From: Escherichia phage Sortsne
DNA: 41,912 nucleotides
Sequence record: NC_048178.1
Reading direction: 5' to 3' (one strand)
A program made the position numbers and the translations under genes. Shown here one piece after another: positions 1 to 41,912 of the stretch; position 1 is the first letter of the stretch, and each line of letters opens with the position of its first letter. The notes under the pieces are model-generated. The model did not search any database. It was not told the origin of the DNA and saw only the letters and a program-made list of their open reading frames with translations.

Positions 1-72
1 TCGGTTACATTGGGAGATTTCACTTGATACCAATTTGAAACTTCGGAGGCTTCCGGTTACGGTATCATATAT

Positions 73-96
73 ATACCCCCCCTTTAGGGGGGGTAT
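73..96. repeat. perfect palindrome ATACCCCCCC-TTTA-GGGGGGGTAT amid GGTTAC/GTTACC iterons
   Basis: C7/G7 inverted repeat at 76-93; GGTTAC at 3-8 and 55-60, CCGTTACC at 113-120, more copies at 1826-1869 and 41594-41609. Confidence 0.5.
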
Positions 97-135
97 GATA
101 TGAAACGTGAAACCGTTACCGCGTAATGATACCTG

Positions 136-1806
136 TTAAAAGTCCTGTAGATCGTCGGTGTGGTCGTCGGTCGGTTGCCAGTCCGTCGGACGCGGATCGT
201 TATCGCGGATTCCGCCCAGTGGTCCCATAGATTCCATCATGGCCGTCAGCGTCTCGTCGCCTGCCATCTTTATCAGGATCTGCTTTTTGGTGGCATGTTC
301 GAACGCGCGATAAAAATCGACCTTGCTCATTGGCGGCTCGGCGGCGTTGCGCATCCATTCAGACAGCGCGCCTTTCGTCAGCTTAGGCCCCCGGTACTTG
401 TTGGCCTTGCGGCGCTCGTTGTACTCGTGGACGTACTGAGCGAGCCTGAGAGCGTTTTCCTGGGTCTTGCTAACCTTCTTCTCCGCCTGCTGCGCTTCGT
501 CCGCGCCTGCGGCCTCCTGTTTGACCATTTCGGGCTTATTGATAACGACCAGCGTCGTGTCGTTGTTGCCGATGTTCCACGCTGCCGGGTCGTCGCTGTT
601 CGTGACCTTGCTCATGCGGGCCATAGCCTCGCGCTTCGCCTGCACGAGCGCCGGAGGGAGTTTTACGGTCTTTGTACGGAACGCGCGACGGTCCAGCATG
701 GCGGAGCCTTTGGCCTTCGTGTGGTCGAAGATGAAAAGCTCCCGGTCCTTGTGCTTGGACAGCGTGATCTCGAATGCGGCGTTTGCCTTGAGCGCCGACG
801 CACCGCGCGCGCCCCTGGCGACGTCCTTCCCGGAGTGGTGGAGGATCACCACGCCACAGTTAAGCGCCTCGGCCAGCTTCTGCGCGTTGACCATCAGGAG
901 CGCGGCCTGGTCGTTGTTGTTCTCGCTGAATGGCTCGCCCCCGGTCCAGCGTCCGGCCTCGTCGCCCGTCGGCTCCCTCCAGACCTCGCCGATCTTCTGG
1001 CCTGCGGAGTTGGCGCTGTAGGTGTCAATTATGACCAGCGCCGGGGGATTGGCTTCGAAGAACGGGGAGGAGTTGATCGCCGCTGCGAACTTCATCAGGT
1101 CGCGCTCGCGGTTGAGTGGGACAGGTCGGCCCATGATAAACAGGTTATCCAGTGGCTTGTCGCCGTTCTGGCTGTAGCGCCAGCCCGCGTATCGCTCTTT
1201 CACGCCGTCGGCGTCCTCTGGTGCGAAGTACAACACGGAGCCTTTACGGACGGGCAAGCCGCCGAAGTGGTGGCCCTTCGCCACGCTGATCGCCATCTGT
1301 AGCGCGCAAAAGGTCTTTTTGGCCCCGGACTCGCCGACGATGAAGCCCACGGACCGCTCCGGGATCAGGTTCTGGATCACGTAGTTAACCACGCGGATCT
1401 CGGACTCCGCTCGCAGACGGTCCACGAGTTCGTCCGGCTGCTTCGCCAGCATTTCGGCGATCTTCGCCTTGTCACGTGCGCGGCGCTCCTCGGTGGTCAG
1501 GCTGCGCGGCATCATGGCGGGCTGGTTGTCCTCGTCCAGTACGACGTCCCACTGGTGATCCTCCTCCACGCTGGCGATCTGCCACAGGCTAAACTCCTCC
1601 ATGCTTACGCCGACCTGTTCGGCCTGTTCTTTGGCGAGCATTTCCTCCCGCTCCAGATCCTCCAGCGTAGGCTCCGGGGCCTGTTCCTGAATTGCTGCCA
1701 GGTCTGGGGGGATCTCGTGGTGCTCGATGGCTTCCGGTTCAAACATGGCGCGGAGTTCTTCTTCGCTCGGCTCCTGCTGCCCTTCGTCTCTGTCGTCTTG
1801 AATCAT
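136..1806 (-). CDS. RecA-fold replicative helicase/ATPase (RepA/DnaB-like, AAA_25-type) with acidic N-terminal extension
   Basis: 556-aa ORF; Walker A GESGAKKT followed by VVILHHSGKD motif typical of RepA/DnaB-like hexameric helicases; about 150-aa acidic N-terminus; GTTACC iterons on both sides. Confidence 0.6.
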   Translation of the reverse strand: MIQDDRDEGQQEPSEEELRAMFEPEAIEHHEIPPDLAAIQEQAPEPTLEDLEREEMLAKEQAEQVGVSMEEFSLWQIASVEEDHQWDVVLDEDNQPAMMPRSLTTEERRARDKAKIAEMLAKQPDELVDRLRAESEIRVVNYVIQNLIPERSVGFIVGESGAKKTFCALQMAISVAKGHHFGGLPVRKGSVLYFAPEDADGVKERYAGWRYSQNGDKPLDNLFIMGRPVPLNRERDLMKFAAAINSSPFFEANPPALVIIDTYSANSAGQKIGEVWREPTGDEAGRWTGGEPFSENNNDQAALLMVNAQKLAEALNCGVVILHHSGKDVARGARGASALKANAAFEITLSKHKDRELFIFDHTKAKGSAMLDRRAFRTKTVKLPPALVQAKREAMARMSKVTNSDDPAAWNIGNNDTTLVVINKPEMVKQEAAGADEAQQAEKKVSKTQENALRLAQYVHEYNERRKANKYRGPKLTKGALSEWMRNAAEPPMSKVDFYRAFEHATKKQILIKMAGDETLTAMMESMGPLGGIRDNDPRPTDWQPTDDHTDDLQDF

Positions 1807-1952
1807 AACGCTTTCCTTAAATCATGGTAACAGTGTGAGGTTTCATTGTAACCACGGCGTGTTACCGCGTCAACGTCCCACCGTTAAAGATAATTCTTTA
1901 CATCATGGTTTCGCTGTATTACCTTTAAGACTCCCCACTTCGGGAGGTATAG

Positions 1953-2393
1953 ATGGAAATTTTCGGGAGTAACGGCGTCGCCCCGGTGCGGCGCAAAACC
2001 AGCGCGGAGAAGCTGCTGGAGATACTGGAGAAGGTCACGCCCACGGATCTGTCCATTCAGGACGCTATCGATCGCGGGGTGCTGGATCGCTTCGGAGTGA
2101 CGCAAGAAGTCCGGGACGCTTTCGCCCGGCTGCGGCCATCGGAGCAAATCTTCGCGGCGTTCTTCGGTGTCGAGGGTGTGAACGACGAGGCAATGATGGC
2201 CCTATGTCGCCACACGGCAAACATGGAGCGCGCCGGACTGCTGCGCGATCTGAAAGTGGACAGGAGCCTTATCGAATGCGCTCCGGTCGAGTCGGACGGT
2301 CTGGACCACGTGATCCCCCCAGGGGTCGAGGTCGGACCGGAATTAGCCGCCGCCGTTCTGCGGTGTCGGGAACAGTTGAGGAGCAAACAGTGA
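1953..2393 (+). CDS. hypothetical protein
   Basis: 146-aa ORF with GGGAGG Shine-Dalgarno 8 nt upstream; first gene of plus-strand cluster divergent from helicase. Confidence 0.5.
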   Translation: MEIFGSNGVAPVRRKTSAEKLLEILEKVTPTDLSIQDAIDRGVLDRFGVTQEVRDAFARLRPSEQIFAAFFGVEGVNDEAMMALCRHTANMERAGLLRDLKVDRSLIECAPVESDGLDHVIPPGVEVGPELAAAVLRCREQLRSKQ

Positions 2394-2593
2394 AAAAGTT
2401 GTTAATGCGGATCGTTACTAACATAACCATCATGATCGCCGTCTACGTCGTCGTGATGTTCTTCGCTCCGGGGCATATCAAGCCGGGCGGACTGGAGGCC
2501 GTAGCCGCTGCGCTCACGCTGGCCGTTCTCGTTGCGCTGGACTACGTGCGCGACTTCATCGTGAAAGTTCTGGACCAGAAGGGGGAAGCGTAA
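2390..2593 (+). CDS. small hydrophobic (membrane) protein
   Basis: GTG start overlapping upstream stop (GTGA), GAGGAG RBS 8 nt upstream; sequence MRIVTNITIMIAVYVVVMFFAPG...LTLAVLVAL suggests two TM helices; alternative ATG start at 2405. Confidence 0.4.
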   Translation: MKKLLMRIVTNITIMIAVYVVVMFFAPGHIKPGGLEAVAAALTLAVLVALDYVRDFIVKVLDQKGEA

Positions 2594-3156
2594 TGTTTAT
2601 CAAGGTGAAGCGTTTTAACATGGAGTGCCTGCTGAATATCCACAAGATCGAGGCGGTGGTCCCGATGGACGACGGCAAGACGACCAGCGTTAAGGCTGAG
2701 GGCCATAGCTTCGACTGGGCGATCCCGTTCGACCAGGCTCAAGACGTCTTGATCGACTGCGCGGCCCAGGTGACGGCCCCGATCGCCTCCCGCGTGATGG
2801 CGCTGGACAATACGCTGGCACGTACCGCCCGGAGCGTGGAGGACCTGCTGGAGAAGCTGGACAGCGCCATGAATACGCCGATCATTAACTGCGACGGCAT
2901 GACGCCGGAGGAGGCGGAGCGATTCAAGTCCACCATGCGAGACACGCGCGCCACGCTGGACAGCATCCAGCCCCGGCTCGTTAGCCAGCCAGACGGGACG
3001 AAGGCGCGCCTAATGAGAGCGGAGGCTCTGCTGGCGGAGGTCCATCACGCATGGAACAACGACGCGGACGCGGCCAGCGCGATCGGCCACTACCTCGGAT
3101 CGAATATCGAAAACTTTTTGTACCCAGGCGAAAAAAAGGCTTGTGATAAAGAATAA
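2593..3156 (+). CDS. hypothetical protein
   Basis: 187-aa ORF; ATG overlaps upstream stop (TAATG), implying translational coupling. Confidence 0.5.
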   Translation: MFIKVKRFNMECLLNIHKIEAVVPMDDGKTTSVKAEGHSFDWAIPFDQAQDVLIDCAAQVTAPIASRVMALDNTLARTARSVEDLLEKLDSAMNTPIINCDGMTPEEAERFKSTMRDTRATLDSIQPRLVSQPDGTKARLMRAEALLAEVHHAWNNDADAASAIGHYLGSNIENFLYPGEKKACDKE

Positions 3157-3169
3157 ATCACGATAGTAT
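3141..3169 (+). promoter_or_regulatory. sigma70-like promoter TTGTGA-N17-TAGTAT with ATCACGA motif in spacer
   Basis: Read directly from sequence; followed by a 5' hairpin and gene 3217. Confidence 0.4.
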
Positions 3170-3178
3170 TAAGTTGTC

Positions 3179-3197
3179 GCCGGGGAATGGCCCCGGC
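3179..3197 (+). promoter_or_regulatory. 5'-UTR hairpin GCCGGGG-AAUGG-CCCCGGC (boxB-like candidate)
   Basis: Perfect 7-bp stem, pentaloop AAUGG, about 10 nt after predicted transcription start. Confidence 0.4.
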
Positions 3198-3216
3198 AAT
3201 AACGGAGATTGAGACG

Positions 3217-3456
3217 ATGGCAAAATTAACAGTACGCATCACAAACGGTCAGGAACGCGGTCGCCAGTGGAATCACCACTTTAAAGCCACATCGGGCCAC
3301 GCCACTGTTAAGCGTTACCTGGACTGGAAAGCGGCGGAACTCACAGGCGAGGAGCCGGAAGTCGAGGACTACGTGGACGAGTTCACCACACGCGGCGAAG
3401 TCGAAGCACGTCGCATTATCCATCGTAACAACCTGCGCGCCGCTGAATACTACTAA
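3217..3456 (+). CDS. hypothetical protein
   Basis: Start refined to ATG at 3217 (GGAG RBS 9 nt upstream); the track start at 3187 lies inside a perfect 5' hairpin. Confidence 0.5.
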   Translation: MAKLTVRITNGQERGRQWNHHFKATSGHATVKRYLDWKAAELTGEEPEVEDYVDEFTTRGEVEARRIIHRNNLRAAEYY

Positions 3457-3460
3457 CCAG

Positions 3461-3498
3461 CCCGGCCCCTTCGGGGGCCATCCACCCAGGAGTCGAAG
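3461..3498 (+). repeat. conserved intercistronic element, copy 1 (hairpin GGCCCC-UUCG-GGGGCC plus CCCAGGAGTCGAAG leader)
   Basis: Near-identical to 16206-16245. Confidence 0.6.
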
Positions 3499-3876
3499 AT
3501 GTCAAAAATGATCGTTGTTACCCGCTGGCCTACTGCCGCCGACGCACAGCAAGACGCGGAGCGCGTGGCCTCACTCATTCGCGCCCATTCCTGCGTCCAG
3601 TCCATGCCGATCCGCGTTAACACATACGAGCGCGAGGAGAAGCTGGGCGGCGGGTTCGGCTACGTGCTTACATGCGGCCCGGTGTCGATAGTCTGCCGGA
3701 GCCTTACACGTTACACGGCCTGCTATTCCCTGCCGGAAGGTCCACGCGGAAACCATCGGGACGAGTTCGAGGCGGTCACGGCTGAGGCGGCGATCGATGA
3801 AATGCGGGAATTTCTGGAAGCGCGGATCGAACATGCCCGGCTCGCGCTGGCCGTACTGGCCGGGCCGGACTCATGA
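3499..3876 (+). CDS. hypothetical protein
   Basis: 125-aa ORF preceded by conserved hairpin plus CCCAGGAGTCGAAG leader. Confidence 0.5.
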   Translation: MSKMIVVTRWPTAADAQQDAERVASLIRAHSCVQSMPIRVNTYEREEKLGGGFGYVLTCGPVSIVCRSLTRYTACYSLPEGPRGNHRDEFEAVTAEAAIDEMREFLEARIEHARLALAVLAGPDS

Positions 3877-4094
3877 TCCCGGCGAAGGTGCAACGGAAAG
3901 CGAAGGCGATCCTCCACCTGTACGCCCAGAAGGAGGTCCAGCCCCGCAAGCTGGCCGGAGGTCTGGGCCTCGCGCTGGAGGTCGGTTATCGCTGGCGTCT
4001 CCTGTCGCGTGACAAGGGCGCAACGTGGGATCTGGTATCACACGAGCGCTACAACAAACTAACCAGGGGCAAAAAGCCCCGCACAATGAGGTAA
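3873..4094 (+). CDS. hypothetical basic protein
   Basis: 73-aa ORF, ATGA start/stop overlap with upstream gene; Lys/Arg-rich. Confidence 0.4.
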   Translation: MIPAKVQRKAKAILHLYAQKEVQPRKLAGGLGLALEVGYRWRLLSRDKGATWDLVSHERYNKLTRGKKPRTMR

Positions 4095-4099
4095 CTACA

Positions 4100-4396
4100 A
4101 TGCAAAAATATTACTATCTGGTAGAGGCTCACGGTCGCCAGGTGCTGGTCCGCAAGGGCGAAAGCGAAGAAGATCTCCCGGCGATCCAGTTCGTGACGCA
4201 CACGGACGACGGCGCGGAAATGTCGTTCGGCCTGAATTTTGAGCCGAAGGAAGGCTCCACCGAAGAAGCCGCCGAAGCGGACCGCGATCGCGCCTTCGAG
4301 AAGGAGGAAGAACTCCGCACTATGGCCGAAGCCTACGCGGAGAAGCTGATCGGATGTGCTACCGGGTTCGACGCTTTGCGCGCTTTGCAAGGCTAA
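4100..4396 (+). CDS. hypothetical acidic protein
   Basis: ATG at 4100 with GAGGT RBS 7 nt upstream (track ORF 4025 trimmed to this start). Confidence 0.45.
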   Translation: MQKYYYLVEAHGRQVLVRKGESEEDLPAIQFVTHTDDGAEMSFGLNFEPKEGSTEEAAEADRDRAFEKEEELRTMAEAYAEKLIGCATGFDALRALQG

Positions 4397-4420
4397 TCAA
4401 AACGTTATTCCATTCCTACT

Positions 4421-4441
4421 AAGGGGCCTTTGCGGCCCCTT
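4421..4441 (+). terminator. GC hairpin (weak terminator/attenuator) upstream of holin
   Basis: AAGGGGCC-TTTGC-GGCCCCTT hairpin, short T tract. Confidence 0.3.
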
Positions 4442-4494
4442 GATTCTACGTGCTACCCTTTAGCGGTTATTTAATTGTTAAAAGGGATCAGGCA

Positions 4495-4851
4495 ATGTCC
4501 GAACATACGACGCTCTGGCAATTGTTCCAGTTGTACCGGGTGGAGTTGGGTTATTCATTCATCGCGGCGTCTGTCGCGGTATTCCGTCACTGGCAATTAC
4601 GCCACCCATTCCGCGATATCGTAAGCGGCGGGGCCATCTGCGCGGCGGTGGCGTTCGGGATGAATAACATCCTGTCATTCTTTGGGGTCGATCATGGTAC
4701 GTGGGGTTATCTGGCGTCCGTGTTCCTGGGTTACGTGGGCGTGGAGACGGCGCTCGACTGGGCCAGCGAAAAGATCCCTTTCCTGAAAAAAATCCGCGCC
4801 ACCCCGGCGCATACTTCACCAGCGGAGGATCAGACCGATGGCAAAATTTAA
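4495..4851 (+). CDS. putative holin
   Basis: 118-aa protein with hydrophobic segments and charged C-terminus, immediately upstream of and overlapping the endolysin gene; position in lysis cassette. Confidence 0.5.
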   Translation: MSEHTTLWQLFQLYRVELGYSFIAASVAVFRHWQLRHPFRDIVSGGAICAAVAFGMNNILSFFGVDHGTWGYLASVFLGYVGVETALDWASEKIPFLKKIRATPAHTSPAEDQTDGKI

Positions 4852-5311
4852 GCTAAACGAACAGCGCCGCGCCTTTCTGGACGCGATCGCCTACTGCGAG
4901 GGGACCGACAACGGACGCCAGCAAACGCGAAACCACGGTTACGACGTGGTGGTGGGCGGCTCCCTGTTCTCCGACTATTCGAAGCATCCCGATCGCCTGG
5001 TGCGCCTGCGTCCGGGCCTCTCCTCCACGGCTGCTGGCCGCTACCAGTTGTTAAGCCGTTATTACGACGTGTACAAAAAACAGCTTGGCCTCCCGGACTT
5101 CGGGCCGGACAGCCAGGACCAGATCGCGCTCCAGCAAATCAGCGAGCGTAAAGCGCTGGAGGATATCGACGCGGGCCGGATCGAGTCTGCCGTGGCGAAG
5201 TGTAACAAGACGTGGGCCAGCCTGCCCGGCTCCCCTTACGGTCAGCATACCTACAGCATGGCCGTATTTCTGGAGCAATTCCGCAAGGCGGGCGGGAAGG
5301 TGGCCGCATGA
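4838..5311 (+). CDS. endolysin, lambda R-type lytic transglycosylase
   Basis: 157 aa; strong resemblance to lambda R as recalled (FLDAIAYCEGTDNGRQQTRNHGYDVVVGG...AGRYQLLSRYYD...WASLPG). Confidence 0.9.
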   Translation: MAKFKLNEQRRAFLDAIAYCEGTDNGRQQTRNHGYDVVVGGSLFSDYSKHPDRLVRLRPGLSSTAAGRYQLLSRYYDVYKKQLGLPDFGPDSQDQIALQQISERKALEDIDAGRIESAVAKCNKTWASLPGSPYGQHTYSMAVFLEQFRKAGGKVAA

Positions 5312-5829
5312 TCGCCGCCCTCCGGCTGTTCCTCTCGACTCACTGGCGCTTAGTGCTGCTGGCCGTTGTCGTGCTGCTGGCGCTGGGGGGATCTTTCTGG
5401 GCGGGCCACGAGTGGAGCGATCGCGCGTGGTCCAAACGCTGGGCGCAACGGGACGCGAACGACTCCTCCCAGGAAGCGAACGCACAAGCCGCCGCCCGTA
5501 TCATTGAACAGGGGCGAAACATCGCCCGCGAGGAGTCCGTAAAATATGCGAACGAACAGGCCGCAAAAGCTCGCGCCGCTGCTGCTGCTTCTGGTGCTGC
5601 CCTTGATCGGTTGCTCGAACGAGCCAGCAAGGAAGCCGCCCGACGCGAAGCCGCTGATCAGACCGCTGCCCTCGGAAGGGCGTCAGGGGAACAGACCGCC
5701 CGAATGTATTCCGACTTGCTCCGACGGACTGGAGAAGCTGCTCGACGGTATGCTGATATAGCGGAGGGGGCGATCACCGCTGGGGAGGTATGCGAAAGGA
5801 ATTACGACGCCGTGGAGCGTCAGCAATGA
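5308..5829 (+). CDS. i-spanin (Rz-like)
   Basis: N-terminal TM anchor then Ala/Arg/Glu-rich coiled-coil-like periplasmic region; directly after endolysin; contains embedded lipoprotein ORF. Confidence 0.7.
   Translation: MIAALRLFLSTHWRLVLLAVVVLLALGGSFWAGHEWSDRAWSKRWAQRDANDSSQEANAQAAARIIEQGRNIAREESVKYANEQAAKARAAAAASGAALDRLLERASKEAARREAADQTAALGRASGEQTARMYSDLLRRTGEAARRYADIAEGAITAGEVCERNYDAVERQQ
5546..5761 (+). CDS. o-spanin (Rz1-like), embedded in Rz in alternate frame
   Basis: 71-aa ORF wholly inside Rz; signal peptide with lipobox LIGC; proline-rich mature part. Confidence 0.65.
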   Translation: MRTNRPQKLAPLLLLLVLPLIGCSNEPARKPPDAKPLIRPLPSEGRQGNRPPECIPTCSDGLEKLLDGMLI

Positions 5830-5858
5830 GAAAGGGGCCTTGCGGCCCCTTTTTTTAT
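5829..5858. terminator. bidirectional intrinsic terminator between lysis cassette and Ig-like gene
   Basis: AAAGGGGCC-TTGC-GGCCCCTTT stem-loop followed by T7, A-rich on the other side; convergent gene ends. Confidence 0.8.
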
Positions 5859-6625
5859 GCTGCCGGATTAACCGTAACAGTACAGTGAATGGATTCGACC
5901 GTTTTCGGGGGGTTGGTGTTGCTGCTGGTGGCTACGCACCAGTATTCCCCGGCATCACCAGCGACCGGGGACGCTTTGGTGTAGGTCGCGGAGGTCGCCC
6001 CGGAGATCGGCGCGCCGTCCTTGTACCACTGGTAAGAGTACGGAGCGAGGCCCGTCTGAGGGTTCGCGGCCACTACCAGGGAGGCGGAGGTCCCGACGGT
6101 CCACGTCGCGCTCGCGGACAGGTTGGTGGACAGCGAGATCGCGACCTTCGTCCTCACGCGCTGAGAGTCCAGCGTCTGCCCGATCGAGTCGGTGATGGTC
6201 ACGAAGTAGTCCGCGTTATGGGTCGCTGCGGTGTAGTTCGAGATCGTCAGCGTGTCAGTCGTTGCGCCGCTGTAGCCGTTGGCGTTGGTGACGTTGCTCG
6301 TCTGCCCGCCGGAGATTTTCTTCCACTGGTAGGAGTAAGGAGGAACGCCATCAGCGGCCACCACTTTAAAGTCCTTACTGGTGCTAACCGGGACGTAAGT
6401 CGCGCCAGCGTCGCCAGCGGCCACGCCGGGGAGATCGGTCGTGAACTTGAGCGGCTTCGCCAGGTTCGGGTCGTACTCCATGTAAAACATACCAGTGGGA
6501 TCAAGCCCGGTCGGCTCGTCAGCCAGCCAGATCACGTCCTGCTGAGGGACTTCCGACGGGTCGGAGATCCGGGTGACTTTCCAGCCCAGGAGATCCGGGC
6601 GGTAGTAGCGATGCCAATAACTCAT
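5855..6625 (-). CDS. Ig-like domain protein (two tandem Ig-like repeats)
   Basis: Start refined to ATG at 6625 (GAGGA RBS); repeated PPYSYQWKK / APYSYQWYKDG motifs typical of bacterial Ig-like domains. Confidence 0.55.
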   Translation of the reverse strand: MSYWHRYYRPDLLGWKVTRISDPSEVPQQDVIWLADEPTGLDPTGMFYMEYDPNLAKPLKFTTDLPGVAAGDAGATYVPVSTSKDFKVVAADGVPPYSYQWKKISGGQTSNVTNANGYSGATTDTLTISNYTAATHNADYFVTITDSIGQTLDSQRVRTKVAISLSTNLSASATWTVGTSASLVVAANPQTGLAPYSYQWYKDGAPISGATSATYTKASPVAGDAGEYWCVATSSNTNPPKTVESIHCTVTVNPAA

Positions 6626-6699
6626 AATTTTGTCCTCATGGTGCGCCGTGTTATAGTTCCCCGGCATTGTAGATCATCTTTGAGCCGTAAACGAAAGGA

Positions 6700-6726
6700 G
6701 CCGCATTTTAAGCGGCCCTTTTTTTT
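6700..6726 (+). terminator. plus-strand-oriented terminator-like hairpin with T8
   Basis: GCCGC-ATTTTAA-GCGGC then CCTTTTTTTT; lies between two minus-strand genes. Confidence 0.35.
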
Positions 6727-6827
6727 CATAGTAGGGTAGTAACCCCGAAGCCAATTAAACCCCATACGGCGGCACTGGCTGCGATTACGCCCCAAATTAC
6801 ATAGCGGTGTCCGCGTAAGTCTTTCAT
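6726..6827 (-). CDS. small single-TM peptide (33 aa)
   Basis: Below track cutoff; ATG overlaps upstream stop (TGATG), GAGGGG RBS; translates MKDLRGHRYVIWGVIAASAAVWGLIGFGVTTLL. Confidence 0.3.
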   Translation of the reverse strand: MKDLRGHRYVIWGVIAASAAVWGLIGFGVTTLL

Positions 6828-7216
6828 CAGAATTTCCCCTCTTTCTTGAATTTTGCGATCCGCCCACGGAGAGCGGCGACGGTTTTCCCCAGCCAGTTAG
6901 CGACGTGCTTATGGGTCAGCCCGTCCGGCACTATGACGCCATGAGGTACGACGGCCACCAGTTCGTCCTCGTCCTGCTCCGTCAGTAACCCCTCATACCA
7001 GCGGGCCAGCTTGCGGTCCTCCTCCGTGGTCCACAGGGTGTACGTTTTACTATACGCCAGCGAGACGCCCAGGTGGTGGGCGCGGACCTGCATCTGGCGG
7101 AAGTTGCGCCCGATCTTTTTGGCGAGGTCCTTCGGCGGCATGGTCCCGGCGAGGCGCTCCAGTTCGGCGTCCTGCTCGTCTGTCCATCCGATAATCTTTG
7201 CGGTGACTTGGCTCAT
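6827..7216 (-). CDS. putative DNA-binding protein with two W-T-x-E-E-D repeats (GcrA/SANT-like)
   Basis: 129 aa; IGWTDEQDAELERL and LWTTEEDRKLARW repeats; assignment from motif recollection only. Confidence 0.4.
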   Translation of the reverse strand: MSQVTAKIIGWTDEQDAELERLAGTMPPKDLAKKIGRNFRQMQVRAHHLGVSLAYSKTYTLWTTEEDRKLARWYEGLLTEQDEDELVAVVPHGVIVPDGLTHKHVANWLGKTVAALRGRIAKFKKEGKF

Positions 7217-7476
7217 TTACTCCCCTTAAGGTGTCTTTTGTTTTTGGTGGTGGCGATCATTTCTTTGAGCGATGGACCGCCGTCGCTCCCTGGTACTACC
7301 CGGACCAGGTGCGGGTCCGGCTGGTGGAGGAAGATCTCACCCTCCGGGGTGGTGATCGATATGTCGGCGATCGCGTCCTTCCCGAATACCTGGGACACTT
7401 TGGCGATCATCGTGTCCAGGTTGGCGGCTTGCGCCGCCTCCCATACTTCGCGCCGGGTCCCCTGTTTACGCGCCAT
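7213..7476 (-). CDS. hypothetical protein
   Basis: 87-aa ORF, start/stop overlaps with neighbours in a coupled minus-strand operon. Confidence 0.4.
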   Translation of the reverse strand: MARKQGTRREVWEAAQAANLDTMIAKVSQVFGKDAIADISITTPEGEIFLHQPDPHLVRVVPGSDGGPSLKEMIATTKNKRHLKGSK

Positions 7477-7756
7477 ATGCTTTCCGAAGGGCGTCGTTAG
7501 CGTGGGCCATTGTCTCGCGGATCTCGCGCTTGGTGGCCTTCACCGCTTCCGGGCCAGCGGCCCACATACGGAGGCGGTTCTGGAGGCACTGCGCGTTAAA
7601 GGCCAGTGTCTGGGCCTGCGCCAGCATCAGCCAGCTTACGACCTTCGCGCGGTTCGGACGGGAGAAGATGGTCCCCATCTGATCGCCCCAGTATTTCGCG
7701 CGGAGGTCTGCCAGTGTTTCGCCGTTCTTGTTGGTGCGGATAGTTGCTGTATTCAT
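7466..7756 (-). CDS. hypothetical protein
   Basis: Start set at ATG 7756 (MNTATIRTNKNG...) with GAGGAGAC leader; first gene after promoter at 7790-7818. Confidence 0.4.
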   Translation of the reverse strand: MNTATIRTNKNGETLADLRAKYWGDQMGTIFSRPNRAKVVSWLMLAQAQTLAFNAQCLQNRLRMWAAGPEAVKATKREIRETMAHANDALRKAYGA

Positions 7757-7789
7757 CTTTCTGTCTCCTCGTGTTGGTGTGATAAAGAA

Positions 7790-7818
7790 TATAACAAAGG
7801 ATAAGTTTACCCGCAAGA
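7790..7818 (-). promoter_or_regulatory. sigma70-like promoter TTGCGG-N17-TATATT, flanked by ATCACGAAA and TTATCACA motifs
   Basis: Minus-strand reading; immediately downstream of an intrinsic terminator. Confidence 0.45.
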
Positions 7819-7837
7819 GGTTTTTTAATTATTTCGT

Positions 7838-7864
7838 GATAAAAGAGAAAAGGCCCCGGAGGGC
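7838..7864 (-). terminator. intrinsic terminator within early minus operon
   Basis: GGCCCTCCGGGGCC hairpin followed by TTTTCTCTTTT on minus strand; promoter 7790-7818 follows. Confidence 0.5.
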
Positions 7865-7869
7865 CTCGA

Positions 7870-8610
7870 TCAGAATGGGACGTTTGCCTGGTACACGGCG
7901 AGGGCGAAGCCTTCGGGGGTGGCGCTGCGGATGTTCTTCGTGCGGGTTGATGATCCTCCCAGCTTGGCCCATCCCGGATTGTTGGCGACTGCCGGGACTG
8001 GCTTATGGTCGGGCATGTTGAAAGCGCCGCCGCACCAGATCCCCGTCTGCTTCGGGTAGCTGTCCCGCGCCGGGTAGATCTCCGGGTAGAGGCTATGCTG
8101 GTGATCCTCCGGCAAGTAGCCGCCGAAGTGGTACGGGTGGAACCAATGATCGCAAGGTCGCCACATCGTGGAGAGCCGGGAGATCTTCGGGTTCTCCAGC
8201 ATCCAGGGGATAGCCTCCTTGTCGTCATATCCGCCGCTCTCATACGCGGCAAAGATCGCCACCTGCTCGACCATCTTCGCCAGCGCCACAGCCTTCTCCT
8301 GGAAGCGCGGATCTTTCTTCCGCTTCGCTTCCCACCAGCGCGCCCCGGTACAGGTAAGATCGGTACACTCGGCGAACGACGCCACGAACATAACGCCGGG
8401 GCCGACCTCCTCCGCAATGCGGAGCGCTTCGGCTTCGGTGTTGTCGGCGTCGAACATGCGGCCCACGCGGACCAGGTTCGGCTCCTCCGGGTCGCGGTGG
8501 ATGCCGTCCGGGTGCTGGCCGTCATACATCCAGCATTCATAGCCGCCCTTAAGCCACGGATCAACCATGATCCGGGTAAGGTTGAATAAGAAAATCGCCT
8601 TACCCGCCAT
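7870..8610 (-). CDS. hypothetical protein (replication-module associated)
   Basis: Start refined to ATG at 8610 (MAGKAIF...) adjacent to upstream stop; no confident motif. Confidence 0.45.
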   Translation of the reverse strand: MAGKAIFLFNLTRIMVDPWLKGGYECWMYDGQHPDGIHRDPEEPNLVRVGRMFDADNTEAEALRIAEEVGPGVMFVASFAECTDLTCTGARWWEAKRKKDPRFQEKAVALAKMVEQVAIFAAYESGGYDDKEAIPWMLENPKISRLSTMWRPCDHWFHPYHFGGYLPEDHQHSLYPEIYPARDSYPKQTGIWCGGAFNMPDHKPVPAVANNPGWAKLGGSSTRTKNIRSATPEGFALAVYQANVPF

Positions 8611-8611
8611 A

Positions 8612-9211
8612 TTAACCTCTCGCTGGCATGATGATAAACGTAGCCGGACCGCAAGGCGTTTCGAACTCCACGCGGAGCGGCTGATCCTTCGCGGCGAAGT
8701 GGAGAGAAGCAAACGGCATCTTAGCGCCGAACTTTTTCCCCAGCTTCTCAATCAGGCCCAGATACTCGGAGGCCACCTTGATCTCCGTGATAGCCTTCGC
8801 GCCTGCCTTCTGCCCGGAGATCAGGCGATCCACGTCAGGATAGCGAGCGTCCACGACGTCCACCGTCCCGACCGCGCCGCGCATCTTGCGGAAGTCATAC
8901 TCCGCGAGGTCCTTCGGCTTATCGGCGATCGCGCTGGTCCAGTAGACGATCCCGGCTTCCGTATCAATGACCGCCGTCGAAAAGGCCCGGCCACTGGGGG
9001 GAGTCGAGATCTTGAGGATAACGCCCTCCTCCGGGGCGTTTACCAGGCCGTGGGCGCTGGAGAGCGCCACGTGACCGTTAGAGGACTGGATCGTGTTGCC
9101 TTTCAGGTGGACGGCGTTCAGATAATAGCGGACGTCGTTCTTTGCCTGGGTCAGCGCGTGGGCGCGTAATGCTTCTACGGGTGCATAAATAATCATCTTT
9201 GAGCCTTCCAT
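8612..9211 (-). CDS. truncated DnaN-like sliding-clamp protein
   Basis: DVRYYLNAVHL resembles the DVRYYLNG motif of DNA polymerase III beta clamp, and C-terminal FIIMPARG resembles the clamp C-terminus; about half the length of DnaN. Confidence 0.45.
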   Translation of the reverse strand: MEGSKMIIYAPVEALRAHALTQAKNDVRYYLNAVHLKGNTIQSSNGHVALSSAHGLVNAPEEGVILKISTPPSGRAFSTAVIDTEAGIVYWTSAIADKPKDLAEYDFRKMRGAVGTVDVVDARYPDVDRLISGQKAGAKAITEIKVASEYLGLIEKLGKKFGAKMPFASLHFAAKDQPLRVEFETPCGPATFIIMPARG

Positions 9212-9861
9212 TAAATCAGCGTCTTGCCATCAAAAATCATTTCCGCCTGCGTGACGTACTCCGTCTTGATCTCGCCACGTTTGCGCGGCTTGATAACGAA
9301 GATCACGGACGGCTTGCTGTTCTTCTTCCCGGCGATCTTCGTGTCGGCGCGCACAAAGGCCACACGGCCCGACGTCTCGCCGTCGCTGGTGATGTGAACG
9401 ACCAGACTCCCGGCGTCCAGCGCCTTCTTAAACCACGCCGTGGAGGCGTCGGAGTTCAGGAGGAGGACGGTCGTCACGCCGCGCGCCTTCGCCTGCTGGA
9501 CGGCCTTCTCCACCCAGGGAAGCGGGTCGGCGTATGGCGGGTTACACCATGCCAGCCCGTTCTCGGCTCCCCACTCCACGCCGTCGGCCAGCGCGTCCGT
9601 TGCTTCGTCCAGGTAGACGTCGCAAAGGGCGTTTTCCTTCTCCGCTGCCACGTCGATCCCGAACGCGCCGAAGCGCTTCACGCACCAGGCGAACAGCCAC
9701 GGCGGGGTCTGCCACTTCTGGCGGATGTTATCCGGCGTAACGCTGCCTTTGAAGCGACGCCCGGAAACCTTCACGGCGTCCTCCACCTGCGCCACCACTG
9801 CCGCCTCGCCGCCGATGGCTTCCACCGCGTCGATCGTTACTTTGTCGTTTTCGTCTTTCAT
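9211..9861 (-). CDS. dam: phage Dam-type DNA N6-adenine methyltransferase
   Basis: WQTPPWLF and NPPY (WCNPPYADP) motifs characteristic of phage N6A methyltransferases. Confidence 0.85.
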   Translation of the reverse strand: MKDENDKVTIDAVEAIGGEAAVVAQVEDAVKVSGRRFKGSVTPDNIRQKWQTPPWLFAWCVKRFGAFGIDVAAEKENALCDVYLDEATDALADGVEWGAENGLAWCNPPYADPLPWVEKAVQQAKARGVTTVLLLNSDASTAWFKKALDAGSLVVHITSDGETSGRVAFVRADTKIAGKKNSKPSVIFVIKPRKRGEIKTEYVTQAEMIFDGKTLI

Positions 9862-9869
9862 GTTGCGCC

Positions 9870-10307
9870 TTATTGTCCAGTTGATCCGAAGCCGCCGGAG
9901 CGGGTGCTGGTTGCTTCCGGGAGGGTGGTCACTTCGTCGAGTTCGACCTGTTCGATCGGGACGAGCATAAACTGGGCCACGCGGTCGCCCTTCTTGACCT
10001 GCGGCAAGCGGCCAGGGATATCACAATGTAACTTCACCATTACCTCGTCGCGGTAGTCGCTATCGATCACGCCGACGCAATTAGACAGGCGGGTGTTCTG
10101 GTTGAAACCCATCCCGGATCGGGAGTAGATCAGCATGGCCCAGCCTTCGGGGATAGCTACGGCCCAGCCAGTCCGGCACAGGATCGAGCCGTCGCCCTGC
10201 GCTTCTGCGGTCAGCGCGTAAACGTCCATACACGCGGAGCCGTCGGTGGCATAGGTGGGTAACTTAAAGTTTTCATCAGTGGTTAAGCGTTTGATCTTGA
10301 GTTCCAT
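9870..10307 (-). CDS. dut: dUTP diphosphatase
   Basis: Conserved dUTPase motifs (YSRSG, GVIDSDYRDEV, C-terminal RSGGFGSTG); GGAG RBS. Confidence 0.85.
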   Translation of the reverse strand: MELKIKRLTTDENFKLPTYATDGSACMDVYALTAEAQGDGSILCRTGWAVAIPEGWAMLIYSRSGMGFNQNTRLSNCVGVIDSDYRDEVMVKLHCDIPGRLPQVKKGDRVAQFMLVPIEQVELDEVTTLPEATSTRSGGFGSTGQ

Positions 10308-10456
10308 TTTGTACTCCAGTTGTTGTCTACGTGGTAAAGTTAACGGATTCGTGATTTTATTTCAAGTCAATTTGATGATAAATTATTAAATGTCTCTTTC
10401 GTCTGGTTCCCAGGCGTTACAAATTTAGCGCCGCTGGTATCTCGTGCGCTCCCATC

Positions 10457-10482
10457 GGCCCCACGTGCGGGGCCTTTTTTTT
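10457..10482 (+). terminator. plus-strand-oriented intrinsic terminator in primase-dUTPase intergenic region
   Basis: GGCCCCACGTGCGGGGCC hairpin followed by T8 on the plus strand; U-tract faces opposite to the flanking genes. Confidence 0.5.
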
Positions 10483-11293
10483 ACCCGAACGCCCCGCAAT
10501 AGTCCCCGCCCCATCTGGCGCGCCCGGTCTTGTCATAGGCATACATCCAGGCCTCGTCCGGGTCGGTGCATACCATGCGAAGCTCCCGATCGCCGTCGTA
10601 TTCGAGGGCCACCTGTACCGCGTTACGTGGCGTAAAGGTTAGCCATACCTCGGCCCCGGTGCGAGCGGCCACATTCACGGCATGGCCTGGATCGGCCACA
10701 AGATACGCCGTCTTGCCGTCGGGTACTGGGTGGATCAGGCCATAGGCTCCCCACGTCCGGCCACCAGCGGCGAACGCCACCGAACGGTCCGGCGCGATCT
10801 TCGCCACGTTGCAGGGCATCCCCCCAGACGCGCGGACGCATGGAACATACAGGAAGCCGTCGCGCATCGTGCCTTTAGCCATGACCTTCTCCACGTCCTC
10901 CGGCGTCAGGCTGTAGTCCTCGCCCGGCCTGTCCTGCATCCTGGCTAACTTCTTCGCCTCGCGGACGATCGTCTCCCGCTTCTCCGGGGTGAGTCCGCCT
11001 ATCCAGTCGCCCAGGTCGTTGATCGCCTCGTTGAATGGCTGGTTACGCGAGGCCATAAACCAAAACATGCCATCACGAGCGCCACCGCACGAGCCGGAGC
11101 AATAGGCGAAGCCCTCGCCCCGCTTATTGGCCTGCTTATGGCCCCATCGGAAACGGTCGGAGCCGCCACAGATCGGGCAAGCCTGGTGCTTCCCGTTGAA
11201 CGCCTTCCGGTCCCATCCGCACAGATCGAGGAGCGCCTGTTCCCACTTGCCGGGCATAGCGCCTAACACGTCCTCTTTTTTGTAAATTGCCAT
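10481..11293 (-). CDS. DNA primase (zinc-ribbon plus TOPRIM)
   Basis: N-terminal CPICGGSDRFRW...YCSGSCG primase-type zinc ribbon; C-terminal TOPRIM-like acidic motifs (YLVADPG...CTDPDEA). Confidence 0.7.
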   Translation of the reverse strand: MAIYKKEDVLGAMPGKWEQALLDLCGWDRKAFNGKHQACPICGGSDRFRWGHKQANKRGEGFAYCSGSCGGARDGMFWFMASRNQPFNEAINDLGDWIGGLTPEKRETIVREAKKLARMQDRPGEDYSLTPEDVEKVMAKGTMRDGFLYVPCVRASGGMPCNVAKIAPDRSVAFAAGGRTWGAYGLIHPVPDGKTAYLVADPGHAVNVAARTGAEVWLTFTPRNAVQVALEYDGDRELRMVCTDPDEAWMYAYDKTGRARWGGDYCGAFG

Positions 11294-11294
11294 C

Positions 11295-11323
11295 TTGCCC
11301 TCCGATAACTTCCCGTATACTAT
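11295..11323 (+). promoter_or_regulatory. sigma70-like promoter TTGCCC-N17-TACTAT for the plus-strand recombination operon
   Basis: In divergent primase/helicase intergenic region; TATCACGAAAGCG motif at start site. Confidence 0.45.
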
Positions 11324-11346
11324 ATCACGAAAGCGTTAAGAAACAA
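11319..11346 (-). promoter_or_regulatory. candidate divergent promoter TTGTTT-N16-TATAGT for primase operon
   Basis: Minus-strand reading; -10 overlaps the plus-strand -10 (TACTATA palindrome). Confidence 0.3.
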
Positions 11347-11360
11347 GAAAGGATAAAAGA

Positions 11361-13397
11361 ATGATTGAGACACTGGAGCGCCAGATCGAGGCGCTGGACC
11401 GGGACGCCATTCTCCGCACGTTGGGCGACCTCCCGGTGACTCCATACGATCACCAGTTCGTCGCCTATGAGGCTTGCCAGCAAGCGATCCGCAAGTACCC
11501 CGGCCCGGTTATCGTGGATGCCGCCGTTTCGGCGGGCAAGACCATCATGATCGCCATGCTGGCGCGCCGTATTCGTGATCTGGGCTTCCCGGCCATAATC
11601 CTGTCCCGTCAGGCGGAGATCATCGATCAGGACTTTGAGGAGTTGAAAAACTTCGGCGTCCCATCGTCGATCTACTGCGCCGGGCTTAACCGGAAGTCGG
11701 CCCACTTCCCGATCGTGGTCGGCTCGGAGGGTACGGTGATCGGTGGCCTCCAGCCCGGTAAACATCTGGCCGACTATGCCCCGCTGTTCCTGCTGATCGA
11801 TGAATGCCACCACGTGAACATAGAGGACCTGATCCGCTCTGAGACGCGAAAAGTCCCGGAGTATCTCATGGAGAACGGGGAGATCGTGCTGAATGGCTTC
11901 GGGGAGCCGGAGCAAATCGGCGAGCATATCGGCGAGACTTACGAGGAAATGATCGAGGCTGGCCGCGCCGCGTATACAGTCATTATCCGCACGTTACAAA
12001 AGCGTTGCCGGGAGCGGTACGGCAAAGAGCTACGCATTATCGGTTATACCGGGACGCCTTACCGTGGCGTGGAGTCCATCGTCCAGCCTAACCTAAAAGA
12101 GCCGGGCTTCTGGCGGAAGATCGTCACGAACATTTCAACGGAATATCTGGTAAGCGTTGGCGCGGTGGTCCCGACTCGCTTCGGCGTGTCCGATCTCCAT
12201 TACGACCTCGACCAGTGGCGATCGACGGGCGAGGATGGCATTAAGGAGTTCAGCGACGCGGATATGGCCGCGATGCAAGCCCAGATCCTCAAAGACAAAA
12301 AGCTCACGCAAAAGATCATGGCGGAGGTCTACGCCATCACCCAGGACCGCCTCGGCGTTCTGGTGACGTGCGCCGGGGTTCGCCACTGCAAGGAAGCCGC
12401 CGAAGCGCTGCCGCCCGGTACGCCTTACGCCATCATTACCGAAGATACCGGACCGAAGAAACGCCGCGATATCCTGCGCGACGCCAATACGGGCAAAATC
12501 AAATTTATCTTCCAGGTTAACGCGCTAACGACGGGCGTTAACGTGCCATTCTGGGACACGTCCGTGATCCTGCGGAAGATTGGCTCCCTCACCCTGTTAA
12601 CCCAGCTTTTGGGCCGTGGTATGCGCATCCTTAAGCCGTTCCACATCGCCGCCGGGTACACGAAGGAGGATCACCTGGTGCTCGACTATGCCGGGACGCT
12701 GGACGAGTTGGGATCGCTGTACTTCTCCCCGCTGCTGGAGGCTTACCAGCATAACGCCGACGAGGCAAAGGGCGCGCTCGTTGTACCGTGTCCGAAGTGT
12801 AAGGCCGCTGGGCGGAAAGTCCTTAACGGCGAACATGCTCGCCGCTGCCGCTACGTCGATCCCGATACTAAAATCCGGTGCGATCATTTCTTCCAGTTCA
12901 TCACCTGCGACGACTGGAAGGACGCCAACGGCAAGACCATCACACAAAAGGGGTGCGGGGCGAAAAATGATATCGTCGCGCGGATCTGCCGCTGCTGCGG
13001 TAACAGCCTGATCGATCCGAACGAAAAACTATCCCACACGGCATACAGCAAGGACGACTATTGCAACGTGCGCGGCTTCGCCATTGAGCCAGCGCGAGGG
13101 CGTGGCGGGCTGGCCTTCCGGTACGATCTGGAAAAGGACGGCGTGGAGTTCAGGGCGTGGCAAGTCTTTTGGCCGGGCAGCGAATCCCCCCAGGCGCGGA
13201 AGGAGTGGGAGTTCAACGGGATCGGTAAGCACGTTCTGGACGCTGGCAAGCGCCGCGAGATCAAGAAATGCCGCACCGTGGAGGCCGTACTGGCTTACGC
13301 TCCGTACTTCATGGCCCCGCTGAAAGTTACCCACCGCAAGATCGGCAAGGGTAAGGACGTAATCACCAACAAAATTTTCATTAACGAGGACTTTTAA
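11361..13397 (+). CDS. SF2 DEAD/DEAH-type DNA helicase with C-terminal zinc ribbon
   Basis: Walker A AAVSAGKT, DECH box (LLIDECHHV), helicase C-terminal motifs, CPKCKAAG...C Zn ribbon. Confidence 0.8.
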   Translation: MIETLERQIEALDRDAILRTLGDLPVTPYDHQFVAYEACQQAIRKYPGPVIVDAAVSAGKTIMIAMLARRIRDLGFPAIILSRQAEIIDQDFEELKNFGVPSSIYCAGLNRKSAHFPIVVGSEGTVIGGLQPGKHLADYAPLFLLIDECHHVNIEDLIRSETRKVPEYLMENGEIVLNGFGEPEQIGEHIGETYEEMIEAGRAAYTVIIRTLQKRCRERYGKELRIIGYTGTPYRGVESIVQPNLKEPGFWRKIVTNISTEYLVSVGAVVPTRFGVSDLHYDLDQWRSTGEDGIKEFSDADMAAMQAQILKDKKLTQKIMAEVYAITQDRLGVLVTCAGVRHCKEAAEALPPGTPYAIITEDTGPKKRRDILRDANTGKIKFIFQVNALTTGVNVPFWDTSVILRKIGSLTLLTQLLGRGMRILKPFHIAAGYTKEDHLVLDYAGTLDELGSLYFSPLLEAYQHNADEAKGALVVPCPKCKAAGRKVLNGEHARRCRYVDPDTKIRCDHFFQFITCDDWKDANGKTITQKGCGAKNDIVARICRCCGNSLIDPNEKLSHTAYSKDDYCNVRGFAIEPARGRGGLAFRYDLEKDGVEFRAWQVFWPGSESPQARKEWEFNGIGKHVLDAGKRREIKKCRTVEAVLAYAPYFMAPLKVTHRKIGKGKDVITNKIFINEDF

Positions 13398-13399
13398 GC

Positions 13400-13846
13400 A
13401 TGGGAACGATTAACAAAAAAGTGGAGTTCTGGCGCGAGTTTTACCCGGAGCATAAGGCGACCTACAGCCCGAAAGAGGAGGTAGAACAGAAGATCACGGC
13501 GTCCCACATCCAGTACAATTACCCGGACCTTCTGGCCTTCCATCCGGTCAATGAGTCCGGCGGGTCCGGTGATGCCGCCTACGGGGCGAAGTTAAAGGCG
13601 CTGGGCCGACTGGCCGGGATCTCTGACTGGGTGATCCTGGAGCCGCGCGGCGGGTATGGCTTCGCGCTGATCGAGTTGAAACGGAACGACCGGAGCAAAT
13701 CGCGCCTTAACCCGGAGCAAAAGGAGATCCTGGAGAAAGCGCGGGCGCGTGGTGGCTGGACGGCGGTCGCATGGGGTGCGGACGCCTTCGAGGTCGCGCT
13801 GGATTATTATCTCTCTCTACCGCTTGCAAATATCACGAAAGCGTGA
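13400..13846 (+). CDS. VRR-NUC domain nuclease
   Basis: ISDWVILEPRGGYGFALIELKRND matches the PD-(D/E)XK core of VRR-NUC proteins. Confidence 0.7.
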   Translation: MGTINKKVEFWREFYPEHKATYSPKEEVEQKITASHIQYNYPDLLAFHPVNESGGSGDAAYGAKLKALGRLAGISDWVILEPRGGYGFALIELKRNDRSKSRLNPEQKEILEKARARGGWTAVAWGADAFEVALDYYLSLPLANITKA

Positions 13847-13852
13847 TTTAAT
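13824..13852 (+). promoter_or_regulatory. promoter TTGCAA-N17-TTTAAT with perfect 16-bp palindrome ATCACGAAAGCGTGAT in the spacer
   Basis: Palindrome at 13832-13847 overlaps the VRR-NUC stop codon; precedes exonuclease gene. Confidence 0.45.
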
Positions 13853-13887
13853 TACTCTCACGTTATCCACACGAGAGAGACAAAATT

Positions 13888-14928
13888 ATGTTAGCCAATG
13901 GCCTGATCCCGGCGCTGCCATCTTACGAGGTGGCCGCGTCAATCTTCGTAGACGCCAGATCGTCGGAAGAACTCACAAACGAACAGTACCACGAGGACGA
14001 GGTATATATTACCGGGTCCAGCCTTTGGACCATTTACAGCAAATGCCCGGCGGCGTGGCGCTTCCAGAAGGTGCAAGAGGCGAAAGCGAAAAAGCTCAAT
14101 TCCGCCCAGAAGCCGCTCACCTTCGGGACCACTTCCCACACGATGTTACTTGAGCCGGACCGCTTCGAGCGCGAGTTTTTCCGCCTGCCTAACCCGGAGG
14201 ACTTCAAAGACCTGATCACCTCGATCAAGGGGATGGAGTCATGGCTTAAGGCGCGCGGCCAGAAAGGCTACAGCAACAAAAAGCCGGAGGAGTTGATCGC
14301 CATGTGTCGCGCGATCCAGCAACCGGACGAAGTGCTTAACATCTGGCACGAGATCGAGGCCGAAGCGGTGAAGGAAGCCAACGGGCGCGAGATCGTCCCG
14401 GCGAAGGACTGGGACCGCGTTCACTCCATGCGCGACGTTCTGCTGGTAAACCACAATTACCGCCGGATCATTGAGACGGGCGTCCCGGAGTTGTCGCTGT
14501 TCTGCATTATCGACGGCGTTCCCGTTAAGGTCCGCCTGGACCGTGTGACCGATATCGGCGAGATCATCGACTACAAGACCACGCAAAGCGCGGAGCCGGA
14601 GAAGTTCGGGCGACTGGCTCATGACCTCGGCTACTGGTGCAAGATGGCGCTACAACATGATTGTTTTAAGCTGGCATACGAGCGCGATCCGGCGGGGACT
14701 AAGTTACTCGTCCAGGAAAAGGACGAGCCGTGGCTGGCGCTCATGAATCGCCTTACCCCGGAGCAAATCATGATCGGGCGCGCCCAGTACAAGACCGCGC
14801 TCCAGCTTTACAAGCATTGCCGCGAGGCCGACGTGTGGCCCGCTTACGCAAACGGCCAGGAGGAGATCCCCCTCGCCACTCCGATGTATTTACAGCAACG
14901 TTACAAAGAATATTTTAAAGAGGTGTAA
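13888..14928 (+). CDS. PD-(D/E)XK family exonuclease (recombination exonuclease partner of Erf)
   Basis: LDRVTD...EIIDYKTTQS motif of RecB/YqaJ-type nucleases; immediately upstream of Erf. Confidence 0.6.
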   Translation: MLANGLIPALPSYEVAASIFVDARSSEELTNEQYHEDEVYITGSSLWTIYSKCPAAWRFQKVQEAKAKKLNSAQKPLTFGTTSHTMLLEPDRFEREFFRLPNPEDFKDLITSIKGMESWLKARGQKGYSNKKPEELIAMCRAIQQPDEVLNIWHEIEAEAVKEANGREIVPAKDWDRVHSMRDVLLVNHNYRRIIETGVPELSLFCIIDGVPVKVRLDRVTDIGEIIDYKTTQSAEPEKFGRLAHDLGYWCKMALQHDCFKLAYERDPAGTKLLVQEKDEPWLALMNRLTPEQIMIGRAQYKTALQLYKHCREADVWPAYANGQEEIPLATPMYLQQRYKEYFKEV

Positions 14929-14930
14929 TC

Positions 14931-15650
14931 ATGGAATTTTCAACGGATAAAGGTCAGATCGTCCCGGCAATGGTTAAGGCTCGCCTGGCGATGAAAAGCG
15001 AAGTTAAAAAGAATACCGAAAACCGCCATCTGGGTAACTGGTACGCGAATTTAGAGAGTTTCCTGGACACTATCCGCCCGGCGCTGGAAGCCAACGGCCT
15101 GATCGTTATCCAGTCGCCGCTCGCCACGGTAGAAAAAGCGAATATGCTCGTCCTGCCGCTGGAGACGATGATCCTCCATGAGTCCGGCGAATACATGACC
15201 GCCGTTATGGAAATGCCGATCAGCTTCGGCAAGGGCGCACAGGCCCACAGCGTCGGATCGGCTATCACGTATGCCCGCCGTTACCACATTTCCGCGCTGT
15301 TCGGTGTGGCCCAGTCCGACGACGACGGTAACGCCACCAGAAAATCCGCCCGCCAGTGGATCGGGGATCTGGAGTTGATCGAGGACCTCGACAAGCTCAA
15401 AGAAGCCGTGGCCCACGTGGTCCACACGCTGGCCGATGATAGCGCGAGCGTGAAGGTCGTCCGCGAGTGGCACATTACGCGCCAGGCCCAGCTTAAGGCC
15501 GCGACCGCCAACGGCTTTAATCCCGCTTCTGTTGTGAAGAAGAAAAAAGCCGCCGATAATGCTCCGGCACAAGAACAGCCCGCCGTCGTAACGGAGCCGG
15601 AAGTGGACGCCCCGGCGGTGGAACAAAAACCGAATATTGAGGACTTCTAA
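14931..15650 (+). CDS. erf: Erf-family single-strand annealing protein
   Basis: [18 protein letters not shown] motif typical of the Erf family; followed by SSB. Confidence 0.8.
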
Positions 15651-15652
15651 GC

Positions 15653-16198
15653 ATGGCATCACGCGGCGTAAACAAGGTGATTCTGGTCGGCAACCTGGGA
15701 CAAGATCCCGAAGTGCGTTATATGCCGTCCGGCGGAGCGGTGGCGAACATCACGATCGCCACGTCCGAAAGCTGGCGCGATAAGCAAACGGGCGAACAAA
15801 AGGAGGTCACGGAGTGGCATCGGGTCGTATTGTTCGGGAAGCTGGCCGAAGTCGCCGGGGAGTACCTGCGCAAAGGGTCACAGGTTTACATCGAGGGCCA
15901 GCTTAAGACGCGCAAGTGGACGGACCAGCAAGGCGTCGAGAAGTACACGACGGAGGTCGTCGTGAACGTCGGCGGTACGATGCAAATGCTCGGCGGGAAA
16001 CGTGAAGGCGGTCAGTCTGGGGGGAATGGTGGCCCGACTCACTCCGGCGGTGGCAATTCTCGCCAATCTCCGGGCCGTAGCGCGCCGCAAAACCAAAATA
16101 CGGGCAAGGGTAGCGGGTCAGGGTCTGCGCCTCGTGGTGGCGCTTCTGGGGCGTCTAACGAGCCGCCGCAAGATTTCGACGATGATATCCCGTTTTAA
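15653..16198 (+). CDS. ssb: single-stranded DNA-binding protein
   Basis: N-terminal OB-fold ([35 protein letters not shown]), Gly-rich linker and C-terminal acidic tail DDDIPF. Confidence 0.9.
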
Positions 16199-16205
16199 TT
16201 AACTA

Positions 16206-16245
16206 ACAGGCCCCTCCGGGGGCCAGATCCTCCCAGGGGTCGAAG
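16206..16245 (+). repeat. conserved intercistronic element, copy 2 (hairpin GGCCCC-UCCG-GGGGCC plus CCCAGGGGTCGAAG leader)
   Basis: Near-identical to 3461-3498. Confidence 0.6.
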
Positions 16246-16686
16246 ATGAAACAATGCTCAATCTGTCGAACCATGAAGCCGTTAGAGGACTTCCACAGGA
16301 ACAAGCGCCAGAAGGACGGAAGGGATCGGCGCTGCCGGACGTGTAAGAGCGCCTATTGCAAGGAGCGCTATCACGGAGATCCAGACCATAAGGAGAAGAT
16401 CATCGCCCAGGTGAAGGAGTACCAGGCGGGGCCGGGGCGGGAGAAGTCGAACGCCACAAAGTCGGCCTATCATTCGAAGCATCCGAAGAAGCGACACGCC
16501 CACAATCTGGTCCGTAACGCTCTGAGGCGCGGAGAGCTAACGAGGGGGCCGTGTGAGGTCTGCGGCGTCGAGAAGGTAGTGGGCCACCATGACGACTACG
16601 ATCGACCGTTAGACGTGCGCTGGCTCTGCGAGAAGCATCACAAAGCCTGGCATCTGGTCCACGGTGAAGCGCTTAATCCCGATTGA
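16246..16686 (+). CDS. Cys/His-rich zinc-binding protein (possibly HNH-like)
   Basis: CSICR...CRTCK and CEVCG...HHDDY...WLCEKHH clusters; preceded by conserved hairpin plus leader. Confidence 0.45.
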   Translation: MKQCSICRTMKPLEDFHRNKRQKDGRDRRCRTCKSAYCKERYHGDPDHKEKIIAQVKEYQAGPGREKSNATKSAYHSKHPKKRHAHNLVRNALRRGELTRGPCEVCGVEKVVGHHDDYDRPLDVRWLCEKHHKAWHLVHGEALNPD

Positions 16687-16711
16687 CGTATATCACTAAT
16701 TAATTAATAAT
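16683..16711 (+). promoter_or_regulatory. promoter TTGACG-N17-AATAAT upstream of Cro-like HTH gene, with TATCAC motifs
   Basis: TATCACTAATTAATTAATAATCACGG spans spacer and start region. Confidence 0.45.
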
Positions 16712-16729
16712 CACGGAGACGTTAACAAA

Positions 16730-16957
16730 ATGATGGAGCCTATGATGGCGCAAAAATTAAAGCCTGTTTGCCTCGTGAAAGAAGTCCGCGAAGCGAAGGG
16801 CGTCAAACAGAAAGACCTCGCGGAAGCGACTGGCATCCTCCAGCAACGTTTAAGCTGCTATGAGAACGGCCACGATCTCCCGTCTGTAACTAACCTCTGC
16901 CGCCTTGCTGTAGCGCTGGAGGTTTCCATTAACGATCTGATCGAGTACGGAGTGTAA
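16730..16957 (+). CDS. XRE-family helix-turn-helix regulator (Cro-like)
   Basis: 75 aa; GVKQKDLAEATGILQQRLSCYENG is a classic XRE HTH; own promoter carries TATCAC motifs. Confidence 0.7.
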   Translation: MMEPMMAQKLKPVCLVKEVREAKGVKQKDLAEATGILQQRLSCYENGHDLPSVTNLCRLAVALEVSINDLIEYGV

Positions 16958-16958
16958 T

Positions 16959-17204
16959 GTGGAGAATAAAGCCCAGCCTATGACCGGGGCCGATATCAAA
17001 GGCTATCGAACATTGAACGAAGCCGAAAAAAAGGCAATGAATGACCTGAAAGAGACGAGCCGCTATTTTATCGCCACGCTCGATCAGTTCCCGGACATTC
17101 TGCCGGACGTCGATCGCCGCTGGTTAGCTCGCGCCCGTACTGCAATGCAAGACGCTTGCATGTTTGGCTGTCGCGCGGTAGCAAGACCGGACGATGATTG
17201 TTAA
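16959..17204 (+). CDS. hypothetical protein
   Basis: GTG start with GGAG RBS 8 nt upstream; ends just before bidirectional terminator. Confidence 0.4.
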   Translation: MENKAQPMTGADIKGYRTLNEAEKKAMNDLKETSRYFIATLDQFPDILPDVDRRWLARARTAMQDACMFGCRAVARPDDDC

Positions 17205-17221
17205 ACCGGAATCGAGAGACG

Positions 17222-17252
17222 AGAAAGGGGCCAATTAAGGCCCCTTTTTTTA
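17222..17252. terminator. bidirectional intrinsic terminator between recombination operon and tailspike
   Basis: AAAGGGGCC-AATTAA-GGCCCCTTT plus T-run; convergent gene ends. Confidence 0.8.
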
Positions 17253-19625
17253 TGGTCCGCCAGTGATAGGCGGGCGGGTCTGGATCTGCTTATACATCCT
17301 GATCTGAGTCTCCGCCGGGATCGCCGTCTGGATGGCGTCCGCGATATCGACCACGATCGGCGCGCCGGAGTCACTCGGCGGCGTCTGGTACGGAGGGCGG
17401 ACGACCGTCGTCACGAGGTCAGCGCCACCAGCGCCAGCTTTCGGAATGACGATCCGCGTCCCAGGGGACAGCATGGTGGTATAGAGCCACGGCGATCCGG
17501 TAGAGGTCCCGTTAGGCGTTAACCACTGCGTGATCGACTTCTGGCCCACGCTCGCGGCCATGATCTTCGCCTGGTTCCCGGTCGGGAAGTACGCGCCAGC
17601 CTCCACGACGAGGTAAGGCTTAAGCCCCACGATCCCGTTAGGTCCGTTAGCCGGATCGTTGCCGCCGTAGTCGTAAGTCCAGACCAGATCGCCGCGGTCG
17701 AACTCGCGGCCACAGGGGAAGAAGTTGCCATATCCGCCGTGGGCCGTGATATCCGGGAAAAACTGTTTAGACACGTTTCCCAGCATAGCGCCCAGCGAGC
17801 CGTCGATGTTGACATACATCCGGGCCTCAATATTGGAATTGACAATATTGATATTGCTGTAACGGCACTTGCTCCACGCCTGCGTCGTCGGGTTCCGGCT
17901 GTTAACGTTGACCATGTTCAGGACGGATTTAGTCCTGATATATTCCCCGTTCGAGGTGGTCCCGCCGCTGGAGTCGTCGCCCACCGCGTCCAGTTCCCAG
18001 CATTGAACGTTAAACATATCAAGCTGAGTCGCCACGCCGAAGATCGTCAGTTTGTAACAGTCGATATTCTCCAGTTTTACCCGGTTATCGTGGGGGGATC
18101 GGTTAACGCCCGGCGTCGGGTCGCCACGGTCAGCGGCCACAGGGCAGTAAACACGGCCCGTTTTCGTGCGGACGTTGCGGATCGTATAGTTGCGCGGAGA
18201 GGACAGACGCGGCGGCCCCCATTCCATATGGATAATGCGGAGATCGTGGACGTCGGTCGAGGCGTTGGTGACAGGCTCCCCGTCCACGCCGTCGATCACG
18301 AAGTCTTTACAGCCCGACGTGTAGATCCCGGCGGTGGTGATGCCAGTCCCCACGGACATATTCACATCCGGGTTAACGGTCACATTCTGGATCGTGAAGT
18401 CGCGCCCCATTTCAACGTGAATACACTGTTTACACTGGTTAACGAGAACGTTACGGATCGTGAAGTTGCGCGCGTAGTTCTCGTCAGGCAGATCCCAGCC
18501 ATAAGGGCCTTTACCCGCGATACCGATCCCCAGGCCCCAGTTAGAAGCGAAGTTGCCGGGGTTAATGCCGTTGATGTTGTCGAGGAGGATATTTTCGATA
18601 ACGCAACCATTTTCAAAGCATTGATGGACCACGTTTAGCTCGATCCCGTCGCCCTGCATGTTAACAAATGCGAGGTTGCGGAAGATGCCGCGAGACATAA
18701 ACGCATTGCCGCCCTGGTGAATGATCCCGTTATAGCCGTTCGTAAACAGGCATCCGTCCATCTCGATCGTTCCCCAGATCTGAGGACCGCCGGACTGTAC
18801 GCCCTGGATGTTGACATGAGAGTTATTGCTCCCCCCAGGGATGCCGTCATACCAACAATCAAACATCCGCACGTCGCCGCCGTCATGGCGCATACGGTGG
18901 CCGTTACGGCCTAACACGTTTCGTAAGGTCGTATTCTGACACCACATCGAACGACCGCGCCACGTACCGCCGATCACCTCGCAGTTAACAAAGCGGGGAT
19001 CGTTGCCCGTCAGCGTCCAGTCGCCACCACGGATCACGATGTTACTCGCGGTAAGGATGCCGTTAGTCGTGCCTTTCCAGCCATGCGCCCAGACTTCGAG
19101 GCCGTTCGCGCTGGCGTAGTCAAACATCGCCTGTAAAGCCTGCGTTACGCTGGTGTATTCCGGCTTGCCGACGAAGTTCCACGGCGTCACGTAGCCGTTT
19201 AGCTGCTCCTGCACGTTGCCGACTGGCGTCCCGACATAGCTCGCGCCCTTCCCGGAGATCAGGAGGCTCCACATCTGCGCCGGGTCGTATTCGAACAGGT
19301 TCCCGAAATAGTATTGTTGGACGTCGTTACGGTCGTAAACGGCCATAGACGCCTCGATCTTCGTGACCAGCTTCACCACTTGACCATTCCAGATCGGGAA
19401 GCCGACGACGTTCGTCCGTACAGGCTGCGGGATAGGGGTCAGGGTTAGATCCTCGTTCTCGACGTAGATCTGGACCTGGTTCTCCGGGTTCGTCGGGTCG
19501 GTGTCGGCCTTTCCTGCGTAGATCTTCCCGTCCACCAGCGAGGCGAATCGGTCCTTACGAAAGAACGGTTGCGACGGCATCCCTAACGTGCTGAATACCT
19601 CAAGTTGTGCCATGAATCGCTCCAT
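17250..19625 (-). CDS. tailspike protein (P22-type N-terminal head-binding domain plus beta-helix receptor-binding/depolymerase domain)
   Basis: N-terminus GKIYAGKADTDPTNPENQVQIYVENED...NGQVVKLVT...SMAVYD closely parallels the P22 tailspike N-domain as recalled; the rest has beta-helix-like repeats. Confidence 0.85.
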   Translation of the reverse strand: MERFMAQLEVFSTLGMPSQPFFRKDRFASLVDGKIYAGKADTDPTNPENQVQIYVENEDLTLTPIPQPVRTNVVGFPIWNGQVVKLVTKIEASMAVYDRNDVQQYYFGNLFEYDPAQMWSLLISGKGASYVGTPVGNVQEQLNGYVTPWNFVGKPEYTSVTQALQAMFDYASANGLEVWAHGWKGTTNGILTASNIVIRGGDWTLTGNDPRFVNCEVIGGTWRGRSMWCQNTTLRNVLGRNGHRMRHDGGDVRMFDCWYDGIPGGSNNSHVNIQGVQSGGPQIWGTIEMDGCLFTNGYNGIIHQGGNAFMSRGIFRNLAFVNMQGDGIELNVVHQCFENGCVIENILLDNINGINPGNFASNWGLGIGIAGKGPYGWDLPDENYARNFTIRNVLVNQCKQCIHVEMGRDFTIQNVTVNPDVNMSVGTGITTAGIYTSGCKDFVIDGVDGEPVTNASTDVHDLRIIHMEWGPPRLSSPRNYTIRNVRTKTGRVYCPVAADRGDPTPGVNRSPHDNRVKLENIDCYKLTIFGVATQLDMFNVQCWELDAVGDDSSGGTTSNGEYIRTKSVLNMVNVNSRNPTTQAWSKCRYSNINIVNSNIEARMYVNIDGSLGAMLGNVSKQFFPDITAHGGYGNFFPCGREFDRGDLVWTYDYGGNDPANGPNGIVGLKPYLVVEAGAYFPTGNQAKIMAASVGQKSITQWLTPNGTSTGSPWLYTTMLSPGTRIVIPKAGAGGADLVTTVVRPPYQTPPSDSGAPIVVDIADAIQTAIPAETQIRMYKQIQTRPPITGGP

Positions 19626-19651
19626 TAAAAAGGGGGCCTAAGCCCCCGTTA

Positions 19652-22600
19652 TTATTGCTGCTCGTCGGCTGCTGCTGCCCTGCCTGCTCCGCCACCTCCG
19701 CCAGCAAGGAAGCCCACGATCCCGGCCCGGCTGATCGCGGCCTGCTCGTCCGGCGTCATGGAGGCGATCAGCGCCTTCCACTCCGGGGAGTTAGCGGCGG
19801 CTTGTTCAGCCTCATTGACGAAGGTCCGGCCCGCCGGGGTTAGCTTGCCGGAACTCTGCGCCGCTGCCGCCTGGAGAAGTTTATTAAAGTTTCCCCCAGA
19901 AAGCACGTTATCCGCCAGCACAGATCGAGGGACGCGGGTCGCCCGGCTTGCTGCCTGCGCTGCGGACAATGCGGCGTTACCTGCCGGGCCTAACGTGTAC
20001 AGCGCGGCGGCATGTTTCCCCAGGAAGCCAGCGGCCCCGTACAGCTTGGACATTACGCCACCAGCGCCGGGATCGTTAAATCGCTTCATAAACTCACTGA
20101 TCGATCCGGTCGAGGTGGTGAATCGCTGGGCGCGATCGATGCCCTGAGCCACGCGGTAAATCTGCATAAAGCGGCGTTGTTGCTCGCGGGGTAAATGCTT
20201 CATTACGGAGCCTAACGTCCCGTTAGCCTGGGCGGTGCGATACCAGTCCACAAAGCCCGGAATGGCGAAGTTATTCCGCGCGCTACGTGCGCCCAGGGTA
20301 CGCTCCAGCGCGTTAGCCACTACGTCGGACTTGAGGCTGTCCGGGGTTGCGGCCATCAGCTTGTCCCAGTCCCTCGCGCTGCCGCCCTTCTTGCCCAGGT
20401 TCAGGATCGCACTCTGCACTTTCCCGGTGATCGAGTTGTCGAGGTTTTTCCCCAGGACTTCGAGGGCCTGAGTCTCCAGGTCCTTACGGCGTTTAACAAG
20501 CTGTTTCCCCACATTCCAGTCGTCCGCCGCGCCATACTGGGCCGCGACTCGCTCCTGGTCGTCAGTCAGGCGGGCATAAAGCTGTTTAAGCTGCGCCGGG
20601 ACTTCATCCTTAAACGGGCCGTTTTTCTTGTTCAGCGCCTCGCCGACCTGCTTCCGAAGGGTGTCCAGTCGGGCGTAAGTCGGGATCGTCGAAACACTCT
20701 GATCAGGGAGTCCCGTCACTGGGTCCACCTTCCCAGGCTTCGGAGCCATCCAGTCGAGCGCCTTTTTCTCTGCTGCGGAAAGGTACTCGTCCCCGCCTAA
20801 CTCGTCAGCCTTCGCCGTCAGATAATCCACGGTGCTGTCCGGCCTTACTTCGGCGTTGCGGGGGATCTTGGCGCTCACGGCGTTATAAGCCTTTTCCGCC
20901 TCGTCGCCCAGTCCGTCGATAATGGCGCGGGTGCGGGCGGCAAACGCCTGATCGATGGTCTGCGCGTTCATGCTGGTCATGCTGTCGATCAGATCGTCGG
21001 CCTTCTCGCTTAAACGCGCGATCCCGTTTAACTGCTGCGTTTCCAGGTTGGAGCCTTTGGCGCTAACAAGCTGCTGGATCGTGCTGCGGAAATTGGTATC
21101 ACGAGCATAAGCCGCCGGGGTCAGTTGGTCCTCAATCCCCAGATCGCGGGCGGTTTTCATCAGCTTTTTATCGACGTCGGCCATGTTCGCCAGATCGATC
21201 GCCTCGTCAGACGCGCGGAGCGTCTCACCGTTCGCGCCCTGTACGTTACGATCGGGGGTGAGTCGGAACTTGCTCGCATCACGCGCCACAGCGTCGGAAA
21301 TGCCCGCCTCGGACGCCTGGGTGGATCGTGCTGCATCTGCCGCCGCGTCTGCACCAGCCCCACCAGCGGCCCCAGCGCCTTCACCAGCGCCCCGGACGGC
21401 CTGCCACAGCTTACCAGCCCCGCCGATGATAGCTCGGCCCACAGCCTCGCCAGCGGGCGCTAGTGCGATGTTGGTCAGCGTCTCCTCCGGGTCCCCACGG
21501 CCAGCGGCCACCGCACCAGGAACGGCGCGAGCCGCCGGAGCGGCTACCCAGCGTTGGACGGCATCGGCGACGCGGGTCCCGAATTGAGCGACGTCCGGCG
21601 CGTCACGCACGATCCCCATAAGCTCCTCGGCTGCTGCGGCCTTACGCGGCCCCGGCAACGGCGCGAGCATATCGCCGATCAGGGTCCCGATCTGCGCGTA
21701 TTTGTCCGTCGGCCCCTCAAATCCGGGAATCCCCCCAGGGGTGATAGTCGGCGCTTGGGTGCTCTCGTCCACAATCCCCAGCCCCTTCCCGGCATCGGTC
21801 ACGGCGTTGGAGATCATGTTCGCCAGCGAGATCGGCGTGTTCAGGAGGTCGATCCCGGTCTGGGCCACGCCTCGCGCTGCCTGTTCGACGCTGCCGCCTA
21901 ACTTCCGCCAGTTTTCGGCGGCTTCGGCGTTAGGGTCGGTTTGTCCGGGGAGATTAGCTCCGCCCGGCTCTCCGTTACCGTTCGGCGCTGCCGCCCCTTG
22001 TGCGCCATCAGATCCCGCTTGATTAGGTGCATTGCCAGCGGCGACGGCTGCGACTTGTTGATCGGCCCCTCCGGCTCCGGCGGCTGCTCCATCTCCTCCA
22101 GTTCGGGGGGAATATTCCCCGAATTGATCGAATACATTACCAGACTGAGACGAGCCGCCAGCGCGGGCGCTGGTTGCACGTTGAACAGGTTCAGCGCTAC
22201 CGCCAGGCCCTCGGCCAGTCCACTCATTAAAACGTTCATCCACATATTGACGCCCCTCCGGGCCAGGTTGTGCCTGTCCCGCGATCTGTTTATCTACATT
22301 GCCGGGGCCGTCGTGGTAAGCCTGGAGCGCGAGGCCCCAGTCTCCGTAACGCTGGTACATCTGGGAAAGGTACTGCGCCCCGGCGTCAGCCTGGAGCGCG
22401 GGATCGCGCTGTAGCTCGTTCCAGTTGTACCCCATACCCTCCGCCGTTGGCCTCATGACCTGAGTCAAGCCATAAGCGCCAGCGGAAGAACGCGCGGAGG
22501 TCGGATCAGCTTCGCCGCCCGTCTCCTTGCTCGCCAATGCCTGCATGATGCCAGCGGGTAGTCCCCATTTAGCCCCGGCGCTCTCAAGTAGATCAGCATA

Positions 22601-22699
22601 GCCGTCGCCCGTCGATCCCGGTTGCGTAGGAATCTGATTAGGGAGCGCCGTCGCAGATTTCGGCATGTTCTGATCGAATTGGTCGAATACGTTAGCCAT
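19652..22699 (-). CDS. ejection/internal virion protein with N-terminal lytic transglycosylase (SLT) domain
   Basis: 1015 aa; SLT motifs ALASKETGG, GAYGLTQVM, AYHDGPGNV; long Gly/Ala-rich helical remainder. Confidence 0.8.
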   Translation of the reverse strand: MANVFDQFDQNMPKSATALPNQIPTQPGSTGDGYADLLESAGAKWGLPAGIMQALASKETGGEADPTSARSSAGAYGLTQVMRPTAEGMGYNWNELQRDPALQADAGAQYLSQMYQRYGDWGLALQAYHDGPGNVDKQIAGQAQPGPEGRQYVDERFNEWTGRGPGGSAEPVQRATSARAGGSSQSGNVFDQFGEYSPRTGGDGAAAGAGGADQQVAAVAAGNAPNQAGSDGAQGAAAPNGNGEPGGANLPGQTDPNAEAAENWRKLGGSVEQAARGVAQTGIDLLNTPISLANMISNAVTDAGKGLGIVDESTQAPTITPGGIPGFEGPTDKYAQIGTLIGDMLAPLPGPRKAAAAEELMGIVRDAPDVAQFGTRVADAVQRWVAAPAARAVPGAVAAGRGDPEETLTNIALAPAGEAVGRAIIGGAGKLWQAVRGAGEGAGAAGGAGADAAADAARSTQASEAGISDAVARDASKFRLTPDRNVQGANGETLRASDEAIDLANMADVDKKLMKTARDLGIEDQLTPAAYARDTNFRSTIQQLVSAKGSNLETQQLNGIARLSEKADDLIDSMTSMNAQTIDQAFAARTRAIIDGLGDEAEKAYNAVSAKIPRNAEVRPDSTVDYLTAKADELGGDEYLSAAEKKALDWMAPKPGKVDPVTGLPDQSVSTIPTYARLDTLRKQVGEALNKKNGPFKDEVPAQLKQLYARLTDDQERVAAQYGAADDWNVGKQLVKRRKDLETQALEVLGKNLDNSITGKVQSAILNLGKKGGSARDWDKLMAATPDSLKSDVVANALERTLGARSARNNFAIPGFVDWYRTAQANGTLGSVMKHLPREQQRRFMQIYRVAQGIDRAQRFTTSTGSISEFMKRFNDPGAGGVMSKLYGAAGFLGKHAAALYTLGPAGNAALSAAQAASRATRVPRSVLADNVLSGGNFNKLLQAAAAQSSGKLTPAGRTFVNEAEQAAANSPEWKALIASMTPDEQAAISRAGIVGFLAGGGGGAGRAAAADEQQ

Positions 22700-24018
22700 T
22701 AAAGCCCCTCCGGTAAGAATCCGTATTTTTCCTTAAACTGCTGCTTAACGCTAGGGGTCGGGTTCGAATACAGATAATTAATGGCCGCGCTCGCGTTGGT
22801 CGGGTCCATCCCCCCAGACGAAAGCTGTCCGATTGCCGATTGTTTGGCGTCGTCCTGCTGGATATCCCGGCGGTAGGACTCCACGCGCCCGCCCTGCGAC
22901 TTCTCGATCGCGTCCTTGCCCTTGCTGAGTGCGGTCACGTAGCGCGTCATAACGTCCTTAAGCTGCTGCTCGTTCATGGTGCGCGGGTCTGCGTTGATCA
23001 GCGCCTGAGCGGCTGCGCGGCCCTCCTGCTCGGTAACGGGACCAGTACCGCGTAAAGACTGAATACCCGCGACGCGGGCCTGATCTTTAAGCTGGTTAAA
23101 CTGATTCATGATCTCCGCCGTGGCATCGCCGCCGCCAGTCACGAAAGAGGCCCCACGGTTCAGCGCGCCCAGGTTGCCCGTCACGTAGGCCAGATCCTTA
23201 CGCTGGAGGAGTCGCTGGGCCTGGTCGATCGCCGTGGTGATCGGGGCGAGTTGCGTCTCGTAGGTCTGCAAAAAGTCGCGCTTCGTGTTCAGGCTGTCCT
23301 GTTGCATTTTTTGCTGCTGCTGCGCGTACTTCTGGCGCTCAATATCGTTCCTTTCCTGCGAGATCCGCGTGTTGAGGCGCTCGGTCTGGAGGCCGATATA
23401 TTTCAGGTTACGATCCGCCGCTTTCGCTGAGGCGTCCAGGTCCTGCCCCCGGATCGTGGTCTGGTTCTTCATCGTCTCTTTGGCGTAGTCCAGTTGATCC
23501 TTACTGGTATTGCTCGCCAGGTGGAGAGCCTGCACCGAACGACGGAAGCCCTCCGGGTCAGACGTGGCCGACTGGAGCGCGCGCTGAGGATCGATCCCCA
23601 TCGCCTGGAGTGCCTGCGCGTTCTGCTGCACAAATGCCGCCGCCTGCTCCGGTCCCTGCGAGAGAGCGACGTCCGCCTGGCTGGCAAGGCTTGCGCCCTG
23701 CTGCTGGCGCATCGTGTCCAGAAGGCCCAGGCGCTTCTGTAACGCCTCGATCTGGTTCGGGTACTTGTACGCCAGATCCTGGAGTTTCGACGGGTCCCCG
23801 GCTGCGGCCTGCCAGTCAGCATTAAATTGCTTCATCTGCTCGGCCTGGAGTCCTGCCTGTTTCATGGCCTGGCCCCGGATCTGGTTCTCCTGAAATTGCG
23901 CCGTGTTCTGCTGGATCTTGCCGTAGTTGTTCAGCGTGTCTTGTGCGCCCTGTTGAATGATCCCGATATTCTGCGCAAAAGATCCGATGTTGGGATCTGC
24001 TCCGAAGATAGCCGCCAT
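22699..24018 (-). CDS. ejection protein (gp20-like by position)
   Basis: 439-aa Gln-rich coiled-coil protein in the P22-like ejection cluster; 1-nt start/stop overlaps. Confidence 0.55.
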   Translation of the reverse strand: MAAIFGADPNIGSFAQNIGIIQQGAQDTLNNYGKIQQNTAQFQENQIRGQAMKQAGLQAEQMKQFNADWQAAAGDPSKLQDLAYKYPNQIEALQKRLGLLDTMRQQQGASLASQADVALSQGPEQAAAFVQQNAQALQAMGIDPQRALQSATSDPEGFRRSVQALHLASNTSKDQLDYAKETMKNQTTIRGQDLDASAKAADRNLKYIGLQTERLNTRISQERNDIERQKYAQQQQKMQQDSLNTKRDFLQTYETQLAPITTAIDQAQRLLQRKDLAYVTGNLGALNRGASFVTGGGDATAEIMNQFNQLKDQARVAGIQSLRGTGPVTEQEGRAAAQALINADPRTMNEQQLKDVMTRYVTALSKGKDAIEKSQGGRVESYRRDIQQDDAKQSAIGQLSSGGMDPTNASAAINYLYSNPTPSVKQQFKEKYGFLPEGL

Positions 24019-24668
24019 TAGATAAAGCTCCCGAACATGTTACCGAAAGAGTTAACGTCTTGCGCTGCCCCCTGAGAGAGCGCGTTCTGGCTGTACCCGG
24101 CCACCTGCCACGGCAAGGCCGCTTTAGCCGCGTTAACGTTGCCTTTCTGAGACTGGAGGCCCAGAAGGGTGTTAGTGCCTTGTGCTGCGGTCGCAGACTG
24201 CGCGCCAGCGCCGGACAGGCCCACGTTAACAAGCCCCATAAGCTGGTTATACATATCCTGCTGCTGGGCCGTCTGCTGCGCGAGATAGTTCTGGCCTAAC
24301 GTCGGCGCGATCGATGCCAGCGCGTTATTAGTGGCCGAACTCCCCAGCCCGCCCGTCGCTTCCGCTGCGGCCAGTTGCGATCGTCGTGCTGCCTCCTCCG
24401 ACTGCGCGAACTCCTGCCCGCCGTAATACTGGGAGAGCGACTTCTCTCGATCGATCGGCTGGCCCGCCAGCGCCACAAGGTCGGGTAGTGCATTGGTCCC
24501 GGCTTCACGGAATGGAGACAGCCAGGCGTCCTGTCGCTCCATTAGATCGCGCTGCCAGTCCATCTGTTTGTCGAGGCTTTTCTGTTGCTGCTTCGCCGCC
24601 TTGTTCGCGCCGATGCCGCCTAAGATACCCCCGACGGCGTTACCGATCCCACTGATAGCTCCGCCCAT
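24018..24668 (-). CDS. ejection protein (gp7-like by position)
   Basis: 216 aa, Gly-rich N-terminus and Gln/Ala-rich body; assigned by position. Confidence 0.5.
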   Translation of the reverse strand: MGGAISGIGNAVGGILGGIGANKAAKQQQKSLDKQMDWQRDLMERQDAWLSPFREAGTNALPDLVALAGQPIDREKSLSQYYGGQEFAQSEEAARRSQLAAAEATGGLGSSATNNALASIAPTLGQNYLAQQTAQQQDMYNQLMGLVNVGLSGAGAQSATAAQGTNTLLGLQSQKGNVNAAKAALPWQVAGYSQNALSQGAAQDVNSFGNMFGSFI

Positions 24669-25050
24669 TTGGTCCTCTCCTCAAGAAAATAATTTCGGCC
24701 TTTTGACCGCCCACTAATTCTACCTGCTCCGGCGGATATTCAACAAATCCGACTTTCTTCACGACGTTGCGCGCGTGTCGGTGGCTCGCCAGTACCGGGA
24801 CGCGGATCTGGTACTCGCCCCAGTGCTCCAGGAAGGCCAGACACGCCTCGCGGGACCGTCTGCGGCTGGGGGGAGTCATTGCCATATGACCGTCGATCCC
24901 GCCTTCATCGTTCGCCATGATGGCAAATACGCAACAACGATCCCACAGGAAATATTTTGCGACCGCCTCGCGCGGCCACTCCGGGAGGCCCCAGGCGTGG
25001 AGTAATGCCACGCCGGAGTCCGGGATTAGCTCGATCATTTCTCCACTCAT
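24640..25050 (-). CDS. hypothetical protein (gp14-like position)
   Basis: 136-aa ORF, ATGA coupling with tail-needle gene. Confidence 0.4.
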   Translation of the reverse strand: MSGEMIELIPDSGVALLHAWGLPEWPREAVAKYFLWDRCCVFAIMANDEGGIDGHMAMTPPSRRRSREACLAFLEHWGEYQIRVPVLASHRHARNVVKKVGFVEYPPEQVELVGGQKAEIIFLRRGPNGRSYQWDR

Positions 25051-25634
25051 GGCGTCGGGTTCACTCCTGCCAGTCCGTGGGACATAACGAGGGCCACCAG
25101 CGCGGCGATCGTCTGTCGCGCCTCCACCAGCCCGTCCGCCAGTGCCTGGATCTCCGCCTGCGAGTAGGTCGCCCCGGCGGTATATGCGGCGCTTCCGTTA
25201 ATGCCGCCCTTCTTGAGCGTACCGCTCGCCGCCGTCCAGCCTAATTGACGCCCGCCCATCACTTTGACGTTATTCACGCGGATCTCGGTCCCGATGGACA
25301 GCGGCCCGTCCATCACCTGGAGCGTGGTCTTGTTCAGTTTGACGCTGTTCACGTCCAGCGACACGATCGATCCGCTCAAGCCTTCGACCTCGGCGCTCAA
25401 TTGCGAGATCTGCCCGGCCTGCTGGTTCAGGGTGGTGTCCTGTTGGTCGTTGCGGGTCTTTTGCTCGTTCGCCACCTTTAAGGCGTCGCTGGCGTTCTCC
25501 GTCGCCTCGCCAGCATTGCGTCCAGCCTGCGCCGAAAGTTGGTTAAGTCTCACCAGCCAGTCGCGGAAGGCGACCGGAGTCCCTGGCGGTAAGCTGTTCG
25601 GGTTTAGCTGCTGCGGGGTGTAGTTTGCGGCCAT
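25047..25634 (-). CDS. tail needle protein (P22 gp26-like)
   Basis: GWTAASGTLKKG...YSQAEIQALADGLVEARQTIAALVALVMSHGL parallels the P22 gp26 C-terminal region as recalled; heptad-rich middle. Confidence 0.75.
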   Translation of the reverse strand: MAANYTPQQLNPNSLPPGTPVAFRDWLVRLNQLSAQAGRNAGEATENASDALKVANEQKTRNDQQDTTLNQQAGQISQLSAEVEGLSGSIVSLDVNSVKLNKTTLQVMDGPLSIGTEIRVNNVKVMGGRQLGWTAASGTLKKGGINGSAAYTAGATYSQAEIQALADGLVEARQTIAALVALVMSHGLAGVNPTP

Positions 25635-25649
25635 AAGATCCTCCCAGGG

Positions 25650-27107
25650 TTAGCTCACACGGACACGAGCGCGCGAGAGAGTCGCCGGGGTTGCGCCGAC
25701 GGTGCGGATTTTGAACGCGAGAGCCGTCCGGCATCGCCCGATCTTCTTGAGGATAACGCGCTTTAGCCACTGCTGCGGCGTGTTGTAGTCGATCAGGATC
25801 TCCTGTCCGAACGCGCTCCCGTCCTCGGTGGCGGATAGCCACATCCGGCTCGTAACGCTGTCGCCGCCCACGCTCGCGTCGATCTCGAAGTCGGACAGGA
25901 TCATGTTCTCAAACGGCATAAGCGGCGTATAGAGGACGATCTCCTGGTCGGCCCCGTACTGGGAGCAAGTGGTCATATCGAACTCGCCCAGAATGGCCTC
26001 GCGCTTGTCGCCTACGGTGATCTTGCTGCCTTCGTTGCAGTAGTCGATCGCGCGGTGCGGGCCGCTGGCGTTCTGTACGCCCGTTTTAATAATCGACCAT
26101 ACCGGGACGCCTTGCGCCTGGCTAACGGGGTGATCGTAGACGAGCGTCTGGTCCGGTAAGTGGACAATAAGAAGTTTATGGCTTTCAAAGCTCACAGCCT
26201 CCAGTCGGGCGTCCTGTAATTGGGCCACGGAGTACGCGGAGAGGATCTTCTTAATCTGGATCGAGGCCAGATCAGACCAGTCGCCGCCGCCGGGGTTCAT
26301 CAGCGCGATCGTGTATTCGCCCACGAAAGGCGACGTGATAAAGGCGAAGCTGTTCAGGTACTGCGCCACCGTTTCACGGCCCAGCGTCCCGGCTTCGACC
26401 GTATAGGACGGCTGGCTGGCGTAGACGTTCTGATCGTCCCCGGTCAGGCCGAAGAACTCGATCGAGGCGGTCCCGAAGCACAGGACATAATCGCGCCACG
26501 CCCTGATCGCCACGATGCCGTCCGGCATGGACTCCGCACGATACGCCGGGGCCGTCTTGTCCGGGTGGCTCTCGTCGGTAAGGTCGGAGATCCAGAAGGT
26601 GTCCGATCCCTTCACGCTGAAAATGTAGCGCTGTCGGAGGTGGCACACGTCGTTAATATCGCCCCACGTGTATTGTGGGTTATCGACGTCCGTCCCGGAG
26701 TCGCGCGGCCAGTTGGCGAAGGTTTTACGGGTCCCGTCATAGCCGATCAGGATAAGCTGATTTTGGGAGACGATCCCCTGGCTGGTGCGGCTATGCGCCA
26801 TCGGGGTTCGATCTTCGGCTGAGATATCCGCGATCGGGTTGCCGTTGTTGTACAGCTTGCCGCCCATCACGCGGTAGGCCGTGTTTGAGACGGTGTTCCA
26901 GTGGACGCCACGAGAGATCCCCGCAACGTCCAGCGACTTACGGAGGCCGGGCATCATGCGCATGTAGCCGTTGCCGCCCTTAATCTGGCGCGCGATCGCC
27001 AGCATGTTCTCCGGTAAGCGGGTGATCCAGTCGAAGTCCGTCCGGCTGCGGCCATCACCGAAAACAATCGGCAAATTCACGACCTGTCCGCGTTCTGGTT
27101 GTTTCAT
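25650..27107 (-). CDS. tail accessory / head-completion protein (P22 gp10-like by size and position)
   Basis: 485 aa between gp4-like and needle genes. Confidence 0.55.
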   Translation of the reverse strand: MKQPERGQVVNLPIVFGDGRSRTDFDWITRLPENMLAIARQIKGGNGYMRMMPGLRKSLDVAGISRGVHWNTVSNTAYRVMGGKLYNNGNPIADISAEDRTPMAHSRTSQGIVSQNQLILIGYDGTRKTFANWPRDSGTDVDNPQYTWGDINDVCHLRQRYIFSVKGSDTFWISDLTDESHPDKTAPAYRAESMPDGIVAIRAWRDYVLCFGTASIEFFGLTGDDQNVYASQPSYTVEAGTLGRETVAQYLNSFAFITSPFVGEYTIALMNPGGGDWSDLASIQIKKILSAYSVAQLQDARLEAVSFESHKLLIVHLPDQTLVYDHPVSQAQGVPVWSIIKTGVQNASGPHRAIDYCNEGSKITVGDKREAILGEFDMTTCSQYGADQEIVLYTPLMPFENMILSDFEIDASVGGDSVTSRMWLSATEDGSAFGQEILIDYNTPQQWLKRVILKKIGRCRTALAFKIRTVGATPATLSRARVRVS

Positions 27108-27116
27108 CCTGCCCCC

Positions 27117-27572
27117 TTATTCCGCGCTGCCGTCGTCGTAAAATCGGCTATGCGCCCACGTTGATTGATTGCCCGCCCCGGTCGGCATATCGTTACGACG
27201 CTTGAGCGGCGGGACCTTGTAAAACTGGATCTTGATATCGTCCCATTTCTCCTTAAGGAGCGCCCGGACGTCTGGGGGGAGATCGCGCTGGTTGTCGATA
27301 AGCATCCGCTGGCCCAGCTTGAGCGCCAGGGCCTCCAGCGTCCACAGGTCCAGCCCGGAGTCCTCGTTCCCGTCCGGTACGCCGTCGGAGTTGGTGGTGA
27401 AGATATAGGGGAAGTCTAAGCCGTCGCGGATCTGCTCCGCCATGAGAGCCTCCAGATCAAACAGCCCATCCGTGATGGACTGTTGATCGGCTACCATTAG
27501 CGTTGCAGTCGAGGACAGACCAGCCCGGCGTAATGCCTGGTTTACGATCTGGATCTTCTGCAAGGTCGCCAT
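27117..27572 (-). CDS. tail accessory factor (P22 gp4-like)
   Basis: 151 aa; MPTGAGNQS and DLEALMAEQ segments resemble P22 gp4 as recalled. Confidence 0.65.
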   Translation of the reverse strand: MATLQKIQIVNQALRRAGLSSTATLMVADQQSITDGLFDLEALMAEQIRDGLDFPYIFTTNSDGVPDGNEDSGLDLWTLEALALKLGQRMLIDNQRDLPPDVRALLKEKWDDIKIQFYKVPPLKRRNDMPTGAGNQSTWAHSRFYDDGSAE

Positions 27573-28144
27573 TATTTTTTAGCCTTCGCTTTAGTGTCCA
27601 CTTTCTGGCCTTCGACTTTCTGGCCTTCTTTGGTGTCCGCCTTCTTGTCGTCAGCCTTCACCACTGCCGGGTCGTTCTTCTGCTCCGGCTCTTTGGTTTC
27701 CGGCTTAACGTCCACGTGGTCCGGCTGGTGCTCGCCCGCGATCACGGTTTCGCCTTCGTGGTGCTCCTTCTGGCCGTTCAGGCCCGCCTCGTCCGGGTTC
27801 GGGACGTCGGTCGCGTGTACCAGCTTACGCTCGCTCTCTGCCACTTCTACGGCGTCGATCTTCGCCTGCTGTTCGCGCTTGTCGATCTCGGCCTGAGTCT
27901 CGTCCTGTTCGCGCTTCTCGCGCTGCGCTTCCTTCTCTGCCGCTTCGGCGATCAGCTTGTCGAGTTCGGTCAGCTTTTCAGGATGATCCACCCAGAAGCC
28001 GGACGCAATTCGCTCTTGCGCTTCGTCCTCGTCGAAGATCGCATAGTGGGCCAGGAACGGGCCGCAACGGACAGCGGTCAGTCGGATCGCCTCGGTGATG
28101 ATGTTCGGGCGGGTATAAATCATTTGTTTGGTTTTACGGGACAT
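27572..28144 (-). CDS. hypothetical protein with Lys/Glu-rich low-complexity C-terminus
   Basis: 190 aa, GGAGAA RBS; lies between coat-gene terminator and gp4-like gene. Confidence 0.45.
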   Translation of the reverse strand: MSRKTKQMIYTRPNIITEAIRLTAVRCGPFLAHYAIFDEDEAQERIASGFWVDHPEKLTELDKLIAEAAEKEAQREKREQDETQAEIDKREQQAKIDAVEVAESERKLVHATDVPNPDEAGLNGQKEHHEGETVIAGEHQPDHVDVKPETKEPEQKNDPAVVKADDKKADTKEGQKVEGQKVDTKAKAKK

Positions 28145-28189
28145 TGTGACTTCTCCGGGTCGGTTGTTAACGGGTCAAGTATAAGCCAA

Positions 28190-28217
28190 AAAAAAGAGGC
28201 CACAAAGGCCCCTTTTC
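28190..28217 (-). terminator. intrinsic terminator after major capsid gene
   Basis: GC hairpin followed by U8 on minus strand directly downstream of coat stop codon. Confidence 0.6.
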
Positions 28218-28235
28218 TCATAGTGCGCGGCTCGC

Positions 28236-29498
28236 TTACGCGGGCTGCTTCGGTAATACCAGGCCCACATATTCCGGGACCAGTACAGTAGTACCGTACA
28301 GCGTGGTAAAACGAGCGGTACACGCGCCGCTGATATGGTTGAAGTCGTAGGACATGATCAGAGTCGCGCCCTGTTTGGTGGTGCTGCGCATCACCTTCGG
28401 CCCCATATCGGACGGGAACGCCAGATTACCCCACATCAATTCCACGGAGCCGTCGGCCCATGCCAGGTTAGCGTTAGCCGCGACTTTGTTGATCACGGTC
28501 AGCGCTGCGCCGGAGGCTGCGTTCGCGTCCACGTTGGAGTAAGGACGGGAAGCCAGATCCGCGTTATCCGGCGGGAGGATCTGCGGGGTGATCGTGATGT
28601 TGTTGCCGGACACTTCCAGGACGCGGAACGTCTGGAGGTAGTCGGTCGTGTCTTTGCTGATCTGGTGTACAGAGTGAACGCCCGCGATAGTGAAGGCGTC
28701 GCCCGCTTCCAGACCGTGACCAGCGGAGACAGCGATCACGCCCTGGCGGTTATCCACCGGGATATCGTTCGCGTTCTTCGATACGACCTTATGCGCCGGG
28801 GCGGCGGTAAGGGTGATCGCACCAGTCGGACCAGCGCCCAGACGCGGGGAGATATCGGTCTTGTAAGCGTCGAAGCTCGCAATATCCGGGATCTTCGCTT
28901 TTTCAAAGGCGGATTGGTTGATGCCGGAGCTATACGCGCGGCCAGCCAGTTCTCCCGCGATATCCTTATAGGAGAAGGCGTTCAGGAACGCGCGACGGCT
29001 AACGCCCGCCGGGATGCCGATCGAGGTCATGAGGGCGTCCAGTTCTGCGAAGCTGTTCCACAGATCTTTACCCAGCGTACCAGTCGAGTTATCGCCGACG
29101 GTCACGACGTTAGTCGCGTAACGGCCTGCGGTGTTGATCAGGTCGGAGTCGATCTTCGCTGCGATACGCTGCGCGGCTGCGCGGCCCATTTCTTTCATGT
29201 ACTCCGGGTTACGCATTTCGCGCGCGTCCAGAGTCCACAGGACGTTCTGAGGCTCTTTATAAGCGGACGGGACCAGACGCTCGACGATATCGGTCGGACG
29301 CTTACCAGTCAGATCCAGACCTTCCAGGAGGTCGGCGTGGTAACGCTGCGGGCGGTAAATTACATCGCCTGCGCGCTGCATGGTCTTATCTTCCGGGCGG
29401 AACTTCGCCGCGTTCTGGGAGACTACGCAAGAGGCGTCGAAGCTCTCCACGTACTCCTCGAACATGATTTCAATCGTTTTTACATGCTGGTTAGCCAT
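28236..29498 (-). CDS. major capsid (coat) protein
   Basis: 420 aa, position after scaffold as in P22, followed by an intrinsic terminator; size matches P22 coat. Confidence 0.75.
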   Translation of the reverse strand: MANQHVKTIEIMFEEYVESFDASCVVSQNAAKFRPEDKTMQRAGDVIYRPQRYHADLLEGLDLTGKRPTDIVERLVPSAYKEPQNVLWTLDAREMRNPEYMKEMGRAAAQRIAAKIDSDLINTAGRYATNVVTVGDNSTGTLGKDLWNSFAELDALMTSIGIPAGVSRRAFLNAFSYKDIAGELAGRAYSSGINQSAFEKAKIPDIASFDAYKTDISPRLGAGPTGAITLTAAPAHKVVSKNANDIPVDNRQGVIAVSAGHGLEAGDAFTIAGVHSVHQISKDTTDYLQTFRVLEVSGNNITITPQILPPDNADLASRPYSNVDANAASGAALTVINKVAANANLAWADGSVELMWGNLAFPSDMGPKVMRSTTKQGATLIMSYDFNHISGACTARFTTLYGTTVLVPEYVGLVLPKQPA

Positions 29499-29529
29499 GC
29501 TCTTTTCTCCACCGATGGATTAAAAATGG

Positions 29530-30477
29530 TTAGTCTTTTTTCAGCTTTTCTTTCATGGCGAAATAATCCGTCCAGTCCCCGGACTGCTGCGCCTTAGCGC
29601 GCGCTGCCTCAAGTTGGCCGATATTTTTCGCCCCGCCGCTTCCCTTAACTTTGGGCGCGCCGTTAACGTCCCGTTTCACCTTCGGCGCGGTCCCTGCTCG
29701 GCGATCGATATCGGCGATTAGGTAGCCCAGGCGAATATGGTCGCTAGTATAGGCTTCTTCGATCTCCTGTCGCAATTTTTCATTGCGGGCCAGTGCCATA
29801 ACGGTAAGCGTCGGTTTCTGGCTGTTCAGGAGTAAAGCGGCCTGTAACGGCTCCGGCAATTCTGCCACGATCTCCTCGGCTCGTTCATAGCCTGCGATCT
29901 TCTTGATCGCGGTCGCGCGTTCTTCCCGGTAGACCTTGCCCTTTTCTTCGAGTTTGGTCTGGAATACCTGCGCGCGCTGCTGCTGTTCCTGCTGGCGGGC
30001 TTCGATCTTGCCTTTCTGCTCGTGCCATTCGTCCAGCTTCTCCGCGAGTTTCTCCGGGTCCCAGTCGATCCCCTCGTCGCCTAACTGCGGCTTAGGAGGT
30101 ACTTCGAGCGGGAGCGGGCCGGATTGCTGCGGCTGCTGCTGGGTGGATTGCTTAAGAGCGCGTTTTTGCTCGCGGATCGTCGCGCGTAGGCGCTTCACCG
30201 TTTCGCTGTCTTGTTCCTGATCATCGTCGTCGGTGGCTGGAGCGGCCAGGGCCTCGCCGTCGAAGGTAAACTCCTCCTCGTCGTCCTCGCCTTCGTTACC
30301 TTCGCCGCCTTCGCTGCCTTCGCTGCCTTCGCCGTCGTTGTCGTCGGTGTCGGTGTCGGTGCTGCGGTCGGTGTCGGTGTCGTTGTCGCGGTCGTCGTCG
30401 TGGTTCTGGTTGTCCAGATCCGCGTCGGTGGTGGTTACTTCTTCGTTGTCGTTGCCTACGTCCTGATTTCCGAACAT
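29530..30477 (-). CDS. scaffolding protein
   Basis: 315 aa, highly acidic repetitive N-terminus (TDTDTD, EGSEGSEG), coiled-coil body, basic C-terminus; directly upstream of coat. Confidence 0.65.
   Translation of the reverse strand: MFGNQDVGNDNEEVTTTDADLDNQNHDDDRDNDTDTDRSTDTDTDDNDGEGSEGSEGGEGNEGEDDEEEFTFDGEALAAPATDDDDQEQDSETVKRLRATIREQKRALKQSTQQQPQQSGPLPLEVPPKPQLGDEGIDWDPEKLAEKLDEWHEQKGKIEARQQEQQQRAQVFQTKLEEKGKVYREERATAIKKIAGYERAEEIVAELPEPLQAALLLNSQKPTLTVMALARNEKLRQEIEEAYTSDHIRLGYLIADIDRRAGTAPKVKRDVNGAPKVKGSGGAKNIGQLEAARAKAQQSGDWTDYFAMKEKLKKD
30290..30420. repeat. intragenic short tandem repeats (CCTTCGCYG and GTCGGT units) in the scaffold gene
   Basis: Encodes the acidic EGSEGSEG / TDTDTD low-complexity tract. 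Confidence 0.5.
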
Positions 30478-30600
30478 GTATAGATCCTCTCTCGTTACGC
30501 GATGTATTCGCCCATCGGTGGCGCGAGTAAGTGTAAGCGAGGATCGGGGGGAATTGCAAACAGGGGAGATCGCGGTTAACGATCCCCCAGAGGTGGCGGG

Positions 30601-30990
30601 CTATTTCTTGTCTAACTGGTGTCTTAAGCGGGCGACTTCACCATACAAAATCCGAATGTGATCGGCGAAGAACTTCGACTCCTCTCCCGGCGTCACGTGG
30701 ATCGGGATCATGTAGTACGTCGCCCGGCCCTTCGCTGGCTCGTCCGGCGTCGGCTCCGTCACTTCCGCCTCGGAGTAGGCGATCCGGTACTCCGCGCCCT
30801 GCGGCGGGTTAGGCTTCCGGTCGCCCGGCTTCATTTCCTTGAGGTAGGCCAGATACTGCTCCATCTGCTCGTCCGTCGGGGCAAACTCCACAAAGCCATC
30901 GAGCGGATCGTGGAGCGGCTCGCCTTCGACCTCCCGGATCTGGCGGGCCATGACGCCGCCTAAAAAGTGGTAACGGTGGGTCATTTTCAT
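30601..30990 (-). CDS. hypothetical protein (portal-scaffold insertion, gene 3 of 3)
   Basis: Start refined to ATG at 30990 (ATGA overlap with upstream stop). Confidence 0.4.
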   Translation of the reverse strand: MKMTHRYHFLGGVMARQIREVEGEPLHDPLDGFVEFAPTDEQMEQYLAYLKEMKPGDRKPNPPQGAEYRIAYSEAEVTEPTPDEPAKGRATYYMIPIHVTPGEESKFFADHIRILYGEVARLRHQLDKK

Positions 30991-31403
30991 TTGTTGCGCG
31001 CTCCGATCATGGCTTGCCAGGTAAACACGACCGTATCGGAAAGAAGCTCGTCCACTCCCTCCTCCTCCATCTGCTCGTAAAGTCCATCGAGAGCGCCGGG
31101 GATCTGCTCCCATAGGGCTTTACGTCCGGCCTCGATCTGCTCCGCCGTCGGCTGGAGTTCCACCTCGATCGGGGCCGGAGCGACTTCGCCCGCCTTCACC
31201 TGCGGCTCCGCGTTGGTCATGAGGGCCTCGACCTGCATCGCCACGATAGCGATCGCCATGCCATACGCCGCCAGATCCTGCTCGGTCGGCTGCTGAATGA
31301 AACGGCCAGCCAGTCGGGCCTCGTGCTGCTTCACCAGCGCCTCGATCCCCATTTCTTCGGCCTGGGCCAGCATGATCGCGCGCATTGCTTTTGCTTCGTT
31401 CAT
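30987..31403 (-). CDS. hypothetical acidic protein (portal-scaffold insertion, gene 2 of 3)
   Basis: 138-aa ORF preceded by GGCCCC-CACA-GGGGCC hairpin and CCAACCAACGAGAGAGAC leader. Confidence 0.45.
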   Translation of the reverse strand: MNEAKAMRAIMLAQAEEMGIEALVKQHEARLAGRFIQQPTEQDLAAYGMAIAIVAMQVEALMTNAEPQVKAGEVAPAPIEVELQPTAEQIEAGRKALWEQIPGALDGLYEQMEEEGVDELLSDTVVFTWQAMIGARNK

Positions 31404-31453
31404 CGTTTTGTCTCTCTCGTTGGTTGGTTAGGCCCCCACAGGGGCCGGGTTAG

Positions 31454-31897
31454 TTATGCGTGGCCTTGCGGCTGCGCGCCCAGAAGGTCGAGCGTCGGCT
31501 GGATATCTTCCTCCGCTGCCGGGTGCGGGATATGGAGGCCGGGGGACTGTTTGCCCGCCTTGAGGTGGGTCATAACGGCGTCCCAGATTGCCACGACGTC
31601 GGCCAGCGCGTAGTCCGCCAGGATCTTCTCGTGGATGGCCTGAGCGCCGTCCTCGTTGTTGAACTCCAGGACCTGCTCGACGGTCGGCATGGTGTTGTTA
31701 AAGCGCTGCATCACGCGGGCCATTACAACCGTCCCCACGCCGCGAGATAAAAACACGTTGCCGTCGTCGTGGGACAGCATCACCGCGATCTCCGGCTCGT
31801 CTGTCTCCGGGTGGTGCGCCAGGGCCAGCGTCAGGAGGCCACCGCGTGGGCCGTGTTCGAATACGCGGGCGGATTTGGTGGTGGTGATCTCTTTCAT
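31454..31897 (-). CDS. hypothetical protein (portal-scaffold insertion, gene 1 of 3)
   Basis: 147-aa ORF with ACGGAG RBS. Confidence 0.45.
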   Translation of the reverse strand: MKEITTTKSARVFEHGPRGGLLTLALAHHPETDEPEIAVMLSHDDGNVFLSRGVGTVVMARVMQRFNNTMPTVEQVLEFNNEDGAQAIHEKILADYALADVVAIWDAVMTHLKAGKQSPGLHIPHPAAEEDIQPTLDLLGAQPQGHA

Positions 31898-31937
31898 CTT
31901 GTGCTCCGTTGTTTATCACTGTTTCGTTGTTTCTTGT

Positions 31938-31956
31938 GACAAAGAATAGCCCGGAC
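31938..31956 (-). terminator. hairpin after portal gene (attenuator or processing site)
   Basis: AGCCCGG-CAAGT-CCGGGCT followed by AUUCUUU on minus strand. Confidence 0.3.
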
Positions 31957-31997
31957 TTGCCGGGCTGTAAAGTGGTTTTTTAACGAAAGTGATATTT

Positions 31998-34232
31998 TTA
32001 TTGGGCGGCGTTGTCCAGCGTCCGATCGGCCTGCTGCTGCGCCTGGCGTTCTGCCAGTTCGCGGGCGGCGTTGTCGTTCTGCTGCTGGTGTCCCTGGCCC
32101 ACGGAGCGGAGGAACAGGTCCGCCTGTTTGTGGGCGTCGTCCTTCTCCGCCGTGACGTACTTTTGCAGGATGGCGATCGCGGACAATAGCTGTTCCTGCG
32201 GGATCGCTGCGGCTTCGGCCATCGTTTTGACGGTCTGGGCCTGCTTAAGCTGCGCGCCGCTGCTGGAGTCCTGCGCCTTGAGTTGCAGTTCTGCGCGCTT
32301 GTTCTCCTGCTCCATCACTGCCGCCTGCCCCTGGGCCGCTACGCCCTGCGCTGCGATCATCTGCGGGTCCGGCTGCTGCTGTTGCGCCTGCTGGGCCTGC
32401 TCGACCATCGCCTTTTCCTCGTCCGTCTGAGGCTGCACGATGCCAGAGAGGAGCATCTGTTTACGGCTGTACTCTTTGAAGTCCTGCAAGCCTTCGCCGT
32501 CCATGTTCGCAATGATCAGCGACATGACGATCGCCGCGTTCGGGTCGTTCGGGGCCATCGTGGCGAGGAGGTTCGTCAGACTGCGGACCGTTGCCTGGCG
32601 CTTCGTCTGGGAGGACTCGCCAACGTCGGCGACAACCTCATATTTTCCGCGCTTGAGGTCGTTAATCGCGATCGCCTCTTTGGTGGTGCGGTCGATCACT
32701 TTCCCGGTCATTAACACGAGGTCGTCGGTCCCGTCCTCGTTCTCGATCCTCACGTAGTTCTCGGAGCCGTAGACCTTGCGGGCGGCGGAGAGGTAGACGC
32801 GGCCACAGTGGCGGAGGGTTTTCGCCAGGTTGTCCATATAGAGCGCGCCCTGGCCGTCCATGCGGGCGAAAATTGCCTCCACGGTTTCGGTCGCCAGGTT
32901 CGACGGGAGCGCCTCAAGCTGGGAGGAGCCGACGATCTGCTGGATGGTCCCGCCCGTGTACTGTAGGACCGCTGCCAGCGCCGGAGAAAGCGGCGTTGAT
33001 GGCGTGTACCCTAACGGGCCAGCCTGCGCCACGACCTCACCAGAAGCGTTACGGAGCGATTTAGCGGGCAAGTATGCCGGGCGGTTCGTGTTACGTTCCC
33101 CCCAGGCGTCCGCCAGCTTGCCGGGAATCATATCAATATCCATGATCGGGATATTGTCGCCGCCTGCCTGCGCTGCCTGGTCGGCCATCATGGACACGAT
33201 CAGGTTTTCCAGTCGCTGGGCGTCCATTGCGAGGGTGGCGTGGCCCATTACGCGCTCCTGGTTGTCGATAAACGAGCGGCGCGCGTTGAAGATAAAGACC
33301 GGAATCCAGTCGAACGGGATCAGCTTCGGCTCCTCGATCCACTCTCCGCCGGAGAACAGCCCGCAATAAACCTTACGGCGCTTAACCTTACGGCTCTTGA
33401 GTTTCTTCCAGCCTGCGGCCTTTAGCTCGTCCTCGATCAGATCGATATCGTCCTCGTCGTAGACCTCCGTCTCCCCGGTGAGTGGGTTCTTATAGGAGAT
33501 CACGGTGGTGTCCTCGATCTTCACCTCGTACCAGCGGGCGATATAGATCGCGTCCTTCGTGGCCCAGTCGAAATTTTTCCCGGTGTTGAGTTCCATCAGG
33601 TCCTCCGGGAGCATCGCGTCCGGGTACTCCTCCTCGTACTTGTCCGGGGTCATGCTGAATAGCTCGGCCATCCACATGGCATCCGAACGATCGTACATTT
33701 TGGAGTCGGGATCGACGAACAGGCACGAGGCCGGATCATAGATCGGGTAAAACGTGATATGCCGCTCCTCGTTGTCCGGGTCGAATTGGTCCTCCAGTTC
33801 GGTGTCCATGCGAAACGCGCCCATCCCGCCGTCGATCCCGTCGCCGTAGGTGTTATCGACGGACTCCGGCCCGTTGCTCTCGTTGTAGTCGGCGCGGAAT
33901 TTGCCGTTTAGCTTGTCGGCTAACTCCTCGCTGGCCTTGTCGTCCTTCGGACGGAATACCACGGAGACACGGTTCAGACGGTAGTCGGCGATCAGGCGGT
34001 CACACTCTCGCGCTACTTTGTTAAGCTCGAATCGAGGGTATTTCTCAAAGCGATCATCATCCATGCGAAAGCCGCTGTTAGTGCTGCCTTCCCACTGCGC
34101 GCCCGGTACGCGGACAAAGCGCTGGGTTTCGATAATCTTCTTGCGGCTCTGCTCCTCGCTGCTGATCGACTGGCTGAGGCGCTTACGTGCGCTCTCGTGC
34201 CAGTTCTGGGCCGACTTCGTTACTCGTGCCAT
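31998..34232 (-). CDS. portal protein (P22 gp1-like) with Gln-rich C-terminal barrel
   Basis: 744 aa, size and position as in P22-like phages; long Q/A-rich helical C-terminus. Confidence 0.85.
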   Translation of the reverse strand: MARVTKSAQNWHESARKRLSQSISSEEQSRKKIIETQRFVRVPGAQWEGSTNSGFRMDDDRFEKYPRFELNKVARECDRLIADYRLNRVSVVFRPKDDKASEELADKLNGKFRADYNESNGPESVDNTYGDGIDGGMGAFRMDTELEDQFDPDNEERHITFYPIYDPASCLFVDPDSKMYDRSDAMWMAELFSMTPDKYEEEYPDAMLPEDLMELNTGKNFDWATKDAIYIARWYEVKIEDTTVISYKNPLTGETEVYDEDDIDLIEDELKAAGWKKLKSRKVKRRKVYCGLFSGGEWIEEPKLIPFDWIPVFIFNARRSFIDNQERVMGHATLAMDAQRLENLIVSMMADQAAQAGGDNIPIMDIDMIPGKLADAWGERNTNRPAYLPAKSLRNASGEVVAQAGPLGYTPSTPLSPALAAVLQYTGGTIQQIVGSSQLEALPSNLATETVEAIFARMDGQGALYMDNLAKTLRHCGRVYLSAARKVYGSENYVRIENEDGTDDLVLMTGKVIDRTTKEAIAINDLKRGKYEVVADVGESSQTKRQATVRSLTNLLATMAPNDPNAAIVMSLIIANMDGEGLQDFKEYSRKQMLLSGIVQPQTDEEKAMVEQAQQAQQQQPDPQMIAAQGVAAQGQAAVMEQENKRAELQLKAQDSSSGAQLKQAQTVKTMAEAAAIPQEQLLSAIAILQKYVTAEKDDAHKQADLFLRSVGQGHQQQNDNAARELAERQAQQQADRTLDNAAQ

Positions 34233-34247
34233 GTTCTTCTCCGTGGG

Positions 34248-35870
34248 TTAGCGGTTGCTCGGCACATTATAGCCGTTGTAATCGTCATTTTTCACGCGCT
34301 CCGGCGGCTGCATCAACATGCAAAGCACGTCGGCCATGCCAGGCGATTTCATTTTTAACTTGGTGCGCATCTGCGGCTTAGGCATACGCTGGAATTTCCC
34401 CTCCGTGTTGTAAACGCGGGGAATACGGCATACCTCGGCGCGTAGCTTCTGCATATGCTCCCCGATCCCCTCGCTGGAGAGGCTGATCAGCTCGTCCGGG
34501 TTCACGTACTCGCCGTGGACCACGGCCCGGTAAGTCTTTTCAAAGCGGCGGCGTAACAGGTAGATATCCTGGGAGCCTCGGTTCTTAAAAGCGTTCTGAT
34601 TTTTCAGAAGGTTGTCGCCTTCGGTCTTGTTATTTAGCCACGTATCAAGCTCCACCAGCCCGTCCGGCTGGTTCACGCCATCCCCGGCGTTATACCCCGA
34701 CACGAGGGTGTTAGTCGAGGCGTAAGCGTCGGTGATCTGGCGGCGGAGGCCAGCGCCCAGCCCTGCCCGGTCCCAGATAAACGCCTCCACGCCGTGATCC
34801 TTCGCCGTGTTCACGGCCTTGTCCGCTGCGTCGTTGGCGTCGCCTTCGAACCACTCCTCCATCCACGTGACCACGGAGCCGTAACGCTCGCCGTATGCCT
34901 TGTTATCCGCCCCGACGTCCGCCGGGTCGAGTGCGCCGATCCTCATGCCGGACGGCTTAAAGCCTAATTTCACATGAGCGTCGATCGCCGCGTCGAACCA
35001 CTCCGCCGGGATAATGGCATCCGGTACGCTGTCGTTAAAATGCCCTTCCCACACGTGATCGAACAGCGCGCGGGAGAGGGTTTTCCGGTCGAACTCCATT
35101 TCCGCCCGGAGTTCTGGGGGAAACCACGGATTATCCGACCAGTTAACGCGGATCACGAGGTGGAGATCGTCCTCGTAGATGCCGTCACGAAGGAGATCCT
35201 CCCAGAATGGATTGATAAATCGCTTCGAAAACGCATCCTCTGAGGAGCCGGGGTTCGCGGTGAATAGCATCATGCCGCCGGATTCGCGCATGGTCGGCGT
35301 TAGCTGGCGGATCGACTCCTCGGAAAAGGTCTGCGCCTCCTCACCCCAGAATCGACGATAACCGAACGCGGATTTAACCCCGGCGGGGTCGCGGGCCATC
35401 CCTTTAAAGCGGATGATCGCGCCGTTCTCGTGTCGGATCTCCTTCTCCAGTACCTCGAAGCCGTCCAGGTTCGACGCCTCGATCCGGTTGACGAGTAGCG
35501 GGTGTACGGAGTCCTTGATCGATGCCTGGTACTCACGAAGGCACAGGGCGCTCGTCGCCTCGTCGTGGGCGTCCGCGTCGATGATTGCGCCGACGGTGAG
35601 CGACTTCCCGGAGCCTCGGCCACCGACCAGGATCACAAAGCGCTTAGGCCGTAACAGGATCGGGGTCAGGACCTCCGCGATCGTCAGGTCGTGCGGGTCG
35701 CTGGTGTATACCCACTCGCCGTTAACCTTCTTCATGTTGTAGCAGTGGGCCGCACTGGTCCCATCCGGGCGGTAGACGCCGTAAACCAGCCCGCCCTCCT
35801 TCGCCTTATAGCGGAGTTGCGCCTCCAGTCGTGCGAGGCGCTCCAGCGCCTCCTTACGATTTCTTGCCAT
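34248..35870 (-). CDS. terminase large subunit
   Basis: Walker A VGGRGSGKS near N-terminus; C-terminal acidic RNase H-like nuclease region; upstream of portal. Confidence 0.85.
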   Translation of the reverse strand: MARNRKEALERLARLEAQLRYKAKEGGLVYGVYRPDGTSAAHCYNMKKVNGEWVYTSDPHDLTIAEVLTPILLRPKRFVILVGGRGSGKSLTVGAIIDADAHDEATSALCLREYQASIKDSVHPLLVNRIEASNLDGFEVLEKEIRHENGAIIRFKGMARDPAGVKSAFGYRRFWGEEAQTFSEESIRQLTPTMRESGGMMLFTANPGSSEDAFSKRFINPFWEDLLRDGIYEDDLHLVIRVNWSDNPWFPPELRAEMEFDRKTLSRALFDHVWEGHFNDSVPDAIIPAEWFDAAIDAHVKLGFKPSGMRIGALDPADVGADNKAYGERYGSVVTWMEEWFEGDANDAADKAVNTAKDHGVEAFIWDRAGLGAGLRRQITDAYASTNTLVSGYNAGDGVNQPDGLVELDTWLNNKTEGDNLLKNQNAFKNRGSQDIYLLRRRFEKTYRAVVHGEYVNPDELISLSSEGIGEHMQKLRAEVCRIPRVYNTEGKFQRMPKPQMRTKLKMKSPGMADVLCMLMQPPERVKNDDYNGYNVPSNR

Positions 35871-36276
35871 AGCCCAGATCCTTAAACGTCGCCTCGCACA
35901 AGTTGAACAGGGAGCCGACCAGATACGCCTCCGGCTCGTCGTTGTTCGGGTCCCACTCGATCCCCAGCGTGTCGCCGATGTAGTTCTTTGCGTGGATCAC
36001 CTCGTGGGCGATGGTCGTCCGCCAGTACGGCCCGCGACGGATGCCGATAAATACCAGTTTAACGTCGGCGGCGTGGTACTCGATCGCCGCGCCCTGCTGG
36101 ACAGGCTTCTCCCTGTTCCAATCCGGGAAGCATTCGCCCAGCTTCCCCACCATAGCCTCGTCTGCCGGGTCAAAGCACACGATAAAGTAAGGGTAAGGGG
36201 ACGCCGTGAACCATTTCAGGCCCAGCGCCTCCAGTCGTCCGTAAGTGTCCGGCGGTAACTTATTTTTTCGAGTCAT
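35854..36276 (-). CDS. small HExxH-motif protein (putative zinc metallopeptidase-like) between terminase genes
   Basis: 140 aa; TIAHEVIHAKNY contains HEVIH with acidic residues downstream; overlaps both neighbours by 17 nt. Confidence 0.45.
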   Translation of the reverse strand: MTRKNKLPPDTYGRLEALGLKWFTASPYPYFIVCFDPADEAMVGKLGECFPDWNREKPVQQGAAIEYHAADVKLVFIGIRRGPYWRTTIAHEVIHAKNYIGDTLGIEWDPNNDEPEAYLVGSLFNLCEATFKDLGYGKKS

Positions 36277-36805
36277 GGAGGAGTTGCTCCAGCGTTGCGA
36301 TACGTTCCAGGAGGTCGGACAGTTCGGCCACTTCTGCGCCGTGTCGGATCATCTTCACGAGGACCTCGGCGGCGTCGAACGGGATCACCCCGTCGGCCAC
36401 GTGCTGGGTTAGCTCGTCGATACGGTCGGCGGCGGTCGTGCCTTTGAGTTCGAATTGATAGATCGGCGCGGTCGGCTTCACGTAGGGGATAAGACGGCCC
36501 AGGATATCGCGCATCATGGCCGGGTCATAGAGGGACATTTCGATCGCGCGCTGGATGTATAGCTCCTCGGTAAGCGGGATCTCCACCATTTCGTCCTCCA
36601 TGATCGGGCGGTCGTTCTCGTCCAGCATGACCTCGCCCGTCTTGGGGTTGACCTTTTCGATCTTCTCCCCGGTGCGCTCCTTCATTTTCACCTTGCGGAG
36701 AGCCTCCAGCAAGATCGTGCGGAATTGCTTCTCCCTGCCACGGCGGGCGGGCTGGTTCTCCGCGCTAAACTTCTTGCCCTTCTTAAGATTCTGCTCGTTC
36801 GCCAT
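36260..36805 (-). CDS. putative terminase small subunit
   Basis: 181 aa with basic N-terminus (NLKKGKKFSAENQPARRGREK) and helical remainder; by position; identity uncertain. Confidence 0.4.
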   Translation of the reverse strand: MANEQNLKKGKKFSAENQPARRGREKQFRTILLEALRKVKMKERTGEKIEKVNPKTGEVMLDENDRPIMEDEMVEIPLTEELYIQRAIEMSLYDPAMMRDILGRLIPYVKPTAPIYQFELKGTTAADRIDELTQHVADGVIPFDAAEVLVKMIRHGAEVAELSDLLERIATLEQLLHDSKK

Positions 36806-36806
36806 G

Positions 36807-36858
36807 ATAAAAAAAATCCTCCGGTTGGCCTGAATTGTTCCAGGTGTTGCGGAGGATT
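36807..36858 (-). terminator. intrinsic terminator-like hairpin plus U8 tract immediately upstream of terS start
   Basis: 9-bp stem AATCCTCCG/CGGAGGATT, 26-nt loop, then TTTTTTTT on the minus strand, overlapping the terS RBS. Confidence 0.4.
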
Positions 36859-36862
36859 GTCG

Positions 36863-36891
36863 TTTATACCGGGGCCGTGATCAAGTCCACG
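36863..36891 (-). promoter_or_regulatory. candidate late promoter (-10 TATAAA, weak -35) just upstream of terminator and terS
   Basis: Minus-strand TGGACT-N15-TATAAA; would give a short hairpin-plus-U8 transcript unless antiterminated. Confidence 0.25.
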
Positions 36892-37186
36892 GCGATCCCT
36901 TGCCGGGGGAGAGGTCCGGGCATAGGTGCATATTCTCCGGGGTGATAGGCCAGGGGCTAACCGGGTGACGGTACGCCAGGGAGTCGGCCTTCTTGGCGAT
37001 GTACCCCCGGACCTTCCCGCCGCCGCGCTGGCTGCTGTATGCCGCACAGATCACGCACGAGCCGTTAGTGGTGTATCGAGTGAAGTTGCCGGGGTGCTCC
37101 TTGCACTCCCCGCCGTGGTACGTCTTGCGCTTGAGGAGAAGGGCCTCCGCCCTGCTCCGCGCCACTGAGCGCTCTTTCGTCTCCAT
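36881..37186 (-). CDS. hypothetical Cys/His-containing protein (candidate late regulator)
   Basis: 101-aa ORF coupled to upstream gene (TGATG); 3' end overlaps a promoter-like -10 and precedes a terminator; coding status uncertain. Confidence 0.3.
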   Translation of the reverse strand: METKERSVARSRAEALLLKRKTYHGGECKEHPGNFTRYTTNGSCVICAAYSSQRGGGKVRGYIAKKADSLAYRHPVSPWPITPENMHLCPDLSPGKGSPWT

Positions 37187-37689
37187 CAGTCACAGCCCCC
37201 GGAGGAGGACGATCCGCTGTCGCTGCTGCCGGAGTCGTAGCTCCCGCCGTCGTCGTGGCTGGAGTGGTGGCGGCTGCTGCTGTCGTCGTGGCTGCTGGAG
37301 TGGCTGCGGTGGCTGCTGCTGTCCCAGTCCGCCCGGTCGCTGGTGTGGCAGATCGGATTGAGTGGCGAGGTCAGGGAAAGCGGGTTCAGCGGGTCGAGGT
37401 CGTCGCCCTGGTTGCGGAGTGCGCGCCGGGTCGGGTCGCTGCGGAGGGCGTTCGCCTCACGTGCTGCGGACTTGTCGGCCATGCTGCGGGGAGCCTGCAC
37501 GACCTTAGCCTGGGGACGGTTCGCCATCGTCTCGATCATGCGCTCCATACGCGCCTTACCGCTTAGGACGTCCTGGACGCTGCGCTGGTTGCAGTCGTCA
37601 CAGATCCAGAATACGTCCGCGCTCTCGGTCCATTTGCGCGGGGCCTGCTTGCCGCACGTGCGGCACTCTTTGAAACGTTTAAGGGACAT
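37186..37689 (-). CDS. zinc-ribbon protein with His/Ser/Asp-rich low-complexity tail
   Basis: Start refined to ATG 37689 with conserved CACGAGAGAGA leader; CRTCG...(17)...CDDC ribbon; C-terminal SSSHRSHSSSHDDSSSRHHSSHDD. Confidence 0.45.
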   Translation of the reverse strand: MSLKRFKECRTCGKQAPRKWTESADVFWICDDCNQRSVQDVLSGKARMERMIETMANRPQAKVVQAPRSMADKSAAREANALRSDPTRRALRNQGDDLDPLNPLSLTSPLNPICHTSDRADWDSSSHRSHSSSHDDSSSRHHSSHDDGGSYDSGSSDSGSSSSGGCD

Positions 37690-37757
37690 TGTGATCTCTC
37701 TCGTGGGTGGAAACGGCCCCAGCATAGCGCCGGGGCAAACATCATGCAAGCGTTAAA

Positions 37758-38039
37758 TTATGCGGACAATACCCACCAGCCCATAGCCACGATAAGCGCG
37801 CCGAAGCCGATCCACTTCCACGGCAACGGCTTAACGTCTGCGAGCGCCGCCATCAGTCCGGGAGGGCCGGAGATCTCGACGCCGTTCGAGGTGGTCATAG
37901 TCCCGAATACGCCCTCCGCCTGTAGCCTGCGCTTTACCGCGTCAAGGTCTACGGGCGGGCGGTTGATCCAGTCGCGGACCTCTCGATCCGGGATGTACCC
38001 CGGAGGGAATGCTCGATCCCCCCAGGTCCCGGCGGTCAC
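37758..38039 (-). CDS. hypothetical protein with C-terminal TM anchor
   Basis: 93 aa, C-terminal WKWIGFGALIVAMGWWVLSA hydrophobic helix. Confidence 0.4.
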   Translation of the reverse strand: MTAGTWGDRAFPPGYIPDREVRDWINRPPVDLDAVKRRLQAEGVFGTMTTSNGVEISGPPGLMAALADVKPLPWKWIGFGALIVAMGWWVLSA

Positions 38040-38986
38040 TTTACGCGGCGGAAGCGCTTAACCTGTTCCCACGCGACGACGCTCACCTGGAGCGTGTTAT
38101 GGCGTCCGCCTACCGTCTCGATCTCCACCATATCGTCGTCGTTCAGGAGGGGCGGGCGGCGGTCCTTGTCGAAGCGCTGCCACACGATCCAGTCCTCGCC
38201 CTGTTCGCCAGTCTGCGGACGGTCCAGCAAGGCGTCCAGCAATGCCTCCGCCGTACCGATAGTGATCCGCCCGCCTCGGTACTGCTCGATCAGTTGGCGG
38301 GTCTGGTCGGAGCGCTGGATGTGCCAGCGGAGGCTCTGCTCCGTCTCCTGGTGGACGCGCTCGGCGAAGTGGGCCACGCGCTCCGGGTCGGTGTCGCAAC
38401 GGGTCAGGCGCTCGCGGGCTTCGTGCTCGTTAACAAGCTGCTGGAGGCCGCGCGTCGGCATCTTGAAAACGTTCCAGTTATACGGGACGCGCTTCTCGTC
38501 GCAAGCCTTCACGTAACGCTCCAGAAGGTCCACGCGGCGCTCGGCGTCCTTCGCTGCCTCGGCGTGTTTCTCGCTGGCTTCGGCCATTGCCACCAGTTCG
38601 CGGGCCTTCTGCTCGGTCCATGCGATGGTCTGCGGCTTGCCGTCGATCGGGCGGAAGGTTGGCGGGACGTGTAGCGCGCCGACGATCTCGCGGATGTTCA
38701 CGTAATACCCGCTCATCCGGTGCTCCGCCTCGGTCATGGTCTGGAGTTGGCGCTCCAGTGCGCGCTCGTGGGACTTGTCGCGCCACTTCTCCGACTCCTT
38801 GAATACACGCTCCAGCGCGTCGAGGGACAGGAGGGGGAGGTGGTGCGGGGCCAGGTCCGGCTCGGCCTTAAAGCCGTGTTGCATGGCGTCGGTAACGTCG
38901 GCGATCCAGTTGGCGCGCTGCTGTACCTGGGTGCGGGCTACATGGTCCATCAGGGCGTAAGCCACGCCGCTGTCGTGTGAGTTCAT
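38036..38986 (-). CDS. hypothetical protein
   Basis: 316-aa ORF preceded by hairpin plus CCAACCAACGAGAGAGAC leader. Confidence 0.5.
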   Translation of the reverse strand: MNSHDSGVAYALMDHVARTQVQQRANWIADVTDAMQHGFKAEPDLAPHHLPLLSLDALERVFKESEKWRDKSHERALERQLQTMTEAEHRMSGYYVNIREIVGALHVPPTFRPIDGKPQTIAWTEQKARELVAMAEASEKHAEAAKDAERRVDLLERYVKACDEKRVPYNWNVFKMPTRGLQQLVNEHEARERLTRCDTDPERVAHFAERVHQETEQSLRWHIQRSDQTRQLIEQYRGGRITIGTAEALLDALLDRPQTGEQGEDWIVWQRFDKDRRPPLLNDDDMVEIETVGGRHNTLQVSVVAWEQVKRFRRVK

Positions 38987-39032
38987 AGTCTTGTCTCTCT
39001 CGTTGGTTGGCCCCGTTGCCGGGGCGGTTGGA

Positions 39033-39257
39033 TTAAAAGCCGTCGTAGTAGCCAGGGAGGGCGCGGAGTTGCGCTTCGTCGTCCACCAGGTCCCACTCTG
39101 TCGGCTCCAGGTCGATCGTTACGCCAGCCAGCCCGTCGCGGTCCGCGAGTGCTGCGTGGATCATCATGCCAGCCACCAGCGGGGAAGGGTTGCCGCTTGC
39201 CATCTGGCGGGCGATCTCTGCCTGAATCTCTGCGAGTGTCTCGGCTAATGTTTTCAT
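39033..39257 (-). CDS. hypothetical protein
   Basis: Start refined to ATG 39257 (AGAGGA RBS) downstream of promoter 39304-39332 and its 5' hairpin. Confidence 0.4.
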   Translation of the reverse strand: MKTLAETLAEIQAEIARQMASGNPSPLVAGMMIHAALADRDGLAGVTIDLEPTEWDLVDDEAQLRALPGYYDGF

Positions 39258-39275
39258 GCTGCGGTCCTCTGGTTG

Positions 39276-39294
39276 GGCGGGACCATTTCCCGCC
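39276..39294 (-). promoter_or_regulatory. 5'-UTR hairpin GGCGGGA-AAUGG-UCCCGCC (boxB-like candidate)
   Basis: Perfect 7-bp stem with the same AAUGG pentaloop as the hairpin at 3179-3197. Confidence 0.4.
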
Positions 39295-39303
39295 GTCCAG
39301 ATA

Positions 39304-39332
39304 AATATAACGCTATCGTGATAATCATGCAA
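39304..39332 (-). promoter_or_regulatory. promoter TTGCAT-N17-TATATT with ATCACGATAGCG in spacer
   Basis: Minus-strand reading; followed by 5' hairpin with AAUGG loop. Confidence 0.45.
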
Positions 39333-39340
39333 GCATTATT

Positions 39341-39613
39341 TTATTCTTTATCATCCCATCGATCGCGGTCGAATAGTACGCCCTTTCGGAAGTCGTCCCA
39401 CGCGAAGTACGGCCACACGACCAGGGACAGCGACGCGAACAGGACCACGATCAGCGCCACGAGGAAGCCCAGAAGGGGGAGGAGGGCCGGAGGGACTGCC
39501 CGCGCCTCACGTGCCAGGCTGCGGCCCAGGAACGCGCCCGCGCCCTGGTATGCCTGCATTACGATGTAAGTCACGCCCAGCGCGACGTAAGAGAGTATCA
39601 GTTCGATAAGCAT
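39341..39613 (-). CDS. small membrane protein
   Basis: 90 aa, two predicted TM segments. Confidence 0.45.
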   Translation of the reverse strand: MLIELILSYVALGVTYIVMQAYQGAGAFLGRSLAREARAVPPALLPLLGFLVALIVVLFASLSLVVWPYFAWDDFRKGVLFDRDRWDDKE

Positions 39614-39840
39614 CAGTAGATCCCATTGGTGAGTAAGAACAGCCGCCCGTTTTGCATCAGGCGGATCATGTCGCTGGTCCCGCGCCCCATCGGGACCGGG
39701 TAGAGTTTGCCGTCCTCTGCGCGCATATACAGGCGGTTACGGACGCGCCAGCCCTGGAGGGTGTGGCCCCGGCGTCCGTACTGGTCGCGCTTCACGTCCA
39801 CGATCCGGCAATAGATCGCGCGCTCCTCGATCTGCATCAT
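39613..39840 (-). CDS. hypothetical protein
   Basis: 75-aa ORF with start/stop overlaps on both sides. Confidence 0.4.
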   Translation of the reverse strand: MMQIEERAIYCRIVDVKRDQYGRRGHTLQGWRVRNRLYMRAEDGKLYPVPMGRGTSDMIRLMQNGRLFLLTNGIY

Positions 39841-40217
39841 GCGAACCTCCGCGCGTGTCGTGGGAGGGTGTCCAGGTCGTGGTCCCAGCGGACCGCCTCG
39901 CGTGGCTTGCGGTAGCCCTCGTAAAGCATCTGGATCGCCGCCATCGGGTCGGACGGGAGCGACTCGTGGACGTACAGGAGGAACTCGCCCCGGCGTCCGT
40001 TGTGCTGCATACCGAAGCCGCTCCGGTGGTAGTGCTCGACGTTCAGCGTCGGCTCCGCTGGTGGCATGGAGGGGAACGGGTCGATCGCCACTGGTGAGGG
40101 CATGGCGAGGACGGGCTGGCCGTCCATGACGCTGACGCGCTGGCCGTCGTGCGGGCCGCCAATGAGTAGCGCCTGGACGTAGGTCGCTGGTGTGGTGTTG
40201 GTCATTCGAAGCTCCAT
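39837..40217 (-). CDS. hypothetical protein
   Basis: 126-aa ORF; alternative ATG at 40205 gives ATGA coupling to the small ORF upstream. Confidence 0.4.
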   Translation of the reverse strand: MELRMTNTTPATYVQALLIGGPHDGQRVSVMDGQPVLAMPSPVAIDPFPSMPPAEPTLNVEHYHRSGFGMQHNGRRGEFLLYVHESLPSDPMAAIQMLYEGYRKPREAVRWDHDLDTLPRHARRFA

Positions 40218-40336
40218 TCCGCGAAAGCGCGGCGTAAGCCCATGCGGGCGTTAGTGATGGCTACCCACTGATCCAGCGCGTCGGGCTGGCGGTGGTAGTG
40301 GTTCGTTATGGCGATGGCGATCGCGCTGCGGTCCAT
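40202..40336 (-). CDS. small ORF (44 aa)
   Basis: Below track cutoff; GGGAGG RBS 5 nt upstream of ATG; stop overlaps downstream ATG (ATGA). Confidence 0.3.
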   Translation of the reverse strand: MDRSAIAIAITNHYHRQPDALDQWVAITNARMGLRRAFAEWSFE

Positions 40337-40379
40337 CAGATCCTCCCAGGATGCCCGGCTCTCGACCGGGCGGTGGTGT

Positions 40380-40694
40380 TTACAGTGCTGGCAAACTGCC
40401 GACGTCGCGGGATGCCTTGAGCGCGTTCCAGTGGTCGAACGGTGACGGCTCGCGCCACGAGTGATCGCACTGGCCGAAAGAGAGGTGTCCGCACTCCAGA
40501 AGCGGGCCAGTGTAGCCGATGCGGGTTAGCTCGCTGTTCGGGACTTCCATCAGCGTGTCGAGGGTCCAGCGGTTGTCCTCGCCGTAGCGGTACGGCTCGG
40601 CCTGGACACGGACCGGGAAGCGGACGGACTCGAAGCCGCTCGGAAAGTAGCCGCGCCCGTAGCTGTCGGCGTTCAGAAGGATGATTGTTTTCAT
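40380..40694 (-). CDS. hypothetical protein
   Basis: 104 aa, preceded by GGCCCC-TTGC-GGGGCC hairpin plus CCAGCGAGAGAC leader. Confidence 0.4.
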   Translation of the reverse strand: MKTIILLNADSYGRGYFPSGFESVRFPVRVQAEPYRYGEDNRWTLDTLMEVPNSELTRIGYTGPLLECGHLSFGQCDHSWREPSPFDHWNALKASRDVGSLPAL

Positions 40695-40739
40695 GGTGTC
40701 GTCTCTCGCTGGTGGTGGCCCCTTGCGGGGCCGTGTGGG

Positions 40740-41024
40740 TTATGCTGCGGCCAGTTCGCCGCCGATGAATGCCAGGACTTCGCGGAGGTGCTTCTCGTCG
40801 CGGATGGTGGCCGGGAGTTCTTCCTTGATGGCGCGATCCAGGTAGATATTGCCATTCCATGTATAGGAGCCGTTAGGGTTGACCAGATAGGAGAACATCC
40901 ATTCGCAATCGTTATCCGCTTCCCACACGCACAGGATGATCTTGCCGTCGTTGTCGATATCTTCCAGGGTCACGTCGAGGTTACGTTTTGCTGCGAAGGT
41001 TTTTGTAGTTTTGGACAGGTTCAT
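40740..41024 (-). CDS. hypothetical protein
   Basis: Start refined to ATG 41024 (MNLSKTTKTF...) with conserved CCAGCGAGAGAGAC leader. Confidence 0.4.
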   Translation of the reverse strand: MNLSKTTKTFAAKRNLDVTLEDIDNDGKIILCVWEADNDCEWMFSYLVNPNGSYTWNGNIYLDRAIKEELPATIRDEKHLREVLAFIGGELAAA

Positions 41025-41136
41025 GGCTTCGTCTCTCTCGCTGGTGGGCTGCACCGTTGCCGCCCTTGATGTGATAAAGAATATCTCAGAGGCGGCAAGG
41101 TGTCCAGCAAAATATCACGAAAAGATTAAATTATTT

Positions 41137-41325
41137 TCAGGCCAGATCGTCGTCCACCTTCCGGCCCAGTGCTGCCACGTCGTCCTCGGTCGCCGGACGG
41201 TAGCCGAAGCTATGCCCGATCCGCTTCGCTATGGCCTGCGCCTGCTTCTTGTGGAGGGTGACGCAAATCAGCGCCCCGGTAACATCGACCACGGCGTGGG
41301 CCGCGTTCAGCGCTTCGTCTTTCAC
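41137..41325 (-). CDS. hypothetical protein
   Basis: 62-aa ORF, ATGA-type overlap with upstream gene. Confidence 0.35.
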   Translation of the reverse strand: MKDEALNAAHAVVDVTGALICVTLHKKQAQAIAKRIGHSFGYRPATEDDVAALGRKVDDDLA

Positions 41326-41567
41326 AGGTCGGCCTCCTTGTCCTGCCGCTTGCTCTCCTCCACTGCCTCCCGGCGCTTCTGGTCCATCTGCGCCACGAAT
41401 CCCTCCACGGCCTGGGTGGCGAGTCCGGTCGCCTGGTTGTGGCTGAATCCCTTTTTCCGGTAGCGGTCGTAAGCCGACTGGAAAAGCGTCGCCCGTTGCT
41501 GCGGGCCTACATACATATGCGAGAGGTCCACGACGTCCGCCGCCTTCTTCTCCTGCTGCTCTTTCAT
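41322..41567 (-). CDS. hypothetical protein
   Basis: 81 aa, strong GAGGAG RBS 6 nt upstream of ATG. Confidence 0.45.
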   Translation of the reverse strand: MKEQQEKKAADVVDLSHMYVGPQQRATLFQSAYDRYRKKGFSHNQATGLATQAVEGFVAQMDQKRREAVEESKRQDKEADL

Positions 41568-41605
41568 CTCGTTCTCCTCGTTTGCTCGTCGCCGTAACGA
41601 ATCCG

Positions 41606-41806
41606 TTACAGTCCCAGAATGTTAAACACGATCGCCGCTAACAGTACGATGCCAGCGCCGTAAACCGTGAAGCACATCAGCAATAAATTCCACTGGCCGA
41701 CCTCCTTCCGGTACTCGCTGATCGTCTCCGGTTCGGTCCGTCCCCTTGCCTTCCGGTCGGGGAATTTAATCACGTTAATATTAACCTCTCTTTCATCACG
41801 AATCAA
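41606..41806 (-). CDS. questionable small membrane-protein ORF
   Basis: Track ORF begins with TTG and has no RBS; region is dense in operator-like motifs; an AAGGAGG RBS sits further in, in another frame. Confidence 0.2.
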   Translation of the reverse strand: MIRDEREVNINVIKFPDRKARGRTEPETISEYRKEVGQWNLLLMCFTVYGAGIVLLAAIVFNILGL

Positions 41807-41912
41807 TGATAATTATGTGTGGTATTTGTCGGGGGTTTACCCGGCCCATTTCCTCAATGTTTGCCCCTTCGGGCTACCCGTTACCGAAAGTAATGTAAGT
41901 TATTGATTACTG

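Follow-up and report, generated by a model that had tools for sequence, protein, structure and literature searches.

Why does Escherichia phage Sortsne carry three small genes inside its head-gene cluster, at a point where classical P22-like phages carry none? In the window, i.e., the whole stretch of DNA analyzed here (41,912 nucleotides, record NC_048178.1), the segment at 30601-31897 on the minus strand runs exactly from the stop codon of ORF-C to the start codon of ORF-A. The genes in and around it are as follows:

31998-34232, minus strand: portal gene, 744 aa, upstream flank of the cassette (Pfam P22_portal, 3.3e-156; phrog_156)
31454-31897, minus strand: ORF-A, 147 aa, pI 5.2, orphan family
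30987-31403, minus strand: ORF-B, 138 aa, pI 4.35, predicted all-helical
30601-30990, minus strand: ORF-C, 129 aa
29530-30477, minus strand: scaffold gene, 315 aa, downstream flank of the cassette (phrog_648, 9.7e-72)
28236-29498: coat gene (Pfam P22_CoatProtein, 6e-76)

A first-pass annotation had already placed three ORFs of 147, 138, and 129 aa between portal and scaffold, and the coordinates, GC3 values, and flank matches agree with it. All three are genuine genes. Their GC3 is 0.83 (A), 0.76 (B), and 0.81 (C), next to 0.81 in the portal gene and 0.78 in TerL, and both GC3 and third-position-biased substitution indicate that their reading frames are maintained. The ATG of ORF-C overlaps the stop of ORF-B as ATGA, through which ORF-C is predicted to be translationally coupled to ORF-B. 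A longer mechanical call for ORF-C (170 aa, to 31113) was rejected, since the GC3 of 0.34 and GC2 of 0.68 in its 41 added codons show that the extension is in the wrong frame. The cassette genes lie within the morphogenesis operon and point the same way as its other genes. Synteny with IME279 gp29-31 places the genes for the large ejection proteins at a separate locus, 19652-24668. Because the GC content (0.60–0.64 vs. 0.60 genome-wide) and GC3 (0.76–0.83 vs. 0.72–0.81 in neighboring genes) equal genome values, the segment bears no mark of recent foreign origin.

The first-pass annotation had treated the segment as an insertion, on the premise that scaffold directly follows portal in P22-like phages. 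This premise holds in four genomes, in which the gap between the two genes measures 13 bp (P22 and HK620), 90 bp (Sf101), and 102 bp (RSK1), compared to 1520 bp in Sortsne, and no counterpart of A, B, or C was found at that position in any of the four. The three Sortsne genes are thus extra to the classical plan. However, they are not peculiar to Sortsne: 17 of 17 relatives examined, from the genera Sortsnevirus, Murrayvirus, Giessenvirus, and Skarprettervirus along with unclassified phages such as Lumpael and Kc237, have a 1.1–1.9 kb cassette at the same portal–scaffold spot. Matches to A, B, and C in tblastn searches came only from this Sortsne-like clade, and scans of contig collections, both viral and genomic, likewise brought up relatives from this clade alone. 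Across 185,579 GTDB species representatives, B homologs occurred on a single contig of phage size (42.8 kb), and no integrated prophage copy of B homologs or of the phage group was seen; phages of this group were isolated as lytic. Homologs at the same position, for which the first-pass annotation had asked whether they have established assembly roles, therefore occur within the clade only, and none has such a role.

Nine orphan families make up the cassettes of the clade; they occur in at least 11 different combinations, always in the same slot order. Homologs of B, C/E, and D recur in this fixed order, most relatives have B and C/E, and each of the 17 genomes keeps at least two cassette genes. 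Among close relatives, portal (84–89% identical) and coat (74–85%) stay conserved while cassette genes come and go: A is swapped for F, and C for E or for nothing (IME279), between phages with 84–89% identical portals.

The products of A, B, and C are small, acidic (pI 4.35–5.7), and soluble proteins without catalytic motif. ORF-A is predicted to fold into a five-strand beta meander followed by five helices, and its alignment contains 69 invariant columns. In ORF-B, a conserved lobe at the N-terminus is joined by the invariant linker PAPIEVxLQPT (GEVAPAPIEVELQPT in ORF-B itself) to a swappable C-terminal domain of ~55 aa, with 30 invariant alignment columns across lobe and linker; the protein matches phrog_35278 over its full length (1.9e-73), is 100% identical to Sortsne HOV35_gp43, has homologs in 40 clusters, and was modeled by AF2 with a pLDDT of 78. 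ORF-C is a member of a fast-evolving C/E superfamily (hhalign probability 93% against the E family) with an N-terminal RYHFLGG motif. It has only 3 close clusters, homologs with 30–31% identity in the same slot of Kc237, L005, and L012, and more distant ones, also in the same slot, in Skarpretter and Giessenvirus-like phages.

Apart from the unnamed phrog_35278, matched by ORF-B, none of the three had a match in Pfam, PHROGs, NCBIfam, or PADLOC, and nothing significant was obtained against PDB sequences with either single sequences or profiles, in line with the earlier statement that they display no recognizable motifs. A BFVD structure search, covering A and B, returned a homolog of A as its sole match, and no similarity to characterized anti-defense or takeover proteins was detected in PHROGs, Pfam, or, for A and B, BFVD. 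No convincing transmembrane segment was found in A, B, or C, and A and C lack any hydrophobic segment. Three candidate assignments for ORF-B were rejected. A transmembrane helix was suggested by a Kyte-Doolittle 19-residue maximum of 1.73, but homologs carry R, S, or E there. Weak profile matches, to Alba at E 0.002 and to lambda Cro at E 0.04, spanned ~36–50 residues and were discarded as short and compositionally driven; moreover, ORF-B is strongly acidic and predicted to be all-helical, whereas Alba has an alpha/beta fold. Finally, a T4-style capsid-targeting or protease site in the linker was dropped for lack of an [LI]xE site in register. [LI]xE is the T4-style cleavage motif, and P22-type heads are not known to have a T4-style prohead protease; the IME279 annotation includes no gene for such an enzyme.

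The remaining families, found in relatives (D–H), yielded only a match of G to the unnamed phrog_35516 in family scans. The only hhalign links between cassette families were C with E, a 122-aa Lumpael protein with the B C-terminus, and a 103-aa IME_EC2 protein with the D C-terminus, with none for A with D, A with F, or B with other families. Family H shares 65–70% identity with genes of unrelated siphoviruses. Family D ends in DIPF, the C-terminal tip of SSB (DFDDDIPF in the phage's own SSB) and a typical host-protein-binding peptide.

The C-terminal domain of ORF-B extends beyond the clade, as it is also found in stand-alone proteins of 52–65 aa (B profile, 1e-13 to 7e-4) which in turn match phrog_9004 and phrog_22904. 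These occur in Guernseyvirinae, Segzyvirus, and Gamaleyavirus, i.e., phages with virions unrelated to that of Sortsne, within small clusters of hypothetical genes located by replication or nucleotide-metabolism genes and outside structural genes. Members of these two families (SE1 gp15, LPSTLL gp21, ZQ2 gp65) share with the ORF-B C-terminus a ~55-aa domain, 'LQPT..MI.AGI..L ... VVFIWQAM'; these proteins stand alone and belong to unrelated phages, whereas ORF-B has in addition an N-terminal lobe specific to its clade and the invariant linker.

Taken together, we lean, with somewhat better than even confidence, towards reading the segment as the Sortsne allele of a clade-wide mosaic accessory cassette encoding moron-like, small acidic host-binding proteins, probably serving dealings with the host rather than particle building. 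Of the options raised in the first-pass annotation, a moron or accessory cassette fits best and an anti-defense function is plausible for A, B, and C, while the proposal of novel virion or injected proteins is unsupported here, given the gene turnover next to conserved portal and coat and the fact that phages whose virions are unrelated also encode the B C-terminal domain. We regard it as unlikely that A, B, and C are clade-specific head-assembly accessories or internal (packaged or ejected) head proteins, in which case ORF-B might dock on portal or scaffold through its lobe and linker. The location and orientation of the genes inside the head module are consistent with this alternative, the fixed slot order and near-universal B and C/E could reflect a conserved head-assembly role, and the invariant linker hints at an unchanging binding partner, perhaps one encoded by the phage. 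The Kc237 annotation also names the homologs of B and F 'internal virion protein'; the Kc237 paper contains no virion proteomics, the GenBank label of the B homolog has no experimental basis there, and we found no functional or proteomic work on the cassette genes or the Sortsne-like clade in the literature. Against a virion role, P22, HK620, Sf101, and RSK1 have homologous portal, scaffold, and coat genes with no counterpart of the cassette, A and C are replaced or lost next to nearly constant portals, the B C-terminal domain is found in siphoviruses and N4-like phages away from structural genes, and the large ejection proteins are accounted for at a separate locus. Conversely, we counted against the accessory reading the weak U-tract of the distal hairpin (see below), the genome-like GC content, the embedded and co-oriented position within the operon, and the lack of similarity to any characterized anti-defense or takeover protein in the searches above.

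We then considered the intergenic elements that delimit and subdivide the cassette, whose promoters and terminators are predictions made from the DNA sequence:

31943-31971, minus strand: sigma70-like promoter candidate, TTTACA-17 nt-TATTCT (9/12 matches in a scan)
31948-31966, minus strand: post-portal hairpin AGCCCGG-CAAGT-CCGGGCT followed by AUUCUUUG (-12.9 kcal/mol, z = -3.2)
31935-31948, minus strand: copy of the genome-wide motif TATTCTTTRTCACA, one of 6 sites
31431-31446, minus strand: A–B intergenic hairpin GGCCCC-UGUG-GGGGCC (-13.4 kcal/mol, z = -1.4), with no U-tract after it
31410-31427, minus strand: leader CCAACCAACGAGAGAGAC, the translation-initiation region upstream of ORF-B
30564-30588, minus strand: post-cassette hairpin with a 10-bp stem followed by CUGUUUGCAAUU (z = -2.4; weak U-tract)
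30530-30559, minus strand: scaffold/coat promoter-like site, TTGCAA-18 nt-TACACT (8/12 matches, below the scan threshold)
30496-30518, minus strand: scaffold 5' leader element CCGATGGGCGAATACATCGCGTA with stem CGATG/CATCG, largely invariant

The hairpin that the first-pass annotation had set as a boundary after portal, and the hairpin-leader it had noted inside the segment, were both recovered. The post-portal hairpin fills the 17-nt promoter spacer exactly. It is 100% paired in 7 distinct sequences, including 2 pairs with compensatory double changes, and this level of pairing and compensation was reached by only 2 of 500 shuffles. All relatives keep the -35 (TTTACA or AAGACA) and -10 (TATTCT, or TATAGT in Skarpretter) boxes. 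The hairpin is terminator-like and overlaps the predicted promoter, and TATAGT is an improved -10. Motif TATTCTTTRTCACA was found at 6 sites with ≤2 mismatches (0.10 expected), 5 of them at equivalent positions in IME279. Inside the cassette, relatives have a hairpin of another sequence at the A–B intergenic position, while the leader CCAACCAACGAGAGAGAC is repeated in Sortsne upstream of minus-strand genes starting at 38986, 41024, and ~37694, with 6 matches at ≤2 mismatches (0.94 expected) and 4 genomic copies of the combined hairpin-leader.

At the distal end, Skarpretter, L010, L011, and STP9 have a canonical GC hairpin with a run of six Ts after it in place of the post-cassette hairpin, i.e., its equivalent in distant relatives (Skarpretter and Giessenvirus-like phages) is a canonical predicted terminator. 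The scaffold promoter-like site has conserved boxes across 8 aligned relatives (TTGCAw/TTGCCA/TTTACA and TACACT/TAAACT) with a diverging spacer, and the CCGATGGGCGAATACATCGCGTA element has an invariant stem and flanking bases, the loop alone varying. The same pre-scaffold element is found after whichever cassette gene comes last. No Rfam family matched the region 29300-32300.

These elements appear to mark the points at which blocks are exchanged. The portal–A intergenic region is 98% identical to that of L027, compared to ~82% for the flanking portal and ~68% for ORF-A, and overall, the intergenic elements are 98% and 90–93% identical vs. 55–87% in flanking coding sequence. The near-identical relative L024 shares 90–100% nucleotide identity with Sortsne in portal, A, scaffold, and coat, identity falls to 38–77% from mid-B to the C stop, and it returns to 100% in the intergenic region, a profile that points to a recent block replacement of the B 3' half together with C. 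Segments that differ between Sortsne and IME279 also adjoin leaders, with ends at 37683 and 41030 beside leaders at 37696 and 41033, and ORF-C is itself one non-homologous segment between these two phages. Genes or half-genes are thus exchanged as blocks between phages at conserved intergenic elements.

That the elements are better conserved than the genes, that one pre-scaffold element follows any last gene, and that gene content is highly variable might also suggest that selection keeps only a regulatory insulator (terminator and promoter), which would allow terminase and portal to be expressed at low copy independently of scaffold and coat at high copy, with the ORFs as selfish or near-neutral passengers gathered by easy recombination at the elements. 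We consider this very improbable, as at least two cassette genes are kept in 17 of 17 genomes, invariant columns number 30 in the B lobe and linker and 69 in A, and GC3 and substitution patterns indicate maintained frames. Late-expressed superinfection-exclusion or inter-phage competition proteins shielding the infected cell in the style of the HK97 gp15 moron, a notion consistent with the late-operon position, the moron-like anatomy, and a high allelic diversity that would fit phage–phage conflict, are similarly doubtful, since such proteins are usually membrane proteins while A and C lack hydrophobic segments, the one hydrophobic helix of B is interrupted by charged or polar residues in homologs, and no homology supports it.

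Returning to the accessory cassette, its closest parallels are the morons of lambdoid phages, a concept of Juhala and Hendrix exemplified by HK97 gene 15 and by lambda bor and lom. As with these, the extra Sortsne genes separate two genes that are direct neighbors in related phages, and do so within a late morphogenesis operon. Promoter-like and terminator-like sequences of their own flank them, and the virion plan of relatives does without their products. Unlike lambdoid morons, the Sortsne cassette consists of several genes in ordered slots rather than one gene and has the same base composition as the phage genome; with no integrated prophage found for the phage group, the classical argument that morons are expressed from a prophage does not apply. 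The junctions resemble T4-type PeSLs, in that short conserved hairpin-plus-promoter composites flank variable orphan genes, are repeated in the genome, and coincide with gene-replacement break-points between close relatives. They differ in being of unrelated sequence, in P22-type podoviruses of 60% GC, in having the hairpin as part of the promoter spacer instead of ahead of the promoter, and in including a second element type (hairpin plus GAGAGAG leader) without recognizable promoter; as phage groups and GC contents differ, we claim this likeness as an analogy only. The P22 cluster (genes 3-2-1-8-5) provides truly homologous flanking genes in the same order, but in P22 and its temperate relatives no gene separates scaffold from portal.

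The cassette sits in the portal–scaffold gap of P22-type head modules, where the predicted hairpin/promoter composite right after portal would start its own transcription unit. Three tightly packed genes follow, with B and C predicted to be translationally coupled. The predicted terminating hairpin would then close the unit, and a promoter-like site of its own, also conserved, would resume transcription into scaffold and coat. Blocks swap between phages at these intergenic elements. A, B, and C would most likely bind host or other phage proteins stoichiometrically during infection, possibly contributing to host takeover, anti-defense, or inter-phage competition, and would probably be dispensable for capsid building. 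ORF-B may act as an adaptor whose N-terminal lobe and linker contact a constant partner, the exchangeable C-terminal domain and the coupled C or E forming the variable part. The joint replacement of the B C-terminal domain and C, along with the stand-alone relatives of this domain, lends indirect support to a more specific and rather unlikely scenario, in which the adaptor docks on a host hub or on phage portal or scaffold while the C-terminal domain and C/E form a rapidly swapped effector pair neutralizing variable host immunity that portal, terminase, or capsid triggers late in infection. The cassette would in that event be a dedicated late anti-defense locus, diversified by recombination at PeSL-like junctions, a corollary we hold just as tentatively.

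As a type of feature, the cassette is ordinary, with new members, and by itself reveals no new mechanism. If the accessory reading is correct, however, the locus would pack a naturally diverse collection of small host-targeting proteins into little space, in virulent podoviruses of E. coli, Klebsiella, Salmonella, and Kosakonia that have been little studied as a group, and would hence be a practical place to seek new anti-defense or takeover functions. Its clear boundaries would make deletion or swapping easy, and the site could receive a payload without disturbing head assembly. The conserved hairpin/promoter junctions would then provide a second example, outside of T4-like phages, of such elements acting as modular exchange sites.

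Sortsne (MK651787), the type species of Sortsnevirus, is a podovirus of 60% GC with E. coli MG1655 as isolation host. Its minus-strand gene order runs large terminase, portal, ORF-A, ORF-B, ORF-C, scaffold, and coat:

34248-35870, minus, large terminase (TerL)
31998-34232, minus, portal (Pfam P22_portal, 3e-156)
31454-31897, minus, ORF-A (147 aa)
30987-31403, minus, ORF-B (138 aa)
30601-30990, minus, ORF-C (129 aa)
29530-30477, minus, scaffold (phrog_648)
28236-29498, minus, coat (P22_CoatProtein, 6e-76)

The three ORFs between portal and scaffold are real and lie exactly where the first-pass annotation had placed them. Their GC3 (0.83, 0.76, and 0.81 for ORF-A, ORF-B, and ORF-C) is on par with portal and TerL, a third-position bias of substitutions relative to homologues was seen for ORF-A and ORF-B, and ORF-B matches "hypothetical protein HOV35_gp43 [Escherichia phage Sortsne]" at 100% identity. 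The ATG of ORF-C overlaps the ORF-B stop as ATGA; a 170-aa version in the ORF list was rejected, as its 41 extra codons (GC3 0.34, GC2 0.68) are in the wrong frame.

The expectation that scaffold directly follows portal in P22-like phages held: P22 and HK620 have gaps of 13 bp, Sf101 has one of 90 bp, and Ralstonia phage RSK1 one of 102 bp, compared to 1520 bp in Sortsne. Relative to these classical phages, the genes do form an insertion; however, it is not specific to Sortsne, since every relative retrieved carries a cassette of 1.1–1.9 kb, with two to five small ORFs, at the exact same site. Homologues at this position were thus found across Sortsne relatives, while P22, HK620, Sf101, and RSK1 have no genes there. 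The relatives include IME279, sortkaff, Kc237, IME_EC2, Lumpael, Skarpretter, C130_2, and Stutzerimonas phage STP9, along with a contig of 42.7 kb deposited as Enterobacter bugandensis and several contigs from IMG/VR and Logan. Two complete Sortsne-like genomes are filed under bacteria, one as an Enterobacter bugandensis assembly contig (L012/L013, IMGVR_UViG_2751185941_000002, 42,714 bp) and one in a "Cereibacter sphaeroides" MAG (L033, QFQS01000013.1, 42,764 bp); both are stand-alone contigs of phage size that show no sign of integration, and their filing likely reflects contamination, a carrier state, or mis-binning.

Local BLAST and hhalign sorted the cassette ORFs into nine families (A to H and one 102-aa singleton). 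Family C was linked to E by hhalign (probability 93%), and the C-termini of ORF-B and family D recur in a 122-aa protein of Lumpael and a 103-aa protein of IME_EC2, respectively. At least 11 architectures were found among 17 genomes: A-B-C in Sortsne and, for example, A-H-B-D, A-B-D-E, F-B-C, F-G-B-E, A-G-B-C, D-C, and D-C-H elsewhere. The slot order [A|F] [G|H|singleton] B D [C|E] is invariable, with H after C in a single genome (L010). Among close relatives, portal and coat are 84–89% and 74–85% identical.

These families are orphans, and GenBank already lists the Sortsne genes as hypothetical proteins. No match to PADLOC or NCBIfam and no convincing transmembrane segment was found for ORF-A, ORF-B, or ORF-C. 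ORF-A (pI 5.2) has only eight homologue clusters, and those on contigs of ≥36 kb are all on phage-sized contigs; its confident AlphaFold model (pLDDT 86, pTM 0.80) comprises a beta meander of five strands and then five helices, and the sole BFVD match was its own sortkaff homologue. ORF-C (pI 5.7, three close clusters) has homologues of 30–31% identity in the same ATGA-coupled slot of Kc237 and the contigs L005 and L012, and recognizable relatives in Skarpretter, C130_2-like phages, and STP9, with no match in Pfam or PDB, including with a 12-member profile. ORF-B (pI 4.35, net charge about −13) is predicted to be all-helical, with two lobes separated by an unstructured linker (pLDDT 78, pTM 0.48). 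In alignments, its N-terminal lobe and linker (GE..PAPIEVxLQPT) are best conserved, and its C-terminal lobe comes in four or more variants. When 1.84 billion representatives were searched with a profile, this C-terminal domain was also recovered as stand-alone proteins of 52–65 aa (E 1e-13 to 7e-4) that are members of phrog_9004 and phrog_22904. In annotated phages, their genes lie outside structural genes, among small hypothetical genes adjoining replication or nucleotide-metabolism genes: SE1 gp15 opens a divergent operon next to genes for a DNA-binding protein and a helicase/primase; in LPSTLL, gp21 comes after a helicase, and in ZQ2, gp65 is between thymidylate synthase and rIIA.

Among the families of relatives, the Kc237 B and F homologues (QQV88632, QQV88633; L002:4461-5146) are labeled "internal virion protein" in GenBank, a label that appears unsupported since the Kc237 paper neither reports mass spectrometry nor mentions internal virion proteins. 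Family H (IME279 gp41, L010) is 65–70% identical to a gene of unrelated ~48-kb siphoviruses (Citrobacter phage K1M, Salmonella phage CF-SP1), which in K1M (L023:2992-3258) sits among head genes in a small opposite-strand island with ParB-like and beta-clamp-like genes. Family D, not found in Sortsne, is represented by IME279 gp39 (L001:4143-4613, minus) and by homologues in sortkaff, C130_2, STP9, KMB41, Kc166B, and Skarpretter. Its C-terminal end, ...DIPF (DKPLDIPF, DFDPDIPF, DADFDDIPF), copies the C-terminal tip of Sortsne's own SSB (15653-16198, plus; DFDDDIPF). The family may recruit host proteins that interact with SSB, or serve as a decoy for them.

The first-pass annotation had also described a hairpin after portal and a hairpin-leader inside the insertion, and both were recovered, together with other repeated elements:

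31948-31966, minus, post-portal hairpin (7-bp GC stem, −12.9 kcal/mol, z = −3.2)
3142-3155, 7778-7791, 14899-14912, 31935-31948, and 41070-41083, minus, 14-nt motif TATTCTTTRTCACA
39342-39355, plus, 14-nt motif TATTCTTTRTCACA
31410-31427, 37696-37708, 38995-39007, and 41033-41045, minus, hairpin-leader copies
5829-5865, 17224-17260, and 28192-28228, three related hairpin-plus-T-run elements (AAAGGGGCC..GGCCCCTTTTTTT) at operon ends

The portal-to-cassette intergenic region is conserved clade-wide and reads as a sigma70-type promoter, with −35 (TTTACA or AAGACA) and −10 (TATTCT, or TATAGT in Skarpretter) hexamers and a spacer of exactly 17 nt formed by the hairpin itself. Pairing is kept in all seven distinct sequences, and at two positions both bases have changed in compensation (G-C to C-G or A-U); just 2 of 500 shuffles equaled this, and slid controls scored zero. 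Because AUUCUUUG directly follows the hairpin, the element also resembles a weak intrinsic terminator, and we read it as a putative composite terminator/promoter. Genome-wide there are six copies of its 3′ part, TATTCTTTRTCACA (0.10 expected), five of them at equivalent IME279 positions. The sites at 7778, 31935, and 41070 look like a phage promoter class, since a co-oriented start codon follows 20–50 nt downstream and a GACA-type −35 precedes them by about 17 nt; those at 3142 and 14899, located where plus-strand genes have their 3′ ends, may be something else.

The cassette-to-scaffold region (123–145 nt) is likewise conserved regardless of the preceding gene, and consists of a GC hairpin, a promoter-like site, a leader element, and the scaffold start codon. 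The Sortsne hairpin (30564-30588) has a weaker U-tract than its equivalents in Skarpretter, L010, L011, and STP9, which carry six Ts and form canonical terminators. The promoter-like site (TTGCAw/TTGCCA/TTTACA, 18 nt, TACACT/TAAACT; TTGCAA-18-TACACT in Sortsne) retains its hexamers across a diverged spacer, and the leader hairpin CCGATGGG...CATCGCGTA is largely invariant, varying in the loop alone. Both are common to all relatives (30478-30559, minus, in Sortsne) and could represent a control element for scaffold synthesis; the P22 scaffold is autoregulated post-transcriptionally. Given these boundary elements at both ends, the cassette is laid out, from predicted signals, like a separate transcription unit, and a candidate promoter apparently serves scaffold and coat separately. 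The hairpin-plus-T-run after coat resembles the annotated terminator after the HK620 capsid gene and the stem-loop after P22 gene 5. Separately, the first ~93 scaffold residues (30200-30477) are low-complexity and acidic (DNDTDTD..., GEGSEGSEGGEGNEGEDDEEE) and unalignable between relatives, with tblastn matches beginning at residue 94 and no match for 30296-30495 in IME279.

Evidence of exchange at this locus came from contig L024, which is 90–100% identical to Sortsne in portal, ORF-A, scaffold, and coat at the nucleotide level, drops to 38–77% from mid ORF-B (~31150, just past the linker) to the ORF-C stop, and returns to 100% from the first intergenic base thereafter. The replaced block (~30601-31150) is exactly the ORF-B C-terminal domain and ORF-C. 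In contig L027, the bounding intergenic regions are 98% and 90–93% identical to Sortsne, compared to 55–87% for adjacent coding sequence. Sixteen segments, including ORF-C, are non-homologous between Sortsne and IME279. Two others end at 37683 and 41030, ≤13 nt from hairpin-leader copies, which suggests that these leaders are junctions of modular exchange. The leader CCAACCAACGAGAGAGAC found upstream of ORF-B recurs before three more minus-strand genes in the right arm, all four preceded by a GC hairpin and then (C)CAACCAACGAGAGAGAC-N5-ATG(AAC), with a shorter form, AACGAGAGAGG, before scaffold. T4-type phages have PeSL terminator/promoter cassettes for which the same exchange pattern was described (PMC2839356, PMC4122927), and the boundaries here would work like PeSLs, by analogy rather than homology.

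Taken together, we lean towards an accessory, non-structural cassette directed at the host, because homologous head modules lack it, genes turn over freely on a conserved structural backbone, a block was recently replaced, the regulatory boundaries look autonomous, one domain has kin in clusters of small non-structural genes in unrelated phages, unrelated siphoviruses share family H, and family D copies the SSB tip. The virion or injected proteins initially proposed would fit the fixed slot order, the invariant ORF-B linker, and the cassette location, but set against this turnover and these cassette-free head modules, a virion or assembly role seems unlikely. A regulatory insulator with passenger genes and superinfection exclusion share the limited probability left. 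As for the moron alternative, the cassette resembles a moron in position and, judging by predicted signals, may also do so in having its own promoter and terminator. It does not in composition, and with no integrated copy among 185,579 species representatives the prophage-expression rationale fails as well, so that it is moron-like rather than a classical moron. As accessory genes, these small, acidic proteins without catalytic signature would most likely bind host proteins stoichiometrically, and anti-defence would be the obvious candidate role. We found no paper discussing this locus. Overall, the cassette is a real feature and a clearly bounded locus that lends itself to functional screens.

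Follow-up and report, generated by a model that had tools for sequence, protein, structure and literature searches.

A predicted sigma70-type promoter nested in a terminator-like hairpin ahead of the packaging genes of Escherichia phage Sortsne

What stands between the small upstream genes of Escherichia phage Sortsne and its morphogenesis block, and how might it set their expression apart? The window, by which we mean the whole 41,912-nucleotide stretch of sequence record NC_048178.1 that was analysed, carries an element on its minus strand that marks this boundary. The original prediction described it as a promoter-plus-terminator unit working by the logic of lambda PR'/tR', with a -10 at TATAAA (36863-36868) and two coupled ORFs upstream as candidate antiterminators. 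A promoter-plus-terminator unit is indeed present before the packaging genes, although its geometry is unlike that of lambda PR'/tR'. Judging from the sequence, we give a probability of roughly 0.6 to a nested terminator/promoter junction that would separate the packaging/morphogenesis operon from the small-gene unit upstream of it.

Sortsne belongs to a clade that comprises Sortsnevirus, Murrayvirus, Hungariovirus, Skarprettervirus and Kosakonia phages, and that carries P22-like virion (morphogenesis) genes. A literature search on the clade found only genome announcements and taxonomy, and no mapped transcript 5' or 3' ends; both an RNA polymerase and a Q protein are absent from the annotations of all relatives. 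The features discussed here are collected in Table 1.

Table 1. Features of the nested element and of the genes on either side of it, in window coordinates
Feature	Position	Strand	Remarks
181-aa gene, small-terminase position (phrog_9747)	36260..36805	-	upstream of terL
U8 tract	36809..36816	-	terminator-like signal together with the hairpin
3' arm of lower stem, CGGAGGAUU	36815..36823	-	includes the Shine-Dalgarno GGAGGA (36822-36817)
Upper stem-loop, CCUGGA-ACAA-UUCAGG	36829..36844	-	3-5 nt from the predicted 5' end of the promoter's own transcript
Predicted transcription start	36848..36849	-	7th-8th nt past the -10, A at 36848 favoured; from sigma70 start-site rules
5' arm of lower stem, AAUCCUCCG	36850..36858	-	fills -9 to -1 of the promoter, with its GC core as discriminator
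-10 hexamer, GACAAT	36856..36861	-	last three bases, AAT, are the first three lower-stem pairs
Promoter spacer, 17 nt	36862..36878	-	sequence free, length fixed; contains TATAAA (36863-36868)
-35 hexamer, TTGATC	36879..36884	-	TTG invariant; holds the TGA stop of the 101-aa ORF
101-aa ORF, gp49	36881..37186	-	CHCC zinc motif and conserved C-terminal block
167-aa ORF, gp50	37186..37689	-	N-terminal CxxC...CxxC ribbon, conserved Ser/His/Asp-rich tail
Candidate gp50-gp49 promoter	37721..37749	-	TTGCAT, 17 nt, TATGCT; intergenic conservation

The first gene downstream of the element had been called terS. It does occupy the position of a small terminase gene: terL, identified by a Terminase_3 match (E = 3e-30), follows after one small ORF, and in L055/L056 the homologue of the 181-aa gene directly adjoins terL. 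The protein itself has no family, PDB or fold match, and its AlphaFold2 model (pLDDT 66.9) retrieved nothing from the PDB with Foldseek at E<=0.001, so its identity as terS is positional. The sortkaff record starts inside the element, with its break 10 nt into the coding sequence at the terS position; the assembly appears to be circular and cut at an arbitrary point, and a pac/cos or genome-end role was rejected. Further along the long operon, a second intrinsic terminator precedes the tailspike gene, so some readthrough would be needed there.

On the other side of the element, the gp50 and gp49 ORFs overlap as TGATG, and both their coupling and their Cys/His motifs are as originally described. 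gp49 has the conserved residues C28/H31/C44/C47 and a conserved C-terminal block, GYIAK...HPVSPWPIT...NMHLCPDLS. Its CHCC zinc repeat is widespread; a profile search of 1.8 billion representative proteins found only this unnamed repeat, and Pfam gave the profile matches no name, except for one fusion to Endonuclease_7. For gp50, Pfam returned zinc-ribbon matches only, all of them sub-threshold. The intergenic stretch upstream of the pair, where their candidate promoter lies, is nearly invariant in 11 Sortsne-, IME279- and Murray-type genomes, and an inverted repeat, GCCCC (37736-37732) and GGGGC (37720-37716), flanks the candidate -10. Skarpretter and C130_2 likewise have a gp49 homologue immediately before the element, while Kc166B, Kc259 and L195 keep the element with an unrelated small gene in that place.

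The minus-strand hairpin and U8, said to overlap the terS ribosome-binding site, were readily confirmed. The hairpin has two tiers, a lower stem of 9 bp, six of which are G-C pairs, and an upper stem pairing CCUGGA with UUCAGG, joined by a 5x5 internal loop; the U8 (T8 in the DNA) lies directly 3' of the lower stem. The Shine-Dalgarno of the 181-aa gene, whose ATG is at 36805, falls within the 3' arm. The Sortsne hairpin folds at -20 kcal/mol with z = -5.0 (0/200 shuffles were equally stable), and the fold z in six other lineages ranges from -2.8 to -5.2. In our own terminator scan, the element is the fourth most stable hairpin-plus-T-run in the genome, and its T8 is the longest T run, common to this element and a site at 6719 on the plus strand; T8 occurs four times in the window, against 0.59 expected. 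The long two-tier hairpin was not called by a standard terminator scan, and Rfam gave no family match, either for the whole window at gathering thresholds or for 36700-37000 at E<=10.

As in a canonical Rho-independent terminator, a GC-rich stem stands against a U-tract of at least five, with As before the stem, and the stability is comparable to that of the Sortsne end-of-operon terminators at 17.24 kb, 5.85 kb and 19.63 kb. Unlike the canonical form, the structure is two-tiered with an internal loop, measures 44 nt in all and uses the ribosome site as its 3' arm, with the start codon 11 nt further on. Hairpin and U8 together look like an intrinsic-terminator signal for transcripts that carry the 5' arm. 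The upstream ORF has its stop codon 23 nt ahead of the hairpin, too far for a ribosome terminating there to melt the structure.

The conserved promoter hexamers lie elsewhere than proposed. The letters TATAAA are present, but as a -10 they have no usable -35 and rank 620th in a sigma70 weight-matrix scan, and relatives read TAACCG, GATAGA, TACAGA and CATGGC, among others, in their place; a T4-type late promoter reading of the same hexamer was rejected because it is not conserved. TATAAA in fact sits in the variable spacer of a conserved sigma70-type promoter whose -10 lies 7 nt further downstream on the minus strand. The -35 takes the forms TTGATC, TTGATA, TTGACC, TTGATT, TTGCCT and TTGCCA (17 unique sequences from nine lineages). 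The -10 reads GACAAT, GATAAT, CATAAT, TAGAAT, TACAAT or TAAAAT, with xAxAAT (positions 2, 4, 5 and 6) invariant. The spacer is 17 nt in seven lineages and 18 nt in C130_2 and Kc259, has no indels inside the Sortsne/Murray group, and has a mean column entropy of 1.4 bits, against 0.5 bits for the -35. These features match those of a sigma70 promoter, in which the -35 should resemble TTGACA, the spacer should measure 16-18 nt, and the -10 should resemble TATAAT and keep its second-position A and its final T.

In some lineages these hexamers are also constrained in other ways, the AAT of the -10 by the stem and the TGA of the -35 by the stop codon. A stop codon does not account for the TTG of Kc166B and L195, since it falls outside the -35 hexamer in both, and the -10 is kept both in C130_2, where its AAT is unpaired, and in Skarpretter, where the lower stem is almost absent. 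The promoter is also picked up by an independent consensus scan, which scores it 9/12 in sortregn and 10/12 in L195, where it is the top site of the locus. The Sortsne copy scores 8/12 and ranks 31 of 418,770, with 30 other sites equal or better, and the core promoter pattern has five matches in Sortsne against 2.2 expected, which is not significant alone.

Comparison across lineages also bears on the stem. All six GC-core pairs (-6 to -1) change in compensation between lineages, by C-G, G-C and U-A exchanges that keep the pairing in Sortsne, Murrayvirus, C130_2, Kc166B, Kc259 and L195; the lower stem is invariant inside the Sortsne/Murray group, and this covariation rests on about five more distant lineages. 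This is a tabulation from per-sequence folds anchored on the -10 and not a formal statistic, the 3' arms of the distant lineages having resisted alignment by MAFFT. In the upper stem-loop, both sequence and pairing are conserved: CCUG/CAGG or CAUG/CAUG is kept in every lineage, Skarpretter included, except L195, where it has shrunk to a 3-bp UGG/CCA. A U-run of 5-8 follows the stem in five of the eight lineages (Sortsne, IME279-type, Murrayvirus, Kc166B/Kc237 and L195) and is absent from the other three (C130_2, Kc259 and Skarpretter), so termination is not universal.

Among 125 terL-related loci, the same architecture was confined to the clade whose terL identity is about 50% or higher. An exact-stem search of viral contigs (ATCCTCCG...CGGAGGATTTTT) gave 34 matches, most of them on contigs outside the retrieved relatives, and a loose pattern of promoter plus AACC matched more than 120 loci, which was too noisy for use.

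The predicted start precedes a conserved AACC(C/A)UG motif. The first A of AACC stands 7-8 nt past the -10 in every lineage that bears the motif, and L195, which is without it, likewise has an A at 7-8 nt. Since the 5' arm fills promoter positions -9 to -1, the predicted start falls just past the arm; transcripts from this promoter would therefore be unable to form the terminator or to mask the ribosome site and, with their start inside the hairpin, would need no antiterminator.

From the computed structure, conservation, covariation, hexamers with their spacing and overlap geometry, we infer the start site, termination efficiency, translational block, timing and promoter regulation within the following mechanism. 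Transcripts initiated upstream, including those from the candidate promoter at 37749-37721, would carry both hairpin arms. The 9-bp lower stem would form right before U8, and most RNA polymerases would stop at about 36809-36816; readthrough RNA would have the Shine-Dalgarno of the terS-position gene locked in the stem. The sigma70-type promoter would share the DNA of the hairpin, with its -10 and discriminator serving as the 5' arm, and host RNA polymerase would start at about 36848, just 3' of that arm. Of the hairpin, the resulting transcript would keep only the small upper part, close to its 5' end and possibly a stabiliser of the message; with no terminator and a free ribosome site, it would continue into terS-terL-portal.

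With its good -35, such a promoter should be active early, a point against the model, which does not account for the timing.

A simpler account would take the locus for a plain intrinsic terminator, with the ribosome site in the 3' arm by chance, the hexamers unused and the late genes reached by partial readthrough. The strong hairpin and U-run suit this account, as does the modest promoter match in Sortsne, where the excess over expectation is not significant alone. It would leave unexplained, however, why TTG never varies and keeps a fixed distance of 17-18 nt from xAxAAT in nine lineages whose spacer sequence is free. Nor would it explain why the hexamers survive where the terminator is lost, as in Skarpretter, C130_2 and Kc259, which retain the promoter where the stem or the U-run is gone. 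Structural genes placed behind an efficient terminator and a masked ribosome site would, moreover, be poorly expressed. We consider a plain terminator unlikely.

The hairpin could also serve as an RNase III cleavage site or a protein-binding operator that would unmask or control the terS ribosome site on a polycistronic RNA, much as in the lambda N leader or at the T7 RNase III sites. Its overall shape, of approximately 20 bp-equivalents with an internal loop, may recall T7-type RNase III sites, and the conservation of the upper stem-loop in both sequence and pairing would fit such a role. The U-run right after the stem points instead to termination, no Rfam family was matched even at E<=10, and the promoter hexamers would be left without explanation, which makes this reading distinctly improbable.

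There remains the lambda PR'-qut-tR' arrangement with Q (also Q21, Q82 and P22 gp23), to which the original prediction had likened the locus. The two share a promoter and a terminator-like signal within about 80 bp immediately before the late genes, and a small zinc-motif gene immediately upstream. The gp50-gp49 unit, with its own conserved promoter, is placed as Q is in lambda, a gp49 homologue holds the same position in Skarpretter and C130_2, and the terminator before the tailspike gene calls for some readthrough. In lambda, however, the terminator is wholly downstream of the start and Q is required, whereas the predicted Sortsne start is inside the hairpin, 3' of the 5' arm, and would give RNA without that arm. 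The TATAAA on which the comparison was built is not conserved and is without a -35; C130_2, Kc259 and Skarpretter keep the promoter without a U-run; and an unrelated small gene stands upstream in Kc166B, Kc259 and L195.

Neither ORF showed Q-family similarity: searches of Pfam (E<=0.1), NCBIfam (E<=1) and PDB profiles (E<=10) returned nothing relevant, whether Antiterm, Phage_antitermQ, Phage_antiter_Q or the Q-lambda/Q21 fold, and the AlphaFold2 model of gp49, built from 13 sequences, was too poor for fold comparison (pLDDT 46.6). In our reading of the sequences, no -10-like, sigma70-dependent pause element is evidently conserved in the initial transcribed region; pause-like hexamers do occur in the upper stem-loop (AACAAT in Sortsne, TGTAAT in C130_2), but their critical second-position A or final T varies among lineages. 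We found no support in these sequences for a Q-type antitermination switch, and it seems very improbable that a short RNA ends at the hairpin/U8 unless gp49 or gp50 modifies RNA polymerase.

For the nested terminator/promoter junction, the closest known logic is that of T4. In genes e (lysozyme), soc, 49 and I-TevI of that phage, early readthrough RNA folds into a hairpin that hides the ribosome site, and the DNA for the 5' strand of this hairpin contains a late promoter (McPheeters et al. 1986; reviewed in PMC3014915). By analogy, the Sortsne element would be a compact variant of this. In both, the Shine-Dalgarno is shut away in a hairpin of long RNAs that start upstream; in Sortsne it is paired within a stable, covarying structure predicted for such RNA. 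In both, a promoter in the 5' half of the hairpin yields a translatable RNA without the 5' strand, in Sortsne by prediction from the sequence geometry, and the controlled gene has a late function.

The two differ in that the Sortsne promoter is of sigma70 type with a -35, whereas those of T4 are of gp55 type, TATAAATA. The Sortsne-type hairpin has a U-run in five lineages, so it should also terminate, and the -10 and discriminator of Sortsne coincide exactly with the 5' arm. The Sortsne gene, moreover, heads an entire packaging/morphogenesis operon. A phrase search of the literature for promoter-in-terminator arrangements found nothing relevant.

Taken further, the element could be a dual-purpose module, acting as terminator and ribosome-site lock for polymerase arriving from upstream and transparent to polymerase from the embedded promoter, with discriminator and Shine-Dalgarno co-evolving and gp50-gp49 possibly encoding a new kind of regulator that times the promoter. 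We regard this wider proposal as rather improbable.

The idea of annotating gp49 and gp50 as Q-like is corrected by this work. If the nested junction is real, it would extend the T4 principle of a promoter inside an inhibitory hairpin to sigma70 promoters and to transcription termination, and it would amount to a natural insulator part of about 80 bp that blocks and silences incoming transcription and starts its own. The element would also illustrate how a promoter discriminator and a ribosome-binding site can co-evolve. For this unstudied clade of virulent podophages, it provides a model of how early and late expression may be split, one that is concrete and cheap to test.

Proteins gp49 and gp50 of Escherichia phage Sortsne (41,912 bp record) have exactly the sequences of the 101-aa and 167-aa ORFs. 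Its relatives are Sortsnevirus (IME279, sortkaff) and Murrayvirus (IME_EC2, sortsyn, sortregn, Lumpael, KMB41, ST231), and the group consists of GC-rich podophages with P22-like virion (morphogenesis) genes. No RNA polymerase is listed in the annotation of ST231, and we found no literature on transcription in the clade. A single long minus-strand block runs from ~1.8 kb across the record junction to 17.25 kb, with small hypothetical genes followed by the terS-position gene, terL, portal and structural genes. The element described here marks the border between the small genes and the remainder; the gene 3' of it is called terS by position only. Between this gene and terL lies a 140-aa ORF (phrog_1365, function unknown) with an HExxH motif (HEVIH), which is absent from the related contigs L055 and L056, where the terS-position gene adjoins terL. 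A GTGAAA-18-TATAAT site (10/12), which the sortregn scan reports at the same place, falls within the 3' end of terL shortly before the portal gene; it could be an internal promoter or merely conserved coding sequence.

Coordinates of the element and of other features (in the window unless a relative is named)
Feature	Position	Strand
Promoter-hairpin-U8 element	~36809-36884	-
terS-position gene	36260-36805	-
gp49	36881-37186	-
gp50	37186-37689	-
Embedded promoter, -35	36884-36879	-
Embedded promoter, -10	36861-36856	-
Lower stem, 5' arm	36858-36850	-
Predicted start of embedded promoter	~36848	-
TATAAA	36863-36868	-
CHCC repeat of gp49	37040-37130	-
C-terminal half of gp50 (low-complexity tail)	37186-37450	-
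gp50 promoter-like site	37749-37721	-
gp50 promoter-like site with inverted repeat	37716-37749	-
140-aa ORF	35854-36276	-
GTGAAA-18-TATAAT site	34266-34295	-
Terminator before tailspike gene	19627-19650	-
Operon-end terminator (17.24 kb)	17223-17250	
Other operon-end terminators	5828-5856, 6693-6726 (+)	
CAUG-UAAU-CAUG hairpin, C130_2 (locus L064)	1585-1655	
CAUG-UAAU-CAUG hairpin, Skarpretter (locus L063)	1909-1978	
CAUG-UAAU-CAUG hairpin, Kc166B (locus L065)	2391-2459	
Terminal repeat, C130_2 record (L064:1-284)	41492-41775	

On the minus strand, the intergenic stretch before the terS-position gene reads CTTGATCACGGCCCCGGTATAAACGACAATCCTCCGCAACACCTGGAACAATTCAGGCCAACCGGAGGATTTTTTTTATCATG. It folds into a two-tier hairpin, with a lower stem of 9 bp (AAUCCUCCG/CGGAGGAUU), a 5x5 internal loop and an upper stem of 6 bp closed by a 4-nt loop (-20 kcal/mol, z = -5.0; 0 of 200 shuffles fold equally well). 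A T8 run, one of 4 in the window where 0.59 would be expected, follows directly, and the Shine-Dalgarno sequence GGAGGA lies inside the 3' arm, with the ATG 11 nt further on. The hairpin and U8 overlapping the terS ribosome site, as the original prediction had it, are thus borne out. In our own scan for hairpins abutting a T-run, it is the fourth most stable in the genome and its T8 is the longest run, jointly with a site at 6719 (+). A standard terminator scan does not call it because only loops of 3-8 nt are allowed, and no Rfam family covers the element. The gp49 stop codon lies 23 nt upstream of the hairpin, far enough that a terminating ribosome is not expected to disturb folding.

The promoter had been placed at a nearby TATAAA. 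These letters are present and match the -10 consensus at 5/6 positions, but the critical last T is absent, the best -35 partner is TGGACT at 15-nt spacing, and the site ranks 620th in a genome-wide weight-matrix scan. The equivalent bases in relatives are TAACCG, GATAGA, TACAGA, AATAAA, CATGGC and TTTTGG, and the hexamer is not conserved.

A different promoter, embedded in the element, is conserved. We compared the homologous intergenic region in 23 distinct sequences from the Sortsne, IME279 and Murray groups, and added distant relatives via terL: Skarpretter, the Skarpretter-like contig L242, C130_2, Kc166B, Kc259 and the soil metagenome contig L195. Over this region STP9 does not differ from C130_2, nor Kc237 from Kc166B. 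The site is TTGATC-17-GACAAT in Sortsne, beside which TTGATA-17-GACAAT and TTGACC-17-GACAAT are listed, TTGATC-17-GATAAT in Murrayvirus, TTGATT-17-GATAAT in Skarpretter, TTGATC-18-CATAAT in C130_2, TTGCCT-17-TAGAAT in Kc166B, TTGATC-18-TACAAT in Kc259 and TTGCCA-17-TAAAAT in L195. TTG and xAxAAT are invariant across every lineage compared, while the spacer is free in sequence (mean entropy 1.4 bits versus 0.5 for the -35) and fixed in length at 17-18 nt, which as a sequence signature is the pattern of a sigma70 promoter. GATAAT is also the -10 of lambda PR. An independent promoter scan reports the embedded site in sortregn (9/12) and in L195 (10/12, best in the locus). In Sortsne the site ranks 31 of 418,770, and 5 copies of the core pattern are present where 2.2 would be expected; given this modest single-sequence score, it is conservation, not the Sortsne sequence alone, that makes the case. 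The good -35 suggests that host polymerase recognises the promoter without modification, and one may speculate that the GC-rich discriminator might make the promoter conditional. The upstream ORF always stops with a TGA within the -35 (TTGAxx) in the Sortsne, Murrayvirus, Skarpretter, C130_2 and Kc259 lineages, despite differing C-terminal residues.

In every lineage the 5' arm of the hairpin starts inside the -10, at AAT or, in C130_2 and L242, at the final T, and its GC core fills all six discriminator positions. A motif, AACC(C/A)UG, is conserved with its first A 7-8 nt after the -10; L195 has an A there, with the motif absent at that point. Since the sigma70 holoenzyme usually starts 7-8 nt after the -10, transcription is predicted to begin just 3' of the 5' arm. 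Such a transcript would be unable to form the lower stem, would have a free Shine-Dalgarno sequence and would meet the U8 without a hairpin behind it. The upper stem-loop lies 3-5 nt from its predicted 5' end and, we infer, could protect the mRNA. RNA started further upstream would carry both arms; there the element would act as an intrinsic terminator and would keep the ribosome site locked on any RNA that reads through. To polymerase that is recruited by the embedded promoter, it would be transparent. The whole of this mechanism is read from sequence.

For covariation, lineages were anchored on the -10 and pairs were taken from each lineage's own minimum-energy fold. In these folds the hairpin is conserved and the lower stem covaries: C-G, G-C and U-A at position -6, C-G and G-C at -5, U-A and C-G at -4, C-G and U-A at -3, C-G, U-A and G-C at -2, and G-C, C-G and U-A at -1. 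This is a tabulation of pairs rather than a statistic, from about five lineages aligned on that anchor because MAFFT placed the 3' arms wrongly. The paired arms read CCUCCG/CGGAGG, GCCCCU/AGGGGC, CCCC/GGGG, CGCUUCA/UGAAGCG and UUCCCG/CGG(A)GAA. The C130_2 arm, UGAAGCG, is unlike a Shine-Dalgarno sequence, so the pairing does not simply follow from G-rich ribosome sites lying opposite C-rich discriminators. Stability reaches z = -2.8 to -5.2 in seven lineages, and the lower stem is lost only in Skarpretter itself (z = -0.55), which also has no U-run. The U-run is present in Sortsne, IME279-type phages, Murrayvirus, Kc166B/Kc237 and L195; C130_2 and Kc259 keep the stem without it, presumably as a translational lock only. 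Only in L195 is the upper hairpin shortened, to 3 bp; all other lineages keep it. What every lineage shares of the predicted element is thus the promoter, joined by the upper hairpin in all but L195, and the terminator is an addition in most. Only relatives whose terL identity is ~50% or more have this architecture. In C130_2, Skarpretter and Kc166B the upper hairpin is CAUG-UAAU-CAUG, an AUG directly followed by UAA, which Sortsne does not have. C130_2 also has an annotated 284-bp terminal repeat ~1.3 kb upstream of its element, so the small genes before the element would begin at a physical genome end.

The original prediction had cast the unit in the lambda PR'/tR' mold, with gp49 and gp50 as candidate Q-like regulators. 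One observation speaks for that view: a canonical terminator (GGGGGCUUAGGCCCCC, then U5) inside the long late operon separates the 1015-aa gene from the tailspike gene, immediately ahead of the tailspike's ribosome site, so some readthrough is needed further downstream. However, neither ORF matches a Q family in Pfam (E<=0.1), NCBIfam (E<=1) or a PDB profile search (E<=10), and a start 3' of the 5' arm would make antitermination unnecessary at the element. Nothing in the sequences supports Q-type antitermination by gp49 or gp50, although a regulatory role for either is still conceivable. The observation is partly confirmed and its interpretation partly supported: the promoter-terminator unit before terS stands, but it does not conform to the lambda-Q logic. 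Textbook A-tract/GC-stem/T-run terminators (AAAGGGGCC...GGCCCCTTTTTTT) lie at operon ends; the one at 17.24 kb sits between the converging plus- and minus-strand gene blocks.

The two coupled Cys/His ORFs are real, with a TGATG overlap and conserved Cys/His residues. In its N-terminal half gp49 consists of a single unit of an unnamed CHCC zinc repeat (Y-x-G-x2-C-x2-H ... G-x-C-x2-C), which has no Pfam model and is widespread: 114 representative proteins match, often with 2-5 copies, one fused to Endonuclease_7 (Endonuclease VII). The gp49 structure model (pLDDT 46.6) was unusable. gp50 begins with a short zinc ribbon, continues with a linker that varies, and ends in a conserved Ser/His/Asp tail, expected from its composition to be disordered. 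This low-complexity tail (LNPLSxxSPLNP ... DWDxSSHR ... SYDSGSSDSGSSSSGGCD) is the most conserved part of gp50, and the same tail also follows other N-termini, for example a hydrophobic (possibly transmembrane) one in protein P0105 and a ribbon-less one in P0086. The gene immediately before the element encodes a gp49 homologue in Skarpretter and C130_2, and an unrelated small helical protein in Kc166B, Kc259 and L195. A promoter-like site upstream of gp50, TTGCAT-17-TATGCT, seems to serve the gp50-gp49 unit as a promoter of its own; an inverted repeat (GCCCC...GGGGC) brackets the -10. The ~60-nt intergenic stretch before gp50 is almost invariant, spacer included, in 11 Sortsne-, IME279- and Murray-type genomes, which suggests an operator. 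Bounded by this candidate promoter and by the predicted terminator of the element, gp50 and gp49 would seem to make up a separate cassette of two genes.

The logic of the element, as predicted here from sequence, matches that of phage T4 genes e, soc, 49 and I-TevI. In those genes the ribosome site is sequestered by a hairpin that forms in early readthrough RNA, whereas transcripts from late promoters, which lie within the DNA encoding the hairpin's 5' strand, lack this strand and are translated (PMC3014915, citing McPheeters et al. 1986). In contrast to T4, the Sortsne promoter is of the sigma70 type with a -35, its discriminator coincides exactly with the 5' arm, and an added U-tract should also terminate transcription. 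A further difference is that the Sortsne element would control the first gene of the packaging/morphogenesis operon.
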